Position numbers and translations under genes: made by a program
From: a bacterium
Lineage (GTDB): Bacteria; Patescibacteriota; Microgenomatia; UBA1400; UBA12108
Direction of reading: 5' to 3'
DNA length: 64,000 nucleotides
Assembly: GCA_043827085.1 (NCBI GenBank)
Contig: JBDRPO010000016.1
Span: 42,752 to 106,751 of the forward strand
Shown: positions 1 to 64,000 of the stretch, piece by piece
Layout: every line of letters starts with the position of its first letter
How positions within the stretch are numbered: position 1 is the first letter of the stretch
The notes under the pieces: model-generated
Seen by the model: only the letters and a program-made list of their open reading frames with translations
What the model was told of the DNA's origin: nothing
The model's database searches: none

Positions 1-506
1 GCAAAATCGGCGAAGAAATGGAAGTCGTCGGTATGGGCAAAGACAAAAAAACCGTCGTAACCGGTGTCGAAATGTTTAGAAAACAACTCGACCAAGGTCA
101 GGCTGGTGATAATGTCGGACTCCTCCTTCGAGGTATTGAAAAAGATGATATTGAGCGCGGTCAAGTTATCGCCAAGCCCGGTAGTATCAAACCACACACC
201 GATTTTGAAGCTGAGGTATACGTTCTTACCAAAGAAGAAGGTGGTCGTCACACTCCATTCTTCTCCGGCTACAAACCCCAGTTCTACTTCAAGACAACTG
301 ACATCACCGGTGAGATCAAACTTCCAGAAGGAGTAGAGATGGTTATGCCAGGTGACAACGCCAAGATGACCGTCAAACTTATCGTCCCAGTCGCCATGGA
401 AGACGGTCTCAACTTCGCCATTCGCGAAGGCGGTAAAACCGTCGGTGCTGGCATCATTACTAAAATTTTGGCCGACAGTAAGCCAGAAATAAAAGCTAAG
501 AAATAA
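1..506 (+). CDS. tuf: Elongation factor Tu, C-terminal part (5'-truncated by window edge)
   Basis: Translation ...[43 protein letters not shown]...[15 protein letters not shown] is the classic EF-Tu domain 2/3 sequence. The frame is open from the window start. Confidence 0.9.
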
Positions 507-520
507 GGACATGGATCTCT

Positions 521-558
521 AAAAGGACTTTCCTTCGAAGAAAGAGAGTCCTTTTACT
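521..558 (+). terminator. Rho-independent terminator-like hairpin after tuf (AGGACT...AGTCCT stem followed by TTTTACT)
   Basis: The inverted repeat aggact / agtcct plus a T-run is seen directly in the sequence. Confidence 0.5.
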
Positions 559-599
559 AAATAGTTATGTACAGCTCATGAGTTACCCTCATAGAGCAA

Positions 600-631
600 A
601 GATACGGTCCCGCCTTGGCAGGACCGTATCT
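600..631 (+). promoter_or_regulatory. Perfect 11-bp stem hairpin (AGATACGGTCC / GGACCGTATCT) in the S10-operon leader
   Basis: The perfect inverted repeat is seen in the sequence about 15 nt upstream of the rpsJ start. It could be an attenuator or processing structure. Confidence 0.4.
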
Positions 632-646
632 TAATTTAAAAAACAT

Positions 647-955
647 ATGGCAACCAACCGTATTAGAGTTAAGCTCAAATCTTTTGACCACCGCGTCATC
701 GACGAGGCAGCTCAAAAGATCGTCGATACCGCCATTCAGACCGGCGCCAGCGTTGTCGGTCCAGTTCCTCTCCCGACTCGCCGCAAGCTCATGGTTGTCT
801 TGACTAGTCCTCACGTCGATAAAAATGCCCGCGAACATTTCCAAATCCTGACCCACAAACGCTTAATTGACATCGAGAAGCCGACTGGCAAAACCATCGA
901 TTCACTGATGCACCTAGAACTTCCCGCCGGAGTAGGTATCGAAGTCAAGATGTAA
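647..955 (+). CDS. rpsJ: 30S ribosomal protein S10
   Basis: [29 protein letters not shown]... is a conserved S10 sequence. It is the first gene of the S10 operon. Confidence 0.95.
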
Positions 956-962
956 GGATTTT

Positions 963-1628
963 ATGATCACAATAATATACGGTCAAAAAATTGGCATGGG
1001 TGAGGCCTATCTCGGCGATACCCGTCGTGGAGTCACCAAAATTGAACTCTACCCAATGACCATTTCACAGCTGAAAACCGTTGAAAAAGATGGTTATTCC
1101 GCTCTCCAAGTCGGTTTTGGTAAGCGTAAGAAAAATCGCGAACTTACCTTTTTCGAAGGTCTAGAAAAGGGTAGCGTAATCAATCCTGGGGACGTTGTTG
1201 CCGTTGGCTCAGTTTGTGATATTCAGGGTACTTCAAAAGGTAAGGGTTTTGCTGGCGTCGTCAAACGCTGGAACTTCGCAGGCGGCCCCCGCACCCACGG
1301 CCAATCCGACCGCTTACGTGCACCAGGTTCTATCGGCCAAGGTACAACTCCAGGTCGCGTACACAAAGGCAAAAAGATGGCGGGCCGCATGGGTGGAGAC
1401 ACCGTGACCGTCAAAAAATCTCTCATTGTCGCCATGGACGGGAATGCCATTTGGGTCACTGGTCCGGTTCCAGGTGCTCGCCACTCCCTCATCCGCCTCG
1501 AAGTTATCAGTAAGCAAGACGCCGTCGAACTGTCCTATTTGACTGGTGGACTTCCCGTCAAAATTGTATCTAGCGTCAACGAAAAAAATCCAGAGCTTGT
1601 CGAAGAATCAGCCGAGGTAAAGGCATAA
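963..1628 (+). CDS. rplC: 50S ribosomal protein L3
   Basis: L3 motifs are present (GKGFAGVVKRWNF, GRMGGD) and the operon position fits. Confidence 0.95.
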   Translation: MITIIYGQKIGMGEAYLGDTRRGVTKIELYPMTISQLKTVEKDGYSALQVGFGKRKKNRELTFFEGLEKGSVINPGDVVAVGSVCDIQGTSKGKGFAGVVKRWNFAGGPRTHGQSDRLRAPGSIGQGTTPGRVHKGKKMAGRMGGDTVTVKKSLIVAMDGNAIWVTGPVPGARHSLIRLEVISKQDAVELSYLTGGLPVKIVSSVNEKNPELVEESAEVKA

Positions 1629-1632
1629 TAAT

Positions 1633-2259
1633 ATGAATATTCCTGTATTTGACCTCAAAGGTAAAGCTCTAGACGCCTGGAAAATCGACGACAAGTCCTT
1701 CGGTTGTGGGAATGATGTCCTCCTTGCTCAAGCAGTCCGGGTTTATACCAGCAACTCCCACCAAAAAACCCACAAAGTCTTAACTCGCGGCGAAGTTCAA
1801 GGTAGTACCAGAAAGATTTACCGCCAAAAAGGTACGGGTAATGCGAGGCACGGCGCCAAATACGCCCCAATCTTCGTTGGTGGTGGTATCGCCCACGGTC
1901 CAACGGGTGTGAGACCTGAAAATATGATCCTCCCCAAAAGCATGCGCCGAGCTGCGCTGCGAGCCGCCATACAAACTAAGCTTGTTGAGAAAACCATCTC
2001 TGGCCTTAGTGGGATTAAAACCTTCTCCGGCAAAACCTCTGGCCTCGTCAAGTTGCTTGCAACTGTTGCGGGTCACCCACAGAAATCAGTTCTCATGGTG
2101 ACCGACGGCAAAGCCATCCCCCTCTACCTTGGAGTCGCCAATCTCCAGGGTGTCAGCATGAAACGCGCAAGTCTTGTCAATGCCTACGATCTCATTGCGA
2201 GCGACCATCTAGTCCTCACCAAAAAAGCCTTAGAAACTATTACCAAAAGGACCCTATGA
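1633..2259 (+). CDS. rplD: 50S ribosomal protein L4
   Basis: L4-like sequence, in the operon between L3 and L23. Confidence 0.92.
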   Translation: MNIPVFDLKGKALDAWKIDDKSFGCGNDVLLAQAVRVYTSNSHQKTHKVLTRGEVQGSTRKIYRQKGTGNARHGAKYAPIFVGGGIAHGPTGVRPENMILPKSMRRAALRAAIQTKLVEKTISGLSGIKTFSGKTSGLVKLLATVAGHPQKSVLMVTDGKAIPLYLGVANLQGVSMKRASLVNAYDLIASDHLVLTKKALETITKRTL

Positions 2260-2543
2260 CTTTAATCAAACCCGTCATCACCGAAAAATCCATGCTCTCC
2301 GCCCGTCGCGGTATTTACACCTTTATGGTCCTGCTCGCTGCGGGTAAAAATCAAGTCAAAGAGGCCGTCGAAACGGCCTTTAAAGTTAAAGTTATCGCTA
2401 TCAATATCCTCCGTCGTCACGTGCCGGGGAAATCTACCGGTTCCAAACGTCTAAAAGGTAGTCCCAGCCAAACCAAGTTTGCCTCCGTCAAGTTAGTCAA
2501 AGGGCAATCAATTGATTTATTTGATCAGAAGGATAGTAAATAA
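2256..2543 (+). CDS. rplW: 50S ribosomal protein L23
   Basis: L23-sized ORF in the conserved position. Its start overlaps the rplD stop. Confidence 0.9.
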   Translation: MTLIKPVITEKSMLSARRGIYTFMVLLAAGKNQVKEAVETAFKVKVIAINILRRHVPGKSTGSKRLKGSPSQTKFASVKLVKGQSIDLFDQKDSK

Positions 2544-2544
2544 T

Positions 2545-3372
2545 ATGTTAAAAGCCAAAAATCCTACTTCTGCCGGTGTTCGCCATCAAGTCGATTTTGA
2601 TCGTGGCTTGACCGCCAGTAGTCCCGAGAAATCCCTGACTGTCGCCAAAAAGCAAAACTCCGGGAGAAATAATCATGGCCACGTCACCACTCGTCATCGG
2701 GGCGGGGGAGAGAAACGCCGTTTGCGTCTCCTAGATTACAAACGCAACAAGCCAGGCATCGAAGCTCGTGTGGTTTCGATCGAATACGATCCCAATCGGA
2801 GTGCTAATATCGCTCTCCTCTATTACCGCGATGGTGAAAAACGCTACATTTTGGCTCCCGACGGCTTGACTGTGGACTCACTGATTGTTTCAGGTCCAGA
2901 TGCTGAACCCAAAGTCGGTAATTCCCTTCCCATGAAAAAAATCCCCATAGGGCTCCCCATCCACAATCTCGAACTTAAAGTAGGTCGTGGTGGCCAAATT
3001 GTTCGCTCTGCAGGCACTTTTTCCTTAATTCAATCCAAGGAAGGGGAATTTGTTACTGTCAAGCTCCCTTCAGGGGAAATAAGATTGCTTAAAGGTGAAT
3101 GTTTTGCTACAATCGGCCAGGTCTCTAATCTGGATCACAAGAACCGGAAAATAGGGAAAGCTGGGCGGAAACGCCACATGGGTTGGCGTCCAGCCGTTCG
3201 TGGTATCGCTCAGCACCCCGGGTCTCACCCCCACGGTGGTGGAGAGGGCAGGTCAGGCATCGGTATGCCAGGACCCAAGACTCCTTGGGGCAAACCCGCA
3301 CTTGGTAAAAAGACTAGAGGCCGCTACAAATACTCGAATAAATACATTATTAAAGGCAGGAGAGTGAAATAA
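2545..3372 (+). CDS. rplB: 50S ribosomal protein L2
   Basis: L2 motifs are present (GRNNHGHVTTRHRGGG, GGEGRSG). The start is taken at the ATG right after the rplW stop (MLKAKNPTSAG...). Confidence 0.95.
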   Translation: MLKAKNPTSAGVRHQVDFDRGLTASSPEKSLTVAKKQNSGRNNHGHVTTRHRGGGEKRRLRLLDYKRNKPGIEARVVSIEYDPNRSANIALLYYRDGEKRYILAPDGLTVDSLIVSGPDAEPKVGNSLPMKKIPIGLPIHNLELKVGRGGQIVRSAGTFSLIQSKEGEFVTVKLPSGEIRLLKGECFATIGQVSNLDHKNRKIGKAGRKRHMGWRPAVRGIAQHPGSHPHGGGEGRSGIGMPGPKTPWGKPALGKKTRGRYKYSNKYIIKGRRVK

Positions 3373-3657
3373 ATGAGCCGCAGCAGTGCCAAAGGACCAT
3401 ACGTCGACGCTAAACTTCTAGCGAAGGTTATGAAGGCTGGTATGTCTGGCACCAAAATGCCCATCAAGACATGGGCTCGTGCCTCAAGTATCCCCCCAGA
3501 GTTCGTTGGGCACACCTTCCTCGTCCACAACGGGCGGGTATTCAAAGAAGTTTTTGTTTCTGAAGGTATGGTAGGTCACAAACTGGGAGAATTCTCTCCG
3601 ACCCGCACCTTCCGTGGTCACGGCAAGATCGTTAAACGCACACTCACAAAGACCTAA
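3373..3657 (+). CDS. rpsS: 30S ribosomal protein S19
   Basis: [12 protein letters not shown]...HNGR...GHKLGEF is an S19 signature. Confidence 0.95.
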
Positions 3658-3661
3658 ACTT

Positions 3662-4006
3662 ATGAAAACTATTCAACGCTTTGTCCGCACCAGTCCCCGC
3701 AAACTCCGTCTTGTGGCCGATGCCGTCCGCAAACTTTCGCCCGGTGAAGCCCTCCTCCACCTAAAATTCACCGGCAAAGCCGCCGCTCTCCCCATGTACA
3801 AAGCTATTAAACAAGCGGTATCAAACGCCAAAGATCAAACAGGCCTCACCGTCGATAAACTTGCCTTTAAAACCCTCGACGTCATGGAGGGTCCCACCTA
3901 CAAACGTTTCCAAGCAGTGTCCCGTGGAATGGCCCATTCTATTATGAAGCGCACTAGTCATATTCGTGTTGAGCTGAAGGAGGTTAGCCGTGGGCCAAAA
4001 AGTTAA
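3662..4006 (+). CDS. rplV: 50S ribosomal protein L22
   Basis: L22-like sequence starting MKTIQRFVRTSPRKLRLVADAVR. The start is chosen at the ATG after the rpsS stop. Confidence 0.9.
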   Translation: MKTIQRFVRTSPRKLRLVADAVRKLSPGEALLHLKFTGKAAALPMYKAIKQAVSNAKDQTGLTVDKLAFKTLDVMEGPTYKRFQAVSRGMAHSIMKRTSHIRVELKEVSRGPKS

Positions 4007-4640
4007 CCCCCTAAGTTTCCGCTTAGGTATCCTCTATAAGGCTTCATCTACTTGGTTTGCCGCCAAGAAAGATTACCAGGGTCTAGTTCTCTCGGACATC
4101 AAGATTAAACAATTTATCTTCAAACGCCTCACTCTCGCCGGTATTGTTTCCGTGGAAATCGAACGCTCCATCAACATCATCAAAATCATCGTGAGCGCCG
4201 GCAGACCCGGCGTGATTATTGGCCGTGGTGGTGCCAATCTCGAGATCCTCAAAAAAGAACTCGAAGCCTACCTCAAAAAAATCGGCTCCGGCAACTCGCT
4301 CAAGTTCCAACTCGATGTCAAAGAAGTCAAAAATCCCGATCTTTCCGCCAAACTCGTCGGCGAGCGGATTGCCGAACAGCTTATCAAACGTTATCCTCAC
4401 CGCCGTGCTGTGAGCCAAGCTCAGGAGCGCGTAATGTCTGCTGGAGCCAAAGGTATCAAAATCCAACTCTCTGGCCGTGTAGGGGGTGCCGAAATCGGCC
4501 GTAGCGAAAAATATCCCATGGGCACCATTCCCACTCAAACTCTCCGCTCCGATATTGACTACGCAAAAGTTCCAGCCCTCACTCGCTCCGGTTACGTCGG
4601 AATCAAAGTCTGGATTTATAAAGGCGAGGCAGTTATATGA
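3990..4640 (+). CDS. rpsC: 30S ribosomal protein S3 (GTG start)
   Basis: The KH-domain S3 sequence starts MGQKVNPLSFRLGI. It overlaps the rplV end. Confidence 0.93.
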   Translation: MGQKVNPLSFRLGILYKASSTWFAAKKDYQGLVLSDIKIKQFIFKRLTLAGIVSVEIERSINIIKIIVSAGRPGVIIGRGGANLEILKKELEAYLKKIGSGNSLKFQLDVKEVKNPDLSAKLVGERIAEQLIKRYPHRRAVSQAQERVMSAGAKGIKIQLSGRVGGAEIGRSEKYPMGTIPTQTLRSDIDYAKVPALTRSGYVGIKVWIYKGEAVI

Positions 4641-5050
4641 TGCAACCAAAAAAATCCAAACACCGCAAAGAGTTCCGTGGCACTATGGGCGGTGTTGCCA
4701 CGCGTGGGGCTACAGTCGCTTTTGGCGATTTTGGTCTCAAAGTCATCGAAAGCGCCTGGATTTCTGCCGCGCAGTTAGAATCCGCGCGCCGCACCATCAC
4801 CCATCACACCAAGCGTGGTGGCAAACTTTGGCTTCGCGTTTTCCCCCACAAACCTCTGACTCACAAAGCCGCTGGGAGCAAAATGGGATCCGGCAAAGGT
4901 GATATCGACAAATATACCGCCGTCGTCAAGCGTGGCACCGTCGTTTTTGAATTAGGTAGTCTCGACGAGGAAACCGCCCGCGAAGCTTTCCGCAAAGCCG
5001 CTTCCAAATTACCCGTCGCGACGAGCTTTGTTATCCGGGGTGCCATATAA
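4637..5050 (+). CDS. rplP: 50S ribosomal protein L16
   Basis: MMQPKKSKHRKEFRG...RGGKLWLRVFP is an L16 signature. Confidence 0.95.
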   Translation: MMQPKKSKHRKEFRGTMGGVATRGATVAFGDFGLKVIESAWISAAQLESARRTITHHTKRGGKLWLRVFPHKPLTHKAAGSKMGSGKGDIDKYTAVVKRGTVVFELGSLDEETAREAFRKAASKLPVATSFVIRGAI

Positions 5051-5119
5051 TATGACCTACATCATGAAATCTAATAAAAATCGAAATAGTTGTAGCGAAA
5101 CGAAGTGGAGCGAAATACT

Positions 5120-5329
5120 ATGAAACTCAAAAAAAATGACTATCAAGAACTAAGAAAAGGTGGGGTCAAAGCCATCGATACCAAGCTCGCCGAACTCTCA
5201 GGTGAACTAGTCAAAACTACAATTGCGAAAATGAAAAACGAACTCAAGAATCTTCGCGAGCCTGGGTTAATTCGCAGAGCGATCGCCAAACTCAAAACTA
5301 TTAGAGCCGAATTAAAGGGGGCCAAGTGA
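5120..5329 (+). CDS. rpmC: 50S ribosomal protein L29
   Basis: A ~69-aa coiled-coil L29-like protein in the conserved position. The start is taken at the internal ATG (MKLKKNDYQEL...). Confidence 0.85.
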   Translation: MKLKKNDYQELRKGGVKAIDTKLAELSGELVKTTIAKMKNELKNLREPGLIRRAIAKLKTIRAELKGAK

Positions 5330-5556
5330 AAAAATTAACCGCCACCGTTATCTCGACCAAACTTGCTCAAAGCGCCGTTGTACTGGTTGAGACTTCCTGG
5401 AAGCACCCCCTCTACAACAAACTCGTCAGAAGGAGTAAAAAATATCTCGTTCAAAATGACGTCAAAGCCAAAGACGGCGAGACCGTTGAGATCCAAGAAA
5501 CCAGGCCCCTCTCAGCTCGCAAACGCTTCACCATTACCAAGGTAATCAAGAAATAA
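5326..5556 (+). CDS. rpsQ: 30S ribosomal protein S17 (GTG start)
   Basis: S17-like OB-fold sequence in the conserved position. Confidence 0.9.
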   Translation: MKKLTATVISTKLAQSAVVLVETSWKHPLYNKLVRRSKKYLVQNDVKAKDGETVEIQETRPLSARKRFTITKVIKK

Positions 5557-5560
5557 CAAT

Positions 5561-5932
5561 ATGATACAACTACGCTCAGTCCTCGCTTCAGCCGATAACT
5601 CAGGTGCTCGCCGCCTCAAAGTTATCCACGTCCACGGTGGTTCATGGCGCCGTTTTGGCTACATCGGCGACATGGTCTCAGTCGTAGTTGATGGGGCTGA
5701 CCCCAATGGTACCGTCAAAGACTCCCAACTCGTCAAAGCCGTGATCGTCCGAACTCGTAAAGAGACGAGGCGCGAGGACGGAACCTACGTTCGCTTCGAC
5801 GACAACGCCGCCGTCATTATCGATGAGAAAACCAAAGATCCCATCGCCTCCCGTGTTTTTGGTCCAATCGCGCGTGAAGTCAAAGACCGAGGCTACACCA
5901 AGATCGCCTCGCTTGCAGAGGAGGTAGTATAG
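5561..5932 (+). CDS. rplN: 50S ribosomal protein L14
   Basis: MIQLRSVLASADNSGARRL is an L14 signature. Confidence 0.95.
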   Translation: MIQLRSVLASADNSGARRLKVIHVHGGSWRRFGYIGDMVSVVVDGADPNGTVKDSQLVKAVIVRTRKETRREDGTYVRFDDNAAVIIDEKTKDPIASRVFGPIAREVKDRGYTKIASLAEEVV

Positions 5933-5933
5933 T

Positions 5934-6233
5934 ATGAAAAAATTTAAGAAAGGGGACATCGTCCTCGTCACCGGCGGCAAAGACAAGGGCAAAACCGGCG
6001 AAATCATGAGGGTCTTCCCCAAAAAAGACACGGTTATCGTCAAAGGCGCCAATATGTACAAAAAGCACGTCAAACCCACCCAAAATACTCAGGGCGGCAT
6101 GGTAGCCAAAGAACGCCCACTTTCGACCGGTAAAATTATGCTCACAGTAGCAGGTAAACCAGTACGGGTTGGCCTTAAGGTTGAGAAGTCAGGCACCGTC
6201 CGCATCAACAAAAAGACCGGAGGAAAGATATGA
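5934..6233 (+). CDS. rplX: 50S ribosomal protein L24
   Basis: KOW-motif L24 sequence (KKGDIVLVTGGKDKGKTGEI). Confidence 0.92.
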   Translation: MKKFKKGDIVLVTGGKDKGKTGEIMRVFPKKDTVIVKGANMYKKHVKPTQNTQGGMVAKERPLSTGKIMLTVAGKPVRVGLKVEKSGTVRINKKTGGKI

Positions 6234-6787
6234 CCGTCGATGCCAATCTAAAGACTCGTTTCGAAACCGACTATAGTCTCAAGCTCATGCAAGAGCTGGG
6301 ACTTAAAAACAAGTTGGCTACGCCTCGCCTGTCCAAAATCATTCTCAACGTCGGCATCTCCAAATCCGACAGCTCCACTAAAGACGTCGAAGTAGTAAAA
6401 GGTGAGCTTGCTGCTTTGTCTGGTCTCTCACCCAAAGTGGGAGGCGCCAAGCAATCTATCGCCGGTTTTAAGATTCGCGCTGGCGACCCCGTCGGTGTGT
6501 CCGTGACTCTTCGCGGGGTAAAAATGTTTGATTTCCTCGATAAATTGTGTAGAATAGTGCTTCCGCAAGTTAAAGATTTTCGCGGAGTCAAAAGTACCGC
6601 TTTTGATGGTCACGGCAACTACACACTCGGACTCTCGGAACAGATAATTTTCCCCGAGATCGATTACGGGAAGACCGAAAAAATTCATGGTTTGGAGATC
6701 GTGATCGTCACGACCGCCAAAAATAATGAGGACGCTTACGCCCTCTTGAAAATACTCGGAATGCCTTTTGAAAAGGCGGATAAATAA
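6230..6787 (+). CDS. rplE: 50S ribosomal protein L5
   Basis: L5-like sequence in the conserved position. It shares an ATGA overlap with rplX. Confidence 0.93.
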
Positions 6788-6788
6788 T

Positions 6789-6974
6789 ATGGCACGCAAA
6801 TCACTGGTCCTCAAAAGCCAGCTTAAACCAAAGTTCTCAACCCGCGCTCACAGCCGCTGTAAACTTTGTGGTCGCCCCAAAGCCTACATGCGCCATTTTG
6901 GGATGTGCCGTCTATGCTTTAGACAAGAAGCCCAAAAAGGCAACCTACCAGGAGTTACCAAAGCCAGTTGGTAA
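6789..6974 (+). CDS. rpsN: 30S ribosomal protein S14 type Z (zinc-binding, 61 aa)
   Basis: [10 protein letters not shown]...[22 protein letters not shown] has the CxxC...CxxC short-form S14 pattern. Confidence 0.9.
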
Positions 6975-6984
6975 GGATACTTAT

Positions 6985-7380
6985 ATGATTAACGACCACA
7001 TCTCCGACATGCTGACTCGCGTAAAAAATGCTTACGCCATGCACAAAAAAACCGTCTCCATGCCCTATACCAAAGTTATTGAATCTGTGGCTAAAGTCAT
7101 GGAAGATGAAAAGTACCTCTCCAAAGTCGAGGTGACTGGCGAAAAAGCAGCCGACAAAAAATTGGTTTTAACTCTCAGTTACAAATTGGATACCGCGGCA
7201 GTGAGTAGCGTCAAACGCATCTCCAAGCCAGGTGTCCGCATCTATCGTCCTCTCCACAGCTTCCGTCCTGTGCTCTCTGGTATGGGGATCGCGATTCTGA
7301 GTACTTCCAAAGGAATTATGTCTGACCGCCAAGCTAAAATTGCGGGTGTAGGAGGAGAAGTTCTCGCCGAACTTTGGTAA
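6985..7380 (+). CDS. rpsH: 30S ribosomal protein S8
   Basis: MINDHISDMLTRVKNAY is an S8 signature. The start is set at the internal ATG after rpsN. Confidence 0.93.
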   Translation: MINDHISDMLTRVKNAYAMHKKTVSMPYTKVIESVAKVMEDEKYLSKVEVTGEKAADKKLVLTLSYKLDTAAVSSVKRISKPGVRIYRPLHSFRPVLSGMGIAILSTSKGIMSDRQAKIAGVGGEVLAELW

Positions 7381-7384
7381 TCAT

Positions 7385-7933
7385 ATGTCAAAAATAGGTC
7401 GTCTACCCATCACCGTTCCTCCCACTGTTACCATCACGGTTAGCGGCAAAGTCGTCACGGTCAAAGGGCCAAAAGGTGAACTTTCCTTGAACATTCAACC
7501 CAAAATTAAACTTGAACAAACCGGCGATCAACTGGTCATTACCCGCGAGAGTGAAGATAAGCCAGTCCGCGCCCTTCATGGCATGACTCGCGCCTTGCTC
7601 TCCAATATGGTTAAAGGCGTGACCGATGGTTTCACCAAAAATCTCGAACTCGTTGGCACAGGGTATCGCGCACGTATGAACGGTAAAACCATTGTCCTTT
7701 CTCTCGGTTTCTCTCACGAAATCGAATTTGTTCCGCCTCAGGGTATCGAAATTAAAGTCGAGGGCACCAACGTTATCACGATCACAGGACGCGACATTCA
7801 AGCCGTCGGTCAAGTCGCCGCTGTCATCAGATCATACAGAAAACCCGAGCCCTACAAAGGTAAGGGTATCCGCTACGCCGGAGAAGTTGTGCGTAGGAAA
7901 GCCGGTAAAGCCGCCAAAGCCGCTGTCGCCTAA
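7385..7933 (+). CDS. rplF: 50S ribosomal protein L6
   Basis: L6-like two-domain sequence in the conserved position. Confidence 0.93.
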   Translation: MSKIGRLPITVPPTVTITVSGKVVTVKGPKGELSLNIQPKIKLEQTGDQLVITRESEDKPVRALHGMTRALLSNMVKGVTDGFTKNLELVGTGYRARMNGKTIVLSLGFSHEIEFVPPQGIEIKVEGTNVITITGRDIQAVGQVAAVIRSYRKPEPYKGKGIRYAGEVVRRKAGKAAKAAVA

Positions 7934-7945
7934 TAAATAATAAAT

Positions 7946-8290
7946 ATGAAAAAACTAGTATCTAAACAGTCACGCATCACTCGAGTCCGCGCCAGTCTCA
8001 AAAGTTCTGGTCGTCCCCGCCTTACCCTTTTCCGCTCTAACGAGCATCTTTGGGCTCAAATTATCGACGATGCATCCGGTAAAACTATAGTCTCCGTAAG
8101 CACCAAGACTATTACAAGTAAAAAAGGTGACACGAAAACTGTTCGCGCTGGCATAGTTGGCACAGAAATCGCGCGTCTTGCTCTCGCCAAAAAACTTAAA
8201 CAAATAGTATTCGATCGTGGCGCATATAAATATCATGGTCGTGTCAAAGCCGTAGCTGATGCGGCCCGTGCCGGCGGACTGGAGTTCTAA
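7946..8290 (+). CDS. rplR: 50S ribosomal protein L18
   Basis: L18-like sequence ([20 protein letters not shown]). Confidence 0.9.
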
Positions 8291-8291
8291 T

Positions 8292-8831
8292 ATGTACAAC
8301 AATAGATCACAAAACAAAGATCGCGCACCTCGCGCCCCACAGGAATTTGACGAAAAAGTCATCCGCATCTCTCGGGTAACCAAGAAAACCAAGGGTGGCA
8401 ACAACATTAGCTTTACTGCTCTAGTAGTCGTTGGTGACCACAAGGGTCGAGTTGGGGTCGCGCTCGGAAAAGCCAAAGACGTCATGAACGCCATTAAAAA
8501 AGGCGTCCGTCGTGGCAAAAAGACAGTAATCACAGTCCCCTTAGTCGAAAATCGTACTATCCCTCACGAACTCATGGTCAAGTTTGGTGCTGCCAAACTT
8601 ATCCTCAAGCCCGCCCCCGCCGGTACCGGCGTGATCGCGGGAGGCAGTGTTCGCGCCATTCTTGAGCTCGCCGGCATCAAAGACGTTGTCTCCAAGATCC
8701 TCGGCACCAACAACAAGATGAGCAATGTCACCGCAACCTTTGAGGCTCTCAAAATTATGAAAAAAACTGTCGCCATAAAATCTGCGCTCGGTCAAACCAA
8801 CACTAAAAAAACAGTTACCCAAAATCATTAA
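8292..8831 (+). CDS. rpsE: 30S ribosomal protein S5
   Basis: S5 dsRBD and C-terminal domain are present (RVTKKTKGGNNISFTALVVVGD). The start is at the ATG after the rplR stop. Confidence 0.93.
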   Translation: MYNNRSQNKDRAPRAPQEFDEKVIRISRVTKKTKGGNNISFTALVVVGDHKGRVGVALGKAKDVMNAIKKGVRRGKKTVITVPLVENRTIPHELMVKFGAAKLILKPAPAGTGVIAGGSVRAILELAGIKDVVSKILGTNNKMSNVTATFEALKIMKKTVAIKSALGQTNTKKTVTQNH

Positions 8832-8840
8832 ATAAAACCT

Positions 8841-9287
8841 ATGCAACTAAACTTACTCCCCAAACTATCCGCCCGCAAAAACAAGCGCCTCGGCCATGGC
8901 TATGGCTCGGGAAAAGGTGGACACACCAGTAGTCGCGGTCAAAAAGGACAAAAGTCCAGGAACCACGTCCGCTTATCATTTACCGGCTCCTCTTGGGTTT
9001 GGTTCAAGCGTTTACCCTTTATGCGAGGGAAAAGTCGTTTTAACTCATTTGGCAAGCGCGCCCTCATCAACCTCTCATCCCTCAATGTATTCCCCGCTGG
9101 TTCAGTCATTACAATGGAAAAGCTCATCGAAGCCAAAATTATCTCCAAAAATCAGGCCACCATCTCTAGGGTTAAAATTGTCGGTACGGGAGAACTCACC
9201 AAAAAACTCAAAGTCATGATTCCGGCGACGACTAGTGCCGTCAAAGCCATCATAGCCGCTAAAGGGGAGTACAGTGGACAAGATTAG
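8841..9287 (+). CDS. rplO: 50S ribosomal protein L15
   Basis: [24 protein letters not shown] is an L15 signature. It directly follows rpsE with no L30 gene between them. Confidence 0.92.
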
Positions 9288-10560
9288 AGAATTTTTCTCA
9301 ACCTTAAAATCCAACCGCGAACTGCGGACTAGACTCTTAGTAACCCTATTTATTTTTGCTATCTTCCGTTTTGTCACCCACATCCCCGTGCCGGGAGTGA
9401 ATCTCGAAGCCATCAAACAAGTCTTCGCTTCCAATCAACTACTGTCACTTCTTGACGTCTTTTCTGGTGGTACTCTCGCCAACTTTTCCATCCTTGCTCT
9501 AGGCTTAAATCCCTATATCAACGCCTCTATCATTATGCAGCTCATGACCATGATTAACCCCAAGCTAGAAGAGATGCAAAAAGAAGGGGAGACTGGCCAG
9601 AACGTGATTAATGGGTATACCCGGATGCTCGCTGTCCCTCTCTCGATCATGCAAAGCGCCGCCATGTTTATGCTTCTCAAAAATAGTTCGCTGGTCACCG
9701 CAAGTAACCCTCTCGCGATTGTCACGCTCCTTGCGACCATGGCCGCCGGCAGCATCTTCCTCATGTGGCTAGGAGAGAACTTAACCGAGTACGGCATTGG
9801 CAACGGCATCTCCCTTCTCATTTTTGCCGGTATCGTCGGCCGCCTTCCCGTTACTTTCCTCCATACCAGCGCTACGTTCTCGACAGTTAATTCCGCCAGT
9901 ATGATTACTCTTGGCCTTCTTGGCTTATTTGTTATTTATGCAATCGTCGCAATCGACGAAGCCAAACGCCAGATCCCCGTCTCCTACTCGCGCCGCATCC
10001 GTGGTGGAAAAGACGTGGGTGGTGGCACGACGTACCTCCCGATCAAGCTCAATAATGCCGGCGTGATCCCGATTATCTTTGCGATCGCCTTGGTTTTGGC
10101 CCCGAGTATGCTCGCCAACGTCCTCAAAGGAGTCGCCAATTCGACAGTTGCGGGAGCTGCCGCTAGTTTCGCAGCCTGGTTTACCCCAACCTCTATCGCC
10201 TACAACGTCTTCTATTTCATCATGGTCGTGAGCTTTACCTATTTCTATACGGCGGTCGTTTTCGACACCGACAAAATTAGCGATCAGCTCAAACAAAATG
10301 GTGGCTACGTCCCTGGAATCCGCCCCGGCAAAGAGACCTCCAAATACCTAAGCTACATCGTCAAACGTACTACCTTAGCAGGCGCTCTCTTCCTTGGCGC
10401 TATTGCGGTTATGCCAAGTATCATTCAAGGCATGACCGGCATTACCAGTCTCACGATCGGCGGTACCAGTATCTTGATCGTCGTCTCTGTCGTCCTCGAG
10501 ACTTACCGCAAGACCCAGTCCTATCAAGTCGCCCGTAGCTATGATTCGTTTATCAGATAA
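9274..10560 (+). CDS. secY: Preprotein translocase subunit SecY
   Basis: A 10-TM protein with SecY-like sequence (plug and hinge regions) in the conserved position after rplO. Confidence 0.95.
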
Positions 10561-10582
10561 ATATATTATTGAAAGGAAAATC

Positions 10583-10801
10583 ATGTCCAAAAATATCATT
10601 TTCTATGCCCCCGAAGGCGCCGGTAAAACCACTCAGGCCAAAATGTTGGCCGAAAAGTTGGGCATTCCTTGCCAACCCTCCGGCGATTTAGTTCGCCGCA
10701 TGGCCGAGCAAGACAAGGGAATCATGGGTGAAACACTATCACTCCGGGTGACTATCACCCCGGGTGACTATCACCCCGGGTGTGTTAGCCTGGTAATTTA
10801 A
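10583..10801 (+). pseudogene. Adenylate kinase N-terminal fragment (~52 aa of Adk homology) that reads through tandem repeats
   Basis: MSKNIIFYAPEGAGKTTQAKMLAEKLGIPCQPSGDLVRRMAEQDKGIMGE matches the Adk P-loop and NMP-binding start. Homology then stops, and the rest of the ORF is encoded by 3x16-bp repeats. Confidence 0.6.
10735..10782 (+). repeat. Tandem direct repeat, 3 x 16 bp (ACTATCAC[T/C]CCGGGTG)
   Basis: Seen directly: actatcactccgggtg actatcaccccgggtg actatcaccccgggtg. Confidence 0.9.
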
Positions 10802-10810
10802 CCCGTTTTA

Positions 10811-10839
10811 ATATCACACACCCGGTGAGTGTGTGATAT
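10811..10839. repeat. Perfect palindrome ATATCACACAC-ccggtga-GTGTGTGATAT (11-bp stem) followed by TTTTCAT. Possible terminator or recombination site.
   Basis: Seen directly. The loop carries CCGGTGA, which is related to the adjacent repeat unit. Confidence 0.8.
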
Positions 10840-10930
10840 TTTCATACTTGACCTTTCCATTCGCCTTGATTGCGCTATAATATCTAAGTTCCATCATCAC
10901 TCGTTCACTTTATTTAGGAGATATAGTTCT

Positions 10931-11470
10931 ATGAAGATAATTTTGATTGGCATTCAGGGCTCAGGCAAATCCACGCAGGGCAATTTGTTATACGATAAAT
11001 TAAAACTTCCCTACCTCTCAAGTGGTCATATCTTCCGCGAAATGACCAAGGAAAAAACTCCTCTTGGTAGATATCTCAAAGAAACTCTCAACGCAGGCGC
11101 TTTAGTCTCAGATGAAAAAACCATTCCCATCATCGAAGAATACTTAGCCAAGCCCGAGTACCAAAAAGGCTACATCCTCGACGGTTTCCCTCGGACAACC
11201 AAACAAGCTCAAGAGTTTAGTAATGGTGTTGATAAAGTCATCCATCTCAAGGTTTCCGACAAAGAAGCTCTCTGGAGACTCTCTGGCCGCGTCGACGAAG
11301 GGGTAAGAGAAGATAACACCCTTGGGGCGATCCGCCAACGCATCAAACTTTTCCACGATGTCACTGAGCCAGTCCTCGATTTCTACCGCAGAGAAAACCG
11401 TCTCATTGAAGTTGATGGCGAGCGCGACATCGAGACCATCCATCAAGACATCATCTCGCAATTGAAGTAA
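10931..11470 (+). CDS. adk: Adenylate kinase (complete, short form)
   Basis: MKIILIGIQGSGKSTQ... and GYILDGFPRTTKQAQEF are Adk motifs. A TATAAT -10 element lies at 10876-10881 upstream. Confidence 0.9.
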   Translation: MKIILIGIQGSGKSTQGNLLYDKLKLPYLSSGHIFREMTKEKTPLGRYLKETLNAGALVSDEKTIPIIEEYLAKPEYQKGYILDGFPRTTKQAQEFSNGVDKVIHLKVSDKEALWRLSGRVDEGVREDNTLGAIRQRIKLFHDVTEPVLDFYRRENRLIEVDGERDIETIHQDIISQLK

Positions 11471-11473
11471 TTT

Positions 11474-12229
11474 ATGAACAAGCTTGACGCGATGCAGACA
11501 GGTGGGAAAATCCTCGGCAAAGTCCGCCAACGCCTGTATGACTTTACCCAAGTTGGAGTCACTCCCAAACAAATCGAGTTTAAAGCTCGGGAACTCATCA
11601 AAGCCGAGGGTGGTGAATTAAGTTTTAGCAAAGTCCCCGGGTATCGCTGGGCCACTTGTGTTAATCTCAATAGTGGCATCGTCCACGGCATCCCGACGAG
11701 TGAACAACCTCTCAAGGACGGTGATCTCGTCACCGTCGACATTGGCGTCTATTACCGTGGGTTTCACACCGATGCTTGCTTTAGTAAGGTGGTAGGAACC
11801 TCTAATTCAGAAAAACAACGTTTTCTTAAAGCTGGTCTAGAGGGGCTCAAAAACGCTGTTGCCTCCGTCAAAACAGGGAATCGTATCGGCGATATCACCC
11901 TCGCCATGGACTCTACCCTGAAAAAGTATGGCTACTCTGGTACTCGTGAGCTGACCGGACACGGTGTGGGGCGGCAGCTCCACGAAGACCCCATGATTAG
12001 CAATGTAGTTCTCACTCCTCGCGACAAAACTCCTCTTATGGCCGTCGGCCAGACTCTTGCCATCGAAATTATTTATGTCCAGGGGAAACCTGGTCTCGTA
12101 CTCGAGGAAGATGGCTGGACAATTAGTGCTAAAGATGGTACACTTTCAGCCGTATTCGAAGAGACCGTCGTCGTAGAAGACGACGGCTGTTCTATTTTGA
12201 CCACTCCTACATTGTTTCAGATCGTTTAA
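11474..12229 (+). CDS. map: Methionine aminopeptidase type I
   Basis: MAP metal-binding residue context is present (DLVTVDIGVYYRGFHTD, HGVGRQLHE, LAIE). Confidence 0.93.
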   Translation: MNKLDAMQTGGKILGKVRQRLYDFTQVGVTPKQIEFKARELIKAEGGELSFSKVPGYRWATCVNLNSGIVHGIPTSEQPLKDGDLVTVDIGVYYRGFHTDACFSKVVGTSNSEKQRFLKAGLEGLKNAVASVKTGNRIGDITLAMDSTLKKYGYSGTRELTGHGVGRQLHEDPMISNVVLTPRDKTPLMAVGQTLAIEIIYVQGKPGLVLEEDGWTISAKDGTLSAVFEETVVVEDDGCSILTTPTLFQIV

Positions 12230-12253
12230 TCTGGTACAATAATAAAATCAATT

Positions 12254-12493
12254 ATGAGCAAAGCCGGTGTCACAGAAAAGATCGGTACTGTCACTCAGGC
12301 TTTACCCAACACAATGTTTCGCGTCGCCCTCGATGAGGGGACCGAAATACTTGCGCATCTGTCTGGCAAAATGCGCATGTTTAGGATTAGCATCATGCCA
12401 GGTGACAAAGTTAAAGTTGAGATGACTCCATACGACACCACCAAAGGTCGTATTACTTATCGCGTACGCGAAGGTCAAGGGGCAACTATATGA
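12254..12493 (+). CDS. infA: Translation initiation factor IF-1
   Basis: S1-like IF-1 sequence ([24 protein letters not shown]). Confidence 0.93.
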
Positions 12494-12606
12494 AAGTACA
12501 GGCATCACTGCGCAAACGCTGTTTGAAGTGCAAATATGTGCGAAGAAAACGCGTCTTATTTATCGTGTGCGAAAACCCTCGCCACAAACAACGTCAAGGA
12601 TAAATC
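12490..12606 (+). CDS. rpmJ: 50S ribosomal protein L36 (38 aa; below the ORF-track threshold)
   Basis: Translated by hand to [37 protein letters not shown], a zinc-ribbon L36. It has an ATGA overlap with infA and abuts rpsM. Confidence 0.85.
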
Positions 12607-13002
12607 ATGCTACGTTTAGTTGGAATTGATCTACCAGAAAATAAGCGTATTGAAGTTGCCTTGACCTACGTCTATGGCATTGGTCCCAAGATCTCCAAAA
12701 CCATTCTCACCAAAGCCAAAATCGACGTCAATCTCCGCGCCGTAGATCTCTCATCCGCGGACGTTGCCAAACTGCAAAAAATCATCGAAGAGTTCAAAGT
12801 CGAGGGAGATCTCAGGAAAGAAATCCGTGAAAATATCCAGCGCCTTAAACGCATTGGCAGCTACCGTGGTAGCAGACACTCTGCCGGTCTACCCGTGCGT
12901 GGTCAACGCACCCGCACCAACGCTCGTACCCTTCGCGGCAAGCGAAAAACGATCGGCGCCATGAAGAAAGAAGACGCCGCAAAAATAGGGGAAAAGAAAT
13001 AA
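12607..13002 (+). CDS. rpsM: 30S ribosomal protein S13
   Basis: S13-like sequence (GIDLPENKRIEVALTYVYGIG). Confidence 0.93.
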   Translation: MLRLVGIDLPENKRIEVALTYVYGIGPKISKTILTKAKIDVNLRAVDLSSADVAKLQKIIEEFKVEGDLRKEIRENIQRLKRIGSYRGSRHSAGLPVRGQRTRTNARTLRGKRKTIGAMKKEDAAKIGEKK

Positions 13003-13003
13003 T

Positions 13004-13375
13004 ATGGTAGCCAATAAAAACACCAAAAACGTGACTGACGGCCGCATTTATATCTTGGCGACTTTCAACAACACCATCGTGACCGTAACCGACACAAATG
13101 GTGGCGTCATAGGTTGGAGCTCAACCGGCAAAGTTGGCTTCAAGGGTTCCCGGAAGTCCACCCCCTACGCAGCTACCCAGGCAATCACCGCCGCAGTCGA
13201 TGCTGCAAAGGGCATGGGACTACGCCAAGCCGCCGTCTATATCAAAGGTCCTGGCCCAGGTCGCGACGCTGCCCTCCGAGTCCTTCGTGGGATTGGTATA
13301 AAAGTTACTGAAATGCTCGACGTGACACCTATTCCCCACAATGGTACAAGAGCTAAAAAACCGAGGCACGGATAA
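13004..13375 (+). CDS. rpsK: 30S ribosomal protein S11
   Basis: S11-like sequence (GRIYILATFNNTIVTVTD...GFKGSRKSTPYAA). Confidence 0.95.
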   Translation: MVANKNTKNVTDGRIYILATFNNTIVTVTDTNGGVIGWSSTGKVGFKGSRKSTPYAATQAITAAVDAAKGMGLRQAAVYIKGPGPGRDAALRVLRGIGIKVTEMLDVTPIPHNGTRAKKPRHG

Positions 13376-13376
13376 T

Positions 13377-13985
13377 ATGGCACGCTACACTGGACCAAAA
13401 AATAAAAAGGCTCGCCGCTTAGGTGTAGATTTAAATCTCAAATCTAACCCAAAATCGATCGAGCGCAGACTAAGTACTCCTCCAGGGGCTCACGGCCGCA
13501 AGGGAACCAGAAAAGTCTCCGATTATGGCGTCCAACTCGCCGAAAAACAAAAAGCCAAAATCTTGTACGGTATCCTTGAGCGTCAATTCCACAAATACTA
13601 CGTTGAAGCTTCTCGCGATCCTCTCGCAACCGGCGAAGTGATGCTGTCCCTTCTCGAGCGCCGTCTCGACAACTGTATCTATCGCCTCGGATTCGCTCCA
13701 ACCCGCGCGGCCGCTCGCCAACTAGTCGCACACGGCAACGTCACGGTGAACGGCAAAAAACTCAACATCCCCTCATACACAGTTCGCTTAAACGACGTGA
13801 TCTCCTTGACCGTTACCGGCAGCAAAATTCCCTATATTAAAGCCCGTCTTGAAAACAAAGATATTTTATCCGCTCCTTGGCTGGAGAAAAAAGCCATTGC
13901 GGGCAAGGTTTCTCGCTTGCCTGTAAGAAGCGACATCAATGAGGCTATTAACGAACAATTAATTGTGGAGTTTTATTCCCGTTAA
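13377..13985 (+). CDS. rpsD: 30S ribosomal protein S4
   Basis: MARYTGPKNKKARRLG is an S4 signature. The start is at the ATG after rpsK. Confidence 0.93.
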   Translation: MARYTGPKNKKARRLGVDLNLKSNPKSIERRLSTPPGAHGRKGTRKVSDYGVQLAEKQKAKILYGILERQFHKYYVEASRDPLATGEVMLSLLERRLDNCIYRLGFAPTRAAARQLVAHGNVTVNGKKLNIPSYTVRLNDVISLTVTGSKIPYIKARLENKDILSAPWLEKKAIAGKVSRLPVRSDINEAINEQLIVEFYSR

Positions 13986-14008
13986 TACGCTATATAAAGG
14001 GGGTCTGT

Positions 14009-14908
14009 ATGCAATCTATGAATTTCTCGGTGAAAACCATTGAAGAGAAAAACAACTATGGTGTCTTTGCGATCGAACCACTAGAAAATGGTCTGGGTCA
14101 CACCTTGGGCAACGCTCTTCGCCGCGTCCTTCTATCTAGTTTTCGTGGTGCCGCCATTACCGAAGTAAAAGTTGGTGGCGTAACTCACAAATTCTCGACC
14201 TTGGCCGGTCTCAGTGAAGATATGATTGATCTTATCCTCAACCTAAAATCTGTCAAAGTGGCCTACGATGGCGAGGAACCAGTAACTGCCAAGCTTAGTG
14301 TTAAAGGTCCCAAAATCGTCACCGCCCGCGACATCATCACTCCCGCGACTGTCAAAATCGTTAGTAGCGACGTGGTGATTGCCAACCTAAGTAAAGACAC
14401 CAAGCTTGAACTCGAGCTCACGATAGGTACTGGCTATGGTTACTCTCCCGCCGAGGAAAGACCAACTTCCACGATCGGAGCCATGTCAATTGACGCCATC
14501 TACTCTCCTGTCGAACGCGTCGCTTATAAAGTCGAGGCTACTCGTGTGGGTCGCCGCACGGACTACGACAAAGTAGTCATGGAGATTTATACCGATGGTT
14601 CAGAGCTCCCCTCCGTTGTCCTCAAAGAAGCCGCACGTATTCTCGTTGCAGCCTTCACTCAAATCGTCGAACCCAAAGAAGTTGTCGATTCGAATGTTGC
14701 CGCAACCATCTCTTCAAGCGTCCTCGTCGATGACCTAGGTCTCCCGACTCGTGTAGCAAATGCCCTCAAGGCTGCTGGCTACAAAACCGCCGCCGAGCTA
14801 GCTGGAGCAAGCGACAAAGATCTTAAAACCGTCAAAAATCTTGGTGGAAAATCCCTCGGATTGATCGACGAAGCTCTTGCTACCAAAGGTCTTACCCGCA
14901 CGAAATAA
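14009..14908 (+). CDS. rpoA: DNA-directed RNA polymerase subunit alpha (short, ~299 aa)
   Basis: The alpha N-terminal domain and CTD are present (GHTLGNALRRVLLSS; the CTD has LGLPTRVANALK). Confidence 0.93.
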   Translation: MQSMNFSVKTIEEKNNYGVFAIEPLENGLGHTLGNALRRVLLSSFRGAAITEVKVGGVTHKFSTLAGLSEDMIDLILNLKSVKVAYDGEEPVTAKLSVKGPKIVTARDIITPATVKIVSSDVVIANLSKDTKLELELTIGTGYGYSPAEERPTSTIGAMSIDAIYSPVERVAYKVEATRVGRRTDYDKVVMEIYTDGSELPSVVLKEAARILVAAFTQIVEPKEVVDSNVAATISSSVLVDDLGLPTRVANALKAAGYKTAAELAGASDKDLKTVKNLGGKSLGLIDEALATKGLTRTK

Positions 14909-14909
14909 T

Positions 14910-15419
14910 ATGAAAAAACACATCAGTGGTTACAAGCTCAATCGGGATTCAGAAGCGCGTCGAGCTCTGATGAAAAACCTGGTGTACTCGCTTATAAAGC
15001 ACGAGATGGTTATCACGACCAAAATCAAAGCCAAAGCAGTCACTCCCATTTTTGAGAAAATGATCACTCGCGCCAAGATTGATTCCGTCCAAAACCGCCG
15101 CATGATCCAAGCCTATATTCAAGAAAATGATCTTGTCCAGAAATTATTTGCGAGTATTGCCCCTCTTTATAAAGACGTCAAAGGTGGTTATACCAAACTG
15201 ACTTTGATTGGCAACCGTCGTGGCGACAACGCACCTTTGGTTAGACTATCGCTCACCAAACGTACCGTAGCCGCTGCCAAATCAGCTGCTCCTGCTGAAA
15301 CCGACAAAGCTAAATCCACCCCCAAACCAGCCGCCCCGAAACTCGTAGCTCCAAAAATTACCAAAGCCAGTACTGTTAAGTTAGCACCCGTTAGAGCTGG
15401 CAAAAGAGGTGACAAATGA
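14910..15419 (+). CDS. rplQ: 50S ribosomal protein L17 with Ala/Lys/Pro-rich C-terminal extension
   Basis: The L17 core (GYKLNRDSEARRALMKNL) is followed by a low-complexity ~50-aa tail (KSAAPAETDKAKSTPKPAAPK...). Confidence 0.9.
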   Translation: MKKHISGYKLNRDSEARRALMKNLVYSLIKHEMVITTKIKAKAVTPIFEKMITRAKIDSVQNRRMIQAYIQENDLVQKLFASIAPLYKDVKGGYTKLTLIGNRRGDNAPLVRLSLTKRTVAAAKSAAPAETDKAKSTPKPAAPKLVAPKITKASTVKLAPVRAGKRGDK

Positions 15420-15844
15420 AAAAACAAACTTCCATGGTCAAAACTGCCGATATCAAACGTTCCTGGCATCTAGTGGACTGTCAGGGTCAGACCCTCGGTC
15501 GTCTCGCAACCAAAATTGTTGGCCTTCTGACCGGCAAGCGTAAAGTTGACTACACTCCTCACATGGATATGGGTGATTTTGTAGTCGTCGTGAACGCCGA
15601 GGGCGTCGTGCTCACTGGCAATAAACTATTGAGTAAACAATACTCTCGTCACTCCGGTCATCCCGGCGGCTTCCGCCAGGAATCAGCCGGCCGCCTGATG
15701 GATCGAGATCCCCGGAAAGTCATCGAGCACGCCGTCCACGGAATGCTAGCTAAAAATAAGCTCCAAGATCCCCGCATGTCTCGCTTAAAAGTGTACAAAA
15801 CTGCAACTCACCCTCATTCTTCACAATTTGAAAAAAAGGACTAA
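15416..15844 (+). CDS. rplM: 50S ribosomal protein L13
   Basis: L13-like sequence (WHLVDCQGQTLGRLATKIVGLLTGK). Confidence 0.92.
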   Translation: MKKQTSMVKTADIKRSWHLVDCQGQTLGRLATKIVGLLTGKRKVDYTPHMDMGDFVVVVNAEGVVLTGNKLLSKQYSRHSGHPGGFRQESAGRLMDRDPRKVIEHAVHGMLAKNKLQDPRMSRLKVYKTATHPHSSQFEKKD

Positions 15845-15847
15845 TAT

Positions 15848-16294
15848 ATGGCTGAAAAAACCAAAAAAGCTATCAAAAAACCCAATTATACCTATGCTGT
15901 CGGGCGCAGAAAAACCGCTAATGCTCGTGTCCGCATCTATAATTCAGCTACTGTCCCAGGGTCAGACGGGGTTCAGATGACCGTCAACGGTAAACCAGCC
16001 GAAGTTTACTTCCCCGGTGAGACCGCCAAAGCCACTTACCGTAAACCCTTCATCATCACCGAGACTCTGACCAAGATGTCCGTCTCCGTCGTTGTCGCAG
16101 GATCAGGTAAAATGGGGCAGCTCGATGCTACCGTCCACGGCATTGCCCGCGCCCTCTCTCTTTTAGACCGCGACAAATATCGTGCCACCCTCAAAACTGC
16201 AGGGTTACTGACCCGCGACGCCCGCGCCAAACAGCGCCGCATGATCGGTACCGGCGGCAAGGCTCGTCGCACCAAGCAATCTCCGAAACGTTAA
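15848..16294 (+). CDS. rpsI: 30S ribosomal protein S9
   Basis: S9-like sequence with the characteristic C-terminal ...GGKARRTKQSPKR. Confidence 0.93.
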   Translation: MAEKTKKAIKKPNYTYAVGRRKTANARVRIYNSATVPGSDGVQMTVNGKPAEVYFPGETAKATYRKPFIITETLTKMSVSVVVAGSGKMGQLDATVHGIARALSLLDRDKYRATLKTAGLLTRDARAKQRRMIGTGGKARRTKQSPKR

Positions 16295-16310
16295 TCTTTC
16301 TGTTCCCCTA

Positions 16311-16397
16311 AAGGTCTGACCTGCTAAGGAAATGCTGAGCTTGCCGAAGCATGTTTAGTCGACTTCAAAATGCAATCAGGAGACCAGGTCAGACCTT
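16311..16397. repeat. REP/MITE-like palindromic element copy A (13-bp TIRs AAGGTCTGACCTG / CAGGTCAGACCTT, conserved core CTAAGGA...GATGTTTAGTCGACTTCAAAAT)
   Basis: Compared by eye with the copies at 20165, 43721, 42249 and 33019. The internal variable hairpin is ATGCT...AGCAT. Confidence 0.8.
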
Positions 16398-16485
16398 ATT
16401 GAATTTAATCTAGTGAATTTAATCTAGTTGACATTCGGGTAGTGTTTGGTCATAGTAGATATAGAATAAGTTTATAGGAGGGTTT

Positions 16486-17541
16486 ATGGCTAAAGCATCA
16501 GACAAAGCAGAGAAAACAGTCGGCGCCAAAAGTAATCTTCAATCCGAGAAACTTCAGGCAATCAAAGTAGCCATGGAACAGATCGACAAGCAATTTGGCA
16601 CCGGCTCTATCATGAAACTTGGTACCTCTCACCACATGGATATTGACTCTATTCCCACTTCAGCCATGGCGCTCGACTTGGCGCTAGGTATCGGTGGCTT
16701 CCCCCGCGGTCGGATCACCGAGATCTACGGCCCCGAGGCCTCAGGCAAGACTACCGTCTGTTTGCATGTCATCGCCGAAGCCCAAAAGTGTGGTGGTACC
16801 GCGGCCTTTATCGACGCCGAGCACGCGCTTGATCCAGCCCGCGCCAAAGCCGTGGGAGTAAATCTTGACGAACTCCTGATTTCCCAGCCCGATACCGGCG
16901 AGCAAGCACTTGAAATTGCTGAGACTCTCATTCGCTCCGGCGCAGTCGATGTGATTGTGGTTGATTCTGTCGCGGCTCTCGTCCCTAAAGCCGAGATCGA
17001 AGGGGAGATGGGCGACGCCGTCATGGGTATGCAAGCCCGCCTCATGAGCCAAGCCCTCAGGAAGCTCACCGGCGCGATCAGTAAAAGCAATACCGTTATG
17101 ATCTTTACCAACCAGCTCCGCATGAAGATCGGAGTGATGTTTGGCAATCCAGAGACAACCGCCGGCGGACAAGCCCTTAAGTTTTATTCTTCTGTTCGGA
17201 TCGACATGCGCAAAATTGGCAACATTACCGAAGGAGAAATTATCATTGGTTCTCATCATCGCGCCAAAATTGTGAAAAACAAAGTTGCTCCTCCCTTTAA
17301 AATTGCCGAGTTTGACATTATGACCACAGGCGGTATCTCCAAGTCCGGTGGTGTGTTGGATGTTGCCGTCGAGCAGGGGATAATTGAGAAATCTGGCTCC
17401 TTCTTCAAATATGCGGGGGAGATGCTCGCGCAAGGCAGGGAAGCCACCAAACAAATTCTCGAAGAAAAACCCGAACTCATGAAAAAAATCGAGAGAGAAA
17501 TCTGGGACAAAATCAAAGCCGTCGAAAAAGCCGCTGCCTAA
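16486..17541 (+). CDS. recA: Recombinase RecA
   Basis: Walker [10 protein letters not shown], plus IDAEHALD and the L1/L2 loops, are canonical RecA. Confidence 0.97.
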
Positions 17542-18162
17542 ATGCCTACAATTACTCGTCTTGTTCAGGGCAAGAAAAACCAGAGTCGTGTAAACCTCTA
17601 TCTCGACGGTCAGTTTGCCTTTGCACTTGGGATTGATGAGGTTGGAAAGCGTGGCCTCAAAAAAGGTCTCGAACTTACAACTGAGCAAGTAAACACTCTT
17701 GTCGCCACCGATGAAGACAATAAAGTTTACGCCAAAATCCTTAACTTTCTCTCTTTTCGTCCCCGTACTATTAAAGAAGTCCGCGATCGACTTATTCGTT
17801 ACGATGTCAAAGATCCTATCAAGCAATATGCTCTCATCAATCGATTGAAAAATAGAGGATATCTCGATGACCTCGCGTTTGCCCGCTGGTTTATTGAGTC
17901 TAGAAATACCCACAAGCTCCGTTCTCCCCGCATGCTCGAGCTTGAGCTCAAACGTCACGGGGTAGGAGATGACACCATCTCCCAAGTTATCTCAACTGTC
18001 ACCGCTCCCGAGGATACTATTTATCGTCTCTTGAGCAAGAAGTTAGGGACTAAACATACTCTAACCACTCAAGAAAGACAAAAAATCTACGCTTATTTCT
18101 CTCGTCAGGGTTTTGTTTGGGAAAAAATTCGGGAGGTTGTCAAAAAGTGGGAATCAGAGTAA
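17542..18162 (+). CDS. recX: RecA regulator RecX
   Basis: A ~200-aa three-helical-repeat protein immediately downstream of recA, with RecX-like sequence. Confidence 0.75.
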   Translation: MPTITRLVQGKKNQSRVNLYLDGQFAFALGIDEVGKRGLKKGLELTTEQVNTLVATDEDNKVYAKILNFLSFRPRTIKEVRDRLIRYDVKDPIKQYALINRLKNRGYLDDLAFARWFIESRNTHKLRSPRMLELELKRHGVGDDTISQVISTVTAPEDTIYRLLSKKLGTKHTLTTQERQKIYAYFSRQGFVWEKIREVVKKWESE

Positions 18163-18313
18163 AATAAAGCTACCTTTTAAGAAAGATATTACAAAAAACA
18201 TAAAAACATGACCAAACATATTTTCTCGACTTTCGTGAGTGAGGCTATCTAAGCCAGTTTTGTTGTTTTGGTAAGAATTTTCTTGACAGGGATAACAGTA
18301 TTTTAGGAGCTTT

Positions 18314-19816
18314 ATGAGTATATTACTTAAGTCACTGCTAGCTACTTTTCAACAATCAGGGAAACCCAAACCCCCTCAAGTCAAAGCCAAGCCAGCTGTA
18401 GCCAAAAAAGATGCGGTCAAAACAGTCAGTCCAGAACTTATCAAACAAGCCGAGAACACAGCAAAAGAGGTCCTGGCTTTTGCCCGCGAGGAAGCCGACA
18501 AAATCAGGGAAACCGCCAAAGTTGAGATGCGCGAACTCCAGAACACTCTGCGCACCCAAGAAGAGAAACTCCGGAAAACCGAAGATGACTTGGGTCACAA
18601 AAACTCTCAAATCTCTGCTCGTCTCGCCGAAATAGAAGAGACCAAACAAGCGATTCAAGAACTACAAGTAAAACAAGTCGAAAAACTCGAAAAAATTGGC
18701 GGACTCACCAAAGAAAAAGCCAAAGACATCCTCCTTGAAGCCGTCGACAAAAAGCTCGCTCGTGACGTGGCCGAGCGCATCCGCGCTGCCGAAGACGAGA
18801 TTAAAGAGACGGTCGACAACAAAGCTCGCGATCTCTTGATCGATGCCATGTATCACGGTTCAACAGAGTATGTTGCCGAGTTTACGATCTCCACCGTCAA
18901 GATAGCCGACGACGACGTCAAAGGTCGCATCATTGGTAAAGAGGGTAGAAACATCCGCACCTTTGAAAAAGTCACTGGAGTTGATATCGACATGGATGAG
19001 ACTCCCGGGGAAGTTCGCTTGTCCTGTTACGACGGGGTGCGTCGCGAGATTGCCCGCGTCGCCCTCGAGCGCCTCATTAAAGACGGTCGTATCCAACCAA
19101 CCCGCATCGAAGAATATGTCACCAAAGCCCGTCACGACATCGAAAAAATCATGTATGAGGAGGGTAAGAAACTCTGTCACATGGTTGGAGCCTACAACCT
19201 TCCCCAGGAACTGATCGCCATGTTGGGTAGGTTCAAATTCCGTTCCAGTTACGGCCAAAATATGCTGGCCCATACCCTAGAAGAAACCAGGATCGGCATG
19301 AATCTAGCCGCCGAAGTCCGCGCCAATGTTGATGTGGTGAAGCTTGGTTGTCTCTTCCATGATATCGGTAAAATAATTACCGAAGAAGAGGGTAGTCACG
19401 TCGAGCTCGGTGTAAAACTGCTCAAAAAACACAACATGCCACAAGCTGTCGTGAACTGCGTAGCCGAACACCACGAAGACATGGAGTTCTCGAGTAAAGA
19501 ATCTATCCTCGTCTACATCGCCGACGCAATCTCTGGCTCCAGGCCTGGCGCTCGCTACGAAAATGTCCAGGAATACACAACTAGGCTCAAAGCCATCGAA
19601 GACATCGCCATGAGTAAGTCTGGCGTGACCGAAGCTTACGCCATCTCGGCAGGACGTGAAGTGCGCGTGATGGTTGATCCAGGCAAGGCCAACGATGATG
19701 AAGCTGTGAGGCTAGCTTCTGATATCCGTGACGAGATCAAAGAAAAACTGACCTATCCAGGTACAGTCACTGTTACCGTCATTCGAGAAACTCGCGCCCA
19801 ACAAGTAGCTAAATAG
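18314..19816 (+). CDS. rny: Ribonuclease Y
   Basis: It has an N-terminal TM helix, a coiled coil, a KH domain (GRIIGKEGRNIRTFEKVTGVD) and an HD domain (LFHDIGK...AEHHE). Confidence 0.9.
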   Translation: MSILLKSLLATFQQSGKPKPPQVKAKPAVAKKDAVKTVSPELIKQAENTAKEVLAFAREEADKIRETAKVEMRELQNTLRTQEEKLRKTEDDLGHKNSQISARLAEIEETKQAIQELQVKQVEKLEKIGGLTKEKAKDILLEAVDKKLARDVAERIRAAEDEIKETVDNKARDLLIDAMYHGSTEYVAEFTISTVKIADDDVKGRIIGKEGRNIRTFEKVTGVDIDMDETPGEVRLSCYDGVRREIARVALERLIKDGRIQPTRIEEYVTKARHDIEKIMYEEGKKLCHMVGAYNLPQELIAMLGRFKFRSSYGQNMLAHTLEETRIGMNLAAEVRANVDVVKLGCLFHDIGKIITEEEGSHVELGVKLLKKHNMPQAVVNCVAEHHEDMEFSSKESILVYIADAISGSRPGARYENVQEYTTRLKAIEDIAMSKSGVTEAYAISAGREVRVMVDPGKANDDEAVRLASDIRDEIKEKLTYPGTVTVTVIRETRAQQVAK

Positions 19817-19877
19817 TCAAATTATTATTAATAATGTACTATGTACTAAGTACTATGTACACAACCGAAGGGAGTAT

Positions 19878-20153
19878 ATGAAGAAGTCCGATTACTACGA
19901 TATTATTGCCAAGTCCGCCCACATGACTAAAAAAACCGCCAAAGACGCGATCGACACGTTTTTGGGTGAAGTGGTAAAAACTTTGAAAAAGGGTGACAAA
20001 GTAGTTTTATCTGGTGTCGGGACACTTTCTATCGGCAAAGTCGGACCCAAAGATGTCGTCCCTTTCGGCAAAGCTGATAAACGTGTCACAGTGAAGTCTC
20101 ACCACGTCGTGAATTTCAAAGCCTCCAAGCCCCTCCGCAAGATAATCTGGTAG
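19878..20153 (+). CDS. hup: HU/IHF-family DNA-binding protein
   Basis: A 91-aa basic protein with HU-like arm motifs (KKGDKVVLSGVGTLSIGKVGPK). Confidence 0.75.
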   Translation: MKKSDYYDIIAKSAHMTKKTAKDAIDTFLGEVVKTLKKGDKVVLSGVGTLSIGKVGPKDVVPFGKADKRVTVKSHHVVNFKASKPLRKIIW

Positions 20154-20164
20154 TCCCGCTCCCA

Positions 20165-20241
20165 AAGGTCTGACCTGCTAAGGAGATCCCGACAAACAGT
20201 CGAGATGTTTAGTCGAACGCAGTGAGACCAGGTCAGACCTT
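20165..20241. repeat. REP/MITE-like palindromic element copy B
   Basis: AAGGTCTGACCTGCTAAGGAGATCC...GATGTTTAGTCGAAC...CAGGTCAGACCTT. It lies between hup and the ABC ATPase gene. Confidence 0.8.
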
Positions 20242-20258
20242 AATGTATACTGAAGCCT

Positions 20259-21185
20259 ATGACTCATACAATCCTTGTAGAAAATTTATCAAAAGTATAT
20301 CAAGTCCAAAAAAAGCGTCCTGGCTTAGCAGGGTCTCTCAAAGACCTCTTTTCTCCAAAGTATGAGGACAAACCAGCCGTTAATGGAGTCTCCTTTGTCA
20401 TCGACGAAGGGGAGCTAGTCGGTTTCATCGGCCCCAACGGCGCGGGCAAGACGACTACCCTCAAAATGCTCTCCGGCCTCCTCCATCCCACCTCGGGGGA
20501 GGTGCGCGTCCTTGGGTTTGATCCGTGGGGGAGAGATTATGAGTTCCTCAAATCCATCTCGCTTGTCATGGGTCAGAAAAACCAGTTATGGTGGGACTTG
20601 CCCGCCATCGAATCATTTAACCTCGCCCGCGACATCTACGATATCCCGAACGTTGATTACAAAAAGACACTTCATTCACTTGTTGAAATGCTCGGTATTG
20701 GCGATGTACTAAATGTCCAGGTTAGGAAACTCTCCCTTGGCCAAAGGATGAAAGCAGAGCTCGTTGCCGCCCTCATTCACTCTCCCAAAGTACTCTTTTT
20801 GGACGAGCCCACGATCGGTCTCGACGTCGTGATGCAGCAAGCCGTTCGTAGTTTTATCAAAGACTACAACGCTCATCATGATGGCGCGATTATTTTGACC
20901 AGTCACTACATGGAGGACGTGAAAGAACTCTGTAAACGCATCATCATTATCAACGAAGGAACCATCCTCTACGACGGACTCTTGGGGGACGTCATCACCA
21001 AGTTTAGCAAACACAAAATCATCGAGATCATCCTCGTAAGTGGTGAGATAAAAACTCAAAAAGTCCTTCGCGCCAAAGTCCCCGAAGTCGCTGCTCAAAT
21101 CCTAAAAACTATGCCGGTTATGGATATTAACATCAAAGAAATCACGATCGAAGAAGTAATCAGGTCAGTCTTTACCGCCAAATGA
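20259..21185 (+). CDS. ABC transporter ATP-binding protein (ABC-2 type exporter)
   Basis: Walker A GPNGAGKTTTLKML, the LSLGQRMK signature and Walker B LFLDEPT are present. Confidence 0.9.
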   Translation: MTHTILVENLSKVYQVQKKRPGLAGSLKDLFSPKYEDKPAVNGVSFVIDEGELVGFIGPNGAGKTTTLKMLSGLLHPTSGEVRVLGFDPWGRDYEFLKSISLVMGQKNQLWWDLPAIESFNLARDIYDIPNVDYKKTLHSLVEMLGIGDVLNVQVRKLSLGQRMKAELVAALIHSPKVLFLDEPTIGLDVVMQQAVRSFIKDYNAHHDGAIILTSHYMEDVKELCKRIIIINEGTILYDGLLGDVITKFSKHKIIEIILVSGEIKTQKVLRAKVPEVAAQILKTMPVMDINIKEITIEEVIRSVFTAK

Positions 21186-21970
21186 AAAAATATCTCTCAA
21201 TTTTCTCTATTACTTTTCAGGAAATTTTTACCTATCGCTTAAACATGTTTATGTGGCGTGTTCGCCAGATTTTCGTTTTTCTCATTCCTTTCTTTATTTG
21301 GCGAGCAGTCCTCGGAGGTGGTGGCGACATCTATGGGTATTCTTTTGCCGGGATCATGACCTACCTTTTTGGTACCACCATTTTGCGCTCACTAGTCATG
21401 GGTTCTCGCACGGTCGATTTAGGTTGGATGATCAATAGTGGTAACTTAACGATTCCCCTAATGCGCCCCATTGGTATTTTTCGCTTTCTGATGACCCGTG
21501 ATCTCGCCGACAAATTGTTTAATCTGAGTTTTATCTTCCTCGAAGTGCCCCTCATTCTTTTTCTTTTTCACCCTCCCGTTTTTCTGCAAGTCAACCCCCT
21601 AAATCTCGTTTTAACAATTTGTAGTGTCGTTCTAGCTATTCTTCTGTACTTTTTCATCAACATTATCTTCGGCGCGATTGGTTTTTGGTCACGTGACGTG
21701 TGGGCACCCAGATTTCTCCTTATGGTAATCATGGAGTTTGCGACCGGCGCCATGTTCCCCCTCGACATGCTCTCTTCTTTTTGGCAAAAAATTATGCTTG
21801 CCACTCCCTTTCCCTATCTTCTCTTTGTCCCACTTAAAATATATCTCGGGGCAGACTCCAACCTTATCCTCCACTTAAGTATTCAATTAATCTGGACTAT
21901 CGTCTTGTTCCTCCTCACTAAATCTATTTGGCAGAAAGGACTCCTTAGATATGAGGCAGAGGGACGTTAG
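21182..21970 (+). CDS. ABC-2 family transporter permease
   Basis: A six-TM hydrophobic protein coupled by overlap to the ATPase. Confidence 0.65.
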   Translation: MKKYLSIFSITFQEIFTYRLNMFMWRVRQIFVFLIPFFIWRAVLGGGGDIYGYSFAGIMTYLFGTTILRSLVMGSRTVDLGWMINSGNLTIPLMRPIGIFRFLMTRDLADKLFNLSFIFLEVPLILFLFHPPVFLQVNPLNLVLTICSVVLAILLYFFINIIFGAIGFWSRDVWAPRFLLMVIMEFATGAMFPLDMLSSFWQKIMLATPFPYLLFVPLKIYLGADSNLILHLSIQLIWTIVLFLLTKSIWQKGLLRYEAEGR

Positions 21971-22760
21971 ACTAAAGAGTTATTGGCAGGTCTGGCTCAG
22001 GCTTACCCAACTTCAGTTCCAGCAGCAGATAGGTAATGCTCGTGGAGCCGCACTCCTGTTTATCTTTGGTAAACTATTCCGCCTAGGCACCGCCTTTCTC
22101 ATGGTATTTTTGATAGTCGGACGCGCCAAACTAATAGCTGGCTACAACCTTCCTCAAGCCATCTTTATCTTGGCTCTTTTTAATCTCACCTCAAGTGTTA
22201 CACAACTTTTTATGCGGGGAATCTATGTCTTCCGCCAAAAAATTGTCGATGGCACTTTCGATTTTTACTTGCTCAACCCCTTGTCTGAGCTTTTTTATAG
22301 CCTCTTCTCCTATACCGACCCCATGGATCTCCTTCTTTTTATCCCCTATCTTGGTATCGCGATTTGGGCTGGGATCGGCACTGGTTTTACCTTTACACTT
22401 CCAATAATTATCTCTATTCTGATTACCTTTATTCTTGTTGAGATCATGATTATTGCTTGGCACATCATTATGATGGGAGTGGGTATCCGCTATCTTGAAG
22501 TTGATAACATCATTATGCTTTACCGCGATCTCGAAAAAATGGCTGCCTTCCCCATCAATATGTATGGCAAATGGGGGAGCATTTTCTTGACCTACGTCAT
22601 GCCCTTTGCCCTCATGGCGACGATCCCCGCCAACATTCTCTTTGGCCTTTTTAATCCCTGGTATCTACTTGTCTTTGCAGCTCTAGCTTTTGCTCAGCTC
22701 AAATTCGCTCTCCATTTCTGGTACCAATCGCTTCTTGTTTATAGTTCAGCCTCGAGTTAG
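21951..22760 (+). CDS. ABC-2 family transporter permease (second subunit)
   Basis: Hydrophobic multi-TM protein in the same operon. Confidence 0.6.
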   Translation: MRQRDVRLKSYWQVWLRLTQLQFQQQIGNARGAALLFIFGKLFRLGTAFLMVFLIVGRAKLIAGYNLPQAIFILALFNLTSSVTQLFMRGIYVFRQKIVDGTFDFYLLNPLSELFYSLFSYTDPMDLLLFIPYLGIAIWAGIGTGFTFTLPIIISILITFILVEIMIIAWHIIMMGVGIRYLEVDNIIMLYRDLEKMAAFPINMYGKWGSIFLTYVMPFALMATIPANILFGLFNPWYLLVFAALAFAQLKFALHFWYQSLLVYSSASS

Positions 22761-22778
22761 ACGTGTTACAATTAAGGG

Positions 22779-23702
22779 ATGGCTATTCTTGAGGTCAAAG
22801 ATCTAGTTAAGACTTTTAAAAAATCTCCCGTCATTAAAGGGATTAGTTTTGACATGGCAGAAGGGGAGATCTTGGGTATCCTAGGTCCAAACGGTGCCGG
22901 CAAAACCACCACCATTCAGATGATTTTAGGTATCCTCACTCCGACCTCCGGTTCCATCAATGTTTTCGGGAAAGAGATTATGGCTCACCATTCCGAGATT
23001 CTCGAGTCCATGAACTTTTCTTCGACCTATGTCGATCTCCCGTGGCGCCTCACCGTCAAAGAAAATCTCACCTGGTCATCCTATCTCTACAATATTCCTG
23101 ACCGGAAGAAACGCCTCAACCAAATCAAAGAACTCTTTCGTTTAGAGAAACAATGGAACCAACCGGTAGCCAGTCTCTCCGCTGGCCAAAAGACACGCGT
23201 GAACCTTGCTCGCTCCATGGTCAATTTCCCTCATCTCCTGCTCCTTGATGAGCCAACGGCTAGCCTCGACCCCGAAGTAGCCGCCTATATCCGCGAGTTT
23301 TTTTCCGATCAACAAGAACGATTTAATAAAAGTATTATCTTGACTAGCCACAACATGGCAGAAGTCGAGGAACTCTGTGATCGTGTCCTTATCCTCAAAG
23401 ATGGTCTCTTAATAGATAATGACACGCCAGCGAACCTTGCTAAAAAAATCGAATTCTGTCATCTCCGCCTTCGCGTCACCAAAAACCCAAGTGCGCTGCA
23501 ACAACTCGCCTCTACTCGTCATCTCGAAATAAGTAACGAAGATGGGATATATTCAATTACTATCAAAGAAAAGCTCCTCCCACTTTTCCTTTATGAAGTG
23601 ACCAAAAAGAATACTGTCTACACCGAAATCTCTATCGATAAGCCTACCCTCGAGGACTATTTTATGAAAGTTGCCAAAGGTGGATCAAATGAAGCTCTAT
23701 AG
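22779..23702 (+). CDS. ABC transporter ATP-binding protein
   Basis: GPNGAGKTTTIQMI, the LSAGQKTR signature and LLLDEPT are present. Confidence 0.9.
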   Translation: MAILEVKDLVKTFKKSPVIKGISFDMAEGEILGILGPNGAGKTTTIQMILGILTPTSGSINVFGKEIMAHHSEILESMNFSSTYVDLPWRLTVKENLTWSSYLYNIPDRKKRLNQIKELFRLEKQWNQPVASLSAGQKTRVNLARSMVNFPHLLLLDEPTASLDPEVAAYIREFFSDQQERFNKSIILTSHNMAEVEELCDRVLILKDGLLIDNDTPANLAKKIEFCHLRLRVTKNPSALQQLASTRHLEISNEDGIYSITIKEKLLPLFLYEVTKKNTVYTEISIDKPTLEDYFMKVAKGGSNEAL

Positions 23703-24474
23703 AATCTGGGGACTTTTCCTCCGTTACTACTATAATATGGTCCATTCATACGATCGTTTAAGCGACATATTTTTTTGGCCATTTCTTGATCTGCTCATGT
23801 GGGGACTAACCACACGCTATATCGTCGGCGAGAGTGGGGTAGACAACAAAATCGTTCTGGCTCTTTTGGGCGGACTAATTTTATGGATCTTCCCCTGGCG
23901 CAGTCAATACGAAATCTCAGTTAGTCTCCTAGACGACATTTGGAATAGGAACTTTGTCAATATTTTTGCGACCCCAGTCTTATTTATCGAATGGGTCGTC
24001 ACCCTCATGCTAATTGGTATCCTCAAAGGCATTATCTCCTTCGCCTTCGCTTCCGCCTTAGCGTATGCGCTCTACTCCACCAACATCTACTCTCTTGGGT
24101 TATCACTCCTACCCTGGGCGGGACTACTCATCATTTTTGGTTGGGTTTTTGGTATCCTCATTAGTGGTATTATCATGCGCTACGGTACCAAAATCCAAAC
24201 CCTCGCCTGGACATCCATCTACATGATTGCACCTTTTGTTGGAGTTTTCTATCCAGTCTCTATCCTTCCCGCTTGGGCACAAAACGTCGCCCACTGGGTA
24301 CCCGCGAGTTATGTTTTTGACGCTATGCGTAAACTAATCAACGGTACCCCAGTTCCCATGCCCAATCTCATTTGGCCACTGATCCTTTGCTTGTTCTATC
24401 TGATTATCGCCATGTATATGCTCTATGTTAGCTACCGCGCCATCCTCAAACGAGGATTGATCTCAGTTGAATAA
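23671..24474 (+). CDS. ABC-2 family transporter permease
   Basis: A multi-TM protein following the ATPase. Confidence 0.65.
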   Translation: MPKVDQMKLYRIWGLFLRYYYNMVHSYDRLSDIFFWPFLDLLMWGLTTRYIVGESGVDNKIVLALLGGLILWIFPWRSQYEISVSLLDDIWNRNFVNIFATPVLFIEWVVTLMLIGILKGIISFAFASALAYALYSTNIYSLGLSLLPWAGLLIIFGWVFGILISGIIMRYGTKIQTLAWTSIYMIAPFVGVFYPVSILPAWAQNVAHWVPASYVFDAMRKLINGTPVPMPNLIWPLILCLFYLIIAMYMLYVSYRAILKRGLISVE

Positions 24475-24476
24475 GT

Positions 24477-25331
24477 ATGAACAAGCTCCTCTGTATCGTT
24501 GGCCCAACCGGAACCAGGAAAACCGCGAGAGCACTTGAAATGGCTAAAGAGCAACCCAGTGTCCTCATTTCCGCCGACTCGCGCCAAGTTTATCGCGGCA
24601 TGGACATCGTGACGGGGAAAGATCACCCGCGAGATATCGCCATTTATGGGATCGATGTCGTGGAGCCCGACGAATCTTGTTCTGTCTCTGTTTGGTACGA
24701 TGCCGTGATGCCAAAGATCGAGCGAGCTTGGGGAGAGAGGAAGCTTCCGATCGTCGTCGGTGGTACCGGTCTCTACGTCAAAGCTTTGACTATGGGGATT
24801 CAGACTATGCATATTCCAATCAATCACGCTCTCCGCGACAAACTCGAGACACTTTCTGTTTCAGAATTGCAGACCAAACTACAAGAAGAAAATTCAGCTA
24901 AATTCTCCTCTCTGAACCACAGCGATCAAAACAATCCGCGCCGTCTGATACGCGCGATCGAAGTATCCCAGTCTTCCCACCAATCATTGACTATTGGTCC
25001 TCTACCATCGGCCAAGCTAATCGGACTCAAATACTTCGATTATTCGAATTATCGAAGTATTGTTCACAAGCGAGTTTTAATTCGTCTTTCGCAGGGCGCC
25101 ATTGAGGAAACAAAATTTCTTCTTAAAAAATATAACAAAGACATCCAATCCATGTCTGCAATTGGTTATCGCAGTATTATCAAATTTCTTGAGAAATCAT
25201 TGACTGAAGAAGAAATGATCAAAACTTGGGTAGAGGGTGAGCTCGCCTATGCCAAGCGCCAACTAACCTGGTTTCGCAAACAGAGCGTAATTTGGTATGA
25301 TGTAGACACATATGGAATCACACAAAATTGA
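24477..25331 (+). CDS. miaA: tRNA dimethylallyltransferase
   Basis: The P-loop IVGPTGTRKT and DSRQVYRGMDIVT are MiaA signatures. Confidence 0.85.
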   Translation: MNKLLCIVGPTGTRKTARALEMAKEQPSVLISADSRQVYRGMDIVTGKDHPRDIAIYGIDVVEPDESCSVSVWYDAVMPKIERAWGERKLPIVVGGTGLYVKALTMGIQTMHIPINHALRDKLETLSVSELQTKLQEENSAKFSSLNHSDQNNPRRLIRAIEVSQSSHQSLTIGPLPSAKLIGLKYFDYSNYRSIVHKRVLIRLSQGAIEETKFLLKKYNKDIQSMSAIGYRSIIKFLEKSLTEEEMIKTWVEGELAYAKRQLTWFRKQSVIWYDVDTYGITQN

Positions 25332-26301
25332 AATCTCCCCAAAAACAATCCTTTTTGCCATCGGCACCTTGTTGTCAATCTGGTTTTTTTATCAAGTTAG
25401 GAGCATTATAGTTCTTCTTTTTGTAGCCTTTATCCTCATGACCGCCGTTAATCCCTTAATCAAACTCGCTAAAAAAGTCAAAATCCCCACTATCATTGTG
25501 ATGCTAATCGTCTATTTTGGTTTGATCGCCTTGGTCTCGACTGTCGTAGCCTCCCTGATTCCCGCCGTGGTGCAACAAACCAAAGACATTACCCTCCAGC
25601 TCCCTACCTACGTGCATAATCTCGAGACAATTTTCAATGCGAAGTTCGACCCCAACGTCGCTGGCAGCTACCTCAACTCCATCCCCTCCAATCTCTTGAA
25701 AATTGCCGCCGGAGCTTTTAATAACATCATGAATATCCTAGCTCTCTTCTTTATGGCCTATTATCTAGTAGTCGAGCGTCCACATCTCCACAAATATCTG
25801 ATTCGCTTCTTCGGTAATCACCACGCAGAAGAACGCGCCGAAGCCCTCGTTCTAGAAGTTGAAAATCAAGTTGGTGGCTGGGTCCGTGGAGAGCTTATTC
25901 TCATGGCTATCATTGGCGTTATGACCTATTTTGGTTTGATTTTACTTGGGATCCCATACGCCCTACCTTTAGCAATCCTCGCAGGTCTTCTTGAAGCTGT
26001 CCCCAATCTAGGGCCTACTATTGCTGCCGTCCCCGCCATCCTCATGGGTTTGACAGTTTCTCCGATCATCGGTTTAGGAGCACTAATCTTGAGTATCATC
26101 ATCCAACAGCTCGAAAATAATCTCATCGTCCCCAAAGTCATGCAGTCCACGACAGGTACCCAGCCTCTCATTACTATCATCGTCCTCCTTATTGGCTTCA
26201 CCCTCGGTGGTATCGCCGGTGCCATCCTCTCCATGCCACTTTATCTAACTTTGCAGATAGTTATAAAATCATTTAGTCCGTCTCCGGGCGAAAGGAGTTA
26301 A
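25312..26301 (+). CDS. AI-2E family transporter (PerM/UPF0118-like)
   Basis: An eight-TM protein with the typical AI-2E arrangement and motifs (GLILLGIPYALPLAILAGLLEAVPNLGP). Confidence 0.75.
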   Translation: MESHKIEISPKTILFAIGTLLSIWFFYQVRSIIVLLFVAFILMTAVNPLIKLAKKVKIPTIIVMLIVYFGLIALVSTVVASLIPAVVQQTKDITLQLPTYVHNLETIFNAKFDPNVAGSYLNSIPSNLLKIAAGAFNNIMNILALFFMAYYLVVERPHLHKYLIRFFGNHHAEERAEALVLEVENQVGGWVRGELILMAIIGVMTYFGLILLGIPYALPLAILAGLLEAVPNLGPTIAAVPAILMGLTVSPIIGLGALILSIIIQQLENNLIVPKVMQSTTGTQPLITIIVLLIGFTLGGIAGAILSMPLYLTLQIVIKSFSPSPGERS

Positions 26302-26303
26302 AT

Positions 26304-26996
26304 ATGGATATCATGGCATGGCAAAACGCTCTATCCTCAGTATGGACAAGTACCATTGGTTCTTTTCTCGCTCTTTTCCCCAATATTTTAGGTTCCATAA
26401 TTGTAGCTACCCTCGGCATTGTTCTTGGGAATTGGATCAAAACTTTAACTATCAAAAGCCTCCAAATGCTCCGTTTTGAGACTCTGATCAAAGACAGTAA
26501 ATTCAAGGCTTTTCTGCTCAAGGCTGAGGTAACAGACAAGGTCGAAGAAGTGATAGGTAGTATCCTCAAATGGCTCATCGTCTTGACTTTCTTTATCGCC
26601 GCAACCAACATCCTAGGGCTCACTACTGTCTCCAACGTCCTGGTCGGTGTCCTCGGTTATGTTCCAAATGTAATTTCCGCGGTCATTGTCATGGCCATCG
26701 GAGTACTCCTCGCCGGCATCGTTGAAGGTTTTGTCAAAGGCGCTCTCGCCAGTGTGGATCTCAAAACTTCCCGTTTAATGGGGAAAATCGCTAGCTACAC
26801 CGTCATCACGATCGCCACCTTGGCCGCCTTCTCCGAACTCAAGATAGCCGCTGGCTTCATCAACATCCTCTTTATCGGATTTGTTACCATGATGGCCCTT
26901 GGCTTTGGTCTCGCAATCGGGCTCGGCGCTAAAGATGTGATCGGTCAGATATTATCTGATTGGTACAAAGAACTAAAAAGAGATCTCAAAAAATAA
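26304..26996 (+). CDS. Membrane protein with two internal TM-helix repeats (MscS-N-terminal TM_helix-like)
   Basis: The motif AIGVLLAGIVEGFVKG is repeated in each half. Function unknown. Confidence 0.45.
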   Translation: MDIMAWQNALSSVWTSTIGSFLALFPNILGSIIVATLGIVLGNWIKTLTIKSLQMLRFETLIKDSKFKAFLLKAEVTDKVEEVIGSILKWLIVLTFFIAATNILGLTTVSNVLVGVLGYVPNVISAVIVMAIGVLLAGIVEGFVKGALASVDLKTSRLMGKIASYTVITIATLAAFSELKIAAGFINILFIGFVTMMALGFGLAIGLGAKDVIGQILSDWYKELKRDLKK

Positions 26997-26999
26997 GCC

Positions 27000-27779
27000 T
27001 TGCTTATGAATATTTTACAGAGTCTAGTCCTCGGTATTGTCGAGGGACTTACCGAATTTTTGCCCGTTTCCTCCACTTTTCATCTTATCGTTTCCGCGCG
27101 TCTCCTCGCCCTTAGCTCCTCTGACTTTCTCAAGCTATTCGAGGTATTTATCCAAAGTGGCGCCATCCTAGCTCTCCTTTTTATCTATACTAGAACACTT
27201 CTCAAAGATCAAAAACTCATTACGAATGTTTTCTATTCCTTCGTCCCTACCGCAGTTGTGGGCCTAGTGTTTCACAAAATTATCAAGACTGTATTTTTTG
27301 AATCCAACTGGCTCATGCTGTCAGCCTTTATTGGCGTTGGATTGATCTTTCTTTTTCTCGAAAGATCCTCACTTGTCCTCGAGAAGACCTGTCACGCCAT
27401 TACTCCCAAACAGGCGATTCTAATTGGTCTCGCCCAAGCCTGTTCAGTTATCCCAGGTGTATCACGCGCGGGCTCCGTCATTGTCGTTATGATGCTTCTT
27501 GGTTACAAAAGAGCTGAAGCTGCCAAGTATACATTCCTTTTGTCTTTCCCGACGATCCTAGCTGCGAGCGTGCTTGACTTATATCAGGGGAGGACGGCCA
27601 TCATCGATCATAGTGACGGTTGGCTACTCCTCGCTCTCGGATTTTTCAGCGCTCTCTTCGTTGCCTACTTTGTCGTGAAATGGTTCACGCGCTACCTCGA
27701 AAACCACACTCTCACCATCTTTGGATGGTACAGACTAGCTCTGGCCAGTCTCCTGGTAGTCTTTAAGGTCTTACCTTAA
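27000..27779 (+). CDS. uppP: Undecaprenyl-diphosphatase
   Basis: GLTEFLPVSST.HL and the later PGVSRAGS motif are typical of BacA/UppP. Confidence 0.85.
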   Translation: MLMNILQSLVLGIVEGLTEFLPVSSTFHLIVSARLLALSSSDFLKLFEVFIQSGAILALLFIYTRTLLKDQKLITNVFYSFVPTAVVGLVFHKIIKTVFFESNWLMLSAFIGVGLIFLFLERSSLVLEKTCHAITPKQAILIGLAQACSVIPGVSRAGSVIVVMMLLGYKRAEAAKYTFLLSFPTILAASVLDLYQGRTAIIDHSDGWLLLALGFFSALFVAYFVVKWFTRYLENHTLTIFGWYRLALASLLVVFKVLP

Positions 27780-28578
27780 TTGCCAGGGGATCAGAGAATA
27801 TCGAAAGCATTTTTCCACTGCCGTCATACAGCTCAGCTCTAATAATCTCAACTTCCCCAAGTCCTGGGAAACTGTAACTCGCAAGCTCAGTTCGACTGCT
27901 CGGGAGCGCGCCAACAGAGTCAAAATTAACTCTAATTTTTTTACCCAGGCTATCAGAACTCGGTGTTTGTGCGGTGATATTTATCCCTGCCGCTGGTTGG
28001 ATAGTAAACGGTTCGCTCACATACGATACCTCTATCATCCCTCGTACTGCCCCAGTTCCATTTATCGTATATATTCTTCCTTCAGTGTTAGAAATCTTCT
28101 GCAAGCCAATCTGAGCTGCTCGCGCCACGTCATACAGAAGAAGACTGCCTTCCCACTTTGCCTCTTGATTGTTTACGACCACCCAAACCGCTCCCGTTCT
28201 AGCTCCTTCTGGGATTTTTACCTCTAGAATCGAATTGCTCCATCTGACAATAGATTCTTTAGTCGCTTCGCTGTTTCCCACAAACACGCGGCTACCCCAT
28301 TGGTAATCACCAAAGTTTGATCCGAGAAGTACCACCGTGTCCCCAGTCTTTCCGAAAAACATGCTTACTCTATCAATCTTTGGTGGAACAGTCGGATAGT
28401 TAGGGGGAGGAGTCACAACCGGAGCTTCCTCCGCCGCCGATGACCTATTTTCTGTGTCCTGCTGAGCCAGCCTCACGGAAATTGGGACAATCAGGACCAA
28501 GAACAGGACCACATTAAATCCAACAATCCTTTTCCAGGACAAGGTACGATTAATTCGTTCATAGATATTTTCTTGCAT
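27763..28578 (-). CDS. Hypothetical membrane-anchored extracellular protein with an IPT/TIG-like domain
   Basis: It has an N-terminal TM helix, a Pro-rich linker and VVLLGSNFG (IPT-like). No catalytic motif was found. Confidence 0.45.
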   Translation of the reverse strand: MQENIYERINRTLSWKRIVGFNVVLFLVLIVPISVRLAQQDTENRSSAAEEAPVVTPPPNYPTVPPKIDRVSMFFGKTGDTVVLLGSNFGDYQWGSRVFVGNSEATKESIVRWSNSILEVKIPEGARTGAVWVVVNNQEAKWEGSLLLYDVARAAQIGLQKISNTEGRIYTINGTGAVRGMIEVSYVSEPFTIQPAAGINITAQTPSSDSLGKKIRVNFDSVGALPSSRTELASYSFPGLGEVEIIRAELYDGSGKMLSIFSDPLAIKVRP

Positions 28579-28584
28579 GGGTCT

Positions 28585-29163
28585 CTAACTCCTTTTACTG
28601 ATTGTAATGACTCGCTCTTCATGATTAAAGTTAATTGTAAAGTCGTCAAATAATCCCTTCCTCCCAAGAATGTAGGTTGTAGAGTTAGATTCGGTAAATG
28701 TCGCAGGGAATTCAAAATCTGAGCTTCCGATCTTAAGGGTAATTTTGTCCAAATATGCAAAGGCTGGTACTCCCGAGAAACCTTGGAGAGTGATTCGCTT
28801 GGCTCGGGAAAGGTCTACCCCCGTATCTTGAGCAGCCTGCAAAGGGAGGGTAGACACCACTGCCCCAGAGTCAAGAAGAAACGTGGTATCAACGTAACCC
28901 TTTGTCGTCCTGAGGGGTAAAGTAACTTTAGGTTCTTGCACAAACCCAAAACTTTCGTATAGGGTGTTTTTATAGGGGACTTTATACTCCAAGTTCCCGA
29001 ATGAATCTGTAATCGTTACTTTATTAACCCCACCTTTTATAAATACCCCCCGAATCAAGAAAAACCCTCCAATTAGGAGTGCAAAACCAAACAAAGAAAC
29101 CACCTTGATAATAGCCGTTGCTTTTCCTGAAGAACCCACGCTCTCAAATTCCAAATAAGCCAT
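28585..29163 (-). CDS. Membrane-anchored retropepsin-like (clan AA) aspartic protease
   Basis: It has an N-terminal TM helix, the LLDSGAVVS active-site motif and a downstream ILGR flap-like motif. Confidence 0.55.
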   Translation of the reverse strand: MAYLEFESVGSSGKATAIIKVVSLFGFALLIGGFFLIRGVFIKGGVNKVTITDSFGNLEYKVPYKNTLYESFGFVQEPKVTLPLRTTKGYVDTTFLLDSGAVVSTLPLQAAQDTGVDLSRAKRITLQGFSGVPAFAYLDKITLKIGSSDFEFPATFTESNSTTYILGRKGLFDDFTINFNHEERVITISKRS

Positions 29164-29185
29164 ACAACTATGCTATCATAATCTC

Positions 29186-29656
29186 ATGCAATTTTCGTTT
29201 GAGATCATTATTGTTGGAGGAATAGCTCTTGTCGCCATCATTCTCGACTTGATCTTATTGTTTTGGCTACTCCGCGTTGCCCGTCACTATAATTCCCTCA
29301 CCCATGGGATCGAACAAAAAACTCTCATGAACGCTCTCCAAGGAATCCAGTCTACGATTGCTGAACATGAAAGAGTCCAGGGCATAACCAAGAACGAACT
29401 TCAGAAAGTCAAAGAAAGTGCAGAACTGCATGTACAACATGTAACCCTCAAGCGCTTTAACCCCTTTGGGGACACCGGGGGAGATCAGAGCTTTATGCTG
29501 GCCTTACTCGACGGAAATCTTGACGGCGTGGTAATTACTTCGCTCCATAGTAGAGAAAATACGCGTTTCTATGTAAAATCAGTTAAGGGTGGTGTTGGTA
29601 TTGACCATCCCCTCTCTGATGAAGAGCAAAAAATTATTAATCGAAAGGGCAAATAA
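29186..29656 (+). CDS. Hypothetical protein (DUF4446-like) with N-terminal TM helix
   Basis: FNPFGDTGGDQSF...GVVITSLHSRE resembles the DUF4446 family. Confidence 0.4.
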   Translation: MQFSFEIIIVGGIALVAIILDLILLFWLLRVARHYNSLTHGIEQKTLMNALQGIQSTIAEHERVQGITKNELQKVKESAELHVQHVTLKRFNPFGDTGGDQSFMLALLDGNLDGVVITSLHSRENTRFYVKSVKGGVGIDHPLSDEEQKIINRKGK

Positions 29657-29659
29657 AAT

Positions 29660-30859
29660 ATGCAAAAACCATTTATCAAATCTCTTCTAGTTTTCCTTTT
29701 GTCTTTCCTCCTCTCTGGTAGCGCCAGTTACGCCATTACGACTTATCTCTACGCTCCTGAATCAGGTGGTCCCATGACTCCAGTTGCTACCCCTCCAATT
29801 GGCGGAGGATTAAATATCGATCCCTCTGCTCCCCGAACTTCAGAGTGTCCTATTAACGGTCAAATGTATACCTCCGCAGAAGCAAAAGTCTGGGAATCAC
29901 GCCGTCCCCTCTTTGTTATGATTGAAAACATGCCCGAGGCCAGACCTCAGTCAGGTCTTAACTCGGCCGATATTATCTACGAAGCCGTGGCCGAAGGGGG
30001 TGTTTCTCGCTTTGGCACTGTCTTTTATTGTGGTGTTGCTGCCCGCGACACAATCCTAGGCCCGGTCAGGAGTGCTCGTACCCACTTTGTTAATTTAGCT
30101 TCCGAGTATAACTATCCGCTCTACACCCACGTGGGCGGGGCCAACTGTGGCTCGAGCGACCCCAGGATCTGTGTCACCGACAAGCGCGTTCAAGCTCTCG
30201 AACAGATCAACCAATACGGCTGGGGTGGATCCAAGGGAAACGATCTCAACCAATTCTCGATAGGTTTTCCTACTTTTTGGCGTGACTACGAGCGCTTAGG
30301 AAAAACTGTGGCGACCGAGCACACCATGTACAGTAGCACCGAAAAACTCTGGAAATATGCTGCTGGGACTCGTGGCTGGACCAACAAGGCTCCAGACGGT
30401 AAATCAGAATGGAAAGATAAGTATGTTCCCTTCACTTTCAAAGACGATGCCAAAGAAAAGGGTAGTGTTGGAAAGATCTCCTTTGGATTCTGGGAGAGCT
30501 ACCACCAGTTTGACGTCGTCTGGACTTATGATTCTGGAAAGAACCTCTACACCCGCGAAAACGGCGGGGAAGTTCACAAAGACAGAGATGACGACTCGCA
30601 ACTCTCAACTAGAGTAGTAGTCGTGCAGTTTACCAAAGAGCTAGGGCCCCTGGACGAGTCCAAACACATGCTATATGAAGTGATCGGGACCGGCAAGGGC
30701 ATAGTCTTCCAGGATGGGACTGCGACCGAAGCTACCTGGACCAAGAAAGACCGTGAGGCCAAGACTGTCTGGACTGACGCGAAGGGTAAAAAGATCTCCT
30801 TCAACCGCGGCAAGATCATCTTCGAGATCCTTCCTCTCGACAACAAAGTTGAGTACTAA
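29660..30859 (+). CDS. Secreted DUF3048 (YerB-like) protein
   Basis: Signal peptide, then ...MIENMPEARPQSGLNSADIIYEAVAEGGVSRF, which matches the DUF3048 core. Confidence 0.6.
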   Translation: MQKPFIKSLLVFLLSFLLSGSASYAITTYLYAPESGGPMTPVATPPIGGGLNIDPSAPRTSECPINGQMYTSAEAKVWESRRPLFVMIENMPEARPQSGLNSADIIYEAVAEGGVSRFGTVFYCGVAARDTILGPVRSARTHFVNLASEYNYPLYTHVGGANCGSSDPRICVTDKRVQALEQINQYGWGGSKGNDLNQFSIGFPTFWRDYERLGKTVATEHTMYSSTEKLWKYAAGTRGWTNKAPDGKSEWKDKYVPFTFKDDAKEKGSVGKISFGFWESYHQFDVVWTYDSGKNLYTRENGGEVHKDRDDDSQLSTRVVVVQFTKELGPLDESKHMLYEVIGTGKGIVFQDGTATEATWTKKDREAKTVWTDAKGKKISFNRGKIIFEILPLDNKVEY

Positions 30860-30892
30860 GCAAAGTCGTACACCTATTGTGTTCGAGTAGTT

Positions 30893-31492
30893 TTGTTGTA
30901 CACTATAGCTATGGCTGGTCTGCAGGACTTCATTATTAGCAAAGTTCGCGTCAAACTCCTCGAAGTATTTTTAATTGATCCCGAGAGCATGTTTTACATC
31001 CGCGAGCTCACCCGGAAAATCGGGGAGGAAATCAACGCCGTCCGGCGCGAACTCATCCACATGCAAAGTGTCGGTATGGTGAAAGAAGAGAAGCGTGGTA
31101 ACCGCATCTACTATACCTTCAACAAAAACTACCTTTTTCACAAAGAACTCATGAGCATGATCGGTAAAACCACGGGGCTAGGACTTGCTCTTACCAAAGC
31201 TTCTCCCAAATTGGGGCGCCTCAAGTTTGCCATGGTCTCCGGCCGCTTTGTCCGCCACATGCCGCGGGCCAAAGACACCGTCGATCTCCTACTGGTTGGC
31301 GACCTCATCATGCCCCAGCTGACTGAGGTGGTGAAAGAACAAGAGGCCAAGTTAAGTCGTGAAATCAACTATACCGTCATGACCGAAGCAGAGCTCTTAT
31401 ACCGCAAAACCCACAACGATCCCTTTATCGGTCGCATCCTTGAAGCCTCACGCGTCATGATAGTGGGTGACGAAGAGGAACTCGTAGCATGA
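30893..31492 (+). CDS. Winged-HTH + minimal nucleotidyltransferase-like fusion protein
   Basis: The N-terminus is ArsR/MarR-like wHTH (IRELTRKIGEEINAVRRELIHMQSVGMV). The C-terminus has an NTase-like GS...DxD pattern (VSGRF...DTVDLLLVGD). Confidence 0.45.
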   Translation: MLYTIAMAGLQDFIISKVRVKLLEVFLIDPESMFYIRELTRKIGEEINAVRRELIHMQSVGMVKEEKRGNRIYYTFNKNYLFHKELMSMIGKTTGLGLALTKASPKLGRLKFAMVSGRFVRHMPRAKDTVDLLLVGDLIMPQLTEVVKEQEAKLSREINYTVMTEAELLYRKTHNDPFIGRILEASRVMIVGDEEELVA

Positions 31493-31668
31493 TCGGGACC
31501 AAAATTATTAAAATAGGCAACTCCAAAGGCATCATTATCCCGAGTGAAATCATCAAAGCTCTGTCGCTTGTTGAGGGAGACGAGGCCAAGCTCCACTACG
31601 ATCCAGTGTCTCAAGTCTTATCAGTTCAATTCCCCCACACTAAACAACTGAAATTAACCGATCGGTAA
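31489..31668 (+). CDS. AbrB/MazE/SpoVT-family small DNA-binding protein (59 aa; not in the ORF track)
   Basis: Hand translation MIGTKIIKIGNSKGIIIPSEIIKALSLVEGDEAKLHYDPVSQVL... is the typical swapped-hairpin antitoxin-like motif. It has an ATGA overlap with the upstream gene. Confidence 0.5.
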   Translation: MIGTKIIKIGNSKGIIIPSEIIKALSLVEGDEAKLHYDPVSQVLSVQFPHTKQLKLTDR

Positions 31669-31699
31669 TTAAGATTATCCTGCTGTATACTATTCAAAT

Positions 31700-33124
31700 A
31701 TGCGTCTCCGACGAAATATCTTTCTTATCATTATCCTTGTAGCAACAGCCCTCGTAATCGACGCTCCCAAAAACTACCCCGTAAACTTCAATCTCTTTGG
31801 TAATAGCATCTCCTTTACGCTCTCGAGCCCCACCATCAACATCCGCAATTTTAAGCGTGATCTCAACATCAAACAGGGACTAGATCTGCAAGGTGGCACT
31901 GAAGTCACCCTCGCGCTCGATATGAAAGATCTGGCAGCTGCGGATCATCTGGACGCGCTCGACTCAGCCAAAGAAATCATTACCCGCCGAGTTGATCTCT
32001 ACGGCGTTGCCGAGCCAACCATTAAAACCGTGGTGAGTGACGACACCTACCGTATCCTCGTCGCTCTCCCCGGTGTCAGTAGTCCCGACGAAGCTTTGAG
32101 TTTGATTGGACAGACCGCCTCCCTCGACTTCCGCGAGCTCCCAGTTGCAACTGACGCGGCAACCTACGCCGACTTTCAGCTTACCGGCTTAACTGGCAAA
32201 GATTTAGAAAAGTCATCGGTTGGCTTTAGCTCCCAAAACGGCAAACCCGAGATCAATCTCCAGTTTACAGAGGAGGGGGGGAAGAAATTCGGCGAAATCA
32301 CAGGGCGTAACGTCGGCAAACCCCTCGCCATCTTTCTCGACGGCATACCCCTGACTACCCCTACCGTCCAACAAGCGATCACCGACGGCCGCGCCGTCAT
32401 TAACGGTATCTATACAGTTGAAGAAGCCAAGAACATGGTAATCACCCTCAATGCCGGTGCTCTGCCTGTCCCGATCGAAATCATCCAGCAACAAAATATT
32501 GCCCCGACCTTAGGGGCATCAAGCGTCCAAAGTAGTCTCAAAGCCGGAGCAGTCGGCTTGGGACTCGTCGCACTCTTTATGATCATGAACTACGGCGCCC
32601 TTGGCGCGATCGCCGACATTGGTCTCGTGATTTACGGTCTCCTGACGCTCGCAGTCTACAAATTTGTCCAGATTACGATCACCCTTCCCGGCCTCGCCGG
32701 CTTTATCCTCTCGATCGGCATGGCTGTCGATAGCAATATCCTCGTTTTTGAACGCATGAAAGAAGAAAGCCGCAAAGGGAATGATTGGCTTGGGAGCATG
32801 GAGCTCGGATTTGGCAAAGCTTGGGACTCCATCAAAGATGCCAACGTCGCGACCTTGATCACAACCTTCGTCCTTTTCAATCCTTTTGACTGGACTTTCC
32901 TCAATAGCTCCGGCATGGTCCGTGGCTTCGCCCTCACTCTTTTTCTTGGCATCGTTATCTCGCTCTTCACCGGAATATTTGTTACTCGCAACCTGCTCCG
33001 AGCTCTGACGGCCTCCAAAGGGTCTGACCCTAAAGGACGATCCCACCCCGCAGACTCAAAGGCGGGAAGGTCAGACCCTAAAGGTATTTTCAACGAAAGG
33101 ACAGACCTCCATGGAATCAAATAA
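31700..33124 (+). CDS. secD: Protein translocase subunit SecD (C-terminal tail encoded by an embedded repeat copy)
   Basis: The P1 periplasmic domain plus 6 TM are present (ILSIGMAVDSNILVFERMKEE). The last ~35 codons run through repeat copy C. Confidence 0.88.
   Translation: MRLRRNIFLIIILVATALVIDAPKNYPVNFNLFGNSISFTLSSPTINIRNFKRDLNIKQGLDLQGGTEVTLALDMKDLAAADHLDALDSAKEIITRRVDLYGVAEPTIKTVVSDDTYRILVALPGVSSPDEALSLIGQTASLDFRELPVATDAATYADFQLTGLTGKDLEKSSVGFSSQNGKPEINLQFTEEGGKKFGEITGRNVGKPLAIFLDGIPLTTPTVQQAITDGRAVINGIYTVEEAKNMVITLNAGALPVPIEIIQQQNIAPTLGASSVQSSLKAGAVGLGLVALFMIMNYGALGAIADIGLVIYGLLTLAVYKFVQITITLPGLAGFILSIGMAVDSNILVFERMKEESRKGNDWLGSMELGFGKAWDSIKDANVATLITTFVLFNPFDWTFLNSSGMVRGFALTLFLGIVISLFTGIFVTRNLLRALTASKGSDPKGRSHPADSKAGRSDPKGIFNERTDLHGIK
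33019..33084. repeat. REP/MITE-like element copy C (short subtype) embedded in the secD 3' coding end
   Basis: GGGTCTGACCCTAAAGGAC...GGAAGGTCAGACCCTAAAGG is near-identical to copy D at 42249. Confidence 0.7.
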
Positions 33125-33995
33125 ACTTCGCATTCTCCAACCCATGAAGTACTGGTGGCTCTACTTTACGATCTCTCTCTCCGTGATTATCCCAGGGACT
33201 TACTCCCTCGTCACTTACGGCCTCAAGCCCTCCATCGATTTCACTGGTGGTTCGACCATCGTCTGGACTACTTCAGTTGAAGAAAGTACACTGCGCGATT
33301 TGGCGAAGACTGAGAGTATCGACATCCGCGAAATGGGGAAAGTTAGTGGTGTCTGGACTATCACAACTTCACCTCTGGGCAAAGATCTTTATCAAACCTA
33401 CAAAACCAAAGTGGCCGATATAGGGAGTGTTGTTGAACAACAGTTCAACACCGTAGGTCCTGCCTTGGGGAGTGAACTCATCAACAAAACTATTTATGCG
33501 GTCGTCCTTGCCGCTTCACTCATTTTGTTCTATGTCGCCTACCGTTTCCAAAACATCAAGTTTGGGGTCTCAGCGATCCTTGCCATGCTTCACGACTCAC
33601 TGGTTCTCTTAGGGGTCTTCTCTCTTCTCGGGCATTTTATGGGGATCGAGGTAGACACGCTCTACGTCACAGCTCTCTTGACCATCCTCAGTTTCTCCGT
33701 CCACGATACAATTGTTGTCTACGACCGTATCCGCGAACTCAAGAAAAAATATGGCTATCTTGATTTCAAAGAAATCGTCAACCGCGCCGTTGTGGAAACC
33801 ATGGGCAGGAGTATCAACAATAGTCTCACAATTATCTTCATGCTTCTAGCTATGTATATGCTAGGCGGTGAAACCACACGCTGGTTTATCTTTGCGCTCC
33901 TTGTGGGCACCGTCTCCGGCACCTACAGCTCCACCTTTACCGCTGCCCCGATCCTTATCGTCTGGGAAAAACTAGCTAAAAAACGCCTTGGGTAG
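33111..33995 (+). CDS. secF: Protein translocase subunit SecF
   Basis: SecF sequence with 6 TM (TLYVTALLTILSFSVHDTIVVYDRIRE). Confidence 0.9.
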   Translation: MESNKLRILQPMKYWWLYFTISLSVIIPGTYSLVTYGLKPSIDFTGGSTIVWTTSVEESTLRDLAKTESIDIREMGKVSGVWTITTSPLGKDLYQTYKTKVADIGSVVEQQFNTVGPALGSELINKTIYAVVLAASLILFYVAYRFQNIKFGVSAILAMLHDSLVLLGVFSLLGHFMGIEVDTLYVTALLTILSFSVHDTIVVYDRIRELKKKYGYLDFKEIVNRAVVETMGRSINNSLTIIFMLLAMYMLGGETTRWFIFALLVGTVSGTYSSTFTAAPILIVWEKLAKKRLG

Positions 33996-34290
33996 GCATA
34001 AGCCAGATTCTGTTTTTAAGACGATCATTTCTCTAATGCCCGCAAACTTTAGGACTCGCCCGCCTGCAACGCTTGCGCGTAGCAATGCGGGCAGGGGAGT
34101 GCACCCATCATCCAATTCGTCGGTTGCAGCAGGGAGGATTGCCCGTTTCACCCGAACTAAATCGGTTCGTCACTGTTGCTCTAAACTAGCGGTTACCCGT
34201 CATAGCTTACGCTACGCACCTCGCACTCTGCTGTCTGGACTTTCCTGACTCGGCTTTCACCTCGCCCGATCATCCACCTACCCAAGGCAA
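33984..34290 (-). ncRNA. rnpB: RNase P RNA (bacterial type A-like, compact ~305 nt)
   Basis: On the minus strand: a P1 stem GCCUUGGGUAGG / CCUACCCAAGGC, the P4 5' strand AGGAAAGUCCAGA with 3' ACAGAAUCUGGCUUAU, GGGUAACCGC, GCAACAGUGACGAACCG and GGGUGAAACGGG. These match the conserved RNase P motifs. Confidence 0.7.
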
Positions 34291-34323
34291 GAAGATTATA
34301 ACATTTAAGGGTATAATTTCCCT

Positions 34324-35175
34324 ATGTCATGGTTTTTTCTCGTTACCATCTCGGTGATTTTCTACTCTCTATCAACAATTGTTCAACGCAAAATGATGGC
34401 GCAGGACAAAAGTGATCCGGTGGCCTCAATGATAATTTTCCAGTTTGTCGTAACCATTATTCTGTTTTTCTATACGTTGCTATTTGGTACAGGTTGGCCT
34501 GAAATCATGAAAGTTTGGCCATTTTTATTACTCAATGGTGCATTAGTTGCAATAGCTAGTTTATCCATGTTTCAAGCTACAAAATACACTCAAGCAGGGG
34601 AATACACAATTATTTCTACATTCTCCGCCTTCATTAACCTTTTTGTTGTCACACTATTTCTCCACGAAACACTAACTATTTCAAAAATATTTGGCACCAT
34701 TCTGATAGTTCTCAGTATATTTATCATCACTGGTTTTGCAAAAAATAAAATCACCTGGCACAAAGGCCATCTCTACACCCTCCTTTCTGCAACGGCTTTC
34801 GGCGCAGTTTTTGCCAGCGAGTCATACGTCGCCAGCCAAATAGGTGTAACTCAAGACCTATTAATTGCTTTCTTCTTGCCAGGACTATTTGTCCTAATGT
34901 TCAAACCAAAAGCTCTTAGTCAAATTAAAAGTCTACTTAATAGAGACTATTTATCTAAGATAATGTCATATTCACTACTATACTTATTAGGCGCGGTTAC
35001 CATCTTTGCTGCATATACCCACGGAGGAGATGCTGGGAAAATTTACGGTATCAGCAACTCTTCGGTCATTGTCACAGTAATTTTAGCAGCAATCTTCCTA
35101 GGCGAAAAAGACAGGCCAATCAGAAAATTTCTCGCCACAATAGCAGCCTTTGGTGGTATCTTGCTACTACGCTAG
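34324..35175 (+). CDS. EamA/DMT-family transporter
   Basis: A ten-TM protein with two EamA-like halves. Confidence 0.7.
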   Translation: MSWFFLVTISVIFYSLSTIVQRKMMAQDKSDPVASMIIFQFVVTIILFFYTLLFGTGWPEIMKVWPFLLLNGALVAIASLSMFQATKYTQAGEYTIISTFSAFINLFVVTLFLHETLTISKIFGTILIVLSIFIITGFAKNKITWHKGHLYTLLSATAFGAVFASESYVASQIGVTQDLLIAFFLPGLFVLMFKPKALSQIKSLLNRDYLSKIMSYSLLYLLGAVTIFAAYTHGGDAGKIYGISNSSVIVTVILAAIFLGEKDRPIRKFLATIAAFGGILLLR

Positions 35176-36534
35176 CTCTTTTACTCTTTTCTCCAGATAT
35201 TCTTTCGTATTTTTCGCGCTGTCGTCCAGGATTTCTTCAAACAAAGTATTAAGGATTTCTCCCACGCGGCGGGAAGGGGGGATGCCCAAGATTTTCATGA
35301 CCTCCGCACCATTTATGTTTAGATCTTTGAGTGATAACGGCTCGTAGAACTGCTCGCCGATCCTCTTCTGTAGCTCCGTCAGTCGCCAGCTGGTAGCTTT
35401 GCTTCCTCCTCCAATCCGGTCGCCGACTCTGAGGGCCATCATATCGTGGATATTCTCTTTTCCCACCCGGCGGATAAACCGACGGATCGAGGCATCCGTC
35501 ATCTTGGACTCATACACAAACATATGCCAGCGCACGAGTGTAAACACTCGGTCCTGATCTTTCTTCGAAAGCTTGAGTCGCTCCGCAATCCGCTTGGCAG
35601 TGCGTGCTCCCGATACCTCGTGATTGTAGAAAGTTACCCCTCGCTCACCCCCAGATTTCGACACTACTGGCTTGTCCACGTCGTGGAGCAAGGTAGCGAG
35701 TCTCACCACCGGATCAGGCGATGGGCAAGCCCGCAAAGCCTCGATCGAGTGGGTAAAAACGTCATAGATATGGTGACCACCTTGCTTGACCGCTTTAGTC
35801 ATCAAAAGTTCTGGGATGAGTATCTCCATAATCCCGGTATTGACCATGAGTTGCACCCCGTCAGCCGCGTGCTCGGTCGCCAGGAGCTTCATCACCTCCG
35901 CCCCCGTCCTCTCAGAAGATATTTCTTTGAGATTAGGTACTTTTTCTTTTAATGCGGTAAGCGTCTTCTCCTCGATAGTAAATCCGAGTTGGGCCGCAAT
36001 CCGGATCGCTCGCATGATGCGCAGAGCATCTTCCTCAAATCGCTCACTTGGAGTTCCAACCGCTTTAATTACCTTATTCTTGATATCTTTTTGTCCCCCG
36101 TACGGATCCACTAGTTTACCCTTAGCATTCATCGCGATGGCGTTAATAGTAAAGTCACGACGCTTCAAATCCTCTTTTACCGTTTTCCCCCACACCACAA
36201 TATCTGGTCTCCGTTTGTCCGAGTATCCCGACTCCGATCGGTAGGTTGTAATGTCGTATAACTCCTCGCATTTGATCTCGCCTTCTTTTAGGTTAAACTG
36301 TTCGCGGATATGTTTCCCCGCTACCTTCACCGTCCCAAACTCATTGTCGTAAAAGCACTCATCAAACAAGGGTTGGATTTGCTCGGGCGTTGCCGAAGTC
36401 GTCACATCCCAGTCGTAGGCAGGGATCCCGAGTAAGAGGTCTCGTACCGCTCCTCCGACCATCCACGCCTCGTATCCTTTCGCTTCCAATGCCTCAATAA
36501 TTTTGACTACCCCAGGATCAAACTTGAACTTCAT
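35167..36534 (-). CDS. cca: CCA-adding tRNA nucleotidyltransferase with HD domain
   Basis: PolA-head motif GGAVRDLLLG...DWDV, and a C-terminal HD motif (LLHDVDKP). Confidence 0.85.
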   Translation of the reverse strand: MKFKFDPGVVKIIEALEAKGYEAWMVGGAVRDLLLGIPAYDWDVTTSATPEQIQPLFDECFYDNEFGTVKVAGKHIREQFNLKEGEIKCEELYDITTYRSESGYSDKRRPDIVVWGKTVKEDLKRRDFTINAIAMNAKGKLVDPYGGQKDIKNKVIKAVGTPSERFEEDALRIMRAIRIAAQLGFTIEEKTLTALKEKVPNLKEISSERTGAEVMKLLATEHAADGVQLMVNTGIMEILIPELLMTKAVKQGGHHIYDVFTHSIEALRACPSPDPVVRLATLLHDVDKPVVSKSGGERGVTFYNHEVSGARTAKRIAERLKLSKKDQDRVFTLVRWHMFVYESKMTDASIRRFIRRVGKENIHDMMALRVGDRIGGGSKATSWRLTELQKRIGEQFYEPLSLKDLNINGAEVMKILGIPPSRRVGEILNTLFEEILDDSAKNTKEYLEKRVKELA

Positions 36535-36589
36535 AAAGCTAGTCTACCACAGGGGAAGTGATGTATCATGTAGTTATATTTAGGATATA

Positions 36590-36613
36590 TTCCGTTGAAT
36601 CGATAGATCGGAA
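36590..36613 (+). repeat. 24-bp leader repeat TTCCGTTGAATCGATAGATCGGAA (copy 1, immediately upstream of the TrpR-like gene)
   Basis: Identical to 37073-37096, seen directly. Confidence 0.9.
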
Positions 36614-36619
36614 CAAATT

Positions 36620-37072
36620 ATGACACAAGTATCTAAACATAAACTCCAGCCAGAAATGACGACATTAATTTATGGTGAATTTTGTGGCTTTCTTTCCAAA
36701 ATCGATTCAAATAGTGGTGTAAGTCAATTTCTCGACGATTTTCTCACTTCCACGGAGAAAATAATGCTAAGTAAAAGATTTATGATCATGGTTTTCCTCA
36801 TGCGAGGCCATTCTGTCGAACATATTAAAAACACCCTACATGTTAGCAATTCAGCAGTCATGAGTGTGAATAGTTGGTTTAAAAACGCCAGCTCCACGAC
36901 TAAACAATCTCTAATTCGACTTAATCAAGAGAAAAATTTGGAAAAGCTTTTTGATCAAGTAGAGTCAATACTCGATAAGCTACCACCTGGAAAATATCGC
37001 GACTGGCACAAAGTGGGCAAAGAAAAATTTGCTCGTCTGAAAACTCGTCAATTAATAGATCGATTACGTTAA
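36620..37072 (+). CDS. TrpR/YerC-YecD-family HTH DNA-binding protein
   Basis: LTSTEKIMLSKRF...GHSVEHIKNTLHVSNSAV is a Trp-repressor-like HTH. Confidence 0.5.
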   Translation: MTQVSKHKLQPEMTTLIYGEFCGFLSKIDSNSGVSQFLDDFLTSTEKIMLSKRFMIMVFLMRGHSVEHIKNTLHVSNSAVMSVNSWFKNASSTTKQSLIRLNQEKNLEKLFDQVESILDKLPPGKYRDWHKVGKEKFARLKTRQLIDRLR

Positions 37073-37096
37073 TTCCGTTGAATCGATAGATCGGAA
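37073..37096 (+). repeat. 24-bp leader repeat TTCCGTTGAATCGATAGATCGGAA (copy 2, overlapping the recJ start codon)
   Basis: Identical to 36590-36613. Confidence 0.9.
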
Positions 37097-38769
37097 TGAA
37101 ATATATGACTGACATAAAAGTTAAAACAAAAGTATATGTCGATGCCTCAGCCGAGGAGATTTTTCAAGCAATCCTTGAAAGTAGGGGATATAAAACCACA
37201 AGCGAGCAGGAAGCATTCTTAAATCCTTCCGCGCCCACTCTCGATTTACTCCTTGGGCAGTCCGGTCTCAAAAAAACTACTCTCAAAAAAGCCAAAGCGA
37301 TTCTCGACTCTCATTTGAAAAGTAACCATGATATCTGCGTTTTCGGTGACTACGACGCTGACGGCGTGACCGCCACGGCTATTATGTGGCAAGCCGTCTC
37401 GGCTTACGCCAAAGTCCAAGAATCAAAGTCGCACGTCCTCCCCTTTATCCCCGATCGTCATCGCCACGGCTATGGCTTAGGTGACAAAGCAGTGGCCGAA
37501 GTTATTGGTGGTGAAGCCTTTCGCACCACTCAATTTCAAGGTTTTGCCCCCAAACTCATCGTGACGGTTGATACCGGCATTGTGGCGCACGTTGGCATCA
37601 AGTCTTTTGTAAATGCCAAAATTGATGTGATCGTCACTGATCACCACCAGCCCGAAGAGAAGCTCCCTCCCGCTAGCTGTATTGTTTATACGCTCGCGAC
37701 CAGTGGTGCCGGCTTGGCTTGGATCTTTTCGATGTATCTCCTCGGGAGTCCCGCAGGGAAACTTCTCGATTTAGCCACTATCGGGGTGATTGCCGACATG
37801 ATGCCCCTGACCGGCCTCAACCGCTCGATAATCGCGCGTGGCTTGGACGCTCTCTCTCACACCTTGAGACCCGGCCTCCTCGCTATGAAAAAAGCCATGG
37901 GGATAGGGGAAAAGGATCTCTCCACTTATGACATCAGCTTTGGTATCGCCCCGCGTCTCAATGCCGCGGGTCGGATCTACAATCCGCTCGATGCTCTCCG
38001 GCTCATGTGCACGAGCGACAAAAATCTGGCAACTGAACTAGCCGGGAAAATCGAATCACACAATCGCGATCGCCAAGAATATACTGACCATGCCCTCCGC
38101 CTCGCGGCTAGTTACACTGCCGCTCATAAAATAATCATCGTCTCGGGTGACTACCATGAAGGTGTGATTGGGCTAGTGGCCGGCAAGCTCACTGAAATAT
38201 ATCACCGTCCCGCCATCGTGATGAGTGACAACGGCGAAGTAGTAAAAGGCTCAGCCCGCTCTGTATCGGGTATAAATATCACCGAGCTTTTACGCTCACT
38301 AAAAACTCCATTTCTTGGCTTAGGTGGTCACGAGCAGGCGGCTGGATTTAACTTGGCTCGCAACAAAGTTACCGGCTTTACCAAAGAACTTAAAACTCTC
38401 GCCGATCGAGAGATCAAGGACACTCTACTCATCAAAAGTGAGTCCGCTGATCTCACGCTCCCCCTTAAATCTACTTCCCTCAAGTTAGCCAAGATGTTAT
38501 CTACTCTTGAGCCAATCGGCATCGGCAACCCCAAACCCAAATTTATTCTTTATGACTTAAATGTGCTGGAAGACCGCGAGCTTGGGGCTGGTGGCAAGCA
38601 CCACAAACTCACAGTGGAGCAAGGTGGGGCGACCCGTGAACTCCTTATGTTTAATACCGTTCATTCCCATCCTCTCGATCATATAAGCACACTAATTTGT
38701 ACACTCGACGTCAATGTTTGGCGAGACCGCGAATCGCTTCAACTCATAGGTAGTTATGTGGAAAATTAA
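37096..38769 (+). CDS. recJ: Single-stranded-DNA-specific exonuclease RecJ
   Basis: DHH motifs (VFGDYDADGVTA; VTVDTG; DHH at ...VIVTDHHQP) plus a DHHA1 domain. Confidence 0.9.
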   Translation: MKYMTDIKVKTKVYVDASAEEIFQAILESRGYKTTSEQEAFLNPSAPTLDLLLGQSGLKKTTLKKAKAILDSHLKSNHDICVFGDYDADGVTATAIMWQAVSAYAKVQESKSHVLPFIPDRHRHGYGLGDKAVAEVIGGEAFRTTQFQGFAPKLIVTVDTGIVAHVGIKSFVNAKIDVIVTDHHQPEEKLPPASCIVYTLATSGAGLAWIFSMYLLGSPAGKLLDLATIGVIADMMPLTGLNRSIIARGLDALSHTLRPGLLAMKKAMGIGEKDLSTYDISFGIAPRLNAAGRIYNPLDALRLMCTSDKNLATELAGKIESHNRDRQEYTDHALRLAASYTAAHKIIIVSGDYHEGVIGLVAGKLTEIYHRPAIVMSDNGEVVKGSARSVSGINITELLRSLKTPFLGLGGHEQAAGFNLARNKVTGFTKELKTLADREIKDTLLIKSESADLTLPLKSTSLKLAKMLSTLEPIGIGNPKPKFILYDLNVLEDRELGAGGKHHKLTVEQGGATRELLMFNTVHSHPLDHISTLICTLDVNVWRDRESLQLIGSYVEN

Positions 38770-39718
38770 ACTCTTTCACGAATTCATTGCTCGCTTCCAG
38801 AAAATGGATCTCCCGCGCCAGCTATTAGCTGTAAGCTGTATGCTGTTAGCTTTTCTTTATCCCGGCCACAACTCTCTCCAAACTATTGTTCTAACTCCTG
38901 GCGAAGTTCGCGCCTACTCACTCGCCACACCGATACTTTCCCTTTATCCCAAAAATGATGGTACCAAAGCTCCTGGTGTTTCCGCTCGCGCCGTCATCGT
39001 CCAAGACGCAGTAGGGAAAACCATCATGTACGAGAAAAATCCGGATACTTATCTTCTCCCCGCCTCGATTACCAAAGTTATGACCGCCCTCGTCGCACTC
39101 GACAACTGGCCTGACTTAAATACCGTGATTACTGTCAAGAATGAAGATCGCGCGATAGGTCAAACCATCGAACTTCAGAAAGGTGAGCAAATCACTCTCA
39201 TTAACATCCTCTACGGTCTCCTTGTTCACTCCGGCAACGACGCGGCGCTTGCGATCGCCGACAACTATCCCGGCGGCTACTCTGATTTTGTCGCTGCCAT
39301 GAACGTCAAAGCCAAGGAGCTTCATCTAGACCACACTACCTACAAAAACCCGTCAGGTGTTGAGCAGTACGGTCACGTCACGACCGCTCGCGACCTTGCC
39401 GTTCTAGCCTCAACTGCACTGCAAAATCAAATCATTGCGAGTGTTGTTGATACCAAAAAAATCACCGTGACCGATGTTTCAGGCGAAATCGTTCACGAAC
39501 TAGTCACAACCAACGAGCTCTTGGGGGAAATTCACGGACTCAAAGGACTCAAGACCGGCTGGACCACCAATGCCGGCGAGTGCCTAGTCAGCTACATCGA
39601 CCGTGATGGCAAAAGGATTATCGTCGTAGTCCTAGGCTCGCTTGATCGCTTTGGTGACACTCGCCTCCTCGTCGACTGGACCTACTCCCACCACGACTGG
39701 ATTACCCCTGTACTCTAA
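38756..39718 (+). CDS. D-alanyl-D-alanine carboxypeptidase (S11 / PBP5-like)
   Basis: SxxK motif PASITKVMTA, SGN (HSGND) and KTG (KTGWT). Confidence 0.8.
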   Translation: MWKIKLFHEFIARFQKMDLPRQLLAVSCMLLAFLYPGHNSLQTIVLTPGEVRAYSLATPILSLYPKNDGTKAPGVSARAVIVQDAVGKTIMYEKNPDTYLLPASITKVMTALVALDNWPDLNTVITVKNEDRAIGQTIELQKGEQITLINILYGLLVHSGNDAALAIADNYPGGYSDFVAAMNVKAKELHLDHTTYKNPSGVEQYGHVTTARDLAVLASTALQNQIIASVVDTKKITVTDVSGEIVHELVTTNELLGEIHGLKGLKTGWTTNAGECLVSYIDRDGKRIIVVVLGSLDRFGDTRLLVDWTYSHHDWITPVL

Positions 39719-39732
39719 GTTATAATCACCAT

Positions 39733-41133
39733 ATGCTACGCACGCTCATCAAGGAAACAATCAAAAAAATCGGCGAGACAGTCACCCTAAAAGGGTGGAT
39801 AAGTACAAAAAGAGATCATGGGAAACTTACATTTATTGACCTCCGCGACCGGACCGGAACCATCCAGTGTGTTGGCTATCAAAAAATGGGGGAGTTAACT
39901 ACAGAATCTGTAATTGAAGTGACAGGAATTCTGAAAGAACGAAACGATAAGAGTATCAATCCTGAGTTACCTTTGGGAACCATAGAAATAGATGTTCAAG
40001 AGTATGTGGTGGCAGGAAAAGCAACCGAACTACCTATCCACGTTAAAGAAGCCGGTGGTAATGACGTGTCAGAAGATATTCGCCTACGCTATCGCTACCT
40101 CGATTTACGTCGTGATCACATGCAAAAAATTATGCGACTCAGGTCTATCTATTCGCATACTTTACGTCAAGCCTTTATAGATCGAGATTTTGTAGAAGTA
40201 GAAACACCCATTCTTTCGAAAGCGACCATGGAAGGTGCACGCGACTTTCTCGTTCCCTCCCGTTTTCAGCACGGTAAATTCTATGCATTACCCCAAAGTC
40301 CTCAACAATATAAACAACTTCTCATGGTAGCCGGGGTAGATCGTTATTTCCAATTCGCGAGGTGTTTCAGAGATGAAGATTTGCGTGCAGATCGCGGGTT
40401 TGAGTTTACGCAGGTTGATGTAGAGATGAGCTTTTTGACGAGTGACGAAATTCGAGGGACAATGGAAGATGTTGTTAAGCAAGCAGTAAAAGCCGTTGGT
40501 GGCAAACTCAAAGATGAAGTCTTCCCAGTATATTCGTTTGCTGATGTTATCAAACAATTTGGCACCGATAAATTTGATCTCCGTACAGAATCAGAAAAAA
40601 ATGATGGAACATTAGCATTTGCCTGGGTTACTCGGTTTCCATTCTTTAAAAAAATTGACAAAGGGGATGTCGCCGAACTCCGGGACGGCAAGAGTGGGTG
40701 GACCTTTACCCACAATCCATTCGGAGCTCCAATTCCTGAACACACACAGTGGCATCTAAAAGGTGAGCACATTGAAGAAATTATCGCCGATCAATACGAC
40801 TTAGTATGCAATGGGTACGAAGTAGGTGGGGGTAGTATCAGAGCTCACAAACCAGAACTTCTGGCCGCTACTTATCGGACCATGGGTTATACCGAAGCAG
40901 AAACTCAAGCTAGTATTGGTCATATGCTTGAGGCGTTCTCGTATGGTGTGCCACCTCACGGTGGAATTGCCTTGGGACTTGATCGTCAAATAATGTTATT
41001 GGCGAACGAAAATTCACTCAAAGAAGCAATTGCTTTCCCCATGACATCAACAGGGCATACTGCAGTCATGGATGGTCCGAATATTGCCACGGACGAACAG
41101 CTGAAAGAATTAGGGTTAAAAATAAATAAGTAA
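39733..41133 (+). CDS. aspS: Aspartate--tRNA ligase, compact form lacking the GAD insertion domain
   Basis: Class IIb motifs are present (FRDEDLRADRGFEFTQVDVEMSF; GGGSIRAH; GLDRQIMLL). At 466 aa with no GAD insert, it could alternatively be AsnRS-like, but the anticodon-binding N-terminus looks more AspRS-like. Confidence 0.7.
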   Translation: MLRTLIKETIKKIGETVTLKGWISTKRDHGKLTFIDLRDRTGTIQCVGYQKMGELTTESVIEVTGILKERNDKSINPELPLGTIEIDVQEYVVAGKATELPIHVKEAGGNDVSEDIRLRYRYLDLRRDHMQKIMRLRSIYSHTLRQAFIDRDFVEVETPILSKATMEGARDFLVPSRFQHGKFYALPQSPQQYKQLLMVAGVDRYFQFARCFRDEDLRADRGFEFTQVDVEMSFLTSDEIRGTMEDVVKQAVKAVGGKLKDEVFPVYSFADVIKQFGTDKFDLRTESEKNDGTLAFAWVTRFPFFKKIDKGDVAELRDGKSGWTFTHNPFGAPIPEHTQWHLKGEHIEEIIADQYDLVCNGYEVGGGSIRAHKPELLAATYRTMGYTEAETQASIGHMLEAFSYGVPPHGGIALGLDRQIMLLANENSLKEAIAFPMTSTGHTAVMDGPNIATDEQLKELGLKINK

Positions 41134-41136
41134 AAT

Positions 41137-42189
41137 TTATTCAGTCCACGCGTCACTTACCGCCGGTACATAAGCTACAAAATCAGGGTCACCCGTAAAC
41201 ACATACACCGGCTGCATAAATTGTTGAGGCATATCCGCGTCGTAATACTGGAGCGTGATGTCGCGAATTGTAACGTTTGTCGTATTCGGCTTCACCCCCG
41301 CGATAAACCCAGTTCCTTTTTGCAATCTCTGCCACGCTTCGGCGACGCCGATCAGGGGGTACACCGCCGAGCGGTCAAGGTCAACCGGGTAGTAGTTGTA
41401 ATCCAAGTTCACAAACTGTCGCTCATCCTCTCGCTGCAGGGCCAATATCCCGGTAATTAGACCGCTATCTGAGTGTGGTGCGACGACGTCCACCCCGTCT
41501 ACCGGCGCCCGGTACAGATTAACTCGTACAAAATGAGCTTGGGATAGTGAAGCTGCCGCGACAATCTGGTCTTTATCCCCCTTTAGATACTGAACCGTCG
41601 ATTTGCCTTCTTTAATATCGTCAGGGAGCAGCTCAACCCGTCCAAGCAAGTTGTACAACCTATCGAGAGCCTGCGGATCAGTATAGTAAATGGTTGGGAT
41701 TGTATAACTAGGATCCAATTGCCACTTTTTATCGAGGACAAACGAACCGGTAATGATATTTATAGTCAGGGATGAAGGGATTGGGTCAGTAGAGTTCCAC
41801 CGGTACTCCGTTTCCGACAATTTCGTCGGTTGCTCAATAAAGTCTAGCTTGGTCGCAACGGCAGAAGCTGCGTCGTACGCAAGTAGATTGGCTTTCTTGA
41901 TCGGCATAAAGAAAACTTTGAATTGATTAGGTAATCGGGTCGGTAGTCCTCCAGTTGGAGTCTCGAGTTTATACGTGTATGACACCGATTCCACCAACTG
42001 CGGGAACTGGATCTTGGGGATCTTACCAAACAACACGTCTGGCGGGGGAGGGGGGGCGGGATGAAGCTTCTTCCAGTATGCGATCGACGCCGTGAGTACA
42101 ATCCGTCCAACCATGAGAAATACAAGGGTAAGCCCTCCATACTTAATCGCCTTCCGGGCCACAACCGCCGTCTCTCCAAGTGTTGCCAT
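41137..42189 (-). CDS. Hypothetical membrane-anchored protein (N-terminal TM, Pro-rich linker, large extracytoplasmic domain)
   Basis: No recognisable motif. It may be operonic with the convergent terminator region. Confidence 0.45.
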   Translation of the reverse strand: MATLGETAVVARKAIKYGGLTLVFLMVGRIVLTASIAYWKKLHPAPPPPPDVLFGKIPKIQFPQLVESVSYTYKLETPTGGLPTRLPNQFKVFFMPIKKANLLAYDAASAVATKLDFIEQPTKLSETEYRWNSTDPIPSSLTINIITGSFVLDKKWQLDPSYTIPTIYYTDPQALDRLYNLLGRVELLPDDIKEGKSTVQYLKGDKDQIVAAASLSQAHFVRVNLYRAPVDGVDVVAPHSDSGLITGILALQREDERQFVNLDYNYYPVDLDRSAVYPLIGVAEAWQRLQKGTGFIAGVKPNTTNVTIRDITLQYYDADMPQQFMQPVYVFTGDPDFVAYVPAVSDAWTE

Positions 42190-42248
42190 AAGTTTAGTAT
42201 ACGGTATTCAGACTGCAATTCTCAAACAAGTAAACAACGTGCCGTCAG

Positions 42249-42314
42249 AGGGTCTGACCTTAAAGGACTCAAGTGCAAAAAGCACCTGAAAAGACCCCAA
42301 AAAGGTCAGACCCT
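42249..42314. repeat. REP/MITE-like element copy D (short subtype) upstream of gltX
   Basis: AGGGTCTGACCTTAAAGGAC...AAAAGGTCAGACCCTAA. Confidence 0.7.
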
Positions 42315-42332
42315 AATGTATAATCCAACCAT

Positions 42333-43727
42333 ATGGTAGTACGCACTCGTATCGCCCCTAGTCCGACTGGTATTGCCCACTTAGGCACAGCCTATACCGC
42401 CATGCGCAATCTCGCAATTGCCAGGCAAAACAATGGGAAATTTATTATTCGCATCGAAGACACCGATCGTGAGCGCTACATCGAGGGCGCAGTTGATGTC
42501 ATTTTCGACGCACTAAAATGGTTAGGTCTTACCTATGACGAAGGCCCTTACACTCAGTCAGAGCGGCTCGCGATCTACCAAAAGCACGCCAAGCAGCTAG
42601 TCGAGAAAGGGCAGGCCTACTACTGTTTCTGCACCAAAGAGCGCCTCGACGAGGTGAAGCAAGCCGCGATCGCCAAAAAAGAACTCCCCCGCTACGACCG
42701 CCACTGTCGCTCCTTAGATCAGAAAGTTGCAGGGAAGCGCGCAGAAACTGAACCTCACGTGATTCGTCTCAAAGTCCCCGAGTCAGGAGTGACGATTTGT
42801 CAGGATGTAGTAAGAGGTCCCATCGAGTTCCAAAACTCTGGGATCGACGATCAGGTGATCCTCAAATCCGATGGCTACCCCACCTACCACCTCGGCGTGG
42901 TCGTGGATGATCACTTAATGGGTATCACCCATGTGATCCGTGGTGAGGAATGGCTCTCCAGTTCCCCGAAGCATATCTTGCTCTACCAGGCCTTCGGCTG
43001 GGAGCTGCCCGTCTTTGCCCACTTGCCAATAATTAGAAATAAAGATCATAGCAAGATGAGTAAAAGGAAAAACGACGTTTCTATCCTTTCTCACCGCGAC
43101 AAAGGTTATCTCCCCGAAGCCATCAATAACTTTATAGCTCTTATGGGTTGGTCCCATCCAGAGAAAAAAGAAATCTTCACGCTCGACGAGTTCTTGCGTC
43201 TCTTCACACTCAACAGAATTACTCTGACCGCTCCTGTTTATGATCTCGAAAAACTCAACTGGATCAACGGCCAATACATCCGCTCTATGTCAGACTCTGA
43301 GCTCTTAGAACGTCTCAAACCCTTCTTGTCATCTGATTGCTCTCCTACGCTCGCAACCCAGATCCTTCCTCTCATCAAAGAGCGGCTAGTCACTCTCAAA
43401 GATTTCGAGTCTCTGACCGACTTCTTCTACCGCGATGTCAAAGTTGATCCAACCCTCCTTACCAAAAAATCTACGATAGAAGAAGTAAAGTCCCAGCTTA
43501 CTGCAACCAATACTTCTCTTTCTTCCATTGAAGACAAAGATTGGACAAGTGAAAACATTGAACAAAAAGTTAGGTCATTAGCTGAAACTAATGGTTGGAA
43601 GCCTGGTCAATACTTTATGCTGCTCCGCGTGGCCGTGACCGGCAAGACTGCCACTCCACCTCTTTTTGAAACCATGACCGTCCTCGGTCGTGAAAAGTGC
43701 CTTTCTCGCTTGTCCGCCATGGTCTGA
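42333..43727 (+). CDS. gltX: Glutamate--tRNA ligase
   Basis: HIGH variant (PSPTGIAHLGT) and KMSKR are present. Confidence 0.93.
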   Translation: MVVRTRIAPSPTGIAHLGTAYTAMRNLAIARQNNGKFIIRIEDTDRERYIEGAVDVIFDALKWLGLTYDEGPYTQSERLAIYQKHAKQLVEKGQAYYCFCTKERLDEVKQAAIAKKELPRYDRHCRSLDQKVAGKRAETEPHVIRLKVPESGVTICQDVVRGPIEFQNSGIDDQVILKSDGYPTYHLGVVVDDHLMGITHVIRGEEWLSSSPKHILLYQAFGWELPVFAHLPIIRNKDHSKMSKRKNDVSILSHRDKGYLPEAINNFIALMGWSHPEKKEIFTLDEFLRLFTLNRITLTAPVYDLEKLNWINGQYIRSMSDSELLERLKPFLSSDCSPTLATQILPLIKERLVTLKDFESLTDFFYRDVKVDPTLLTKKSTIEEVKSQLTATNTSLSSIEDKDWTSENIEQKVRSLAETNGWKPGQYFMLLRVAVTGKTATPPLFETMTVLGREKCLSRLSAMV

Positions 43728-43805
43728 CCTGCTAAGGAGATCCTGGCCAGCGGCCAAGATGTTTAGTCGACTTCAAAATACAATTGGAAGATCAGGTCAG
43801 ACCCT
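43721..43805. repeat. REP/MITE-like element copy E lying between convergent gltX and proS and overlapping both stop codons
   Basis: GGTCTGACCTGCTAAGGAGATCC-[TGGCCAGCGGCCA hairpin]-GATGTTTAGTCGACTTCAAAATACAAT...CAGGTCAGACCCT. Confidence 0.8.
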
Positions 43806-45057
43806 ACAGTTGCGACTTTGCGATTTCCACCAACTCTTCCACACTCACGAGCTTTGTCTCTTTCTCACTCCTCATCTTCACCTCAATTTTATCTTGGGTT
43901 TTAGTAGACACGACGGCACGGATCGGACAGCCGATCATATCCGCCTCCCCTAGTTTCTGTCCTGCCCCCACATCCGTCCGGTCGTCATACAATACTTCAA
44001 CTCCAGCCCTGATCAGTTCTTGGTAAACCTCATCTGCTTTTTTGATCACACTTTCATCATTCGTATTGATACTCGCCAGGTGGACGGTAAATGGAGCAAC
44101 CGCCGCCGGCCAGACGATCCCTCGCTCATCATTAAACTTCTCGACCACGACGCCCATCGTCCGCGAGATCCCAATCCCGTAACAACCCATGATTGGGTAG
44201 ATCTTTTCCCCCTTTTCGTTGGGGATCGTGAGTTCAAATGCCTTGGTATACTTTTGTCCCAAATCAAATACATTCCCCACCTCCGATGCCATTGCACTCT
44301 TGAGCTTATCTTTCTTGCAGATCGGGCAGTCGTCGCCGATTTTATATTTCTTAATATCATCCGTATTTACGCAGTAATCACACTTATCGCAGTACAAAAC
44401 TGGGGCTTCTCCTGCGTCGGTCAGTACTTCAAACTCGTAGGAGACTTTCTCGGTAAACGCCCCGCCCGATGCCTCCGTTGCTTTAGCAGTCAGTCCCATC
44501 CGCTTAAACACTCGTAAATACGCTGCCTTTGCCTCAGCATAAAACTTATCAAAATCCTCTTGGGTCGCGTGCCAGCTATACATATCTTTCATCAAAAACT
44601 CGCGCCCCCGCAGGATCCCAGATTTACTCCTCAATTCATCTCGGAACTTAGAGTTGATATGGTAGATTGCGAGGGGAAGGTCTTTGCTACTGTGGATCCA
44701 CTCTTTGGCGAGGGGCGTGACCGTCTCCTCGTTACTTTGGGCGAGTGCATACTCGCGGTCGGTCCGGCTTTTCACTTTAAACAAAACGTCGATCTTGTCC
44801 CAGCCTCCAGTTTGTTTCCAAAGTGCGGAGGGGTGGAGGATCGGCATCAGGACTTCTTGCCCGCCGATTGTGTTCATTTCTTCCCTTATAATTTGTGATA
44901 TCTTATCAAGGACTCGCTTCCCCAGTGGCAAATAGGTATAGACCCCGGCCATCACTTGTCGCACAAACCCAGCCTGTACCAGGAGTTTATGGTTCATCGT
45001 TTCCGCTGCCGCCGGGGCAGTCTTGAGGGTTTTGACAAACATTTTTGAGTACTTCAT
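43804..45057 (-). CDS. proS: Proline--tRNA ligase (bacterial-type core without the INS editing domain)
   Basis: Class II motifs are present (FRDE...RGREFLMKD; GCYGIGISR) and the N-terminal sequence (VRQVMAGVYTYLPLG) is ProRS-like. The start is at the MKYSKMF ATG, which sits behind an AAGGAG site. Confidence 0.8.
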   Translation of the reverse strand: MKYSKMFVKTLKTAPAAAETMNHKLLVQAGFVRQVMAGVYTYLPLGKRVLDKISQIIREEMNTIGGQEVLMPILHPSALWKQTGGWDKIDVLFKVKSRTDREYALAQSNEETVTPLAKEWIHSSKDLPLAIYHINSKFRDELRSKSGILRGREFLMKDMYSWHATQEDFDKFYAEAKAAYLRVFKRMGLTAKATEASGGAFTEKVSYEFEVLTDAGEAPVLYCDKCDYCVNTDDIKKYKIGDDCPICKKDKLKSAMASEVGNVFDLGQKYTKAFELTIPNEKGEKIYPIMGCYGIGISRTMGVVVEKFNDERGIVWPAAVAPFTVHLASINTNDESVIKKADEVYQELIRAGVEVLYDDRTDVGAGQKLGEADMIGCPIRAVVSTKTQDKIEVKMRSEKETKLVSVEELVEIAKSQL

Positions 45058-45067
45058 ATTGGGCTCC

Positions 45068-45403
45068 TTAGTATAATTTTCCGCCAACTATTGCTTCGTT
45101 TCTATCTGGTACTATCAGTATACACTCGTGATCCTCATCAGGCACCCCAAGCGTCAATATTTCCGACTGGAATGGTCCTATTTGGCGGGGAGGGAAGTTT
45201 ACTACCCCCAACACCAACTTATTCATCAGTTGCCCCTTTGTATAGTGCTTGACCAACTGAGCACTAGACACTTTAATCCCTATTTCAGCTCCAAAATCTA
45301 CTTTCAGTTTATAAGAAGGTTTTCTGGCCTCAGGGAAATCCTCAACCGCCACAATTTTTCCCACTCGGATGTCCAGCTTTGTAAAATCATCATATGTTGC
45401 CAT
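45068..45403 (-). CDS. tRNA-binding protein (CsaA/Trbp111/EMAP-like OB-fold)
   Basis: LDIRVGKIV...E.HP.A.KL..L.VD.G is a MetRS-C-terminal-like tRNA-binding domain pattern. Confidence 0.75.
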   Translation of the reverse strand: MATYDDFTKLDIRVGKIVAVEDFPEARKPSYKLKVDFGAEIGIKVSSAQLVKHYTKGQLMNKLVLGVVNFPPRQIGPFQSEILTLGVPDEDHECILIVPDRNEAIVGGKLY

Positions 45404-45600
45404 ACATTTGTCCTCAATAATTTAAATGACAAAAAACCCTTGCACATCCCCAAAAAGGAACATGCAAGGGTCTTTTCAGACGGTACCACCTCGCTATTTA
45501 CTTCATTACTGCGTCTCGTGCAGCCTACGTAGTGCTCATCGCACCCAGCTCCAGGGCGGGAACCCTTTCATCGCTTTGTCACTTTTTAGACATCCATGAA
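45404..45600 (-). promoter_or_regulatory. Probable T-box riboswitch leader controlling the CsaA-proS operon
   Basis: The minus-strand leader carries AAAUAGCGAGGUGGUACCGUCU, which matches the T-box core GGUGGUACCG. Next comes a GUCU-GAAA-AGAC mini-helix, then a terminator (CCCUUGCA...UGCAAGGG + UUUUUUG) whose 5' strand can alternatively pair with the T-box 5' side (antiterminator). A K-turn-like GCG-A-UGA / AGA-CGC motif sits at the putative Stem I base. Confidence 0.5.
45431..45477. terminator. Bidirectional intrinsic terminator hairpin (8-bp stem CCCTTGCA/TGCAAGGG), part of the T-box expression platform on the minus strand
   Basis: Stem-loop with a T-run on the minus strand (GGGTTTTTTGTC) and TCTTTT on the plus strand. 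Confidence 0.6.
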
Positions 45601-45601
45601 T

Positions 45602-46252
45602 TCATTGTACAGTATAAGTCAATAACTCCTCAAACAGGGGCTCGACATCTTCTTCGCTGATCTCATCTAAATCTACATTTGTTTGCCTTCTAACTTGCTC
45701 TTCCAATTTATACAAAAAGTCATACCACCCCATCTCTCGCCCATACCTCCTCTGTAAGTCCTCGATCCTCTTTTTTAGTGTAGTCACCCCAGTAGGCACC
45801 ACCCGCACATCACAATACGACAAAATCTTTCCCCCCCAACCTTGCTCCAGTAATTGCGCTGGGTTATCGCTCGCATACCCCGCATGTTCCCGTCCCATTA
45901 TCAGATTAGTGTCATCTTGCCCAAGCTCTGCGACGATCTTAGTCGTTGCTTCATGAGCATTAGTACCATATTTTTCTCTGTACTTTGCTTGTATTTTCTT
46001 CCAGTATTCTAAATTCTCAATTTGTATGATGTTTTTCCCCAAATCAAACTTCACAATATTTCCCATATCATGCAGGAGGAGTGACCGCATGACCAGATCT
46101 CGGTCGATTCCACCCTTCCATCCGTCAACAATTAACTTACCTACTCCCGCCACCCGCAGCATGTGTGTCGCCAACTGCGGCATAATATGATACTTGGCGT
46201 ACACATCTTGGATCGTCATACGTGTAGTATATAATGAATTCATGGCCACCAA
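45602..46252 (-). CDS. HD-domain phosphohydrolase
   Basis: H...LLHDMGN...D pattern of the HD superfamily. Confidence 0.65.
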   Translation of the reverse strand: MVAMNSLYTTRMTIQDVYAKYHIMPQLATHMLRVAGVGKLIVDGWKGGIDRDLVMRSLLLHDMGNIVKFDLGKNIIQIENLEYWKKIQAKYREKYGTNAHEATTKIVAELGQDDTNLIMGREHAGYASDNPAQLLEQGWGGKILSYCDVRVVPTGVTTLKKRIEDLQRRYGREMGWYDFLYKLEEQVRRQTNVDLDEISEEDVEPLFEELLTYTVQ

Positions 46253-46598
46253 ACACGTCCACTACAAGTCACCCTTTGCCGAGTACTTCAACTATCTAAG
46301 TCGGATTGATCGCGGCAAACGCTACTCAAATGAATACGGATCGATCCTCATCCTCTCGCTGGTCGAAGAAGTAGGGGAGGTGGCGCGGGCTTACCTCGCC
46401 GAGCACGGCCGGAAGCCTCTAAACCTCGCCGCCCAACACGACGAATCCTACGAGCAAGAGCTAGGGGATCTCATGGTCACAATCCTCCGCATCGCGCGGA
46501 TCAAGGATATCAACCTCAACGAGCGGATCCTGTATACTCTAAAGAAGATCGAAGCCAGAAAATTAAAACCCAAAGAATATAAGGAGCTAAAGTCATGA
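46245..46598 (+). CDS. MazG-like nucleotide pyrophosphohydrolase (small, all-alpha)
   Basis: EEVGEVARA...EELGDLM is the MazG EExxE...EELGD motif. The start is at the internal ATG, giving a short divergent overlap with the HD gene. Confidence 0.6.
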   Translation, partial: ATKHVHYKSPFAEYFNYLSRIDRGKRYSNEYGSILILSLVEEVGEVARAYLAEHGRKPLNLAAQHDESYEQELGDLMVTILRIARIKDINLNERILYTLKKIEARKLKPKEYKELKS

Positions 46599-47767
46599 AA
46601 CATTATCTAGTTGCCCTCTTCACCATTTTTATCTCTCTCTTTACCTTCGCGCCAGTAGCCTTTGCCAAAGTTATGTGGCAAGAAAAAGGCAAACTCACCA
46701 TTCCGGTGGGTGAAACCATCGACGATGATCTCTTTATCGCTAGCGAAAACGTCGCGATCGACGGTACGGTCAATGGCAGTGTCTTTGTCGGGGCTGGGAA
46801 TGTGGCAGTGAGCGGCAACATCAAAGGTGATCTCTTGATCGGTACCGGTCAAGCTGATCTGTCCGGCGTAGTGAGTGGCGATCTTTATATCGGCGCTGGC
46901 AACATCACACTCTCCAAACTCACGGTGGGCGGTAATGTCGTGACCGCAGCTGGTAACCTAACAATCGATGAAACAAGTAAGATCGGAGGCTCGCTCATTA
47001 CGGGTGTGGGTAACCTGAAAAACTCCGCTCCAGTCGGTAGAAGCATCATGGTTGGTGCCGGGATGGCCTATCTCGATAACAAGGTGGGTCGCGAACTCCG
47101 CTTTGGTGGGCGTGATCTTGAGCTTGGTCCTCACGCAAGTATTGCCGGCAATGTGACGTATGCCCTTGGCGAAGAACGAGGGACTTTCAAGCAAGACCCC
47201 TCCGCTACAATCGGCGGCACGGTGAGTAAGTACACTCCTCCCGTCCAAGCTCAGCGTGACATGACCAAAGTCAAATCTGACTTAGCCAAATTCGGTCGGG
47301 CTTTCCATGGCACCTGGCTCGTCATCTCTTTCCTCGGTTCGCTTCTCGTCGGCTTTTTCCTCCTCAAGCTTTTCCCCAAAACCTCGCTTGGTTTGACTAG
47401 CCAGATTACCAAGTCTCCCATGCCAAGCCTAGGTATCGGCTTTCTTATCATGATCTTGGCCTTCCCCGTCTTCCTGGTGCTAGCTCTCACCGTGATAGGC
47501 CTCCCCTTGGCCGGGCTACTCTTCCTTTTATTCTGCCTCGAAGTTCACCTCGCCAAGCTTGTCTCGGCCTACGCGCTCGGTCGCTTTGTGGCTGGGCAGT
47601 TTAGCTGGAACAAGCTAGGAGTGTACGCCGTCTTCGGAATTGGTCTCGCGCTCTTCTATTTCCTCCGCGCCATACCCATGATCGGCTGGATAAGTTCCAA
47701 TCTCTTCACCTGGGCCGGTCTCGGCGCCATGTGGCACTACGCCAGCGCCCACCAAAAAAACCTCTAA
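46595..47767 (+). CDS. Secreted beta-helix repeat (bactofilin/DUF583-like) protein with C-terminal 4-TM anchor
   Basis: Signal peptide, then repeated G(N/T)VxVxGxIxGDLxIG units, then hydrophobic C-terminal helices. Confidence 0.45.
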   Translation: MKHYLVALFTIFISLFTFAPVAFAKVMWQEKGKLTIPVGETIDDDLFIASENVAIDGTVNGSVFVGAGNVAVSGNIKGDLLIGTGQADLSGVVSGDLYIGAGNITLSKLTVGGNVVTAAGNLTIDETSKIGGSLITGVGNLKNSAPVGRSIMVGAGMAYLDNKVGRELRFGGRDLELGPHASIAGNVTYALGEERGTFKQDPSATIGGTVSKYTPPVQAQRDMTKVKSDLAKFGRAFHGTWLVISFLGSLLVGFFLLKLFPKTSLGLTSQITKSPMPSLGIGFLIMILAFPVFLVLALTVIGLPLAGLLFLLFCLEVHLAKLVSAYALGRFVAGQFSWNKLGVYAVFGIGLALFYFLRAIPMIGWISSNLFTWAGLGAMWHYASAHQKNL

Positions 47768-47823
47768 TCTAGTGGCCTGCCATCCGTAGCCTTGGCGAAG
47801 GATGGTAAAATATCTCCAGTATT

Positions 47824-47896
47824 TGCCGGGTCGCTAATGGTAAGCAGCGTGACTCTGAATCACGTAATCTAGGTCCGAATCCTAGCCCGGCAACCA
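47824..47896 (+). tRNA. tRNA-Gln (anticodon CUG) candidate with atypical features
   Basis: Cloverleaf by eye: acceptor UGCCGGG/CCCGGCA with U1-A72 as in bacterial tRNA-Gln, U8, D-loop with GG, and anticodon stem CGUGA/UCACG with loop CUCUGAA (U33, CUG, A37). The T-arm is CUAGG-UCCGAAU-CCUAG and CCA is encoded. Irregular points are C55 instead of U55 and a 3-bp D-stem with a 2-nt connector. Confidence 0.45.
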
Positions 47897-48008
47897 ACTA
47901 GTGCAACCCGAGAGGCCGTGACGCCTCAAACAGACTAATGAGTCCTACTAATTTGTCGAAATCTCCTCAAACTCCTGCAACCGCGAAAATCATCGGAAAC
48001 TTGAGGAA

Positions 48009-48341
48009 ATGCGATATACTCATATCATGTTTAACCAGAGTGTGTACTTTGAGGAAGCTAACGCCAAGAGGATATTTTGCTGCCTTGCCGAACCGGATAG
48101 CACCATCAAAAAGATTGTTATTATGTCGCACGGCTTTCGCGGATCCTCTATTGGTCCCGCCAGGCAGTTTGTTGATTTCGAGCAGGTACTCACCAAAAAT
48201 GGGTACTCGGTCCTCCGCTTTGACCAACCAAACTGTGGCAATTCTGAGGGTGACTTTCTCCAGTCTTCATTCAATGAATGGGTAGCCACCATTTCCCACC
48301 GAAGTGGCTGGAGATCCCGCAGGATGAGCAGGCATTTATGA
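48009..48341 (+). pseudogene. Truncated alpha/beta-hydrolase gene fragment (N-terminal ~95 aa only)
   Basis: IVIMSHGFRGSSIGPARQFVDFEQVLTKNGYSVLRFDQPNCGNSEGDF is the N-terminus of an alpha/beta hydrolase (e.g. dienelactone hydrolase or peptidase-like). The frame breaks before the nucleophile elbow, and the downstream 48278-48475 ORF is in another frame. Confidence 0.5.
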
Positions 48342-48488
48342 AATTTATGAAAGAGGTTGATACTCTTATTGCCGGTCCTATCCCGCTGGAGGGTGAAGCC
48401 TGCCAGTTCTGTAAATACCGGCATGTGAACGAACAGTATCAAGAGTCATCCGGCGAGAATAACTTGCCGTTTTAGAGGAACTTGACGG

Positions 48489-49046
48489 TCAAAGCTGGTT
48501 TGCCAGGTATTTTACCAAAACTTCAATCTTTCCATTATCATCAATCGAGAGCTTCATCACACTGCCAACTCGCTTTCTTGTTGAGTATGCTGCCCCTGGG
48601 TTAAGTATTAGCAAATTACCATACTTTTTAATAACGACTTCGTGAAAGTGTCCAAATACGCATACGTTTACTTTATTATGCAACTGATCTTTTAGCCTAG
48701 TTAGCTGCATATGTAAAGCTATGCTTTTTAGCTTGAATGCCTTGCTGATTAAATACTCAGCATATTGAATAGCTTTACGGCTTGTTTTATGCACCAGCAT
48801 AATCTTCAAGGGCCCAATCGTGAGATGCTCTACATCTCGTAAATTGTACTTCTCCCTATCGGACTGTTTGTTCCCCATAACCGCAACAACAGGAGCAATA
48901 TTCTCTAACTTTTTAAACTCTGACTTATCGCCGATGTCCCCAGCATGCAAAATCATCGAAACGTCGGAAAAGAAATTAATTATGTCGGGAGCTAACTTAT
49001 TACACTTGGTAAAATGAGTATCTGCAATTACCCCAATTATTTTCAT
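48489..49046 (-). CDS. YfcE/MJ0936-like metallophosphoesterase
   Basis: Calcineurin-fold motifs are present (IADTH, HAGDIGD, GN, GHFH). It is the last gene of the minus-strand operon. Confidence 0.8.
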   Translation of the reverse strand: MKIIGVIADTHFTKCNKLAPDIINFFSDVSMILHAGDIGDKSEFKKLENIAPVVAVMGNKQSDREKYNLRDVEHLTIGPLKIMLVHKTSRKAIQYAEYLISKAFKLKSIALHMQLTRLKDQLHNKVNVCVFGHFHEVVIKKYGNLLILNPGAAYSTRKRVGSVMKLSIDDNGKIEVLVKYLANQL

Positions 49047-50842
49047 TTAAGGTTGCTCGCGTTGCTCTCTAATTTATTCGCAATCTCAATCAACAAGTCG
49101 AAATCCTCAACTTTTCGAAATCTTGAGTCAACAACATTAAGACCGTTATAAGCTCCAATCAAAGCTCCAGTTATCCCTGCAATACCGTCAGTATTGCCAC
49201 CCCGAGCTTCAATTAGCTGTTTATCCCAAGATAAACCGGTCAATCTTTTCTTTTCTTCGACGGTATCCTGACGATAAGAATTGGCCGATAGTAGTATTGG
49301 TTTTGCGAATATACTCGGGTATGATAAAAAGTAAAATAATGCCAATGGCACTGTCTGCCAAACAGGGGAACCAGTACCATAAGTTACGGTAGCTCTCTTT
49401 ACATCGGTATCTCCTCTAATCGCCTGCTGAATATTTTTAACTAATATATTGACTCTTTTATTATCACTTCCATATTTAGTAATAATAAACTCTAAACTTT
49501 TTTGAGCCGAGGACTGTGGATTTTCGTTATTTTGTAAATAATGTATAAGTATGGCTATAAATACGTTCGCAGCTTTAGAAACTGAGGAATTATGTGTTAA
49601 GGACGCTTCCATCTCTGAATATTGCGCAATATCATTTATATCGTTGAAAAATAGTCCTATTGGAATAACTCGATATATCGATGAACAGGATTCTGTATTT
49701 GTAGATCCAGACTTATCAATTGCTACCCCCATACGTAATTTGTTGGCTGCAGATAGCGAAGTTGGTCCAGGCCATCTAGCATATTCTTTATCTTGACAAT
49801 CTTTGGCCCACTTTATAAGTGTATCCACTCTTGAGTCAACATTATACCCACCATCTTTAATAAGGTCTTTGGTTACATCAGTGAGCATCCTAGTGTTGTC
49901 TGTATAATACCCCGCGTTCAAGTGGCTAAAATATGGATGCTTAGCATTCGTTTGAAAGCCTTCGATACGACCCCTATTCATTGCAATAAATTCTTTACCC
50001 TCAATACCGGCAGCTGGGAATCCAAGTGAGTCTCCCACAGCAAATCCTACTAATGCCCCTCCAATTTTGTTTAATGGATCGTTATTGTGATACGACCTCT
50101 CCATTCTCTGCTCTAAGTGGAATAATAATGAAGCATCGCTGGTATATGCCCTCCCTACAAATAATTTTGACAACCACGGATACACACAAAACAATTTAAT
50201 TTCAGATTTAACATCGGCCTTTACCTGTAAATAGCAATCCATTAGAAATAAGGCAAAGGTAGCCTGGAGGCCTGTATCCACAAAGCAAATATTATCTTCC
50301 ATTCCAACTATTGCCCGTAATTCTCTAGTCATGGAAGTATGTAAGGCTCTAAGGTCACTATTAGACTCTAATATCATGCCAAGCTCTGTGGAGTAAGCCT
50401 GTATAAAGTCTTTCCAATTCTTAGCTTGTAGAGCTGCACTATTTACAACACTAAATAGCTTCAAATAATTCTCTTGAGATCCCAAATTTTTTCTAGACAA
50501 TGACATTTTTAGTACTCTCGTACTATCATTTCCGGGGTAGAAAACCTTTGCATCATTCAACAAAAACACATGCTTCTTCCCATCATTTAACAAGTCGTTT
50601 TTGAACTTTGTTATATGTTGATTTAGATTTTTTGCTTTTAGGGCAGATTGTCTTGGAATCTTTAGATTTAGTAACGTCTCTAATTTCTTTACGAATTTAG
50701 TCGGGTACTTATATGTCCATACGCTAAGAGCATCCTCGACTTTGGTAACATCAGTATCTACTTTGGCAATGCAAGCCCTAATCAGAGCCAGCATGTCTTG
50801 TGAATAAGTCAATAGTGTTTCAGTGTTTGGAGTTTTGTCCAT
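49043..50842 (-). CDS. Two-domain protein: unknown alpha-helical N-terminal domain (~270 aa) + ADP-ribosylglycohydrolase (ARH/DraG-like) domain with atypical metal-site residues
   Basis: ARH motifs are present: GALVGFAVGDSLGFP, GYYTDNTRM (canonical YTDDT) and GGNTDGIAGITGALIGAYNGL (canonical GGDTDT). Confidence 0.6.
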   Translation of the reverse strand: MDKTPNTETLLTYSQDMLALIRACIAKVDTDVTKVEDALSVWTYKYPTKFVKKLETLLNLKIPRQSALKAKNLNQHITKFKNDLLNDGKKHVFLLNDAKVFYPGNDSTRVLKMSLSRKNLGSQENYLKLFSVVNSAALQAKNWKDFIQAYSTELGMILESNSDLRALHTSMTRELRAIVGMEDNICFVDTGLQATFALFLMDCYLQVKADVKSEIKLFCVYPWLSKLFVGRAYTSDASLLFHLEQRMERSYHNNDPLNKIGGALVGFAVGDSLGFPAAGIEGKEFIAMNRGRIEGFQTNAKHPYFSHLNAGYYTDNTRMLTDVTKDLIKDGGYNVDSRVDTLIKWAKDCQDKEYARWPGPTSLSAANKLRMGVAIDKSGSTNTESCSSIYRVIPIGLFFNDINDIAQYSEMEASLTHNSSVSKAANVFIAILIHYLQNNENPQSSAQKSLEFIITKYGSDNKRVNILVKNIQQAIRGDTDVKRATVTYGTGSPVWQTVPLALFYFLSYPSIFAKPILLSANSYRQDTVEEKKRLTGLSWDKQLIEARGGNTDGIAGITGALIGAYNGLNVVDSRFRKVEDFDLLIEIANKLESNASNLK

Positions 50843-50845
50843 AAA

Positions 50846-52147
50846 TTACCTGTACGGAGGATCGGGATATTCTTCGACAGTTAAATGACCTGTGGTGGAA
50901 TCCCCGTCGCTAAAAATATAATATGAACTAGGAGGAAAGTAGCTATCGGGGTTTACCCCCAACTCTTCCATTACTTCTTTAAATATTCTCTTTACTATTC
51001 GTTGCAATACGTTTACCTGTGTAGGGTATAAACTTGCAAGAGCAATAATAATCTCTTCAAGCGAATGATATCCAATCCTATGGTCATAAAATGTACTGTA
51101 CTCTATCGGGATTGTATTTTGTGGGACACGGCCCCCCGCAATCTTAGATTCTTTTGGGTTATCTGCTGGTAGACCAATCTTCTTACGATACTCGGGATTA
51201 ACAGAAGCTGCCTGCAAATCTCGATATATAAATCTCGTAATTTGCCAGTCACTATCAAGTTCTATTAATGTATTTTGCGTGTGTGCTTCGAGTAAGATGC
51301 CGTATTTGAATGCAATAAACAACACGTTACTTATCATTGGTCTAGCGACTTTTTCTTCAAAAAATTTCTCCGGGGATAACCCAGAAAAATTAACCAACTG
51401 CTTAATAATTAGTGTATGTCCTGGGTTTCTAAAGTCTGGAGAATATAAACTAAACACAGGCATGAGATATTTACCCGATTGGTTGGTTGGGCTAGGATTT
51501 ACTAAGCGAAAAATGTTGCCGAAACTACTATCTAAGCAAGATGTTCCTAACGACATGGGTTCAGGCAAGTACCCGAATGTAGCCGGTAGATTATCAGTCT
51601 TCGAGATTTTTATAAATTCACCACTCATATAATGGCTTTGAATTGCAGACACTTCTGTCAATGCCCTGGGCAACCTGCCCAATTTTTTCCCTGATAAGTC
51701 CACCTTTATCATGTATGGCTTACCATCCAGAGACGTAATTAATGTTCTAGTAGATGATGTAGGACATGCTTTCACGTAGCCAGAGATTCTTTCTTTCGCA
51801 AATTCTCCAATTCCTCTCTCCGTGTACACGTCTACCATATCCGGATGTATGAAGAAGTGTACCTGCTTATTATCAAGTATTATGTTATTAAGTTCTGGTA
51901 CATCCTGAGTTTGATATAAATTCACAGCCTTTTTTGGAAGCGAAACATAGGGCAAATCAAACTCATCGTCTCCATCGAGAGGACGAAACTGTCTCGATAC
52001 TTCCGACCTATGTCTGTATGAATGGTAAGCTCCCTTATTAACATATCTTTCTGTATAAATCAAAAGCGACAATGGATCGTCAAAAGAAGTAATCCACTCT
52101 TCATTATGGCTCGGAGTATTGGGAGTTAGTATTGATTTGTTGCTCAT
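50846..52147 (-). CDS. Hypothetical protein, possibly kinase-like or IucA/IucC-like adenylating fold
   Basis: Motifs CPTSSTRTL, KPYMIKVDLSGKKLGRLPRALTEVS and EAHTQNTLIELDSDWQITRFIYRDLQ. The assignment is not secure. Confidence 0.4.
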   Translation of the reverse strand: MSNKSILTPNTPSHNEEWITSFDDPLSLLIYTERYVNKGAYHSYRHRSEVSRQFRPLDGDDEFDLPYVSLPKKAVNLYQTQDVPELNNIILDNKQVHFFIHPDMVDVYTERGIGEFAKERISGYVKACPTSSTRTLITSLDGKPYMIKVDLSGKKLGRLPRALTEVSAIQSHYMSGEFIKISKTDNLPATFGYLPEPMSLGTSCLDSSFGNIFRLVNPSPTNQSGKYLMPVFSLYSPDFRNPGHTLIIKQLVNFSGLSPEKFFEEKVARPMISNVLFIAFKYGILLEAHTQNTLIELDSDWQITRFIYRDLQAASVNPEYRKKIGLPADNPKESKIAGGRVPQNTIPIEYSTFYDHRIGYHSLEEIIIALASLYPTQVNVLQRIVKRIFKEVMEELGVNPDSYFPPSSYYIFSDGDSTTGHLTVEEYPDPPYR

Positions 52148-52150
52148 AAA

Positions 52151-53683
52151 TTAGTCATGGTTTTCTAGATTCTCCACTAACCAGTCGAACTTACGCCTAG
52201 TTGTGTCTGTGGCTCTGACAAGCGGTAGTTCTTTAAGCTTACCACTTAACTCACCCATTTCGTCTAGAATCGCAGTCCGATCACCCGGCTCAGAATTAGG
52301 ATTTATTCCTTTGTACTCAAGCTCTGCTTGAGAAAGAGTTTTATGTTCGCCCGTTTGACAGAAATCAGCCGAAAGATTGTAATACCTCCCTGATTGTCTA
52401 TTGTGTAAGAACAGATAGAACTTTTTTCGCCTGGTTGTACCTACATACTCCACAGGTTTTCCTAGTCGACTTTCTTGGATAGACTTAATCACCCCCAAAT
52501 CTCGAGAATCGTATGTTCGATTCACCTTAATCATTTCTTCAGGCCTACTCATAACTTGATCTTGACCGTTAGCACTAGTAGGGAGCATCTCCTTTTTCCC
52601 TTTAATCTTTATAAAGTATTTGGGTTTACGGGGATGTCTCACGATCACAAAAGCTTCTTCAAGGGTAGATCCAGCATCACGATATCCGTAGTTGTCAAAG
52701 TAATATGTCCAAAATGATACACTCTCCATACCAGGTACAAGCTCAACATCGCCAAACAATCCAGATTTACAATAAGAGGCGACAATTTCAAGAAAAGTAG
52801 ATGGATCTTGAGGGGTTAACTCAAACTTCTTTTCTAATTCTTCTCCCTCCAGTTCATCAGTCATTTCCCACCCCAATAGTGAATGGAGCGGTTCACTTTG
52901 ATCTTCAGAATGGTTGAGTTCCGCAGAAGTTTGTTTTGGCAGTAGCTTAACTGTTTCCCGGTATTGGGCTTCGACTTTGCCTTGCAATGTTCCGATTGGG
53001 ATTGCTCCTTCTTTCGTTAATTTTTCGATAATAGGTACCGTAAGTTGGTCTGTTTCGGGAGAGTACTTTACCTCACCTTTCATCATCCCCTCTGTTCCCA
53101 TAACCAATGCGCTATTAGGTTTGCCAGCAATAAAAGCGTAATAGTGTATGTTCTTGTCTAGCGTCAATCGTAACTGCAGATCACTTTCAATTGGATGAAA
53201 ATGGGATCGTTCATATACAATGCCCAATAATGGCTCCAGCGCTTCAAAATCAAACTCGGTAAACAACATTTTCAGCAACGCTGGATCAAACTCGGACTCT
53301 GTAGACGTTTGCAGATAATTTAGAAACCCCAGAGGGTTATTTAATATTCGCAACACTGTCTCATAAGTTGTGGTTAGTCGGTCCTTAGTCACTCTATCTT
53401 GTTGGTGACCTTTAATTTCCATATGTACAACGTCTTGATCTGCAATAGTGATTGCGCCTGGATTCAAATTCGACAAATATCTCCTTGTCCTCACCAAACC
53501 ACCTTGATTCAAGCTGACACCGTTACCAAAATAAATGTTTTCGGTAACTGGGAAGCATCCGCCATCCAGTAACAATGTTTGTTGCGTTAACTCTGGTAAA
53601 ACATCACCAATTCTTTCTCCGACCTCGTTTGGAATCAAAAATCTGATCTCTCTTCTACTGTTAAAAATGGTGTCTTCTTTCAC
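52151..53683 (-). CDS. Hypothetical protein with weak CYTH/VTC (triphosphate-tunnel)-like N-terminal domain and unknown C-terminal region
   Basis: Beta-strand motifs EIRFLIP, GLVRTRRY, MEIKG and LRLTLDKN are reminiscent of the TTM/VTC fold. The C-terminus has ...YNLSADF...SQAELEYKG. Low confidence. It is the first gene of the operon. Confidence 0.35.
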   Translation of the reverse strand: MKEDTIFNSRREIRFLIPNEVGERIGDVLPELTQQTLLLDGGCFPVTENIYFGNGVSLNQGGLVRTRRYLSNLNPGAITIADQDVVHMEIKGHQQDRVTKDRLTTTYETVLRILNNPLGFLNYLQTSTESEFDPALLKMLFTEFDFEALEPLLGIVYERSHFHPIESDLQLRLTLDKNIHYYAFIAGKPNSALVMGTEGMMKGEVKYSPETDQLTVPIIEKLTKEGAIPIGTLQGKVEAQYRETVKLLPKQTSAELNHSEDQSEPLHSLLGWEMTDELEGEELEKKFELTPQDPSTFLEIVASYCKSGLFGDVELVPGMESVSFWTYYFDNYGYRDAGSTLEEAFVIVRHPRKPKYFIKIKGKKEMLPTSANGQDQVMSRPEEMIKVNRTYDSRDLGVIKSIQESRLGKPVEYVGTTRRKKFYLFLHNRQSGRYYNLSADFCQTGEHKTLSQAELEYKGINPNSEPGDRTAILDEMGELSGKLKELPLVRATDTTRRKFDWLVENLENHD

Positions 53684-53961
53684 AATGATATATTGTAACC
53701 TATAGTCATCGCAAATACAACATCCACTATATCAAAGTATATCACCGCAAGTAAGCTATGTACCGTCCCATTTGTCTCAAATAGCCTGGAGAGTGAGACA
53801 CTACTAGTTGAGCTATAAGGATTGAAAGGTTCCAGACCTAGCTCCACAACATGCAAAATAAGACGGAATTATCCATCTTAATAAGTTCCTCACTTAAAAC
53901 CCAGAGCGTAAAGTCGTGGGAGTGTTATAAGTTAATGAGATTTTAAACTGGTTCTCCAAAT

Positions 53962-54174
53962 CTACCTCATCGCTTTGATGTGCATCACGATTCCGGCTAT
54001 GACAAACACCGCTCCCCATCGCACCGGGTGCGCTCCGGCGAGAGGGTAGGTGAGAAGAAATCCCGCGCCTATCCCCAGAAGCAAATGTGCGGTCGCGTTC
54101 TCTCCCGGGTGCTTGGCAAAGTACTTCACAGCTTTCTTACTTATCATTCTTACCTCCTTTGTACCTCTATCCAA
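53962..54174 (-). CDS. Small two-TM membrane protein (hypothetical)
   Basis: Hydrophobic 60-70 aa ORF (LLLGIGAGFLLTYPLAG...AVFVIAGIVMHI). No homology was recognised. Confidence 0.3.
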   Translation of the reverse strand: MDRGTKEVRMISKKAVKYFAKHPGENATAHLLLGIGAGFLLTYPLAGAHPVRWGAVFVIAGIVMHIKAMR

Positions 54175-54216
54175 TCATATCGGATGCGATATATCAACCA
54201 ATGCTAAAATATTCTC

Positions 54217-54669
54217 ATGGTTAAAGGTATCGACTACATTGGTGTTTCAGCCGGAGCCATGATAATCAACGATCAAGGACAGATCTTTCTCGCCCAGCGC
54301 GGGCAAAAAGCCAATAATGAACGAGGCTGCTGGGAGAATCCCGGTGGCAGTGTAGAGTTTGGGGAAAAACTGGCAGACGCCGTCAAGCGTGAAATCATGG
54401 AAGAATATGGAGCCGAGATCGAAATCATCAAACAATTCCCCGCTGAAGATCATTTGATTCCGGCCGAGCATCAGCATTGGGTTGCAACCACTTTCCTCGC
54501 GAAATTCAAGAAGGGGAGTGAGCCCAAAATAATGGAGCCAGACAAATGCTCGGCCATCGGCTGGTTTGATTTGAGCGCGCTACCCTCTCCACTCTCCATC
54601 ATTACCGAGCTAGATATTAAGCATCATGGCAAAGATGTATCAAACTTAGTTACCGATTTCCCAGTATAA
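54217..54669 (+). CDS. NUDIX hydrolase
   Basis: Nudix box GGSVEFGEKLADAVKREIMEEYG. Confidence 0.8.
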   Translation: MVKGIDYIGVSAGAMIINDQGQIFLAQRGQKANNERGCWENPGGSVEFGEKLADAVKREIMEEYGAEIEIIKQFPAEDHLIPAEHQHWVATTFLAKFKKGSEPKIMEPDKCSAIGWFDLSALPSPLSIITELDIKHHGKDVSNLVTDFPV

Positions 54670-54676
54670 TCGAGCC

Positions 54677-55528
54677 ATGTCTTGGCAACTATTTACCGCC
54701 ATCGGCGTATTGCTATATTCCGTAAACGGTCTTCTCCATCGTGTTCTCATGAAAGATCAGCATTCGGATCCGTATGCCCAAACAATCATGTTTGCGGGAC
54801 TAGTGGGGATATTTGGTTGGTTTATCCTCTGCTTCCGCGACATCTCTCTCCCGCCACTTACTCCGAATAATATTATTCTTCTCACCACCATTTCTATCCT
54901 GTCAGCTATCGGTGGAGTCTTTGCCTTTAAAGGTTTCAAGTATATTGAGGCCTCAGAGCACACCATCCTCCTCACTTCTTCCAAACTCTGGTCATTGCTC
55001 GGCGCCGTACTAATTTTAGGAGAAACCTTAACTTTCAAAAAATTACTCGGAGGACTTATTATCATTTCTGGGGTTTTGATTGCCGAGTGGCGCAAACACA
55101 AATTTGTCTTCAACACAGGTGCACTTTATGTACTCATCGCTGCCGCAAGTTACGCGCTTGGGGAAATACTCTCCTTTTTTGTCCTGCGTGACTTTGATAG
55201 TACTTCCTTTCTTGTCTTGAATTGTCTGATCATGGTAGTACTCATGCTCATAGCTAAGCCCAAGATAATCCCCAAATTTGCTTTTTATTCTAAACCAAAA
55301 AACTTAATTAACATTTTAATTGTCTCTTTCAACGACACTTTCGCCACACTCGCTGTCTTTTTCGCCTATCAGCTCGGTCGCAACGCCCTCCAAATTGGCC
55401 CTCTTATGGCCACTCAAACCATCGTCACCGTAATTCTCGCCCACATTTTCCTTCGCGAACGCGACAATCTTTTGCAAAAGTTTATTGGCGCCTCACTTGC
55501 CGTTATAGGGGCGATCATCGTGTTATGA
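54677..55528 (+). CDS. EamA/DMT-family transporter (second paralog)
   Basis: Ten TM helices with two EamA-like halves. Confidence 0.7.
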   Translation: MSWQLFTAIGVLLYSVNGLLHRVLMKDQHSDPYAQTIMFAGLVGIFGWFILCFRDISLPPLTPNNIILLTTISILSAIGGVFAFKGFKYIEASEHTILLTSSKLWSLLGAVLILGETLTFKKLLGGLIIISGVLIAEWRKHKFVFNTGALYVLIAAASYALGEILSFFVLRDFDSTSFLVLNCLIMVVLMLIAKPKIIPKFAFYSKPKNLINILIVSFNDTFATLAVFFAYQLGRNALQIGPLMATQTIVTVILAHIFLRERDNLLQKFIGASLAVIGAIIVL

Positions 55529-55584
55529 ATTTTATAGTCTCTATATTTGACTTACCTATAATAACTGGTATATCCTGATCTCAT

Positions 55585-56379
55585 ATGAATACAAAAAAAC
55601 TGTTGCTGCTAACGTTCCTAGTTATCTCTGTTTTTCTCTTTGCTCCCAAGCCATCAAAGGCCGTCGATTTCCAGGAAATATTTACCGCCGACGATTCATT
55701 CTTAGTTAGGCTTCAGGAAGAGCTTCAGTATTTTTTCGCCATTAAGTTAGAAAATAAAGTAGAAGTACTGGAGCAGCACGCAGAAAAACGCCTGACTATG
55801 GCTCAAGGTTACGCCGAGGCAGGTAATGGCGAAAAAGTCCAAAACCTCCTCCAAAATTATCTTCAGATTAAAGAAAAACAAAATAATTTACTGGGTAAAA
55901 CTGCGGGCGGGGAAGTATTAGGGGCAGTTGAAGAAAGAACCATCGAACAACAAAAAACCATGGAACAAATCAAGACAAAAATTGACGAAAATGGACAAGG
56001 GCAAGTCAGGCAAGTACAAGAACAAGTAGTCAATCAAGTCGCAGAGAGAATAGTCGTAGTCAATGGATCAGAGGGACAAAACGAATTCTTTCAAAAAGTT
56101 GAACACGTCTGGGCTCCAGGCACAGGTCCAGGAGGAACCGCCGGGGTAGTATACGAAGGAGGTTCCAAATTAATTTTTGCTCCAGGCACCTCAGCCGGAG
56201 GCAACGCAGGGTCCGACATCAAGACCGTAGAAGTCAAAACTGGTGGAGGTGAAGAGACTGGTTTACCCCCAGGAGTAACTGCCGGAGATGGCGACACAGC
56301 CCAAAATCATTATGCCCCAGGTACAACCGGTCCAGCAGATGGTAGTGGAGTCATGGATCCAGGTAAAATTGACAAGTAA
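55585..56379 (+). CDS. Secreted hypothetical protein with coiled-coil/Gln-rich region and APGT-type Gly/Pro repeats
   Basis: Signal peptide. Repeats APGTGPGGTAG / APGTSAGGNAG / APGTTGPADG. Confidence 0.45.
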   Translation: MNTKKLLLLTFLVISVFLFAPKPSKAVDFQEIFTADDSFLVRLQEELQYFFAIKLENKVEVLEQHAEKRLTMAQGYAEAGNGEKVQNLLQNYLQIKEKQNNLLGKTAGGEVLGAVEERTIEQQKTMEQIKTKIDENGQGQVRQVQEQVVNQVAERIVVVNGSEGQNEFFQKVEHVWAPGTGPGGTAGVVYEGGSKLIFAPGTSAGGNAGSDIKTVEVKTGGGEETGLPPGVTAGDGDTAQNHYAPGTTGPADGSGVMDPGKIDK

Positions 56380-56484
56380 TAGCTTATCAAAAGGCAAAAT
56401 TATGCCAGTCAAAAGCATCATCTGGCCCGCCATGCTCGTCTTCCAGGCTTTTCCCCTCTTGCATCTGTAAACGACAATCATGCA

Positions 56485-57081
56485 TTAAGTGTAGAAAAGC
56501 TTAGCTTTGACCAAGGCCGCGCGTTTACGTTCAGTAGTTACTTCTTGGATTTTGTTATATAGATCACGATCTTTAGCAATATGTCCTGAATTTACCCTCC
56601 ATAACTGATAAATGTCTTCAAGGAGTATGTTTATCTCTTCTATTTTAGTCGTGTCAGCCTCAGTAATGTCTTTCCACCGCTTGCTAAATTCTACTCTTTT
56701 CTCCGGATCTTTAAAGTCTAGGGGTCGAACTCTAGGTAGTTCCTCCCTTTCTTCAGGTTTATCCTTATTTAATTTAGCCTTCTTCCTGATCTCTTCTTTC
56801 CGTGCCCGTCTCGAGAGTTTAGTTAGTACAAACTGTTCGAGGAAATCCAATTTATTCCATTTATCATCACTATCAACTTGTAGACGGGTATGTTCAATTG
56901 CTAAGTTTACTAGCGGAATAAGAGGATGACACTCCAACATCGCCCCCGTCGCCAGATTCTCTCGATTTGCCCTATCCTCATCAGTTTCTTTTACTTTTGG
57001 TTGCAGTCTCTCTACCAACCCGCTCCACCACCCACCATTTTTACCTACAGAAACAGTCGTGCTATGAACAAGTTCCACCAT
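56485..57081 (-). CDS. Hypothetical protein (charged, helical)
   Basis: ORF with a Lys/Glu-rich central region. No recognisable domain. Confidence 0.4.
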   Translation of the reverse strand: MVELVHSTTVSVGKNGGWWSGLVERLQPKVKETDEDRANRENLATGAMLECHPLIPLVNLAIEHTRLQVDSDDKWNKLDFLEQFVLTKLSRRARKEEIRKKAKLNKDKPEEREELPRVRPLDFKDPEKRVEFSKRWKDITEADTTKIEEINILLEDIYQLWRVNSGHIAKDRDLYNKIQEVTTERKRAALVKAKLFYT

Positions 57082-57088
57082 ACGTGAA

Positions 57089-57640
57089 TTAATTTTCTAG
57101 GTCAGTAGGCATCGGCTCGGGCGGGAGAAATTCATCACCACCGTCTTTGGGAACGTACTGCTCAGCTTTGAGCCACTCCACGTACGTGCAACCCGTTGCC
57201 TCTTTTTTCTCGCGGTCCCAGCCTGCGGTAGAACACTTTTTCATTTTTTTGCCACTAGCTGTTGTATATAAAACAAGCTTCTTCCCACACTCTGGACAAT
57301 TTTCATCCAGCTTTTCTGTCGTACCATTGATCCACTCTATATAGTCACACCCCTCGGCTTTCTTGGTCTCCGCGTTCCACACATTGGTCGAACACTTTTT
57401 CATCTTTTTGCCAAACCTGGTCACGTTCAAGACTAGTGGTTTTCCGCACTTGGGGCATTTCTCGTCTAATTCTTTTGGTTGTACTTCAAGCCACTTTACA
57501 TAATCACAACCTTCATTTTTGTGTGTTTCCGGATTCCACGAGCCTTTTGAGCAGCGCTGCAACTGGCGGCCAGTCTTAGTTTCAGTGACTGGAGATAACT
57601 CGGCTCCACACTTTGGACATTTATCTTCCATGATTGTCAT
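57089..57640 (-). CDS. Protein of three tandem topoisomerase-type C4 zinc ribbons (YrdD-like)
   Basis: The module CP(K/E)CG..L....G....KCS...W.......GCDY..W is present three times. Confidence 0.65.
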   Translation of the reverse strand: MTIMEDKCPKCGAELSPVTETKTGRQLQRCSKGSWNPETHKNEGCDYVKWLEVQPKELDEKCPKCGKPLVLNVTRFGKKMKKCSTNVWNAETKKAEGCDYIEWINGTTEKLDENCPECGKKLVLYTTASGKKMKKCSTAGWDREKKEATGCTYVEWLKAEQYVPKDGGDEFLPPEPMPTDLEN

Positions 57641-57650
57641 AATAGATGGT

Positions 57651-57911
57651 ATGTCCTACTTTGTCTATATGCTAATTTGTGAAGACGGGAGTTACTATCT
57701 CGGATCTACCAATGATGTTAATAAGCGTTTTGCCGCCCACCTTGCCGGCCGTGGTGCCAGCTATACTCGTAGTCACAAACCAATCAAAATCGTTTACAGA
57801 GAAGAGTTGTCGGACAAGTCCAACGCTCTCCGCCGCGAACACGAACTCAAAAAACTTACTCATGTCCAAAAAGCTATTTTGCTACGTAAAAAGTGTGACC
57901 CCAAACCTTAA
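57651..57911 (+). CDS. GIY-YIG nuclease-family protein (UPF0213/YhbQ-like)
   Basis: YFVYMLICEDGSYYLGSTNDVNKRFAAHLAGRGASYTR...REHELKK is a GIY-YIG motif set. The start is at the internal ATG, divergent from the zinc-ribbon gene. Confidence 0.7.
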   Translation: MSYFVYMLICEDGSYYLGSTNDVNKRFAAHLAGRGASYTRSHKPIKIVYREELSDKSNALRREHELKKLTHVQKAILLRKKCDPKP

Positions 57912-58506
57912 GTCTATTTACACTTGTAAAAACGCCATTTAATAATTTTTCGAAACAAACAAAATCATCTTCTCGGAAACTATGCGAGGCATAATTAAAT
58001 ATCGCCTGCCCATCTAGTGTTATTGCGCGCTTGACATCACTCAAAAATCTTTTTGTTTCCACAAACTTGGGTACCCCATCCCCGCTGTACAAATCCACAA
58101 TTACCAACTCATATCGCTGTTTATTCCGTTTCACATATGTTTTTGCATCTTCTGTAACTATCTGCAGCTTCTCGTTCGGGATAATTCCGAAATAATCTTT
58201 TGCCACTCTGACCACTTCTGCCTCTAGTTCTACTACCACAATTTTCCCGTGGGTATGTTGGCTCGTTAATTGTTTTACTACATCTCCTCCACCTAACCCC
58301 AATAGCAATACATTTTTTGCCTTTCCTCTTCTTTCTAATACCTTTTTCCAAATCCTCCTATACAGACTCCCTGATTGGGGATAACCGTTGAGATCCATTT
58401 TTCTCTGTCCACAAGCCTCACGCACTTCAATTGAGGTGGATCTTACGGTCTTACCGTGGTAGAGGGTGAGGGGAATAAGGTAAGAAATCCAAGTCATATG
58501 TAGCAA
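57874..58506 (-). CDS. Spermidine-synthase-like / class I SAM-dependent methyltransferase-fold protein
   Basis: VLLLGLGGGDVVKQL, IVVVELEAEVV and VIVDLYSGDG are PABS/MTase-like motifs. Confidence 0.55.
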   Translation of the reverse strand: MLHMTWISYLIPLTLYHGKTVRSTSIEVREACGQRKMDLNGYPQSGSLYRRIWKKVLERRGKAKNVLLLGLGGGDVVKQLTSQHTHGKIVVVELEAEVVRVAKDYFGIIPNEKLQIVTEDAKTYVKRNKQRYELVIVDLYSGDGVPKFVETKRFLSDVKRAITLDGQAIFNYASHSFREDDFVCFEKLLNGVFTSVNRLKVWGHTFYVAK

Positions 58507-58535
58507 TATTATACTTTTTCAGGCACAATTGATGT

Positions 58536-59813
58536 ATGAAGAAAGGCATTAAAGAATTTTTCAAAAGTGTCGGACCCGGAGTGATCACGGGTGCCGCCGA
58601 CGACGACCCCTCTGGCATCGCTACCTACAGCCAAACTGGTGCTCAGTTTGGTCTTGGCCAACTATGGACTGCCGTTTACATGCTTCCGTTTCTAGTTTCA
58701 GTCCAAGAAGCCTGTGCTCGGATTGGTGCCGTCACCGGCCATGGCTTATCTTACGCCGTCAAAAAGCACTTTAGTCGTAAAGTGCTAATGTTCATGGTGA
58801 TTTTAGTTTTGGTTTCCAATACGATCAACATCGGTGCCAACATCGGTGCTATGGCTGCCTCGCTCCAGCTTGTGACTCCCCTTACCTTCACCCCCCTTGC
58901 CCTCATTGTCACCGTGTCAATTCTGATCCTCGAAATTTTTACCTCCTACCGTGTTTACTCTCGCCTACTCAAGTGGCTCGCCCTCACTCTCTTTGCCTAT
59001 CCACTCACTCTCTTCATCATTCAAGCGTCTTGGGCAGCTATCCTTCCCGCTACCTTTATCCCACATATTGAGTTTAACTTTGCCTTTTTCTTTATCATCA
59101 CCGGCGTTCTCGGGACCACTATCTCACCTTTTATGTTTTTCTGGCAAGCATCGGAGGAGGTAGAAGAAGAACGGTCTCAAAAAATGATCAAATATGGTAT
59201 TCCTCACCTCACCGCTCGTTTCATCCGCTCTCTCCGCTTTGACAATTTTATCGGTATGCTCTTTTCCGAACTTGGCACCTGGTCGATCATCATTGTCGCC
59301 GCCACGGTCTTGCATAATAGTGGGGTAACCGATATTAGGACTGCCGCCGACGCCGCAGCTGCCCTCGAACCTCTCGTCCACACTTTTCCCAATGCTGGTT
59401 ATTTGTCCAAATTATTGTTTACTACCGGTATCGTGGGTTTGGGATTTCTCGCTATTCCCGTTATGTCTGGCTCCGCTGCCTATGCCCTCGCCGAAGCCTT
59501 CAATTTTCGTGACGGTTTAAACCTGAAACTAAAGCAAGCACACGGCTTTTATGGCGCCATCACTCTTGCGACTTTGATTGGTCTCCTCATCAACTATATA
59601 GGGATCGATCCGATGAAAGCTCTGGTCTATGCCGCCGTCCTCAATGGTTTTGTAGCCGTCCCGCTCATCTTCCTCATCGGCAAAATCAGCAGTGATAAAA
59701 ATATCATGGGAAAATACAGGAGCGGGTTTCTTTCCCGCTCCTTTATTTGGTTGACTTTTATCGGTATGTCTTTTGCCGCTGCCGGGACCATCTACATGCT
59801 CTTAGTTCGCTAA
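58536..59813 (+). CDS. NRAMP-family divalent metal transporter (MntH-like)
   Basis: GPGVITGAADDDPSGIATYSQ...GAQFG and ~11 TM helices. Confidence 0.75.
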   Translation: MKKGIKEFFKSVGPGVITGAADDDPSGIATYSQTGAQFGLGQLWTAVYMLPFLVSVQEACARIGAVTGHGLSYAVKKHFSRKVLMFMVILVLVSNTINIGANIGAMAASLQLVTPLTFTPLALIVTVSILILEIFTSYRVYSRLLKWLALTLFAYPLTLFIIQASWAAILPATFIPHIEFNFAFFFIITGVLGTTISPFMFFWQASEEVEEERSQKMIKYGIPHLTARFIRSLRFDNFIGMLFSELGTWSIIIVAATVLHNSGVTDIRTAADAAAALEPLVHTFPNAGYLSKLLFTTGIVGLGFLAIPVMSGSAAYALAEAFNFRDGLNLKLKQAHGFYGAITLATLIGLLINYIGIDPMKALVYAAVLNGFVAVPLIFLIGKISSDKNIMGKYRSGFLSRSFIWLTFIGMSFAAAGTIYMLLVR

Positions 59814-60101
59814 ACTCCCCACCCTGTATTTTGCCAGTAGTTGTCTCGGTATCTGTGAATGTATGTGCCCCATCGCCGACTTGCCACTAAACAAATCGCT
59901 CGCATCCTTTCCACATGCCTGCAAAATCCTTCCACCACCCGGATGCAACGACACATAACCAGATACGTTATAAACTTGACCTTCGATTACAGTCCAACAA
60001 TCACTAGAACTTGTATGTTGGGTAACTTCTGCCAGACTTATTGCCTCCTGCTGAGTTGGGGTTGGAGAAGGGGAGGGGAAAGGGAGTAGATTTATTTGCA
60101 C
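59802..60101 (-). CDS. Cytochrome b5-like heme-binding domain protein (apparent frameshift versus the upstream signal-peptide ORF)
   Basis: DCWTVIEGQVYNVSGYVSLHPGG is a cyt-b5 motif. A signal-peptide ORF (MMKKSYLAVVIVGGLSLLGVVLA..., minus strand 60007-60174, with the MMKK start at 60174) is in a different frame and joins across a C-rich tract. Confidence 0.6.
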   Translation of the reverse strand: MQINLLPFPSPSPTPTQQEAISLAEVTQHTSSSDCWTVIEGQVYNVSGYVSLHPGGGRILQACGKDASDLFSGKSAMGHIHSQIPRQLLAKYRVGSLAN

Positions 60102-60173
60102 TTTTTGCCAAAACCACTCCTAGTAAACTCAACCCTCCAACTATCACCACTGCCAAATAACTTTTTTTCATCA

Positions 60174-60632
60174 TTAATTATTCCCGGTTTGTCCCCGCAT
60201 TACTGGGTTTAACTCTATACTTGTCGCTGTCGTGCTCCCATCAGCATTATGTGTCCCTTGTATCGCCACGCTCTTGCCGACTTGCAGCTCGTCTGCGGTT
60301 GTCTCACTTGCCATGCGGTACGTTGTAGTGCTAGAGAGGATTACTATCTTACTACTCCCATCAGGCAATTTTACCGTCATGCTCTTATCGTCTTTAGCCG
60401 TAACCTCTCCGACTACCGCTCCGCCTCTCATCATTTCAATTCCGGGTTGTGCTGATCCACCTACGCTTCGTGTGACATTATTACTATTTTGAGTATTCCC
60501 AGTTCGATTTCCTATCTGTCCAAAACGGTCATTGCGCTGATTCTGGGAATATTTAGTTCCTCCCCAAAATCCTCCTCCTCCCGCAACCACTGCGGTTAGT
60601 GCCACCGCCAAAATCAAATTAGTATTCTTCAT
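60174..60632 (-). CDS. Secreted hypothetical protein (signal peptide, Gly/Asn/Thr-rich)
   Basis: N-terminal signal sequence. No recognisable domain. Confidence 0.45.
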   Translation of the reverse strand: MKNTNLILAVALTAVVAGGGGFWGGTKYSQNQRNDRFGQIGNRTGNTQNSNNVTRSVGGSAQPGIEMMRGGAVVGEVTAKDDKSMTVKLPDGSSKIVILSSTTTYRMASETTADELQVGKSVAIQGTHNADGSTTATSIELNPVMRGQTGNN

Positions 60633-60691
60633 AAGATCTCCTCTAACAATTATTATTTAAATAATATAAGAATTATCTGAAATTACGCTGA

Positions 60692-61924
60692 CTATTCGTA
60701 TCTGAGTGCCTCAATTGGCTGGAGCGATGCTGCTTTGCGGGCTGGATACCAACCAAAAATTATTCCGATTATAGTAGAGACAGCAAACGCCAAAAATACT
60801 GATGAAACCGAAACTACAAACAATCCAGAAGTACTCGTTGCATATATATAAGCAAGAAGAATACCTAAAAGTATTCCGATAAGCCCACCAGTAAAGGTAA
60901 GGATTACCGCCTCCATCAAGAATTGCGTAATAATCAAACGATCCTTGGCACCCAATGCTTTGCGTAGTCCAATCTCCCGCGTTCGCTCAGTCACTGTCAC
61001 AAGCATAATATTCATAATTCCTATTCCTCCCACGAGTAGTGATATAGCCGCCACTCCCGAAAGTAAGCTCGTCAATGTTCCCGTTACTGAGCTCACCGCA
61101 TTTAACATATCTTGTTGGTTGCGGATCGAAAAATCAGCTTTTGTTGTATCAGAGATATGATGTCTCTCCATCAGAGTGTATCCTATTTGATTCATTGCCT
61201 GGGTCATAACATCTTCACTATTTGTCTCTACAATTATCGAACTTAGGTATTTCACCCCAAACAGTTTCTTTTGTGCCGTAGAGAGAGGGATGTAAATGAT
61301 ATCGTCTTGGTTTGACATACCACTGCCACCTTTTTGTTCCGTCACTCCAATTATAGAGAAATTGAGTGCTCCAATCCGGATAGACTGTCCCACCGCATCG
61401 GTATCAAGCGCATTATCTCCCCATAGACCAGTGAGTACTGTGGGGCCAATTATCGCTACGTTCGTATTTGCATCAAGATCATTCTTTGTGATGTTGCCAC
61501 CTGTTGCCACTTTAATATTTCTTGCACTCAAATATTCTGGGGTTATTCCTGTAATAGAAGTATTTGTATTACTATCACCGTAAACAACTTGTGAACGAGC
61601 AGTATAAGTCGGTAAAACCGTTTTAAGCGCAGTTAATGTTTGGTCAGAGGAGAGAGCTTTGGCATCATCATAAGTCAAAGTTGTTCCCCCCCCTTGAGCT
61701 CCTCTCACCAGTCCAGTCCTCTGTGCTCCCGGACTCACGGTCAGGATATTTGACCCAAGAGATTGAATTTGAGCAGTAATAGATTTCTGGCTTGCTTCAC
61801 CAATTGAAAGAAGTGCAATCACACTGCCTATACCTATCACGATCCCAAGCATTGCAAGTCCTGTTCTCATTTTATTGAGGAGTAGGGTACCGACACTTTC
61901 GCTAAATAGTTCTTTGTAATCCAT
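60692..61924 (-). CDS. ABC transporter permease, MacB/FtsX-like
   Basis: One TM, a large periplasmic domain, then the three-TM FtsX domain (REIGLRKALGA). Confidence 0.85.
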   Translation of the reverse strand: MDYKELFSESVGTLLLNKMRTGLAMLGIVIGIGSVIALLSIGEASQKSITAQIQSLGSNILTVSPGAQRTGLVRGAQGGGTTLTYDDAKALSSDQTLTALKTVLPTYTARSQVVYGDSNTNTSITGITPEYLSARNIKVATGGNITKNDLDANTNVAIIGPTVLTGLWGDNALDTDAVGQSIRIGALNFSIIGVTEQKGGSGMSNQDDIIYIPLSTAQKKLFGVKYLSSIIVETNSEDVMTQAMNQIGYTLMERHHISDTTKADFSIRNQQDMLNAVSSVTGTLTSLLSGVAAISLLVGGIGIMNIMLVTVTERTREIGLRKALGAKDRLIITQFLMEAVILTFTGGLIGILLGILLAYIYATSTSGLFVVSVSSVFLAFAVSTIIGIIFGWYPARKAASLQPIEALRYE

Positions 61925-62649
61925 TATTTTTTATTCCCCGACAGACTGAATTTATGCAAATTGTCGCCAATTAATTTCCCATCTTTGATAGTAATAACTC
62001 TCTTGGCATGCTCGGCGATATCTAGCTCATGTGTAATTATCACCATGGTGTGTCCATCTTTGTTTAATTTATCAAATATCTCCATTATTTCTTCAGCCTG
62101 CGCAGAAGCAATATTGCCGGTTGGTTCATCAGCTAAAATCATGGCTGGGTTCATGGAGAGCGCTCGTGCTATAGCTACTCGTTGTTGTTGTCCACCAGAG
62201 AGCTGATTAGTTAAATGATAAATTCTGTCCTGAAGTCCCACAAGTGTTAGGTATTTAACCGCGCGCGCTTTGCACTCTGCAACTGGTATATCACCGTAAC
62301 GCATAGGCAACATGACATTTTTCAAACAACTCGTACGAGGTAATAGATTATATGCCTGGAAAACAAATCCGATTTTTCGGTTACGAATATCTGCTAGCTC
62401 ATCACCTGACATTTTCTCTACGTTTTGACCATCTAGTTTGTAAACTCCACTTGTTGGTTGGTCTAGACATCCAAGTATGTGCATCAATGTACTCTTCCCC
62501 GATCCCGATGGACCCATGATTGCCACATACTCTCCTCGCTTAATATGAAAACTAACTTTATCTAGTGCGACAGTCTGCACTTCGCCAACCTGGTAAATTT
62601 TACTAATATCTTTGATATCTATTATGGTGCTAGCATTTCTATTAGTCAT
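61924..62649 (-). CDS. ABC transporter ATP-binding protein (MacB/LolD-type)
   Basis: GPSGSGKSTL, LSGGQQQRVAIARAL and ILADEPTGN. Confidence 0.9.
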   Translation of the reverse strand: MTNRNASTIIDIKDISKIYQVGEVQTVALDKVSFHIKRGEYVAIMGPSGSGKSTLMHILGCLDQPTSGVYKLDGQNVEKMSGDELADIRNRKIGFVFQAYNLLPRTSCLKNVMLPMRYGDIPVAECKARAVKYLTLVGLQDRIYHLTNQLSGGQQQRVAIARALSMNPAMILADEPTGNIASAQAEEIMEIFDKLNKDGHTMVIITHELDIAEHAKRVITIKDGKLIGDNLHKFSLSGNKK

Positions 62650-63935
62650 TAAAATCCTGGCATGCCCATACCACCTTGCCGAGTGTTGTCAAAAGCTGAA
62701 GTAGTATTACTATTTTTTACGCTAATGCTACTGCCAGTAACGATAGCATCCCCCTCAGATAGTCCACTGACAATAACTGTTTGAGTGTCATTTGTCGCTC
62801 CAGTTTCCACGGAAGTCGTGACAGGTTTTTTATCTTTCATGATTTGTATAGTACTCACTCCATCAGTTGTAGTCAGTGCGGTAGAAGCAACTAGCAATAC
62901 ATCTGTCTCTATGTTCGTTATTATCGTCGCCGAAACCGACATATTGGGATATATTGGCAACTCTGTTGGATCCATCAGGATAGTCGCCGGGTAAGAACTC
63001 ACTCCGGAACTAGATGTGCCAGACACATCGACCGCCAATACCTTGCCCGTAAATGACTTGTCACTATGTGCATCCATTGTAATATTTACCTTTTGCCCAG
63101 CCTGAACTTTTGGAGCATCTACCTCAGTCAAGCTTACTTTTGCCTGATACTGATTGTTGGCCGATCGCACAAAGCCTATTGTCTGGCTACTAGCATAAGT
63201 TGATCCTGTCGTTGTGCTCTGACTTGTACTTGCTGTCATGGTGCTACCCGCGGTAAGCGTGAGATTATTGATGATCCCGTCAGCTGGCGCCACGATCGAA
63301 CCACTTACATCTTGGTAATCAAGATACGCTGCTTGTTGACTAATTTTTGCAGCACTGATAACCGAATCCGCATTAGCGAATTCGGCAGCAGATACATCGA
63401 AAGCAAGTTTTGCTTGCGTCACCACCTCTTCTTTTTGGTGTTTTTCATCATCTGTGAGTCCTGTCAAATTTTCAATATGACTAATAGTATCCTCAGCATC
63501 GATGATTGATTGTCTATCTTTCCAAATCTGGATAGAAGTATCTTGTTTATCTTTCATCGCTGATACGACTGCTTCTTGAGTCCTAAGATATGCTTGCCAA
63601 GCACTCGATCTTCGCTCTATTCCATCAGAATCTAGAGTAATATCCAAAATTTTTTGTCCTTTTTTAACAAGATCGCCATTCTTTACGTAGACTTTAGTTA
63701 CCGTCCCACTAGCTTTTGTTGAAATATTAGTTGTATTACCAGCCGTTATCGACCCAGTTGCCGCAATACTCGTGATTAGCGTCCCCTTGATCACAGTTCC
63801 CGTCTGATAGGCCACAGCACTCGTTTTAACGAATAGTTTTGTATACCCGAAGTATCCCCCTATCAAAAGCACCGCCACCAAAGCCAATTTGATATACCAC
63901 CTCGCATTTTTAAGCCAGTTCATTATCTTAATCAT
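62649..63935 (-). CDS. HlyD/MacA-family periplasmic adaptor (membrane fusion) protein
   Basis: N-terminal TM, coiled-coil hairpin, lipoyl and beta-barrel regions, with a Thr/Ser-rich C-terminus. Confidence 0.75.
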   Translation of the reverse strand: MIKIMNWLKNARWYIKLALVAVLLIGGYFGYTKLFVKTSAVAYQTGTVIKGTLITSIAATGSITAGNTTNISTKASGTVTKVYVKNGDLVKKGQKILDITLDSDGIERRSSAWQAYLRTQEAVVSAMKDKQDTSIQIWKDRQSIIDAEDTISHIENLTGLTDDEKHQKEEVVTQAKLAFDVSAAEFANADSVISAAKISQQAAYLDYQDVSGSIVAPADGIINNLTLTAGSTMTASTSQSTTTGSTYASSQTIGFVRSANNQYQAKVSLTEVDAPKVQAGQKVNITMDAHSDKSFTGKVLAVDVSGTSSSGVSSYPATILMDPTELPIYPNMSVSATIITNIETDVLLVASTALTTTDGVSTIQIMKDKKPVTTSVETGATNDTQTVIVSGLSEGDAIVTGSSISVKNSNTTSAFDNTRQGGMGMPGF

Positions 63936-64000
63936 ATAATTGTATCCTGAAGTTTCGCTGAATAGGGGAGGGTAATTATGACGCTAATTCCTTTTCCTAT

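Follow-up and report, generated by a model that had tools for sequence, protein, structure and literature searches.

How did a block of foreign DNA of 5.9 kb come to lie beside a tRNA-Gln gene of a tiny, uncultured Microgenomates/CPR bacterium, and what does it carry? The analysis covered a stretch of 64,000 nt around the block, hereafter the window. The interval of 5,930 nt that separates the tRNA gene from a tRNA-like fragment downstream (47897-53826) is quite probably what remains of a genomic island integrated site-specifically into the 3′ end of tRNA-Gln(CTG). The original prediction of a decayed integrated island lying at a tRNA gene and devoid of an integrase is supported by composition, by synteny and by a relic of tRNA-Gln, and its distal end, at first set at 53960, is corrected to 53850. 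The island is of an ordinary kind, integrated and without its integrase, and its cargo is a very rare four-enzyme operon (Table 1).

Table 1. Features of the locus, in positions of the window; L004 and L009 designate relatives.
Feature	Positions	Strand	Evidence or remark
tRNA-Gln(CTG), intact	47824-47896	+	ARAGORN (sole tRNA in window); Rfam RF00005, 48.6 bits
Spacer, tRNA to hydrolase	47897-48008	+	DNA-level homology to L009 tRNA-hydrolase spacer
Alpha/beta-hydrolase gene, 5′ fragment	48009-48341	+	GC 0.46, host-like
Orphan 181 nt, containing ORF 48278-48475	48295-48475	+	GC 0.49
Cargo gene 4, YfcE/MJ0936-type metallophosphoesterase	48489-49046	-	185 aa
Cargo gene 3, PRT-like/ADP-ribosylglycohydrolase fusion	49043-50842	-	599 aa
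Cargo gene 2, short IucA/IucC-like, NIS-synthetase-like ligase	50846-52147	-	433 aa
Cargo gene 1, two triphosphate-tunnel (VTC/CYTH-like) halves	52151-53683	-	510 aa
AT-rich operon upstream region, reaching distal repeat	53684-53826		GC 0.37
Putative displaced, decayed tRNA-Gln 3′ end (T-arm and 3′ acceptor strand; attR-like)	53827-53850	+	
Native flank of the ancestral tRNA, ATGCAAAATAAGACG and terminator-like hairpin	53851-53880		Terminator scan
Native right flank	53962-54669		tblastn synteny
70-aa membrane protein in native right flank		-	67% to L004; GC 0.535
NUDIX hydrolase	54217-54669	+	Pfam NUDIX; 75% to L004; GC 0.479

Composition and Synteny of the Locus

The lowest-GC 5.5-kb segment of the whole 64 kb starts at 48501, with a GC content of 0.390 (mean 0.465, sd 0.024), and the tetranucleotide distance reaches its maximum at 48-50 kb. 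The four cargo genes rank 2nd, 3rd, 5th, and 9th lowest in GC among the 70 genes of the window, and their GC3 is also among its lowest. The sliding GC and tetranucleotide profiles are therefore non-uniform, which favors an island. The AT-rich shift that had been noticed from ~47.9 to ~53.9 kb is real; it does not start right after the tRNA gene, as first described, but ~580 nt later. Indeed, the anomalous composition is confined to 48476-53826, the AT-rich part, and does not extend to 47897-48475 (GC 0.465 for 47897-48294 and 0.49 for 48295-48475).

The order of the flanking genes is kept in relatives, i.e., GluRS, ProRS, a tRNA-binding protein, HD, MazG, DUF8173, tRNA-Gln and, further on, a Zn-ribbon protein. 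Examination of related genomes at the tRNA gene, which had been proposed as a check, bore the prediction out, as none of the four AT-rich genes was found by tblastn in any relative with conserved flanks. The interval between the tRNA and NUDIX genes is 0.7 kb in L004 vs. 6.3 kb here. The interval between tRNA-Gln and the Zn-ribbon gene is different in each of the relatives examined; its accessory genes there include homing endonucleases and a serine recombinase. No empty-site allele was recovered from the same species.

tRNA-Gln and its Putative Displaced 3′ End

The tRNA gene and the distal end of the block share a direct repeat, whose proximal, attL-side copy consists of 24 nt of the tRNA-Gln 3′ end (47871-47894), and whose distal copy lies in the same orientation and has no encoded CCA. 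The identity of ~68% (17/25) originally reported between the two copies stands; the coordinates given with it, 53826-53850, were one base off, the quoted sequence being that of 53827-53851. Taken against the window's own tRNA alone, the resemblance is marginal, as 17/25 is reached by 2.7% of shuffles (P≈0.03) and the longest exact run is 6 nt. Against the tRNA-Gln family it is non-random, and the case for an att-like direct repeat is stronger than could be seen from the window. The distal copy matches the tRNA-Gln of L004 and L070 at 19/24 positions (17/24 for the window's own tRNA), a level reached by 0/400 shuffles (P<0.0025) and by no other site on either strand of the 64 kb, and no site of at least 19/24 occurs in 512 kb of relatives' sequence. 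Its similarity to the tRNA end of the relative L078 has a blastn E-value of 0.003. The divergence of this copy is about 20-25%, and it begins at the T-stem, which is among the sub-sites where crossover is described to occur in tDNA islands (PMC4383910). The sole ORF that covers it (53680-53856, 58 aa) is without a Pfam match.

Comparison with the tRNA-Gln of 11 relatives revealed that the window's tRNA ends with an encoded CCA and has an odd T-loop, TCCGAAT, whereas the distal copy keeps GGTTC, as do most relatives. An encoded CCA and an odd T-loop in the tRNA, along with a distal copy lacking CCA, are expected if the 3′ end of the present tRNA gene is derived from the element.

Positions 53851-53880, which also lie downstream of the convergent gene 53962-54174, are collinear with the sequence after tRNA-Gln in L078 and in another relative, L012, where the terminator hairpin is seen as well. 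The distal copy and its flank together (53828-53879) align without gaps with L078 at 39/52 positions, giving a score of 26 against a null of 12.0±1.3 and a maximum of 15 for real sequence. The similarity of the flank only (score 15) is ordinary genome-wide, and its weight comes solely from continuing the tRNA-like part in register; moreover, the L078-type flank is not shared by the closer relatives L004, L070, and L013. This register suggests that the insertion of 47897-53826 separated the tRNA from its ancestral 3′ end and terminator. In L009, the available 6.7 kb past the tRNA showed no distal relic. Judged from these alignments, the repeat is a genuine relic, namely the 3′ end that tRNA-Gln had ancestrally, now displaced.

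A Mosaic Interior

The spacer that follows the tRNA differs from its counterpart in L009 by one 53-nt indel in a pairwise DNA alignment. The predicted 5′-only alpha/beta-hydrolase fragment is real, since 48027-48305 and residues 3-95 of the L009 orthologue share 75% identity (tblastn E 5e-45) and the 3′ part of the gene was found by tblastn nowhere in the 64-kb window. The fragment matches the profiles NCBIfam hydr1/2_PEP (3e-7) and, weakly, Pfam Hydrolase_4. The full-length copy that was to be searched for exists in L009, where a hydrolase of 245 aa is encoded directly after tRNA-Gln. Homology ends at ~48294 (codon ~93), and the ORF continues, non-homologous, to its stop at 48341. The orphan 181 nt link this breakpoint to the AT-rich operon; they match none of the fetched relative loci and contain no internal tRNA-like relic. 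The ORF that had been taken for an out-of-frame remnant does exist there; as for its identity as a remnant, the ORF matches itself, its sole match in 5.8e9 proteins, and weakly the C-terminus of Cas4 (E=0.03).

Since the tRNA-proximal hydrolase segment is host-like in composition and common to L009, the interior of the island is a mosaic of a host-like segment, the orphan 181 nt and the AT-rich operon. The tRNA-proximal 580 nt, which are host-like in composition and contain, as in L009, hydrolase sequence beside tRNA-Gln, could have been vertically inherited, in which case they would not fit a simple one-step island.

The Cargo Operon

The operon (48489-53683, minus strand) consists of four intact, tightly packed genes that keep conserved catalytic motifs; its upstream region contains promoter-like sites, recognized by consensus only. 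The product of gene 1 matches Pfam VTC (PF09359; 1.7e-8, 34.7 bits vs. a cut-off of 23), and conserved charged strands, including E282-x-E284-x-K286, are paired in both of its halves in the alignment; no solved structure is detectable from its sequence. It resembles the triphosphate tunnel metalloenzymes (CYTH/VTC) in this above-threshold match and, as far as alignment can tell, in its ExExK-type charged strands, but it has two tunnel domains in one chain and, unlike eukaryotic VTC, neither SPX nor membrane parts.

The only Pfam match of the gene 2 product is FhuF (PF06276, C-terminal region; 7.6e-7, 30 bits). Its profile matches in the PDB are AsbB, IucA, AcsD, and IucC, with an alignment to AsbB residues 282-459 (3to3; 7e-7), and S132-T-R-T135, H289-x-Q291-N292 and D310 do not vary among 20 homologues. 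The C-terminal catalytic region, along with conserved motifs of the ATP site, is common to the protein and the NIS synthetases (IucA/IucC, AsbB, AcsD), but the protein is about 170 aa shorter than full-length enzymes (~580-650 aa), has no match to PF04183 (IucA_IucC) at E-values up to 10, and is encoded outside any siderophore cluster, with neither a transporter nor a hydroxylase, and always paired with the tunnel protein. Indeed, the pair of NIS-like ligase and tandem triphosphate-tunnel protein is kept in each of the six further genomic contexts that were inspected.

The gene 3 product begins with an unannotated domain of putative type-I phosphoribosyltransferase-like (PRT-like) fold (residues 1-260), found in just 44 representative proteins, and continues with an ADP-ribosylglycohydrolase (ARH; residues 262-571), assigned by both the ARH fold and the family profile, in which GDS and TDNT are conserved. 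In the canonical set of binuclear-metal Asp/Thr motifs of ADP-ribosylglycohydrolases, the C-terminal motif is GGD-TD-T. Here it reads GGN-TD-G, which, along with the PRT-like fusion, distinguishes the protein from MJ1187, ARH3, DraG, and Tri1. Gene 4 is assigned by Pfam Metallophos_2 (3.6e-24) and TIGR00040 yfcE (2.3e-20).

The cargo proteins are extremely rare, with 21 (the gene 2 ligase) and 7 matches among 5.8 billion proteins. Apart from self matches, identity reaches at most 51 and 49%; the homologues at 51% come from other genomes, where their loci are unrelated to this one, and the contig of the one at 49% is too short for placing. The donor of the operon was probably a distant, lower-GC member of the CPR.

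The NIS-like ligase is predicted to couple a carboxylate with a nucleophile after adenylating it, the tandem tunnel protein to handle tri- or polyphosphate, the PRT-like/ARH fusion to bind and cleave a (phospho)ribosyl linkage, and the YfcE-type enzyme to cleave a phosphodiester. Tentatively, the operon might encode an undescribed CPR pathway that makes or remodels a metabolite or surface polymer, phosphoribosylated or derived from nucleotides, the pathway being carried between episymbiotic bacteria on tRNA-Gln-targeting elements. Its assignment to an ATP- and ribose-phosphate-centered small-molecule or surface-polymer pathway is speculative and, in our opinion, rather doubtful. A still bolder and purely conjectural idea is that of a new immunity module based on nucleotide signals or ADP-ribose. 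A known anti-phage defense system was rejected, as no PADLOC-DB 2.0 defense model matched the cargo proteins better than E 0.005.

Searches for Integrase and Phage Genes

No integrase or recombinase was found, as originally stated, nor any transposase. The scanned ORFs of the block (the four cargo genes, two ORFs at its left end and ORF 53680-53856) contain no recombinase Pfam domain. In addition, tblastn of the 64 kb, which misses any recombinase unrelated to its queries, gave no match to two tyrosine integrases, two serine recombinases or an rve transposase, nor to a terminase or two homing endonucleases. With the integrase missing, the block is filed as a remnant and not as an active island. 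A prophage or phage-derived element was also considered and rejected: there is no DNA match among 50,697 phage records, the cargo yields only generic ARH and esterase matches in PHROGs, and no IucC-like gene occurs in IMG/VR.

Relation to Known Islands

In degenerate (“anchored”) islands and cryptic prophage remnants, the integrase has been lost and foreign cargo is immobilized beside a tRNA gene. The block shares with them decayed att repeats, truncated edge genes and a lack of mobility genes, but it contains no phage, conjugation or virulence genes, its cargo being a four-enzyme operon from a rare family. The tDNA islands detected by Islander range from 2 to 200 kb and require an integrase gene (Hudson, Lau & Williams 2015; PMC4383910). 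Like them, the block has an intact tRNA gene at one end and, downstream in the same orientation, a 3′ fragment starting from the T-stem, shows no domain overlap, falls within their length range with 5.9 kb, is sporadic among relatives and bears cargo of anomalous composition. Unlike them, it has no tyrosine integrase gene, its fragment is decayed instead of near-exact, its interior is mosaic and includes a truncated gene, and its host belongs to the CPR/Microgenomates.

Proposed Mechanism and Alternative Explanations

The tRNA gene and its displaced 3′ end read as the signature of tyrosine-integrase integration, and, because the integrase is missing, it is from this signature alone that the mechanism and the order of events are deduced. 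A circular element, whose attP included a copy of the tRNA T-arm and acceptor 3′ strand, would have recombined with the tRNA gene by means of a tyrosine-type integrase. The functional tRNA would now be completed by the element's copy (47871-47896, with the encoded CCA), and the host's original 3′ end would have been displaced 5.93 kb downstream to 53827-53850, where it would have decayed by about 20-25% without being parted from its native flank and terminator. Later loss of the integrase, and of whatever mobility genes there were, would have fixed the island. The operon may be the original cargo or, about equally, a later replacement of the interior that deleted the hydrolase 3′ end and the integrase.

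That the block instead entered a recombination-prone region by illegitimate or homologous recombination, e.g., after DNA uptake, and was not targeted to the tRNA, is unlikely. The tRNA-Gln-to-Zn-ribbon interval differs in every relative examined and contains accessory genes, the AT-rich left edge, made of a truncated gene and the orphan 181 nt, resembles an illegitimate junction and lies away from the tRNA, and the missing integrase would be no surprise. The sequence 53827-53850 would then be an unrelated leftover, e.g., of a deleted second tRNA-Gln copy or, as a scar, of a much older element, abutting the block by coincidence; however, the AT-rich right edge meets it without intervening host-like DNA (GC 0.37 up to 53826), its strand, side and end-fragment configuration are those of an integrase product, and such a coincidence inside 9 kb is improbable. 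This scenario overlaps with a two-step version of tRNA-targeted integration.

It is very improbable that the operon is native and vertically inherited, AT-rich owing to expression level or amino-acid content, and lost in all sampled relatives. Equally low GC3 does occur in scattered genes of the window (e.g., 36620-37072, 55585-57081, 60692-63935) and the absolute GC shift is modest (0.39 vs. 0.465), but such a history is at odds with the absence of all four genes from relatives with conserved flanks, with the lack of any homologue above 51% identity in 5.8e9 proteins despite public MAGs whose ProRS is 82-85% identical, and with the tRNA fragment and displaced native flank, which are marks of insertion. 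A chimera that arose in assembly or binning, with its joint in the conserved tRNA sequence, is equally improbable: tRNA genes are typical branch points of metagenome graphs, and two Logan contigs of run SRR26275510 do terminate within the tRNA, at 47853 and 47891. Against this, the spacer and hydrolase at the tRNA match the L009 arrangement, orthologues (67-91%) of the 70-aa, NUDIX and Zn-ribbon proteins of the right flank occupy the same neighborhood in relatives, and an independent Logan contig runs unbroken from the interior of the tRNA through the whole block (hydrolase fragment, operon and relic) into the native genes up to the ABC transporter.

The tRNA-Gln Locus in Related Genomes

The sole tRNA of the window is a tRNA-Gln(CTG), on which ARAGORN and Rfam (48.6 bits) agree, as the original prediction had supposed for the start of its AT-rich block. 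A ProRS-anchored scan of species-representative genomes put the window among Microgenomates/Woesebacteria-like CPR bacteria, the closest relatives having a ProRS identity of 82-85%. These relatives keep the order GluRS, ProRS, tRNA-binding protein, HD, MazG, DUF8173, tRNA-Gln(CTG) and, farther on, a Zn-ribbon protein with a counterpart in the window; in the more distant loci L012 and L078, the tRNA precedes DUF8173. The distance from the tRNA to the Zn-ribbon gene is 1 kb in L013, 1.4 kb in L070, 3.4 kb in L010, 3.8 kb in L004 and 9.2 kb in the window. None of the four AT-rich genes of the block occurs in any compared relative with this gene order. The tRNA-to-NUDIX interval, singled out for comparison in the original prediction, measures 6.3 kb in the window and only 0.7 kb in L004, where the NUDIX gene is an orthologue at 75% identity.

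The interval from tRNA-Gln to the Zn-ribbon gene is a hot spot of gene flux. Its length and content differ in each relative, and it contains mobile-type genes, namely a LAGLIDADG endonuclease (L004), a GIY-YIG gene and a zeta-toxin-like kinase (L070), and a large serine recombinase and a terminase-like gene (L009).

A Displaced tRNA End at the Distal Boundary

At the far end of the block, an att-like repeat of the tRNA 3′ end had been proposed. The similarity stands (17/25), and the position moves by one base, to 53827-53851. Against the window's own tRNA the match is marginal, since shuffles attain 17 in 2.7% of cases and the window has five other sites at 16/25. At this identity, with no exact match longer than 6 nt and relatives showing no repeat, a chance origin was first favoured; it was dropped after comparison with the relatives' tRNA-Gln 3′ ends and flanks.

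Compared with the 3′ 24-mers of the relatives' tRNA-Gln genes, this relic, a displaced and decayed tRNA-Gln 3′ end, matches at 19/24 positions (L004, L070) or 18/24 (L013, L015). No shuffle of 47897-57000 among 400 reached 19 with nine distinct queries, and the relic is the only site with at least 18 matches on either strand of the 64 kb, the tRNA itself aside; 512 kb of relatives' DNA gave two spurious matches of 18 and none of at least 19. The similarity extends past the tRNA end: an ungapped alignment pairs window 53828-53879 with the 3′ half of tRNA-Gln and the flank that follows it in L078 (39/52 positions identical, local score 26). Shuffles score 12.0±1.3 and never above 16, and other real sequence of the window scores 15 at most. 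The same match was returned independently by blastn (E 0.003 in 2.3 Mb), and the L012 tRNA-Gln end and flank score 20 at the same site. The flank common to the window, L078 and L012 reads ATGCAAAA(A/T)AAGACG followed by a hairpin, which in the window is terminator-like. This flank similarity, unexceptional alone, owes its weight to the fact that it continues the tRNA-like part in exact register.

The relic lies downstream of the tRNA on the same strand and begins at the T-stem. No CCA is encoded on it, and its T-loop opens with the canonical GGTTC, as in most relatives, whereas the present tRNA has a CCA end and an unusual TCCGAAT T-loop, as would be expected if an incoming element had supplied the present 3′ end. 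In the comparison of the window with 11 relatives, CCA is encoded on the tRNA-Gln of the window, L009 and L013 only. Other direct or inverted repeats at the boundaries were short pairs at chance level.

Composition and Interior of the Block

The AT-rich shift described in the original prediction is real in both GC and tetranucleotides, and its onset is at 48476 rather than at the tRNA. The lowest-GC 5.5 kb of the 64 kb starts at 48501 (0.390 vs. a mean of 0.465, sd 0.024), and tetranucleotide usage departs most from the window average at 48-50 kb; the sliding profile is not uniform. The four cargo genes have the second, third, fifth and ninth lowest GC of 70 genes; the nearest upstream core genes, from GluRS to DUF8173, have a GC3 of 0.48-0.64. 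Composition by itself can only be suggestive, since further scattered genes have equally low GC.

At the left edge, the hydrolase ORF had rightly been read as a 5′-only fragment: it is 75% identical to residues 3-95 of an alpha/beta-hydrolase whose full-length 245-aa copy, sought as a check, was found directly after tRNA-Gln in L009. The 3′ part of the gene has no match anywhere in the window, which rules out a simple insertion into the hydrolase. Homology to L009 at the DNA level starts at the tRNA end, crosses the spacer (one 53-nt indel) and breaks off abruptly at ~48294. Spacer and hydrolase have a host-like composition and are ~75% identical to L009, a level that equals ProRS and greatly exceeds the 36% of the adjacent DUF8173. 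The 65-aa ORF covering the next 181 nt was without homologue in PDB, Pfam, NCBIfam, the fetched loci and the full protein database, its single match being the MAG's own annotation at NCBI; its earlier label as a remnant is therefore unsupported. The left junction contains no internal att relic that would be a sign of tandem integration (best 13/24, below background). The interior is a mosaic of a host-like spacer and hydrolase cut at ~48294, 181 orphan nt and an AT-rich operon.

As predicted, neither integrase nor recombinase was detected: no recombinase domain was found in the ORFs scanned in the block, and tblastn with eight mobile-element proteins from related loci, a search that unrelated recombinases would escape, gave no match in the window. 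A phage origin was rejected (no match in phage genomes; only generic ARH domains in IMG/VR), as was a known defence system (no match among defence-system models).

Features of the block, its surroundings and comparable loci (window coordinates unless a fetched locus is named)
Feature	Coordinates	Strand	Remarks
tRNA-Gln(CTG)	47824-47896	+	
T-loop of present tRNA-Gln	47872-47880		
tRNA-Gln to Zn-ribbon interval	47897-57088; L004 2137-6534; L009 1-6742; L070 3680-5971		
Insert	47897-53826		
Spacer and hydrolase segment	47897-48294		GC 0.465
Hydrolase fragment	48009-48341		
65-aa ORF	48278-48475		
181 orphan nt	48295-48475		GC 0.49
Four cargo genes	48489-53683	-	GC 0.38-0.41, GC3 0.33-0.41
YfcE-type metallophosphoesterase	48489-49046	-	185 aa
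PRT-like/ARH fusion	49043-50842	-	599 aa
ARH C-terminal motif	49190-49210 region	-	residues 548-555
Fusion N-terminal domain	50057-50842	-	residues 1-262; ~250-aa family
Short IucA/IucC-like protein	50846-52147	-	433 aa; Pfam FhuF
Protein of two triphosphate-tunnel halves	52151-53683	-	510 aa; Pfam VTC above cut-off
Segment before relic	53684-53826		GC 0.37
tRNA-Gln 3′-end relic	53827-53850	+	
Terminator-like hairpin	53859-53880		
70-aa gene	53962-54174		GC 0.535
NUDIX gene	54217-54669		75% to L004
EamA, DUF5667-like and 198-aa protein genes	54677-57081		
Zn-ribbon gene	57089-57640		
Other low-GC3 genes	36620-37072; 55585-57081; 60692-63935		GC3 0.32-0.37
IucC/tunnel/cupin loci	L082 8351-13315; L083 10001-13809; L086 10001-15004; L088 3325-10773; L089 9214-14591; L191 83-3891		
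Distant fusion relatives	L094 4218-10104; L095 5079-9755		33% identity
Methylocystis iwaonis plasmid locus	L096 18192-20636		NZ_CP143317.1

The Cargo Operon and Its Families Elsewhere

The cargo consists of four co-oriented, tightly packed genes. In alignment, both halves of the tandem-tunnel protein have conserved charged strands, and the second half contains a classical E-x-E-x-K; no solved structure was found for it by sequence. The profile of the 433-aa protein matches AsbB, IucA, AcsD and IucC in PDB, and its STRT, HxQN and Asp motifs are unchanged in 20 homologues. The N-terminal domain of the fusion, which has an apparently phosphoribosyltransferase (PRT)-like fold and a conserved VDTG(M/L)QGT motif, gave no match in Pfam and no sequence match in PDB. 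The C-terminal metal-binding motif of ADP-ribosylglycohydrolases (ARH) is usually GGD-TD-T; in all seven members of the fusion family it is GGN-TD-GIA, and these proteins may have a different metal site or substrate. Domain chemistry could hint, very tentatively, at an ATP- and ribose-phosphate-centred pathway of ligation and hydrolysis whose target would be a small molecule or surface polymer, a rather doubtful reading.

The IucC-like ligase has only 21 relatives in a database of 5.8 billion proteins. A tandem-tunnel protein (~505 aa; 34-40% identical to that of the window in the five compared) immediately follows it in all six readable contexts, accompanied by a small cupin in 6/6 and a WbsX-type glycosyltransferase in 4/6, and occasionally by an undecaprenyl-diphosphate-synthase-like prenyltransferase, a histidine phosphatase, a NUDIX or a 220-aa His-rich protein. 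At two of these loci, integrases, a large serine recombinase or TraG-like genes are found nearby. The IucC-like/tunnel/cupin group is a conserved, undescribed cluster of other genomes, which are apparently CPR. In the window, the order of the pair is reversed, and the fusion and YfcE take the place of those partners. The idea that the N-terminal domain of the fusion corresponds to the 220-aa protein was rejected (hhalign probability 0.3%). A native NUDIX gene stands just past the island, and a NUDIX, distant to it (E 6e-4), also accompanies the pair in the unrelated genomes L083 and L086; this is probably coincidence.

In the first database searched, the fusion had only seven full-length relatives. 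One, 49% identical and encoded on a 3.9-kb JGI contig, lies between a 429-aa gene and Metallophos_2, in the order of the window. None of 80 metagenome loci has IucC, VTC or YfcE beside the fusion; other relatives, among them distant ones from other phyla, including an Acidobacteriota MAG, adjoin NMT1-type ABC transporters and lie near integrases and transposases. The N-terminal domain, alone (~250 aa) or fused to ARH, has 44 representatives in 1.84 billion clusters. On methanotroph plasmids (Methylocystis, as in M. iwaonis), a short, 407-aa IucA/IucC family protein is 28% identical to the cargo ligase and adjoins an MFS transporter; this minimal NIS-like enzyme thus has a context unlike that of the window cargo. 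A literature search for a link between IucC and CYTH returned nothing, nor any paper joining these cargo families.

Origin of the Block

Islands integrated into tRNA genes are a well-known type of element, and those of tyrosine integrases are defined and mapped by an intact tRNA gene and a displaced end fragment (Hudson et al., 2015; PMC4383910). The block agrees with this definition in everything save the integrase gene. Since the signature of an integrase island is present and the integrase gene is missing, the block is classed as a decayed, immobilised remnant of a tRNA-integrated island, the reading of the original prediction, which the relic, the foreign cargo and the sporadic distribution support. 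Its limits between tRNA and repeat hold in outline and are corrected in detail, to an insert at 47897-53826, a relic at 53827-53850 and cargo from 48476. Integration would have placed a 5.93-kb insert between the tRNA gene and its displaced 3′ end, the element providing the 3′ end that the tRNA now has.

Acquisition in the hot spot by purely non-site-specific means cannot explain the right end, where foreign DNA stops at a fragment of the tRNA end that has the correct orientation and is joined to the ancestral flank. The same junction contradicts the view that the operon is native and all relatives have lost it; so does the search of 5.8 billion proteins, in which no homologue exceeded 51% identity although genomes of close relatives are public. 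An assembly chimera might be suspected because two Logan contigs (SRR26275510; L002, L001) end inside the tRNA, at 47853 and 47891, 37 nt apart; however, such ends inside a conserved tRNA are expected in a metagenome graph, one Logan contig begins inside the tRNA, covers the block and continues into native genes, and the synteny of relatives is kept on either flank, which makes a chimera unlikely. The contig ends are compatible with a graph branch due to related tRNA-Gln genes or to strain variants of the sample.

Two histories of the tRNA-integrated island appear about equally probable. A single element could have brought both parts and been damaged later, which is favoured by the AT-rich DNA extending right up to the relic; or the operon could have replaced the interior, integrase included, of an older hydrolase-bearing element, which is favoured by the mosaic composition and the abrupt breakpoint.

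Significance and Further Observations

The block offers a clean case, at nucleotide resolution, of classical tRNA-targeted integration shaping a Microgenomates (CPR) genome; a full-text literature search found no precisely mapped tRNA island in this group of tiny genomes. It also illustrates how the tRNAs and flanks of relatives can reveal an att relic whose decay hides it from comparison with its own tRNA, an approach useful for finding old, integrase-less islands. Finally, it singles out as candidates for biochemistry three rare, little-known mobile families, the short IucA/IucC-like ligase, the tandem-tunnel protein and the PRT-like domain (alone or fused to an ARH), which are probably adaptive since they are horizontally mobile.

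Beyond the island, GC3 falls to island level in other stretches too, and the low-GC3 genes near the window end include an ABC/MacB transporter cluster. The EamA, DUF5667-like and 198-aa protein genes have no orthologue at the same locus in relatives. Such low-GC3 and orthologue-less genes may represent further acquired segments. The T-loop of the present tRNA-Gln carries a C at the near-universal U55 position, unlike the relic and all 11 relatives, which have TTC at this site.

Follow-up and report, generated by a model that had tools for sequence, protein, structure and literature searches.

The four minus-strand genes A, B, C and D form a low-GC cassette of two separately recurring modules (A+B and C+D) that have been joined, not one ancestral four-gene unit; it corresponds to no pathway or defence system described so far, so that new chemistry is probable. 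As a tentative reading, the cassette would transfer phosphoribosyl groups from PRPP, remove phosphate and carry out an ATP-dependent ligation, its target being a metabolite or an envelope precursor. Positions are those of the window (the whole stretch of DNA analysed, 64,000 nt):

47824..47896, plus strand: tRNA-Gln(CTG) (ARAGORN and Rfam)
48489..49046, minus strand: gene D, 185 aa, YfcE/MJ0936-type metallophosphoesterase
49043..50842, minus strand: gene C, whole ORF, 599 aa
49043..50062, minus strand: C-terminal domain of C (aa ~262–599), ARH-fold, non-canonical metal site
50063..50842, minus strand: N-terminal domain X of C (aa 1–260), PRTase/CriT-like alpha/beta domain
50846..52147, minus strand: gene B, 433 aa, predicted truncated NIS-synthetase-like (IucA/IucC) ATP-dependent adenylating ligase
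52151..53683, minus strand: gene A, 510 aa, tandem triphosphate-tunnel protein, GTG start
53683–52904, minus strand: VTC-type domain of A (aa 1–260)
~52870–52154, minus strand: putative CYTH-like domain of A (aa ~270–510)
53684..53961, minus strand: leader of 280 nt, upstream of A, GC 0.374
54217–54669, plus strand: NUDIX gene, 150 aa, GC 0.48 (Pfam E 2e-17)
54677–55528, plus strand: EamA transporter gene, GC 0.44 (Pfam E 8e-25)

Operon architecture and flanks

All four minus-strand ORFs of the original prediction were present exactly at the coordinates given above; an independent Logan assembly and the NCBI MAG record carry the same four gene calls. Of the overlaps of 1–4 nt predicted between them, that of C and D was found (4 nt; the start of D overlaps the stop of C in ATGA), whereas a 3-nt gap lies between A and B and again between B and C, in an identical junction, TAAtttATG. 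GC was 0.37–0.41 in the four genes and the leader and 0.46 in the whole window, which gives a sharp islet; on the strength of gene spacing and this uniformly low GC, A–D are regarded as the tightly coupled unit that had been claimed. No TM-like segment was found in any of the four proteins. Unrelated genes packed together through genome streamlining, with no functional unit, would be a very unlikely explanation: dense packing is general in small genomes and all four genes together are proven at one locus only, the window, but the GC is uniformly deviant over exactly A–D, the junctions are of the kind described, and the A–B, X–ARH and C–D pairs and a B–CYTH–YfcE arrangement recur. The association is taken as more than chance because the GC deviation is limited to these genes and their leader, and because the A–B, C–D and D-ortholog/B–CYTH adjacencies recur.

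The leader holds a 55-codon ORF (53847–53680), called in the Logan annotation and visible in the sequence itself, whose TGA overlaps the GTG start of A; the leader had no match in Rfam, its RNA fold was ordinary (z −0.85), and a terminator-like hairpin (53880–53859, minus strand) follows an upstream 70-aa ORF. The cassette shows signs of horizontal acquisition. The tRNA-Gln(CTG) gene, ~0.6 kb from the islet, is a possible integration landmark; a search for an att-like direct repeat around the islet gave none, and the operon-bearing Logan contig ends at ~47891 (window numbering), within this tRNA. The NUDIX gene that had been placed about 0.5 kb away was located 534 nt upstream on the plus strand, divergent from the operon and outside the low-GC islet; it and EamA belong to the host backbone, not to the islet, and are possible functional neighbours of the cassette. 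DUF5666/DUF5667 genes lie on the operon flanks and, together with relatives that carry the labels Saccharibacteria or Patescibacteria, make a CPR origin plausible; nucleotide hydrolases of the HD and MazG types are encoded 2 kb from the cassette.

Genes A and B

The VTC, FhuF/IucC, ARH and YfcE calls were each above the curated cut-off. Gene A: the Pfam VTC model matched residues 82–184 (E 1.7e-8; 34.7 bits, cut-off 23), as the VTC call of the original prediction required; the profile of the N-terminal half gave a weak match to Vtc3 among PDB entries. The C-terminal half, which contains alternating R/K/E strands and invariant E282-x-E284-x-K286 and E454-x-E456-Y-K458, may be CYTH-like at the level of motifs; profile and structure searches of this half gave no support for CYTH. 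Full-length orthologs of A (33–39% identity) adjoin orthologs of B: the two genes were adjacent in 9/9 independent loci with spacers of 2–18 nt, and their order in the window is inverted relative to the other loci. At one locus (L013) the CYTH-like half alone is paired with B and the VTC half is absent.

A bacterial polyphosphate system like VTC/CotH, in which A polymerises or hydrolyses polyphosphate and the other genes are accessory, would account for the Pfam VTC domain, and VTC–CotH–DUF4956 neighbourhoods are mentioned in the literature; it is nevertheless highly improbable, with CotH, DUF4956, SPX, CHAD, PPK and PPX absent from the gene tables of the nine A–B loci, the VTC half dispensable in L013, and an adenylating ligase as the invariant partner of A. 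The likeness to CotH-kinase/VTC neighbourhoods seen earlier was thus not borne out, a CotH or DUF4956 gene being found in none of the loci.

Gene B: the Pfam FhuF/IucC C-terminal model matched (E 7.6e-7; 30.2 bits, cut-off 25.2), and the B family profile (A2) matched the NIS synthetases 7cbb, 3to3, 5jm7 and 2w02 of the PDB with E 1.5e-9 to 7e-6; AsbB, IucA and AcsD are among the matches, the best E being about 1e-9. The alignment spans B ~80–390 and target residues ~210–530; B is without the N-terminal ~200 residues (about one third) of NIS synthetases. A search of 5.8e9 proteins gave only 21 homologs; invariant in them are P129, S132-T133-R134-T135, K148, H289, Q291, R309-D310 and the C-terminal R433, N292 being nearly invariant. 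The roles of the NIS ATP/Mg motifs have been described for DesD (PMC9356276). B had been proposed to be either an atypical kinase or an IucA/IucC-type adenylating enzyme; the second alternative stands, and the kinase was rejected on the basis of the NIS synthetase profile matches and the invariant S-T-R-T, H-x-Q-N and R-D. In the close clade of B, mostly MAGs labelled Saccharibacteria, B and A are adjacent at every locus; distant small homologs on Methylocystis plasmids, annotated IucA/IucC and adjoining an MFS transporter gene, have contexts unrelated to the cassette.

Membership of B in the IucA/IucC superfamily and these plasmid homologs beside a transporter would agree with an NIS-type siderophore or metallophore pathway, in which B would couple an amine to citrate or a different acid and the remaining genes would tailor the product. 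There is scarcely any likelihood of this: B is far under the NCBIfam cut-offs (SbnC 16.6 bits, cut-off 700; FslA 14.9 bits, cut-off 1000) and is truncated as described; neither precursor enzymes (decarboxylase, monooxygenase, acyltransferase) nor exporter, receptor or uptake genes were found in 20 kb of called genes around the cassette or at the A–B loci; and B is obligately paired with a tunnel protein, a partner not known from siderophore clusters.

Genes C and D

Gene C: the ARH call was confirmed by Pfam (E 1.2e-38; 133.9 bits, cut-off 26.2), the closest PDB entries being MJ1187 (E 2e-13) and ARH3 (~1e-8). X and ARH are invariably found as a pair, either fused or side by side, and the ARH partners are a distinct clade with GDALGFPxAG (no Glu), T-x-N-T for S/T-D-D-T and GGNTDG for GGDTDT; the TH motif is retained, while most of the canonical metal ligands are missing from this clade. 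The N-terminal part, covered by none of the Pfam models and originally described as a helical domain of unknown type, is instead a PRTase/CriT-like domain with a five-stranded alpha/beta core, a bundle of helices at the N-terminus and an insert of three helices.

Gene D: Metallophos_2 (E 3.6e-24) and TIGR00040 YfcE (73.3 bits, cut-off 56.25) matched, in agreement with the YfcE-like assignment made before; DxH, GD, GN and GHxH motifs are present, and MJ0936 is the closest PDB entry (E 1e-6). The ortholog in L013 (41% identity, with a ~35-aa insert in common) adjoins the B–CYTH pair. On a second contig (P0027) the closest homolog of C and a Metallophos_2 gene share a 4-nt overlap, as in the window; a 429-aa gene lies upstream of this homolog.

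Neighbourhoods of homologs

The survey of neighbourhoods proposed in the original prediction thus gave A–B in all loci, X with ARH always, and C–D on a second contig. Near B–A, a cupin gene was found at 8/8 loci, a WbsX glycosyltransferase at 6/8 and NUDIX at 3/8 (L001, L003, L066); UppS, where it adjoins the pair, overlaps the start of B. Near X+ARH, Pfam matched NUDIX (L062), RpiB, PfkB-like, SLOG and APH-family kinase genes; a further 189-aa gene looks nucleoside-2-deoxyribosyltransferase/SLOG-like, by eye only. The NUDIX proteins of these loci match that of the window with E 2e-4 only. X+ARH and the cupin/WbsX/UppS set were never together in the loci examined. The predicted mix of nucleotide and ribose-phosphate enzymes is supported by the domain assignments, and the absence of a match to described defence, toxin or modification systems still holds: PADLOC gave nothing beyond a marginal match for D, IMG/VR pattern scans detected no homologs of A, B or C in viruses, and no paper connecting these families was found in the literature.

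An ADP-ribose-centred conflict or repair system, resembling the computationally predicted "ARG-centric" anti-ADP-ribosylation systems, would have the ARH-like domain strip off adducts or signals, ADP-ribosyl or related, that an invader has produced; D (and NUDIX in trans) would degrade the released ADP-ribose, X would bind a nucleotide or ribose-phosphate ligand, and a nucleotide-derived signal would be synthesised or broken down by A and B. The ARG-centric core comprises ARG, a phosphatase (calcineurin-like included) and Nudix (PMC9503650, section 3.8); C and D are translationally coupled in a conserved pairing; the islet is rare, patchy, horizontally acquired and beside a tRNA; an integrase, resolvase/TraG or ParB-methylase lies near some B–A loci, and accessory genes around the conserved core vary. 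This reading is rather unlikely, as it is opposed by the PADLOC and viral scans, by a cassette without sensor, transcription factor, chaperone or effector, by a window NUDIX that lies outside the islet and, at 150 aa, matches none of the DNA-binding domains of Pfam, by the loss of most canonical metal ligands, by metabolic neighbours of X+ARH (RpiB, PfkB, kinase) and by envelope or sugar genes beside B–A.

It is similarly unlikely that the cassette serves an organism of reduced biosynthetic capacity as a salvage unit for nucleotides or ribose phosphate. The ARH-like domain would be a ribosyl N-/O-glycosidase on a nucleotide or an ADP-ribose-like compound, X would join a base to PRPP again, phosphates would be trimmed by D and NUDIX, A would hydrolyse tri- or polyphosphate, and B would re-amidate or ligate a carboxylated base or nucleotide by NadE-like chemistry; a special case would be the reconstruction of a dinucleotide out of ADP-ribose in the manner of NARP1. 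The Pfam-assigned X+ARH neighbours listed above, the 189-aa gene, and the HD and MazG genes fit this reading, as do relatives in MAGs labelled Saccharibacteria, Patescibacteria and DPANN archaea, lineages that depend on salvage; NARP1 offers a precedent of PRPS-like and PRTase-type enzymes acting on ADPR-PP. Salvage genes are usually widespread, whereas the B family is extremely rare and the cassette an acquired islet; none of the characterised salvage routes is known to include a ligase of the NIS type or a tandem tunnel protein, no nucleoside or base transporter is in the islet, and cupin, WbsX and UppS beside B–A point to sugars or envelope rather than bases.

Proposed chemistry

For the preferred reading, phosphoribosyl transfer coupled to ligation, we infer the substrates, the order of steps, a physical A–B or C–D complex and the end product as follows. 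The cassette would be self-contained and cytoplasmic, both modules acting on one ribose-phosphate-containing substrate. X would move 5-phosphoribose from PRPP or a PRPP-like donor onto an acceptor with release of PPi; D would next remove or cleave phosphate; the ARH-fold domain would bind the ribosyl linkage and then hydrolyse or edit it, or would hold the acceptor. B would adenylate a carboxylate with ATP and ligate it to an amine or hydroxyl, the lack of the NIS N-terminal (thumb) region perhaps widening the pocket so that a bulky acceptor could fit; A would handle the phosphoanhydride side, either by removing PPi/PPPi or as a source of (poly)phosphoryl groups. The outcome would be a small molecule, or a precursor of the cell envelope, that is both ribosylated and acylated and whose synthesis would need no NAD+.

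A phosphatase turns up as partner more than once (YfcE both in the window and on P0027, an HAD-type gene, DVDGVL, directly following a stand-alone X, and the YfcE ortholog beside B–CYTH). Ribose-phosphate and sugar genes around both modules were counted in favour of the proposal. The part given to A is generic and leaves the obligate tandem-tunnel/ligase pairing unexplained; that of the ARH-like domain is ad hoc. No glycosyltransferase or exporter was found in the window and X+ARH was never seen with cupin/WbsX/UppS, so the modules may not share a substrate.

Comparison with known systems

C and D together would work like CriT–CrpP, a PRPP-dependent ribofuranosyl-transfer pair. X shares its secondary-structure layout with CriT as published: helices bundled at the N-terminus, and a core of five strands that a helical insert divides; two invariant acidic residues of X, placed by the model after separate strands, recall D680/E818 of CriT. 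The C. jejuni HS:2 capsule is a precedent: in it, PRPP-derived ribose is combined with amidated glucuronate (PMC12096443).

Cassette layout and surroundings

A four-gene operon at 48489–53683 had been proposed in the original prediction, and four minus-strand open reading frames (ORFs), genes A–D, were found in the sequence at exactly these coordinates. Gene calling on a Logan assembly of run SRR26275510, which is independent, gave the same genes, and an NCBI MAG record with the bare label "[bacterium]" contains them too.

Cassette genes and adjacent features (window positions)
47824–47896, plus strand: tRNA-Gln(CTG)
48009–48341, plus strand: 110-codon ORF with weak alpha/beta-hydrolase N-terminal matches, apparent remnant
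48278–48475, plus strand: Cys-containing 65-codon ORF, apparent remnant
49046–48489, minus strand: gene D, 185 aa, YfcE-type phosphoesterase
50842–49043, minus strand: gene C, 599 aa, fusion of domain X (aa 1–260) with a C-terminal ARH domain
52147–50846, minus strand: gene B, 433 aa, NIS-like ligase
53683–52151, minus strand: gene A, 510 aa, GTG start, tunnel protein
53680–53847, minus strand: 55-codon leader ORF, its TGA stop overlapping the GTG start of A (GTGA)
53962–54174, minus strand: 70-aa ORF, membrane-protein-like, upstream of the leader ORF

The packing is tight, as predicted, but the overlaps expected throughout were reduced to one: C and D alone overlap (ATGA, 4 nt), and A/B and B/C are separated by gaps of 3 nt with identical junctions (TAAtttATG). 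TM-like segments were found in none of A, B, C and D.

The GC content of the islet, i.e., the four genes plus a 280-nt leader, was 0.374–0.412 (window 0.464; flanking genes 0.44–0.54), with sharp borders. The ca. 0.6 kb between tRNA-Gln and D has host GC and contains gene fragments only; for this interval (47897–48488) the Logan annotation has a 134-aa minus-strand ORF instead of the plus-strand remnants. The Logan contig ends within tRNA-Gln, which suggests a junction that varies within the population. From the low-GC islet, the nearby tRNA-Gln and this contig end, the cassette is read by us as horizontally acquired; a search for att-like direct repeats around the islet gave none that were convincing.

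The 55-codon leader ORF could be a leader peptide or spurious. A terminator-like hairpin (53880–53859) follows the 70-aa ORF; promoter and terminator scans gave no excess over shuffled expectation. A riboswitch in the 280-nt leader was rejected, no Rfam match being found in it and its fold not being unusual.

Genes of an HD-domain hydrolase (45602–46252, minus strand) and a MazG-type nucleotide pyrophosphohydrolase (46194–46598, plus strand) are divergent with overlapping 5' ends, lie ca. 2 kb from the cassette and have host-like GC; with them, the neighbourhood contains additional genes of nucleotide hydrolases. The NUDIX protein of the window (150 aa, divergent) lies outside the islet and gave no Pfam match to a DNA-binding domain. 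Also observed were a 183-aa protein with three topoisomerase-type C4 zinc ribbon repeats (57089–57640, minus strand) and a DUF5667 protein (55585–56379, plus strand) with a Gly/Pro/Thr-rich C-terminal region; a DUF5666 gene is also nearby on the source contig.

Gene B, truncated NIS-type ligase

B matched Pfam FhuF with 30.2 bits (cut-off 25.2), and the profile of its 21-member family matched the NIS synthetases 7cbb, AsbB (3to3), IucA (5jm7), AcsD (2w02) and IucC (E 1.5e-9 to 1.5e-5; 1.5e-9 to 7e-6 for the first four). Either a kinase or an IucA/IucC-type enzyme had been predicted; only NIS-synthetase profiles matched, so that the latter was retained and the kinase abandoned. S132, T133, R134, T135, H289, Q291, R309 and D310 show no variation across the 21 homologs, and N292 almost none; the conserved motifs P-T-S-S-T-R-T, H-x-Q-N and R-D align with their counterparts in 7cbb, AsbB and IucA, and roles of these nucleotide/Mg motifs have been described for DesD (PMC9356276). 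The profile alignment spans only residues ca. 210–530 of the ca. 590-aa NIS enzymes: B has 433 aa vs ca. 580–650 aa for the full thumb-finger-palm architecture, the N-terminal ca. 200 residues (thumb end) being absent. B shares the finger/palm catalytic core of NIS synthetases; with this core and the shared nucleotide/Mg motifs, it most likely uses ATP to adenylate a carboxylate and then forms an amide or an ester.

NIS synthetases are, to our knowledge, known almost only from siderophore pathways. B scored far below the cut-offs of the NCBIfam siderophore-synthetase models, and siderophore precursor, exporter and uptake genes were found neither among the called genes of the 20 kb around the cassette nor in the nine A–B loci. 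A siderophore pathway was rejected on this gene context and these cut-offs; siderophore synthesis, which kinship to NIS enzymes would bring to mind, is poorly supported and extremely improbable as the function of the cassette.

Gene A, tunnel protein

The N-terminal half of A matched Pfam VTC (34.7 bits, cut-off 23), a match also present in the precomputed annotation of several orthologs. Both halves are conserved in full-length orthologs (33–39% identity); a word-index homolog search with A gave two proteins only. In the ortholog alignment the C-terminal half opens with an invariant E-x-E-x-K and closes with E-x-E-Y-K-G, with conserved alternating Arg/Lys/Glu strands between them, a motif pattern that points to a CYTH/triphosphate-tunnel domain. 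The term "tandem tunnel protein" is used here for a demonstrated N-terminal and a putative C-terminal tunnel domain. No match to the C-terminal half was obtained with Pfam (nine orthologous halves) or in a PDB profile search; hhalign comparisons with the VTC half and with CyaB and YgiF sequences were insignificant, and the single-sequence AlphaFold (AF2) model of A (pLDDT 32) was unusable.

The suggested analogy of A and B to CotH/VTC neighbourhoods had to be given up: neither CotH nor DUF4956 occurs in the gene table of any locus. VTC/CotH polyphosphate metabolism, which the VTC match might evoke, is poorly supported as well and was assigned next to no probability.

Gene C, domain X

No Pfam model was found for X, and a word-index search with it gave no homolog; an exhaustive HMMER scan of 1.84 billion representatives yielded 44 relatives, about half of ca. 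600 aa and the rest stand-alone proteins of ca. 250 aa. ARH was present in 14 of the 16 longer (at least 389 aa) matches scanned, and where DNA was readable a separate ARH gene directly followed stand-alone X (loci L059 and L062–L064); the sole exception is a 1-kb contig on which the HAD-type motif DVDGVL opens the next gene. X is therefore obligately paired with this ARH clade, as a fusion or through adjacent genes.

In the AlphaFold model of X, a confident one (22-sequence alignment; pLDDT 92, pTM 0.90), four N-terminal helices form a bundle, and the alpha/beta core that follows has five strands and is interrupted by an insert of three helices. Family invariants include D97, R117, D189, E244 and the loop V-D-T-G-x-Q-x-T; in the model, D97 follows strand 90–94 and the loop h-h-V-D-T-G-x-Q-x-T follows strand 185–189. 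The classical PRPP motif DD...TTGxT is absent from X. CriT has been described as having a five-stranded core of PRTase type, preceded and also interrupted by helical bundles, and a "DD motif" whose residues lie on two loops (PMC10299916). The layout of the X model fits this description and would make X, with moderate confidence, PRTase/CriT-like at the fold level; Foldseek with the model gave no significant match in PDB or BFVD.

Gene C, ARH domain, and gene D

The ARH domain of C matched Pfam PF03747 with E 1.2e-38 (residues 262–571, model positions 1–284 of 287); its nearest solved relatives are MJ1187 (E 2e-13) and ARH3. The canonical metal ligands are replaced (GDALGxPxE by GDSLGFPAAG, S/T-D-D-T by T-D-N-T, GGDTDT by GGNTDG), and identical substitutions are conserved across 14 X-linked ARH proteins, the TH motif being kept. 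Substrate and mechanism of the ARH-like domain probably differ from those of canonical ARH. D is a YfcE/MJ0936-type metallophosphoesterase (TIGR00040, 73.3 bits vs 56.25) with intact metal motifs D9-x-H11, G36-D37, G58-N59 and G132-H133-x-H135 and an insert of ca. 35 residues.

Distribution of the two modules

The B family is very rare, 21 members having been recovered from 5.8 billion proteins; in 185,579 species genomes a pattern scan gave small NIS-like genes at 46 loci, spread over many phyla. The tunnel protein was found only with the close B clade (at least 44% identity to B), and A adjoins B in all nine independent loci with a visible neighbour gene; the gene order there is B then A, the reverse of that in the window. 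At locus L013 the partner of the B ortholog is the C-terminal CYTH-like half alone (264 aa; 2551–3345, plus strand), so the VTC half is dispensable. A YfcE gene of L013 (3332–3880, minus strand) is convergent and overlaps the 3' end of the CYTH-like gene by 14 nt; its product has 41% identity to D over the full length and the same insert. The L013 set stands among ribosomal-protein genes (L10, L7/L12, L1, L11, NusG) on a low-GC MAG contig, the record label of which, "uncultured Gammaproteobacteria", looks doubtful.

Neighbours of the B–A pair at the eight B–A loci besides L013 (neighbour clustering)
Small mannose-6-P-isomerase-like cupin: 8 of 8 loci
WbsX-type glycosyltransferase: 6 of 8 loci
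NUDIX: 3 of 8 loci
UppS overlapping the start of B: 3 of 8 loci

Small Zn-phospholipase-C-like proteins are also among these neighbours; by the same clustering, none of the cupin, WbsX, UppS and Zn-phospholipase-C-like neighbours occurs anywhere in the window. The UppS genes (Pfam Prenyltransf) that overlap the start of the B ortholog (L005 7106–8011, L065 6065–6880, L045 7096–7923) belong to one sub-lineage, in which genes of a WbsX glycosyltransferase and of small Zn-phospholipase-C-like proteins lie upstream on the opposite strand. These genes hint at a link of the B–A pair to envelope lipid-linked glycan synthesis.

Mobile-element-type genes were seen within a few kb of three B–A loci (L010 1–6396, L065 954–1640, L066 6700–8710), encoding a TraG/VirD4-like ATPase together with a serine resolvase, an integrase of phage type, and N6/N4 DNA methyltransferases fused to ParB. 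More distant mini-NIS genes directly follow radical-SAM and metallo-beta-lactamase-fold genes in Woesearchaeota-labelled loci (L006–L008 and L025, about 6347–9173), and in L009 (8001–10807) one precedes an SDR gene and a gene of the inositol-monophosphatase family. Taken as a whole, the mini-NIS family seems to serve a number of small-molecule contexts that are uncharacterised and unrelated to each other.

Downstream of the closest homolog of C (P0027, 48% identity) lies a Metallophos_2 gene that overlaps it by 4 nt, as in C/D, and a gene of at least 429 aa precedes P0027 at a distance of 8 nt. Other X+ARH loci contain NUDIX, RpiB and an APH-type kinase (L062), a SLOG/LOG-like and a PfkB-like gene (L060 and L061) or a 189-aa gene, NDT/SLOG-like by eye (L059). 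The 310-aa gene of L060 and the kinase of L062 showed no relationship to the A and B profiles in hhalign; the 620-aa gene of L060 is an efflux adaptor.

The A–B pair and the X-ARH/phosphoesterase pair recur apart at other loci, and the cassette of the window is therefore composite, module 1 (tunnel protein and mini-NIS ligase) being joined to module 2 (X-ARH and phosphoesterase), with phosphoesterase and NUDIX as accessories common to both. All four genes together are proven in the window only; their juxtaposition by chance is nonetheless poorly supported and was considered highly improbable.

The RpiB, PfkB, SLOG and NUDIX neighbours, together with the salvage-dependent lifestyle generally attributed to these lineages, would suit a cassette for ribose or nucleotide salvage, of which a NARP1-like rebuilding of a dinucleotide would be a special case; such a function is rather unlikely, as the extreme rarity of the genes and the ligase/tunnel pair speak against it.

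Proposed mechanism

Families and folds, conserved residues, gene coupling and co-occurrence are direct results of the analysis, and from them we infer substrates, order of steps, complexes and product of the cassette. Tentatively, and as the likeliest reading, C and D may act like CriT–CrpP. X would transfer 5-phosphoribose from PRPP or a PRPP-like donor onto an acceptor, and D would then remove or cleave the phosphate; the ARH-like domain would bind, edit or reverse the ribosyl linkage; B would adenylate a carboxylate and couple it to an amine or hydroxyl, either of this substrate or of one related to it, and A would handle the pyrophosphate or triphosphate side of the reactions. The most coherent class of substrate would be metabolites that contain a sugar or ribose, or precursors of the cell envelope, in view of the sugar and envelope genes around B–A elsewhere and of the C. 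jejuni capsule, in which PRPP-derived ribose is combined with an amidated uronic acid (PMC12096443). In this CriT–CrpP-like model the role of A is generic and that of the ARH-like domain ad hoc, and modules 1 and 2 may lack a common substrate.

A bolder and decidedly unlikely scheme is an NAD+-independent ribosyl-conjugation cycle. In it, the CriT/PRTase-like domain would use PRPP or an ADPR-PP-like donor to mark a metabolite, an envelope polymer or a macromolecule with phosphoribosyl; the YfcE enzyme would turn phosphoribosyl into ribosyl; the ARH-like domain with its altered metal site would be a dedicated eraser or editor of the linkage; and the ligase/tunnel pair would add an acyl, aminoacyl or nucleotidyl group and control the pyrophosphate/triphosphate economy. 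If true, such a cycle would establish two enzyme partnerships of a new kind and another way of making ribosylated products, likewise new.

Should the reading hold, a truncated NIS clade obligately coupled to a tandem tunnel protein would imply a different, uncharacterised use of NIS chemistry, and the NIS ligase would be a new partner class for tunnel enzymes, in reduced-genome uncultured bacteria. X with the altered ARH would suggest ribosyl transfer and hydrolysis chemistry not starting from NAD+, which, if true, would bear on the biology of ADP-ribosylation and on the PRPP-dependent ribosylation of glycans. The cassette would be surprising for enzymologists of NIS synthetases, tunnel enzymes and ADP-ribosylation; being 5.2 kb long, self-contained, horizontally mobile and composed of soluble proteins only, it is clonable, expressible and screenable, and thus an easy experimental target.

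Comparison with known systems

In PADLOC-DB v2 the only match was a marginal one of D (PDC-S10, E 0.005, 14 bits), and PHROGs gave generic ARH and phosphoesterase matches only; a known defence system was rejected on these results. The earlier statement that the set matches no described defence system was upheld by PADLOC, apart from this marginal D, and by the literature. IMG/VR viral contigs contained no relatives by the A, B and C profiles, and a phage origin was rejected on these scans and the negative BFVD fold search with the X model. In a plasmid search X had no match, and the matches to B were confined to distant IucA/IucC genes that adjoin an MFS transporter. Literature searches gave nothing linking IucC-type enzymes with CYTH/VTC, no ARH in Patescibacteria and no non-siderophore truncated NIS enzymes.

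Each of the four enzymes belongs to a known superfamily. The libraries and literature searched contained none of four features: a truncated NIS ligase obligately paired with a (tandem) tunnel protein, the family of the X domain, the obligate link of this family to a non-canonical ARH clade, and the union of these in one mobile cassette. Every known system considered misses at least one defining feature, and the novelty of the cassette would lie in its gene partnerships.

ARG-centric systems, predicted to counter ADP-ribosylation, combine ARG with a phosphatase, sometimes calcineurin-like, and Nudix (Iyer, Burroughs, Aravind and colleagues 2022, PMC9503650). The cassette resembles them in the tight coupling of ARH to a phosphatase (C/D 4-nt overlap, also at the closest homolog), the nearby Nudix and the patchy, variable gene neighbourhoods; it differs from them in having no Nudix-/WYL-type transcription factor, chaperone, ARPP domain or effector, in its non-canonical ARH metal site, and in the PRTase-like domain and ligase/tunnel pair, which are foreign to them. 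An ADP-ribose-centred conflict or repair system akin to these (PMC9503650) would account for the C–D coupling and for rarity, horizontal transfer and occasional mobile-element neighbours; given that no sensor, transcription factor, chaperone or effector accompanies the genes, that the ARH site is altered, the neighbours are metabolic and defence or viral matches are lacking, it was judged a doubtful, fairly improbable explanation.

NARP1, a phage pathway of NAD+ reconstitution (Adps and Namat), combines an enzyme that forms a pyrophosphoryl donor with one of PRTase type, which acts on a PRPP analogue derived from ADP-ribose. By analogy, a PRTase-like domain in fusion with an ADPR-binding ARH-like domain could find a place in this logic; unlike NARP1, the cassette shows no sequence relationship to it (Adps is PRPS-like), contains B, which has no NARP1 counterpart, and has no viral relatives found.

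With triphosphate tunnel metalloenzymes (Vtc4 polyP polymerase, CYTH phosphatases/cyclases) A shares the Pfam VTC match of its N-terminal half and the acidic/basic alternating strand motifs of both halves. It differs in two tunnel-type domains, the second of them putative, within one soluble protein, in its constant pairing with an NIS-like ligase and, from Vtc4 and bacterial VTC-CotH-DUF4956, in having no SPX, TM, CHAD, CotH or DUF4956 partner. B has the S-T-R-T loop, H-x-Q-N and R-D in common with IucA/IucC, AcsD, AsbB and DesD; unlike NIS synthetases, it is shorter, stands outside siderophore context, has an obligate tunnel-protein neighbour and ends in a strictly conserved C-terminal PPYR tail with no known counterpart. 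C resembles ARH3, DraG and MJ1187 in the ARH fold over the whole domain and in the TH motif, whereas its binuclear-metal ligands are replaced clade-wide. X, finally, compares with CriT–CrpP of H. influenzae Bcs3 (8a0c) and with the T. composti enzyme 7shg in the five-stranded core, the N-terminal helical bundle and the helical insert; like CriT, it has two conserved acidic residues, placed after separate strands in the model, and, as in CriT–CrpP, a phosphoesterase (YfcE) or HAD-type gene lies immediately downstream.
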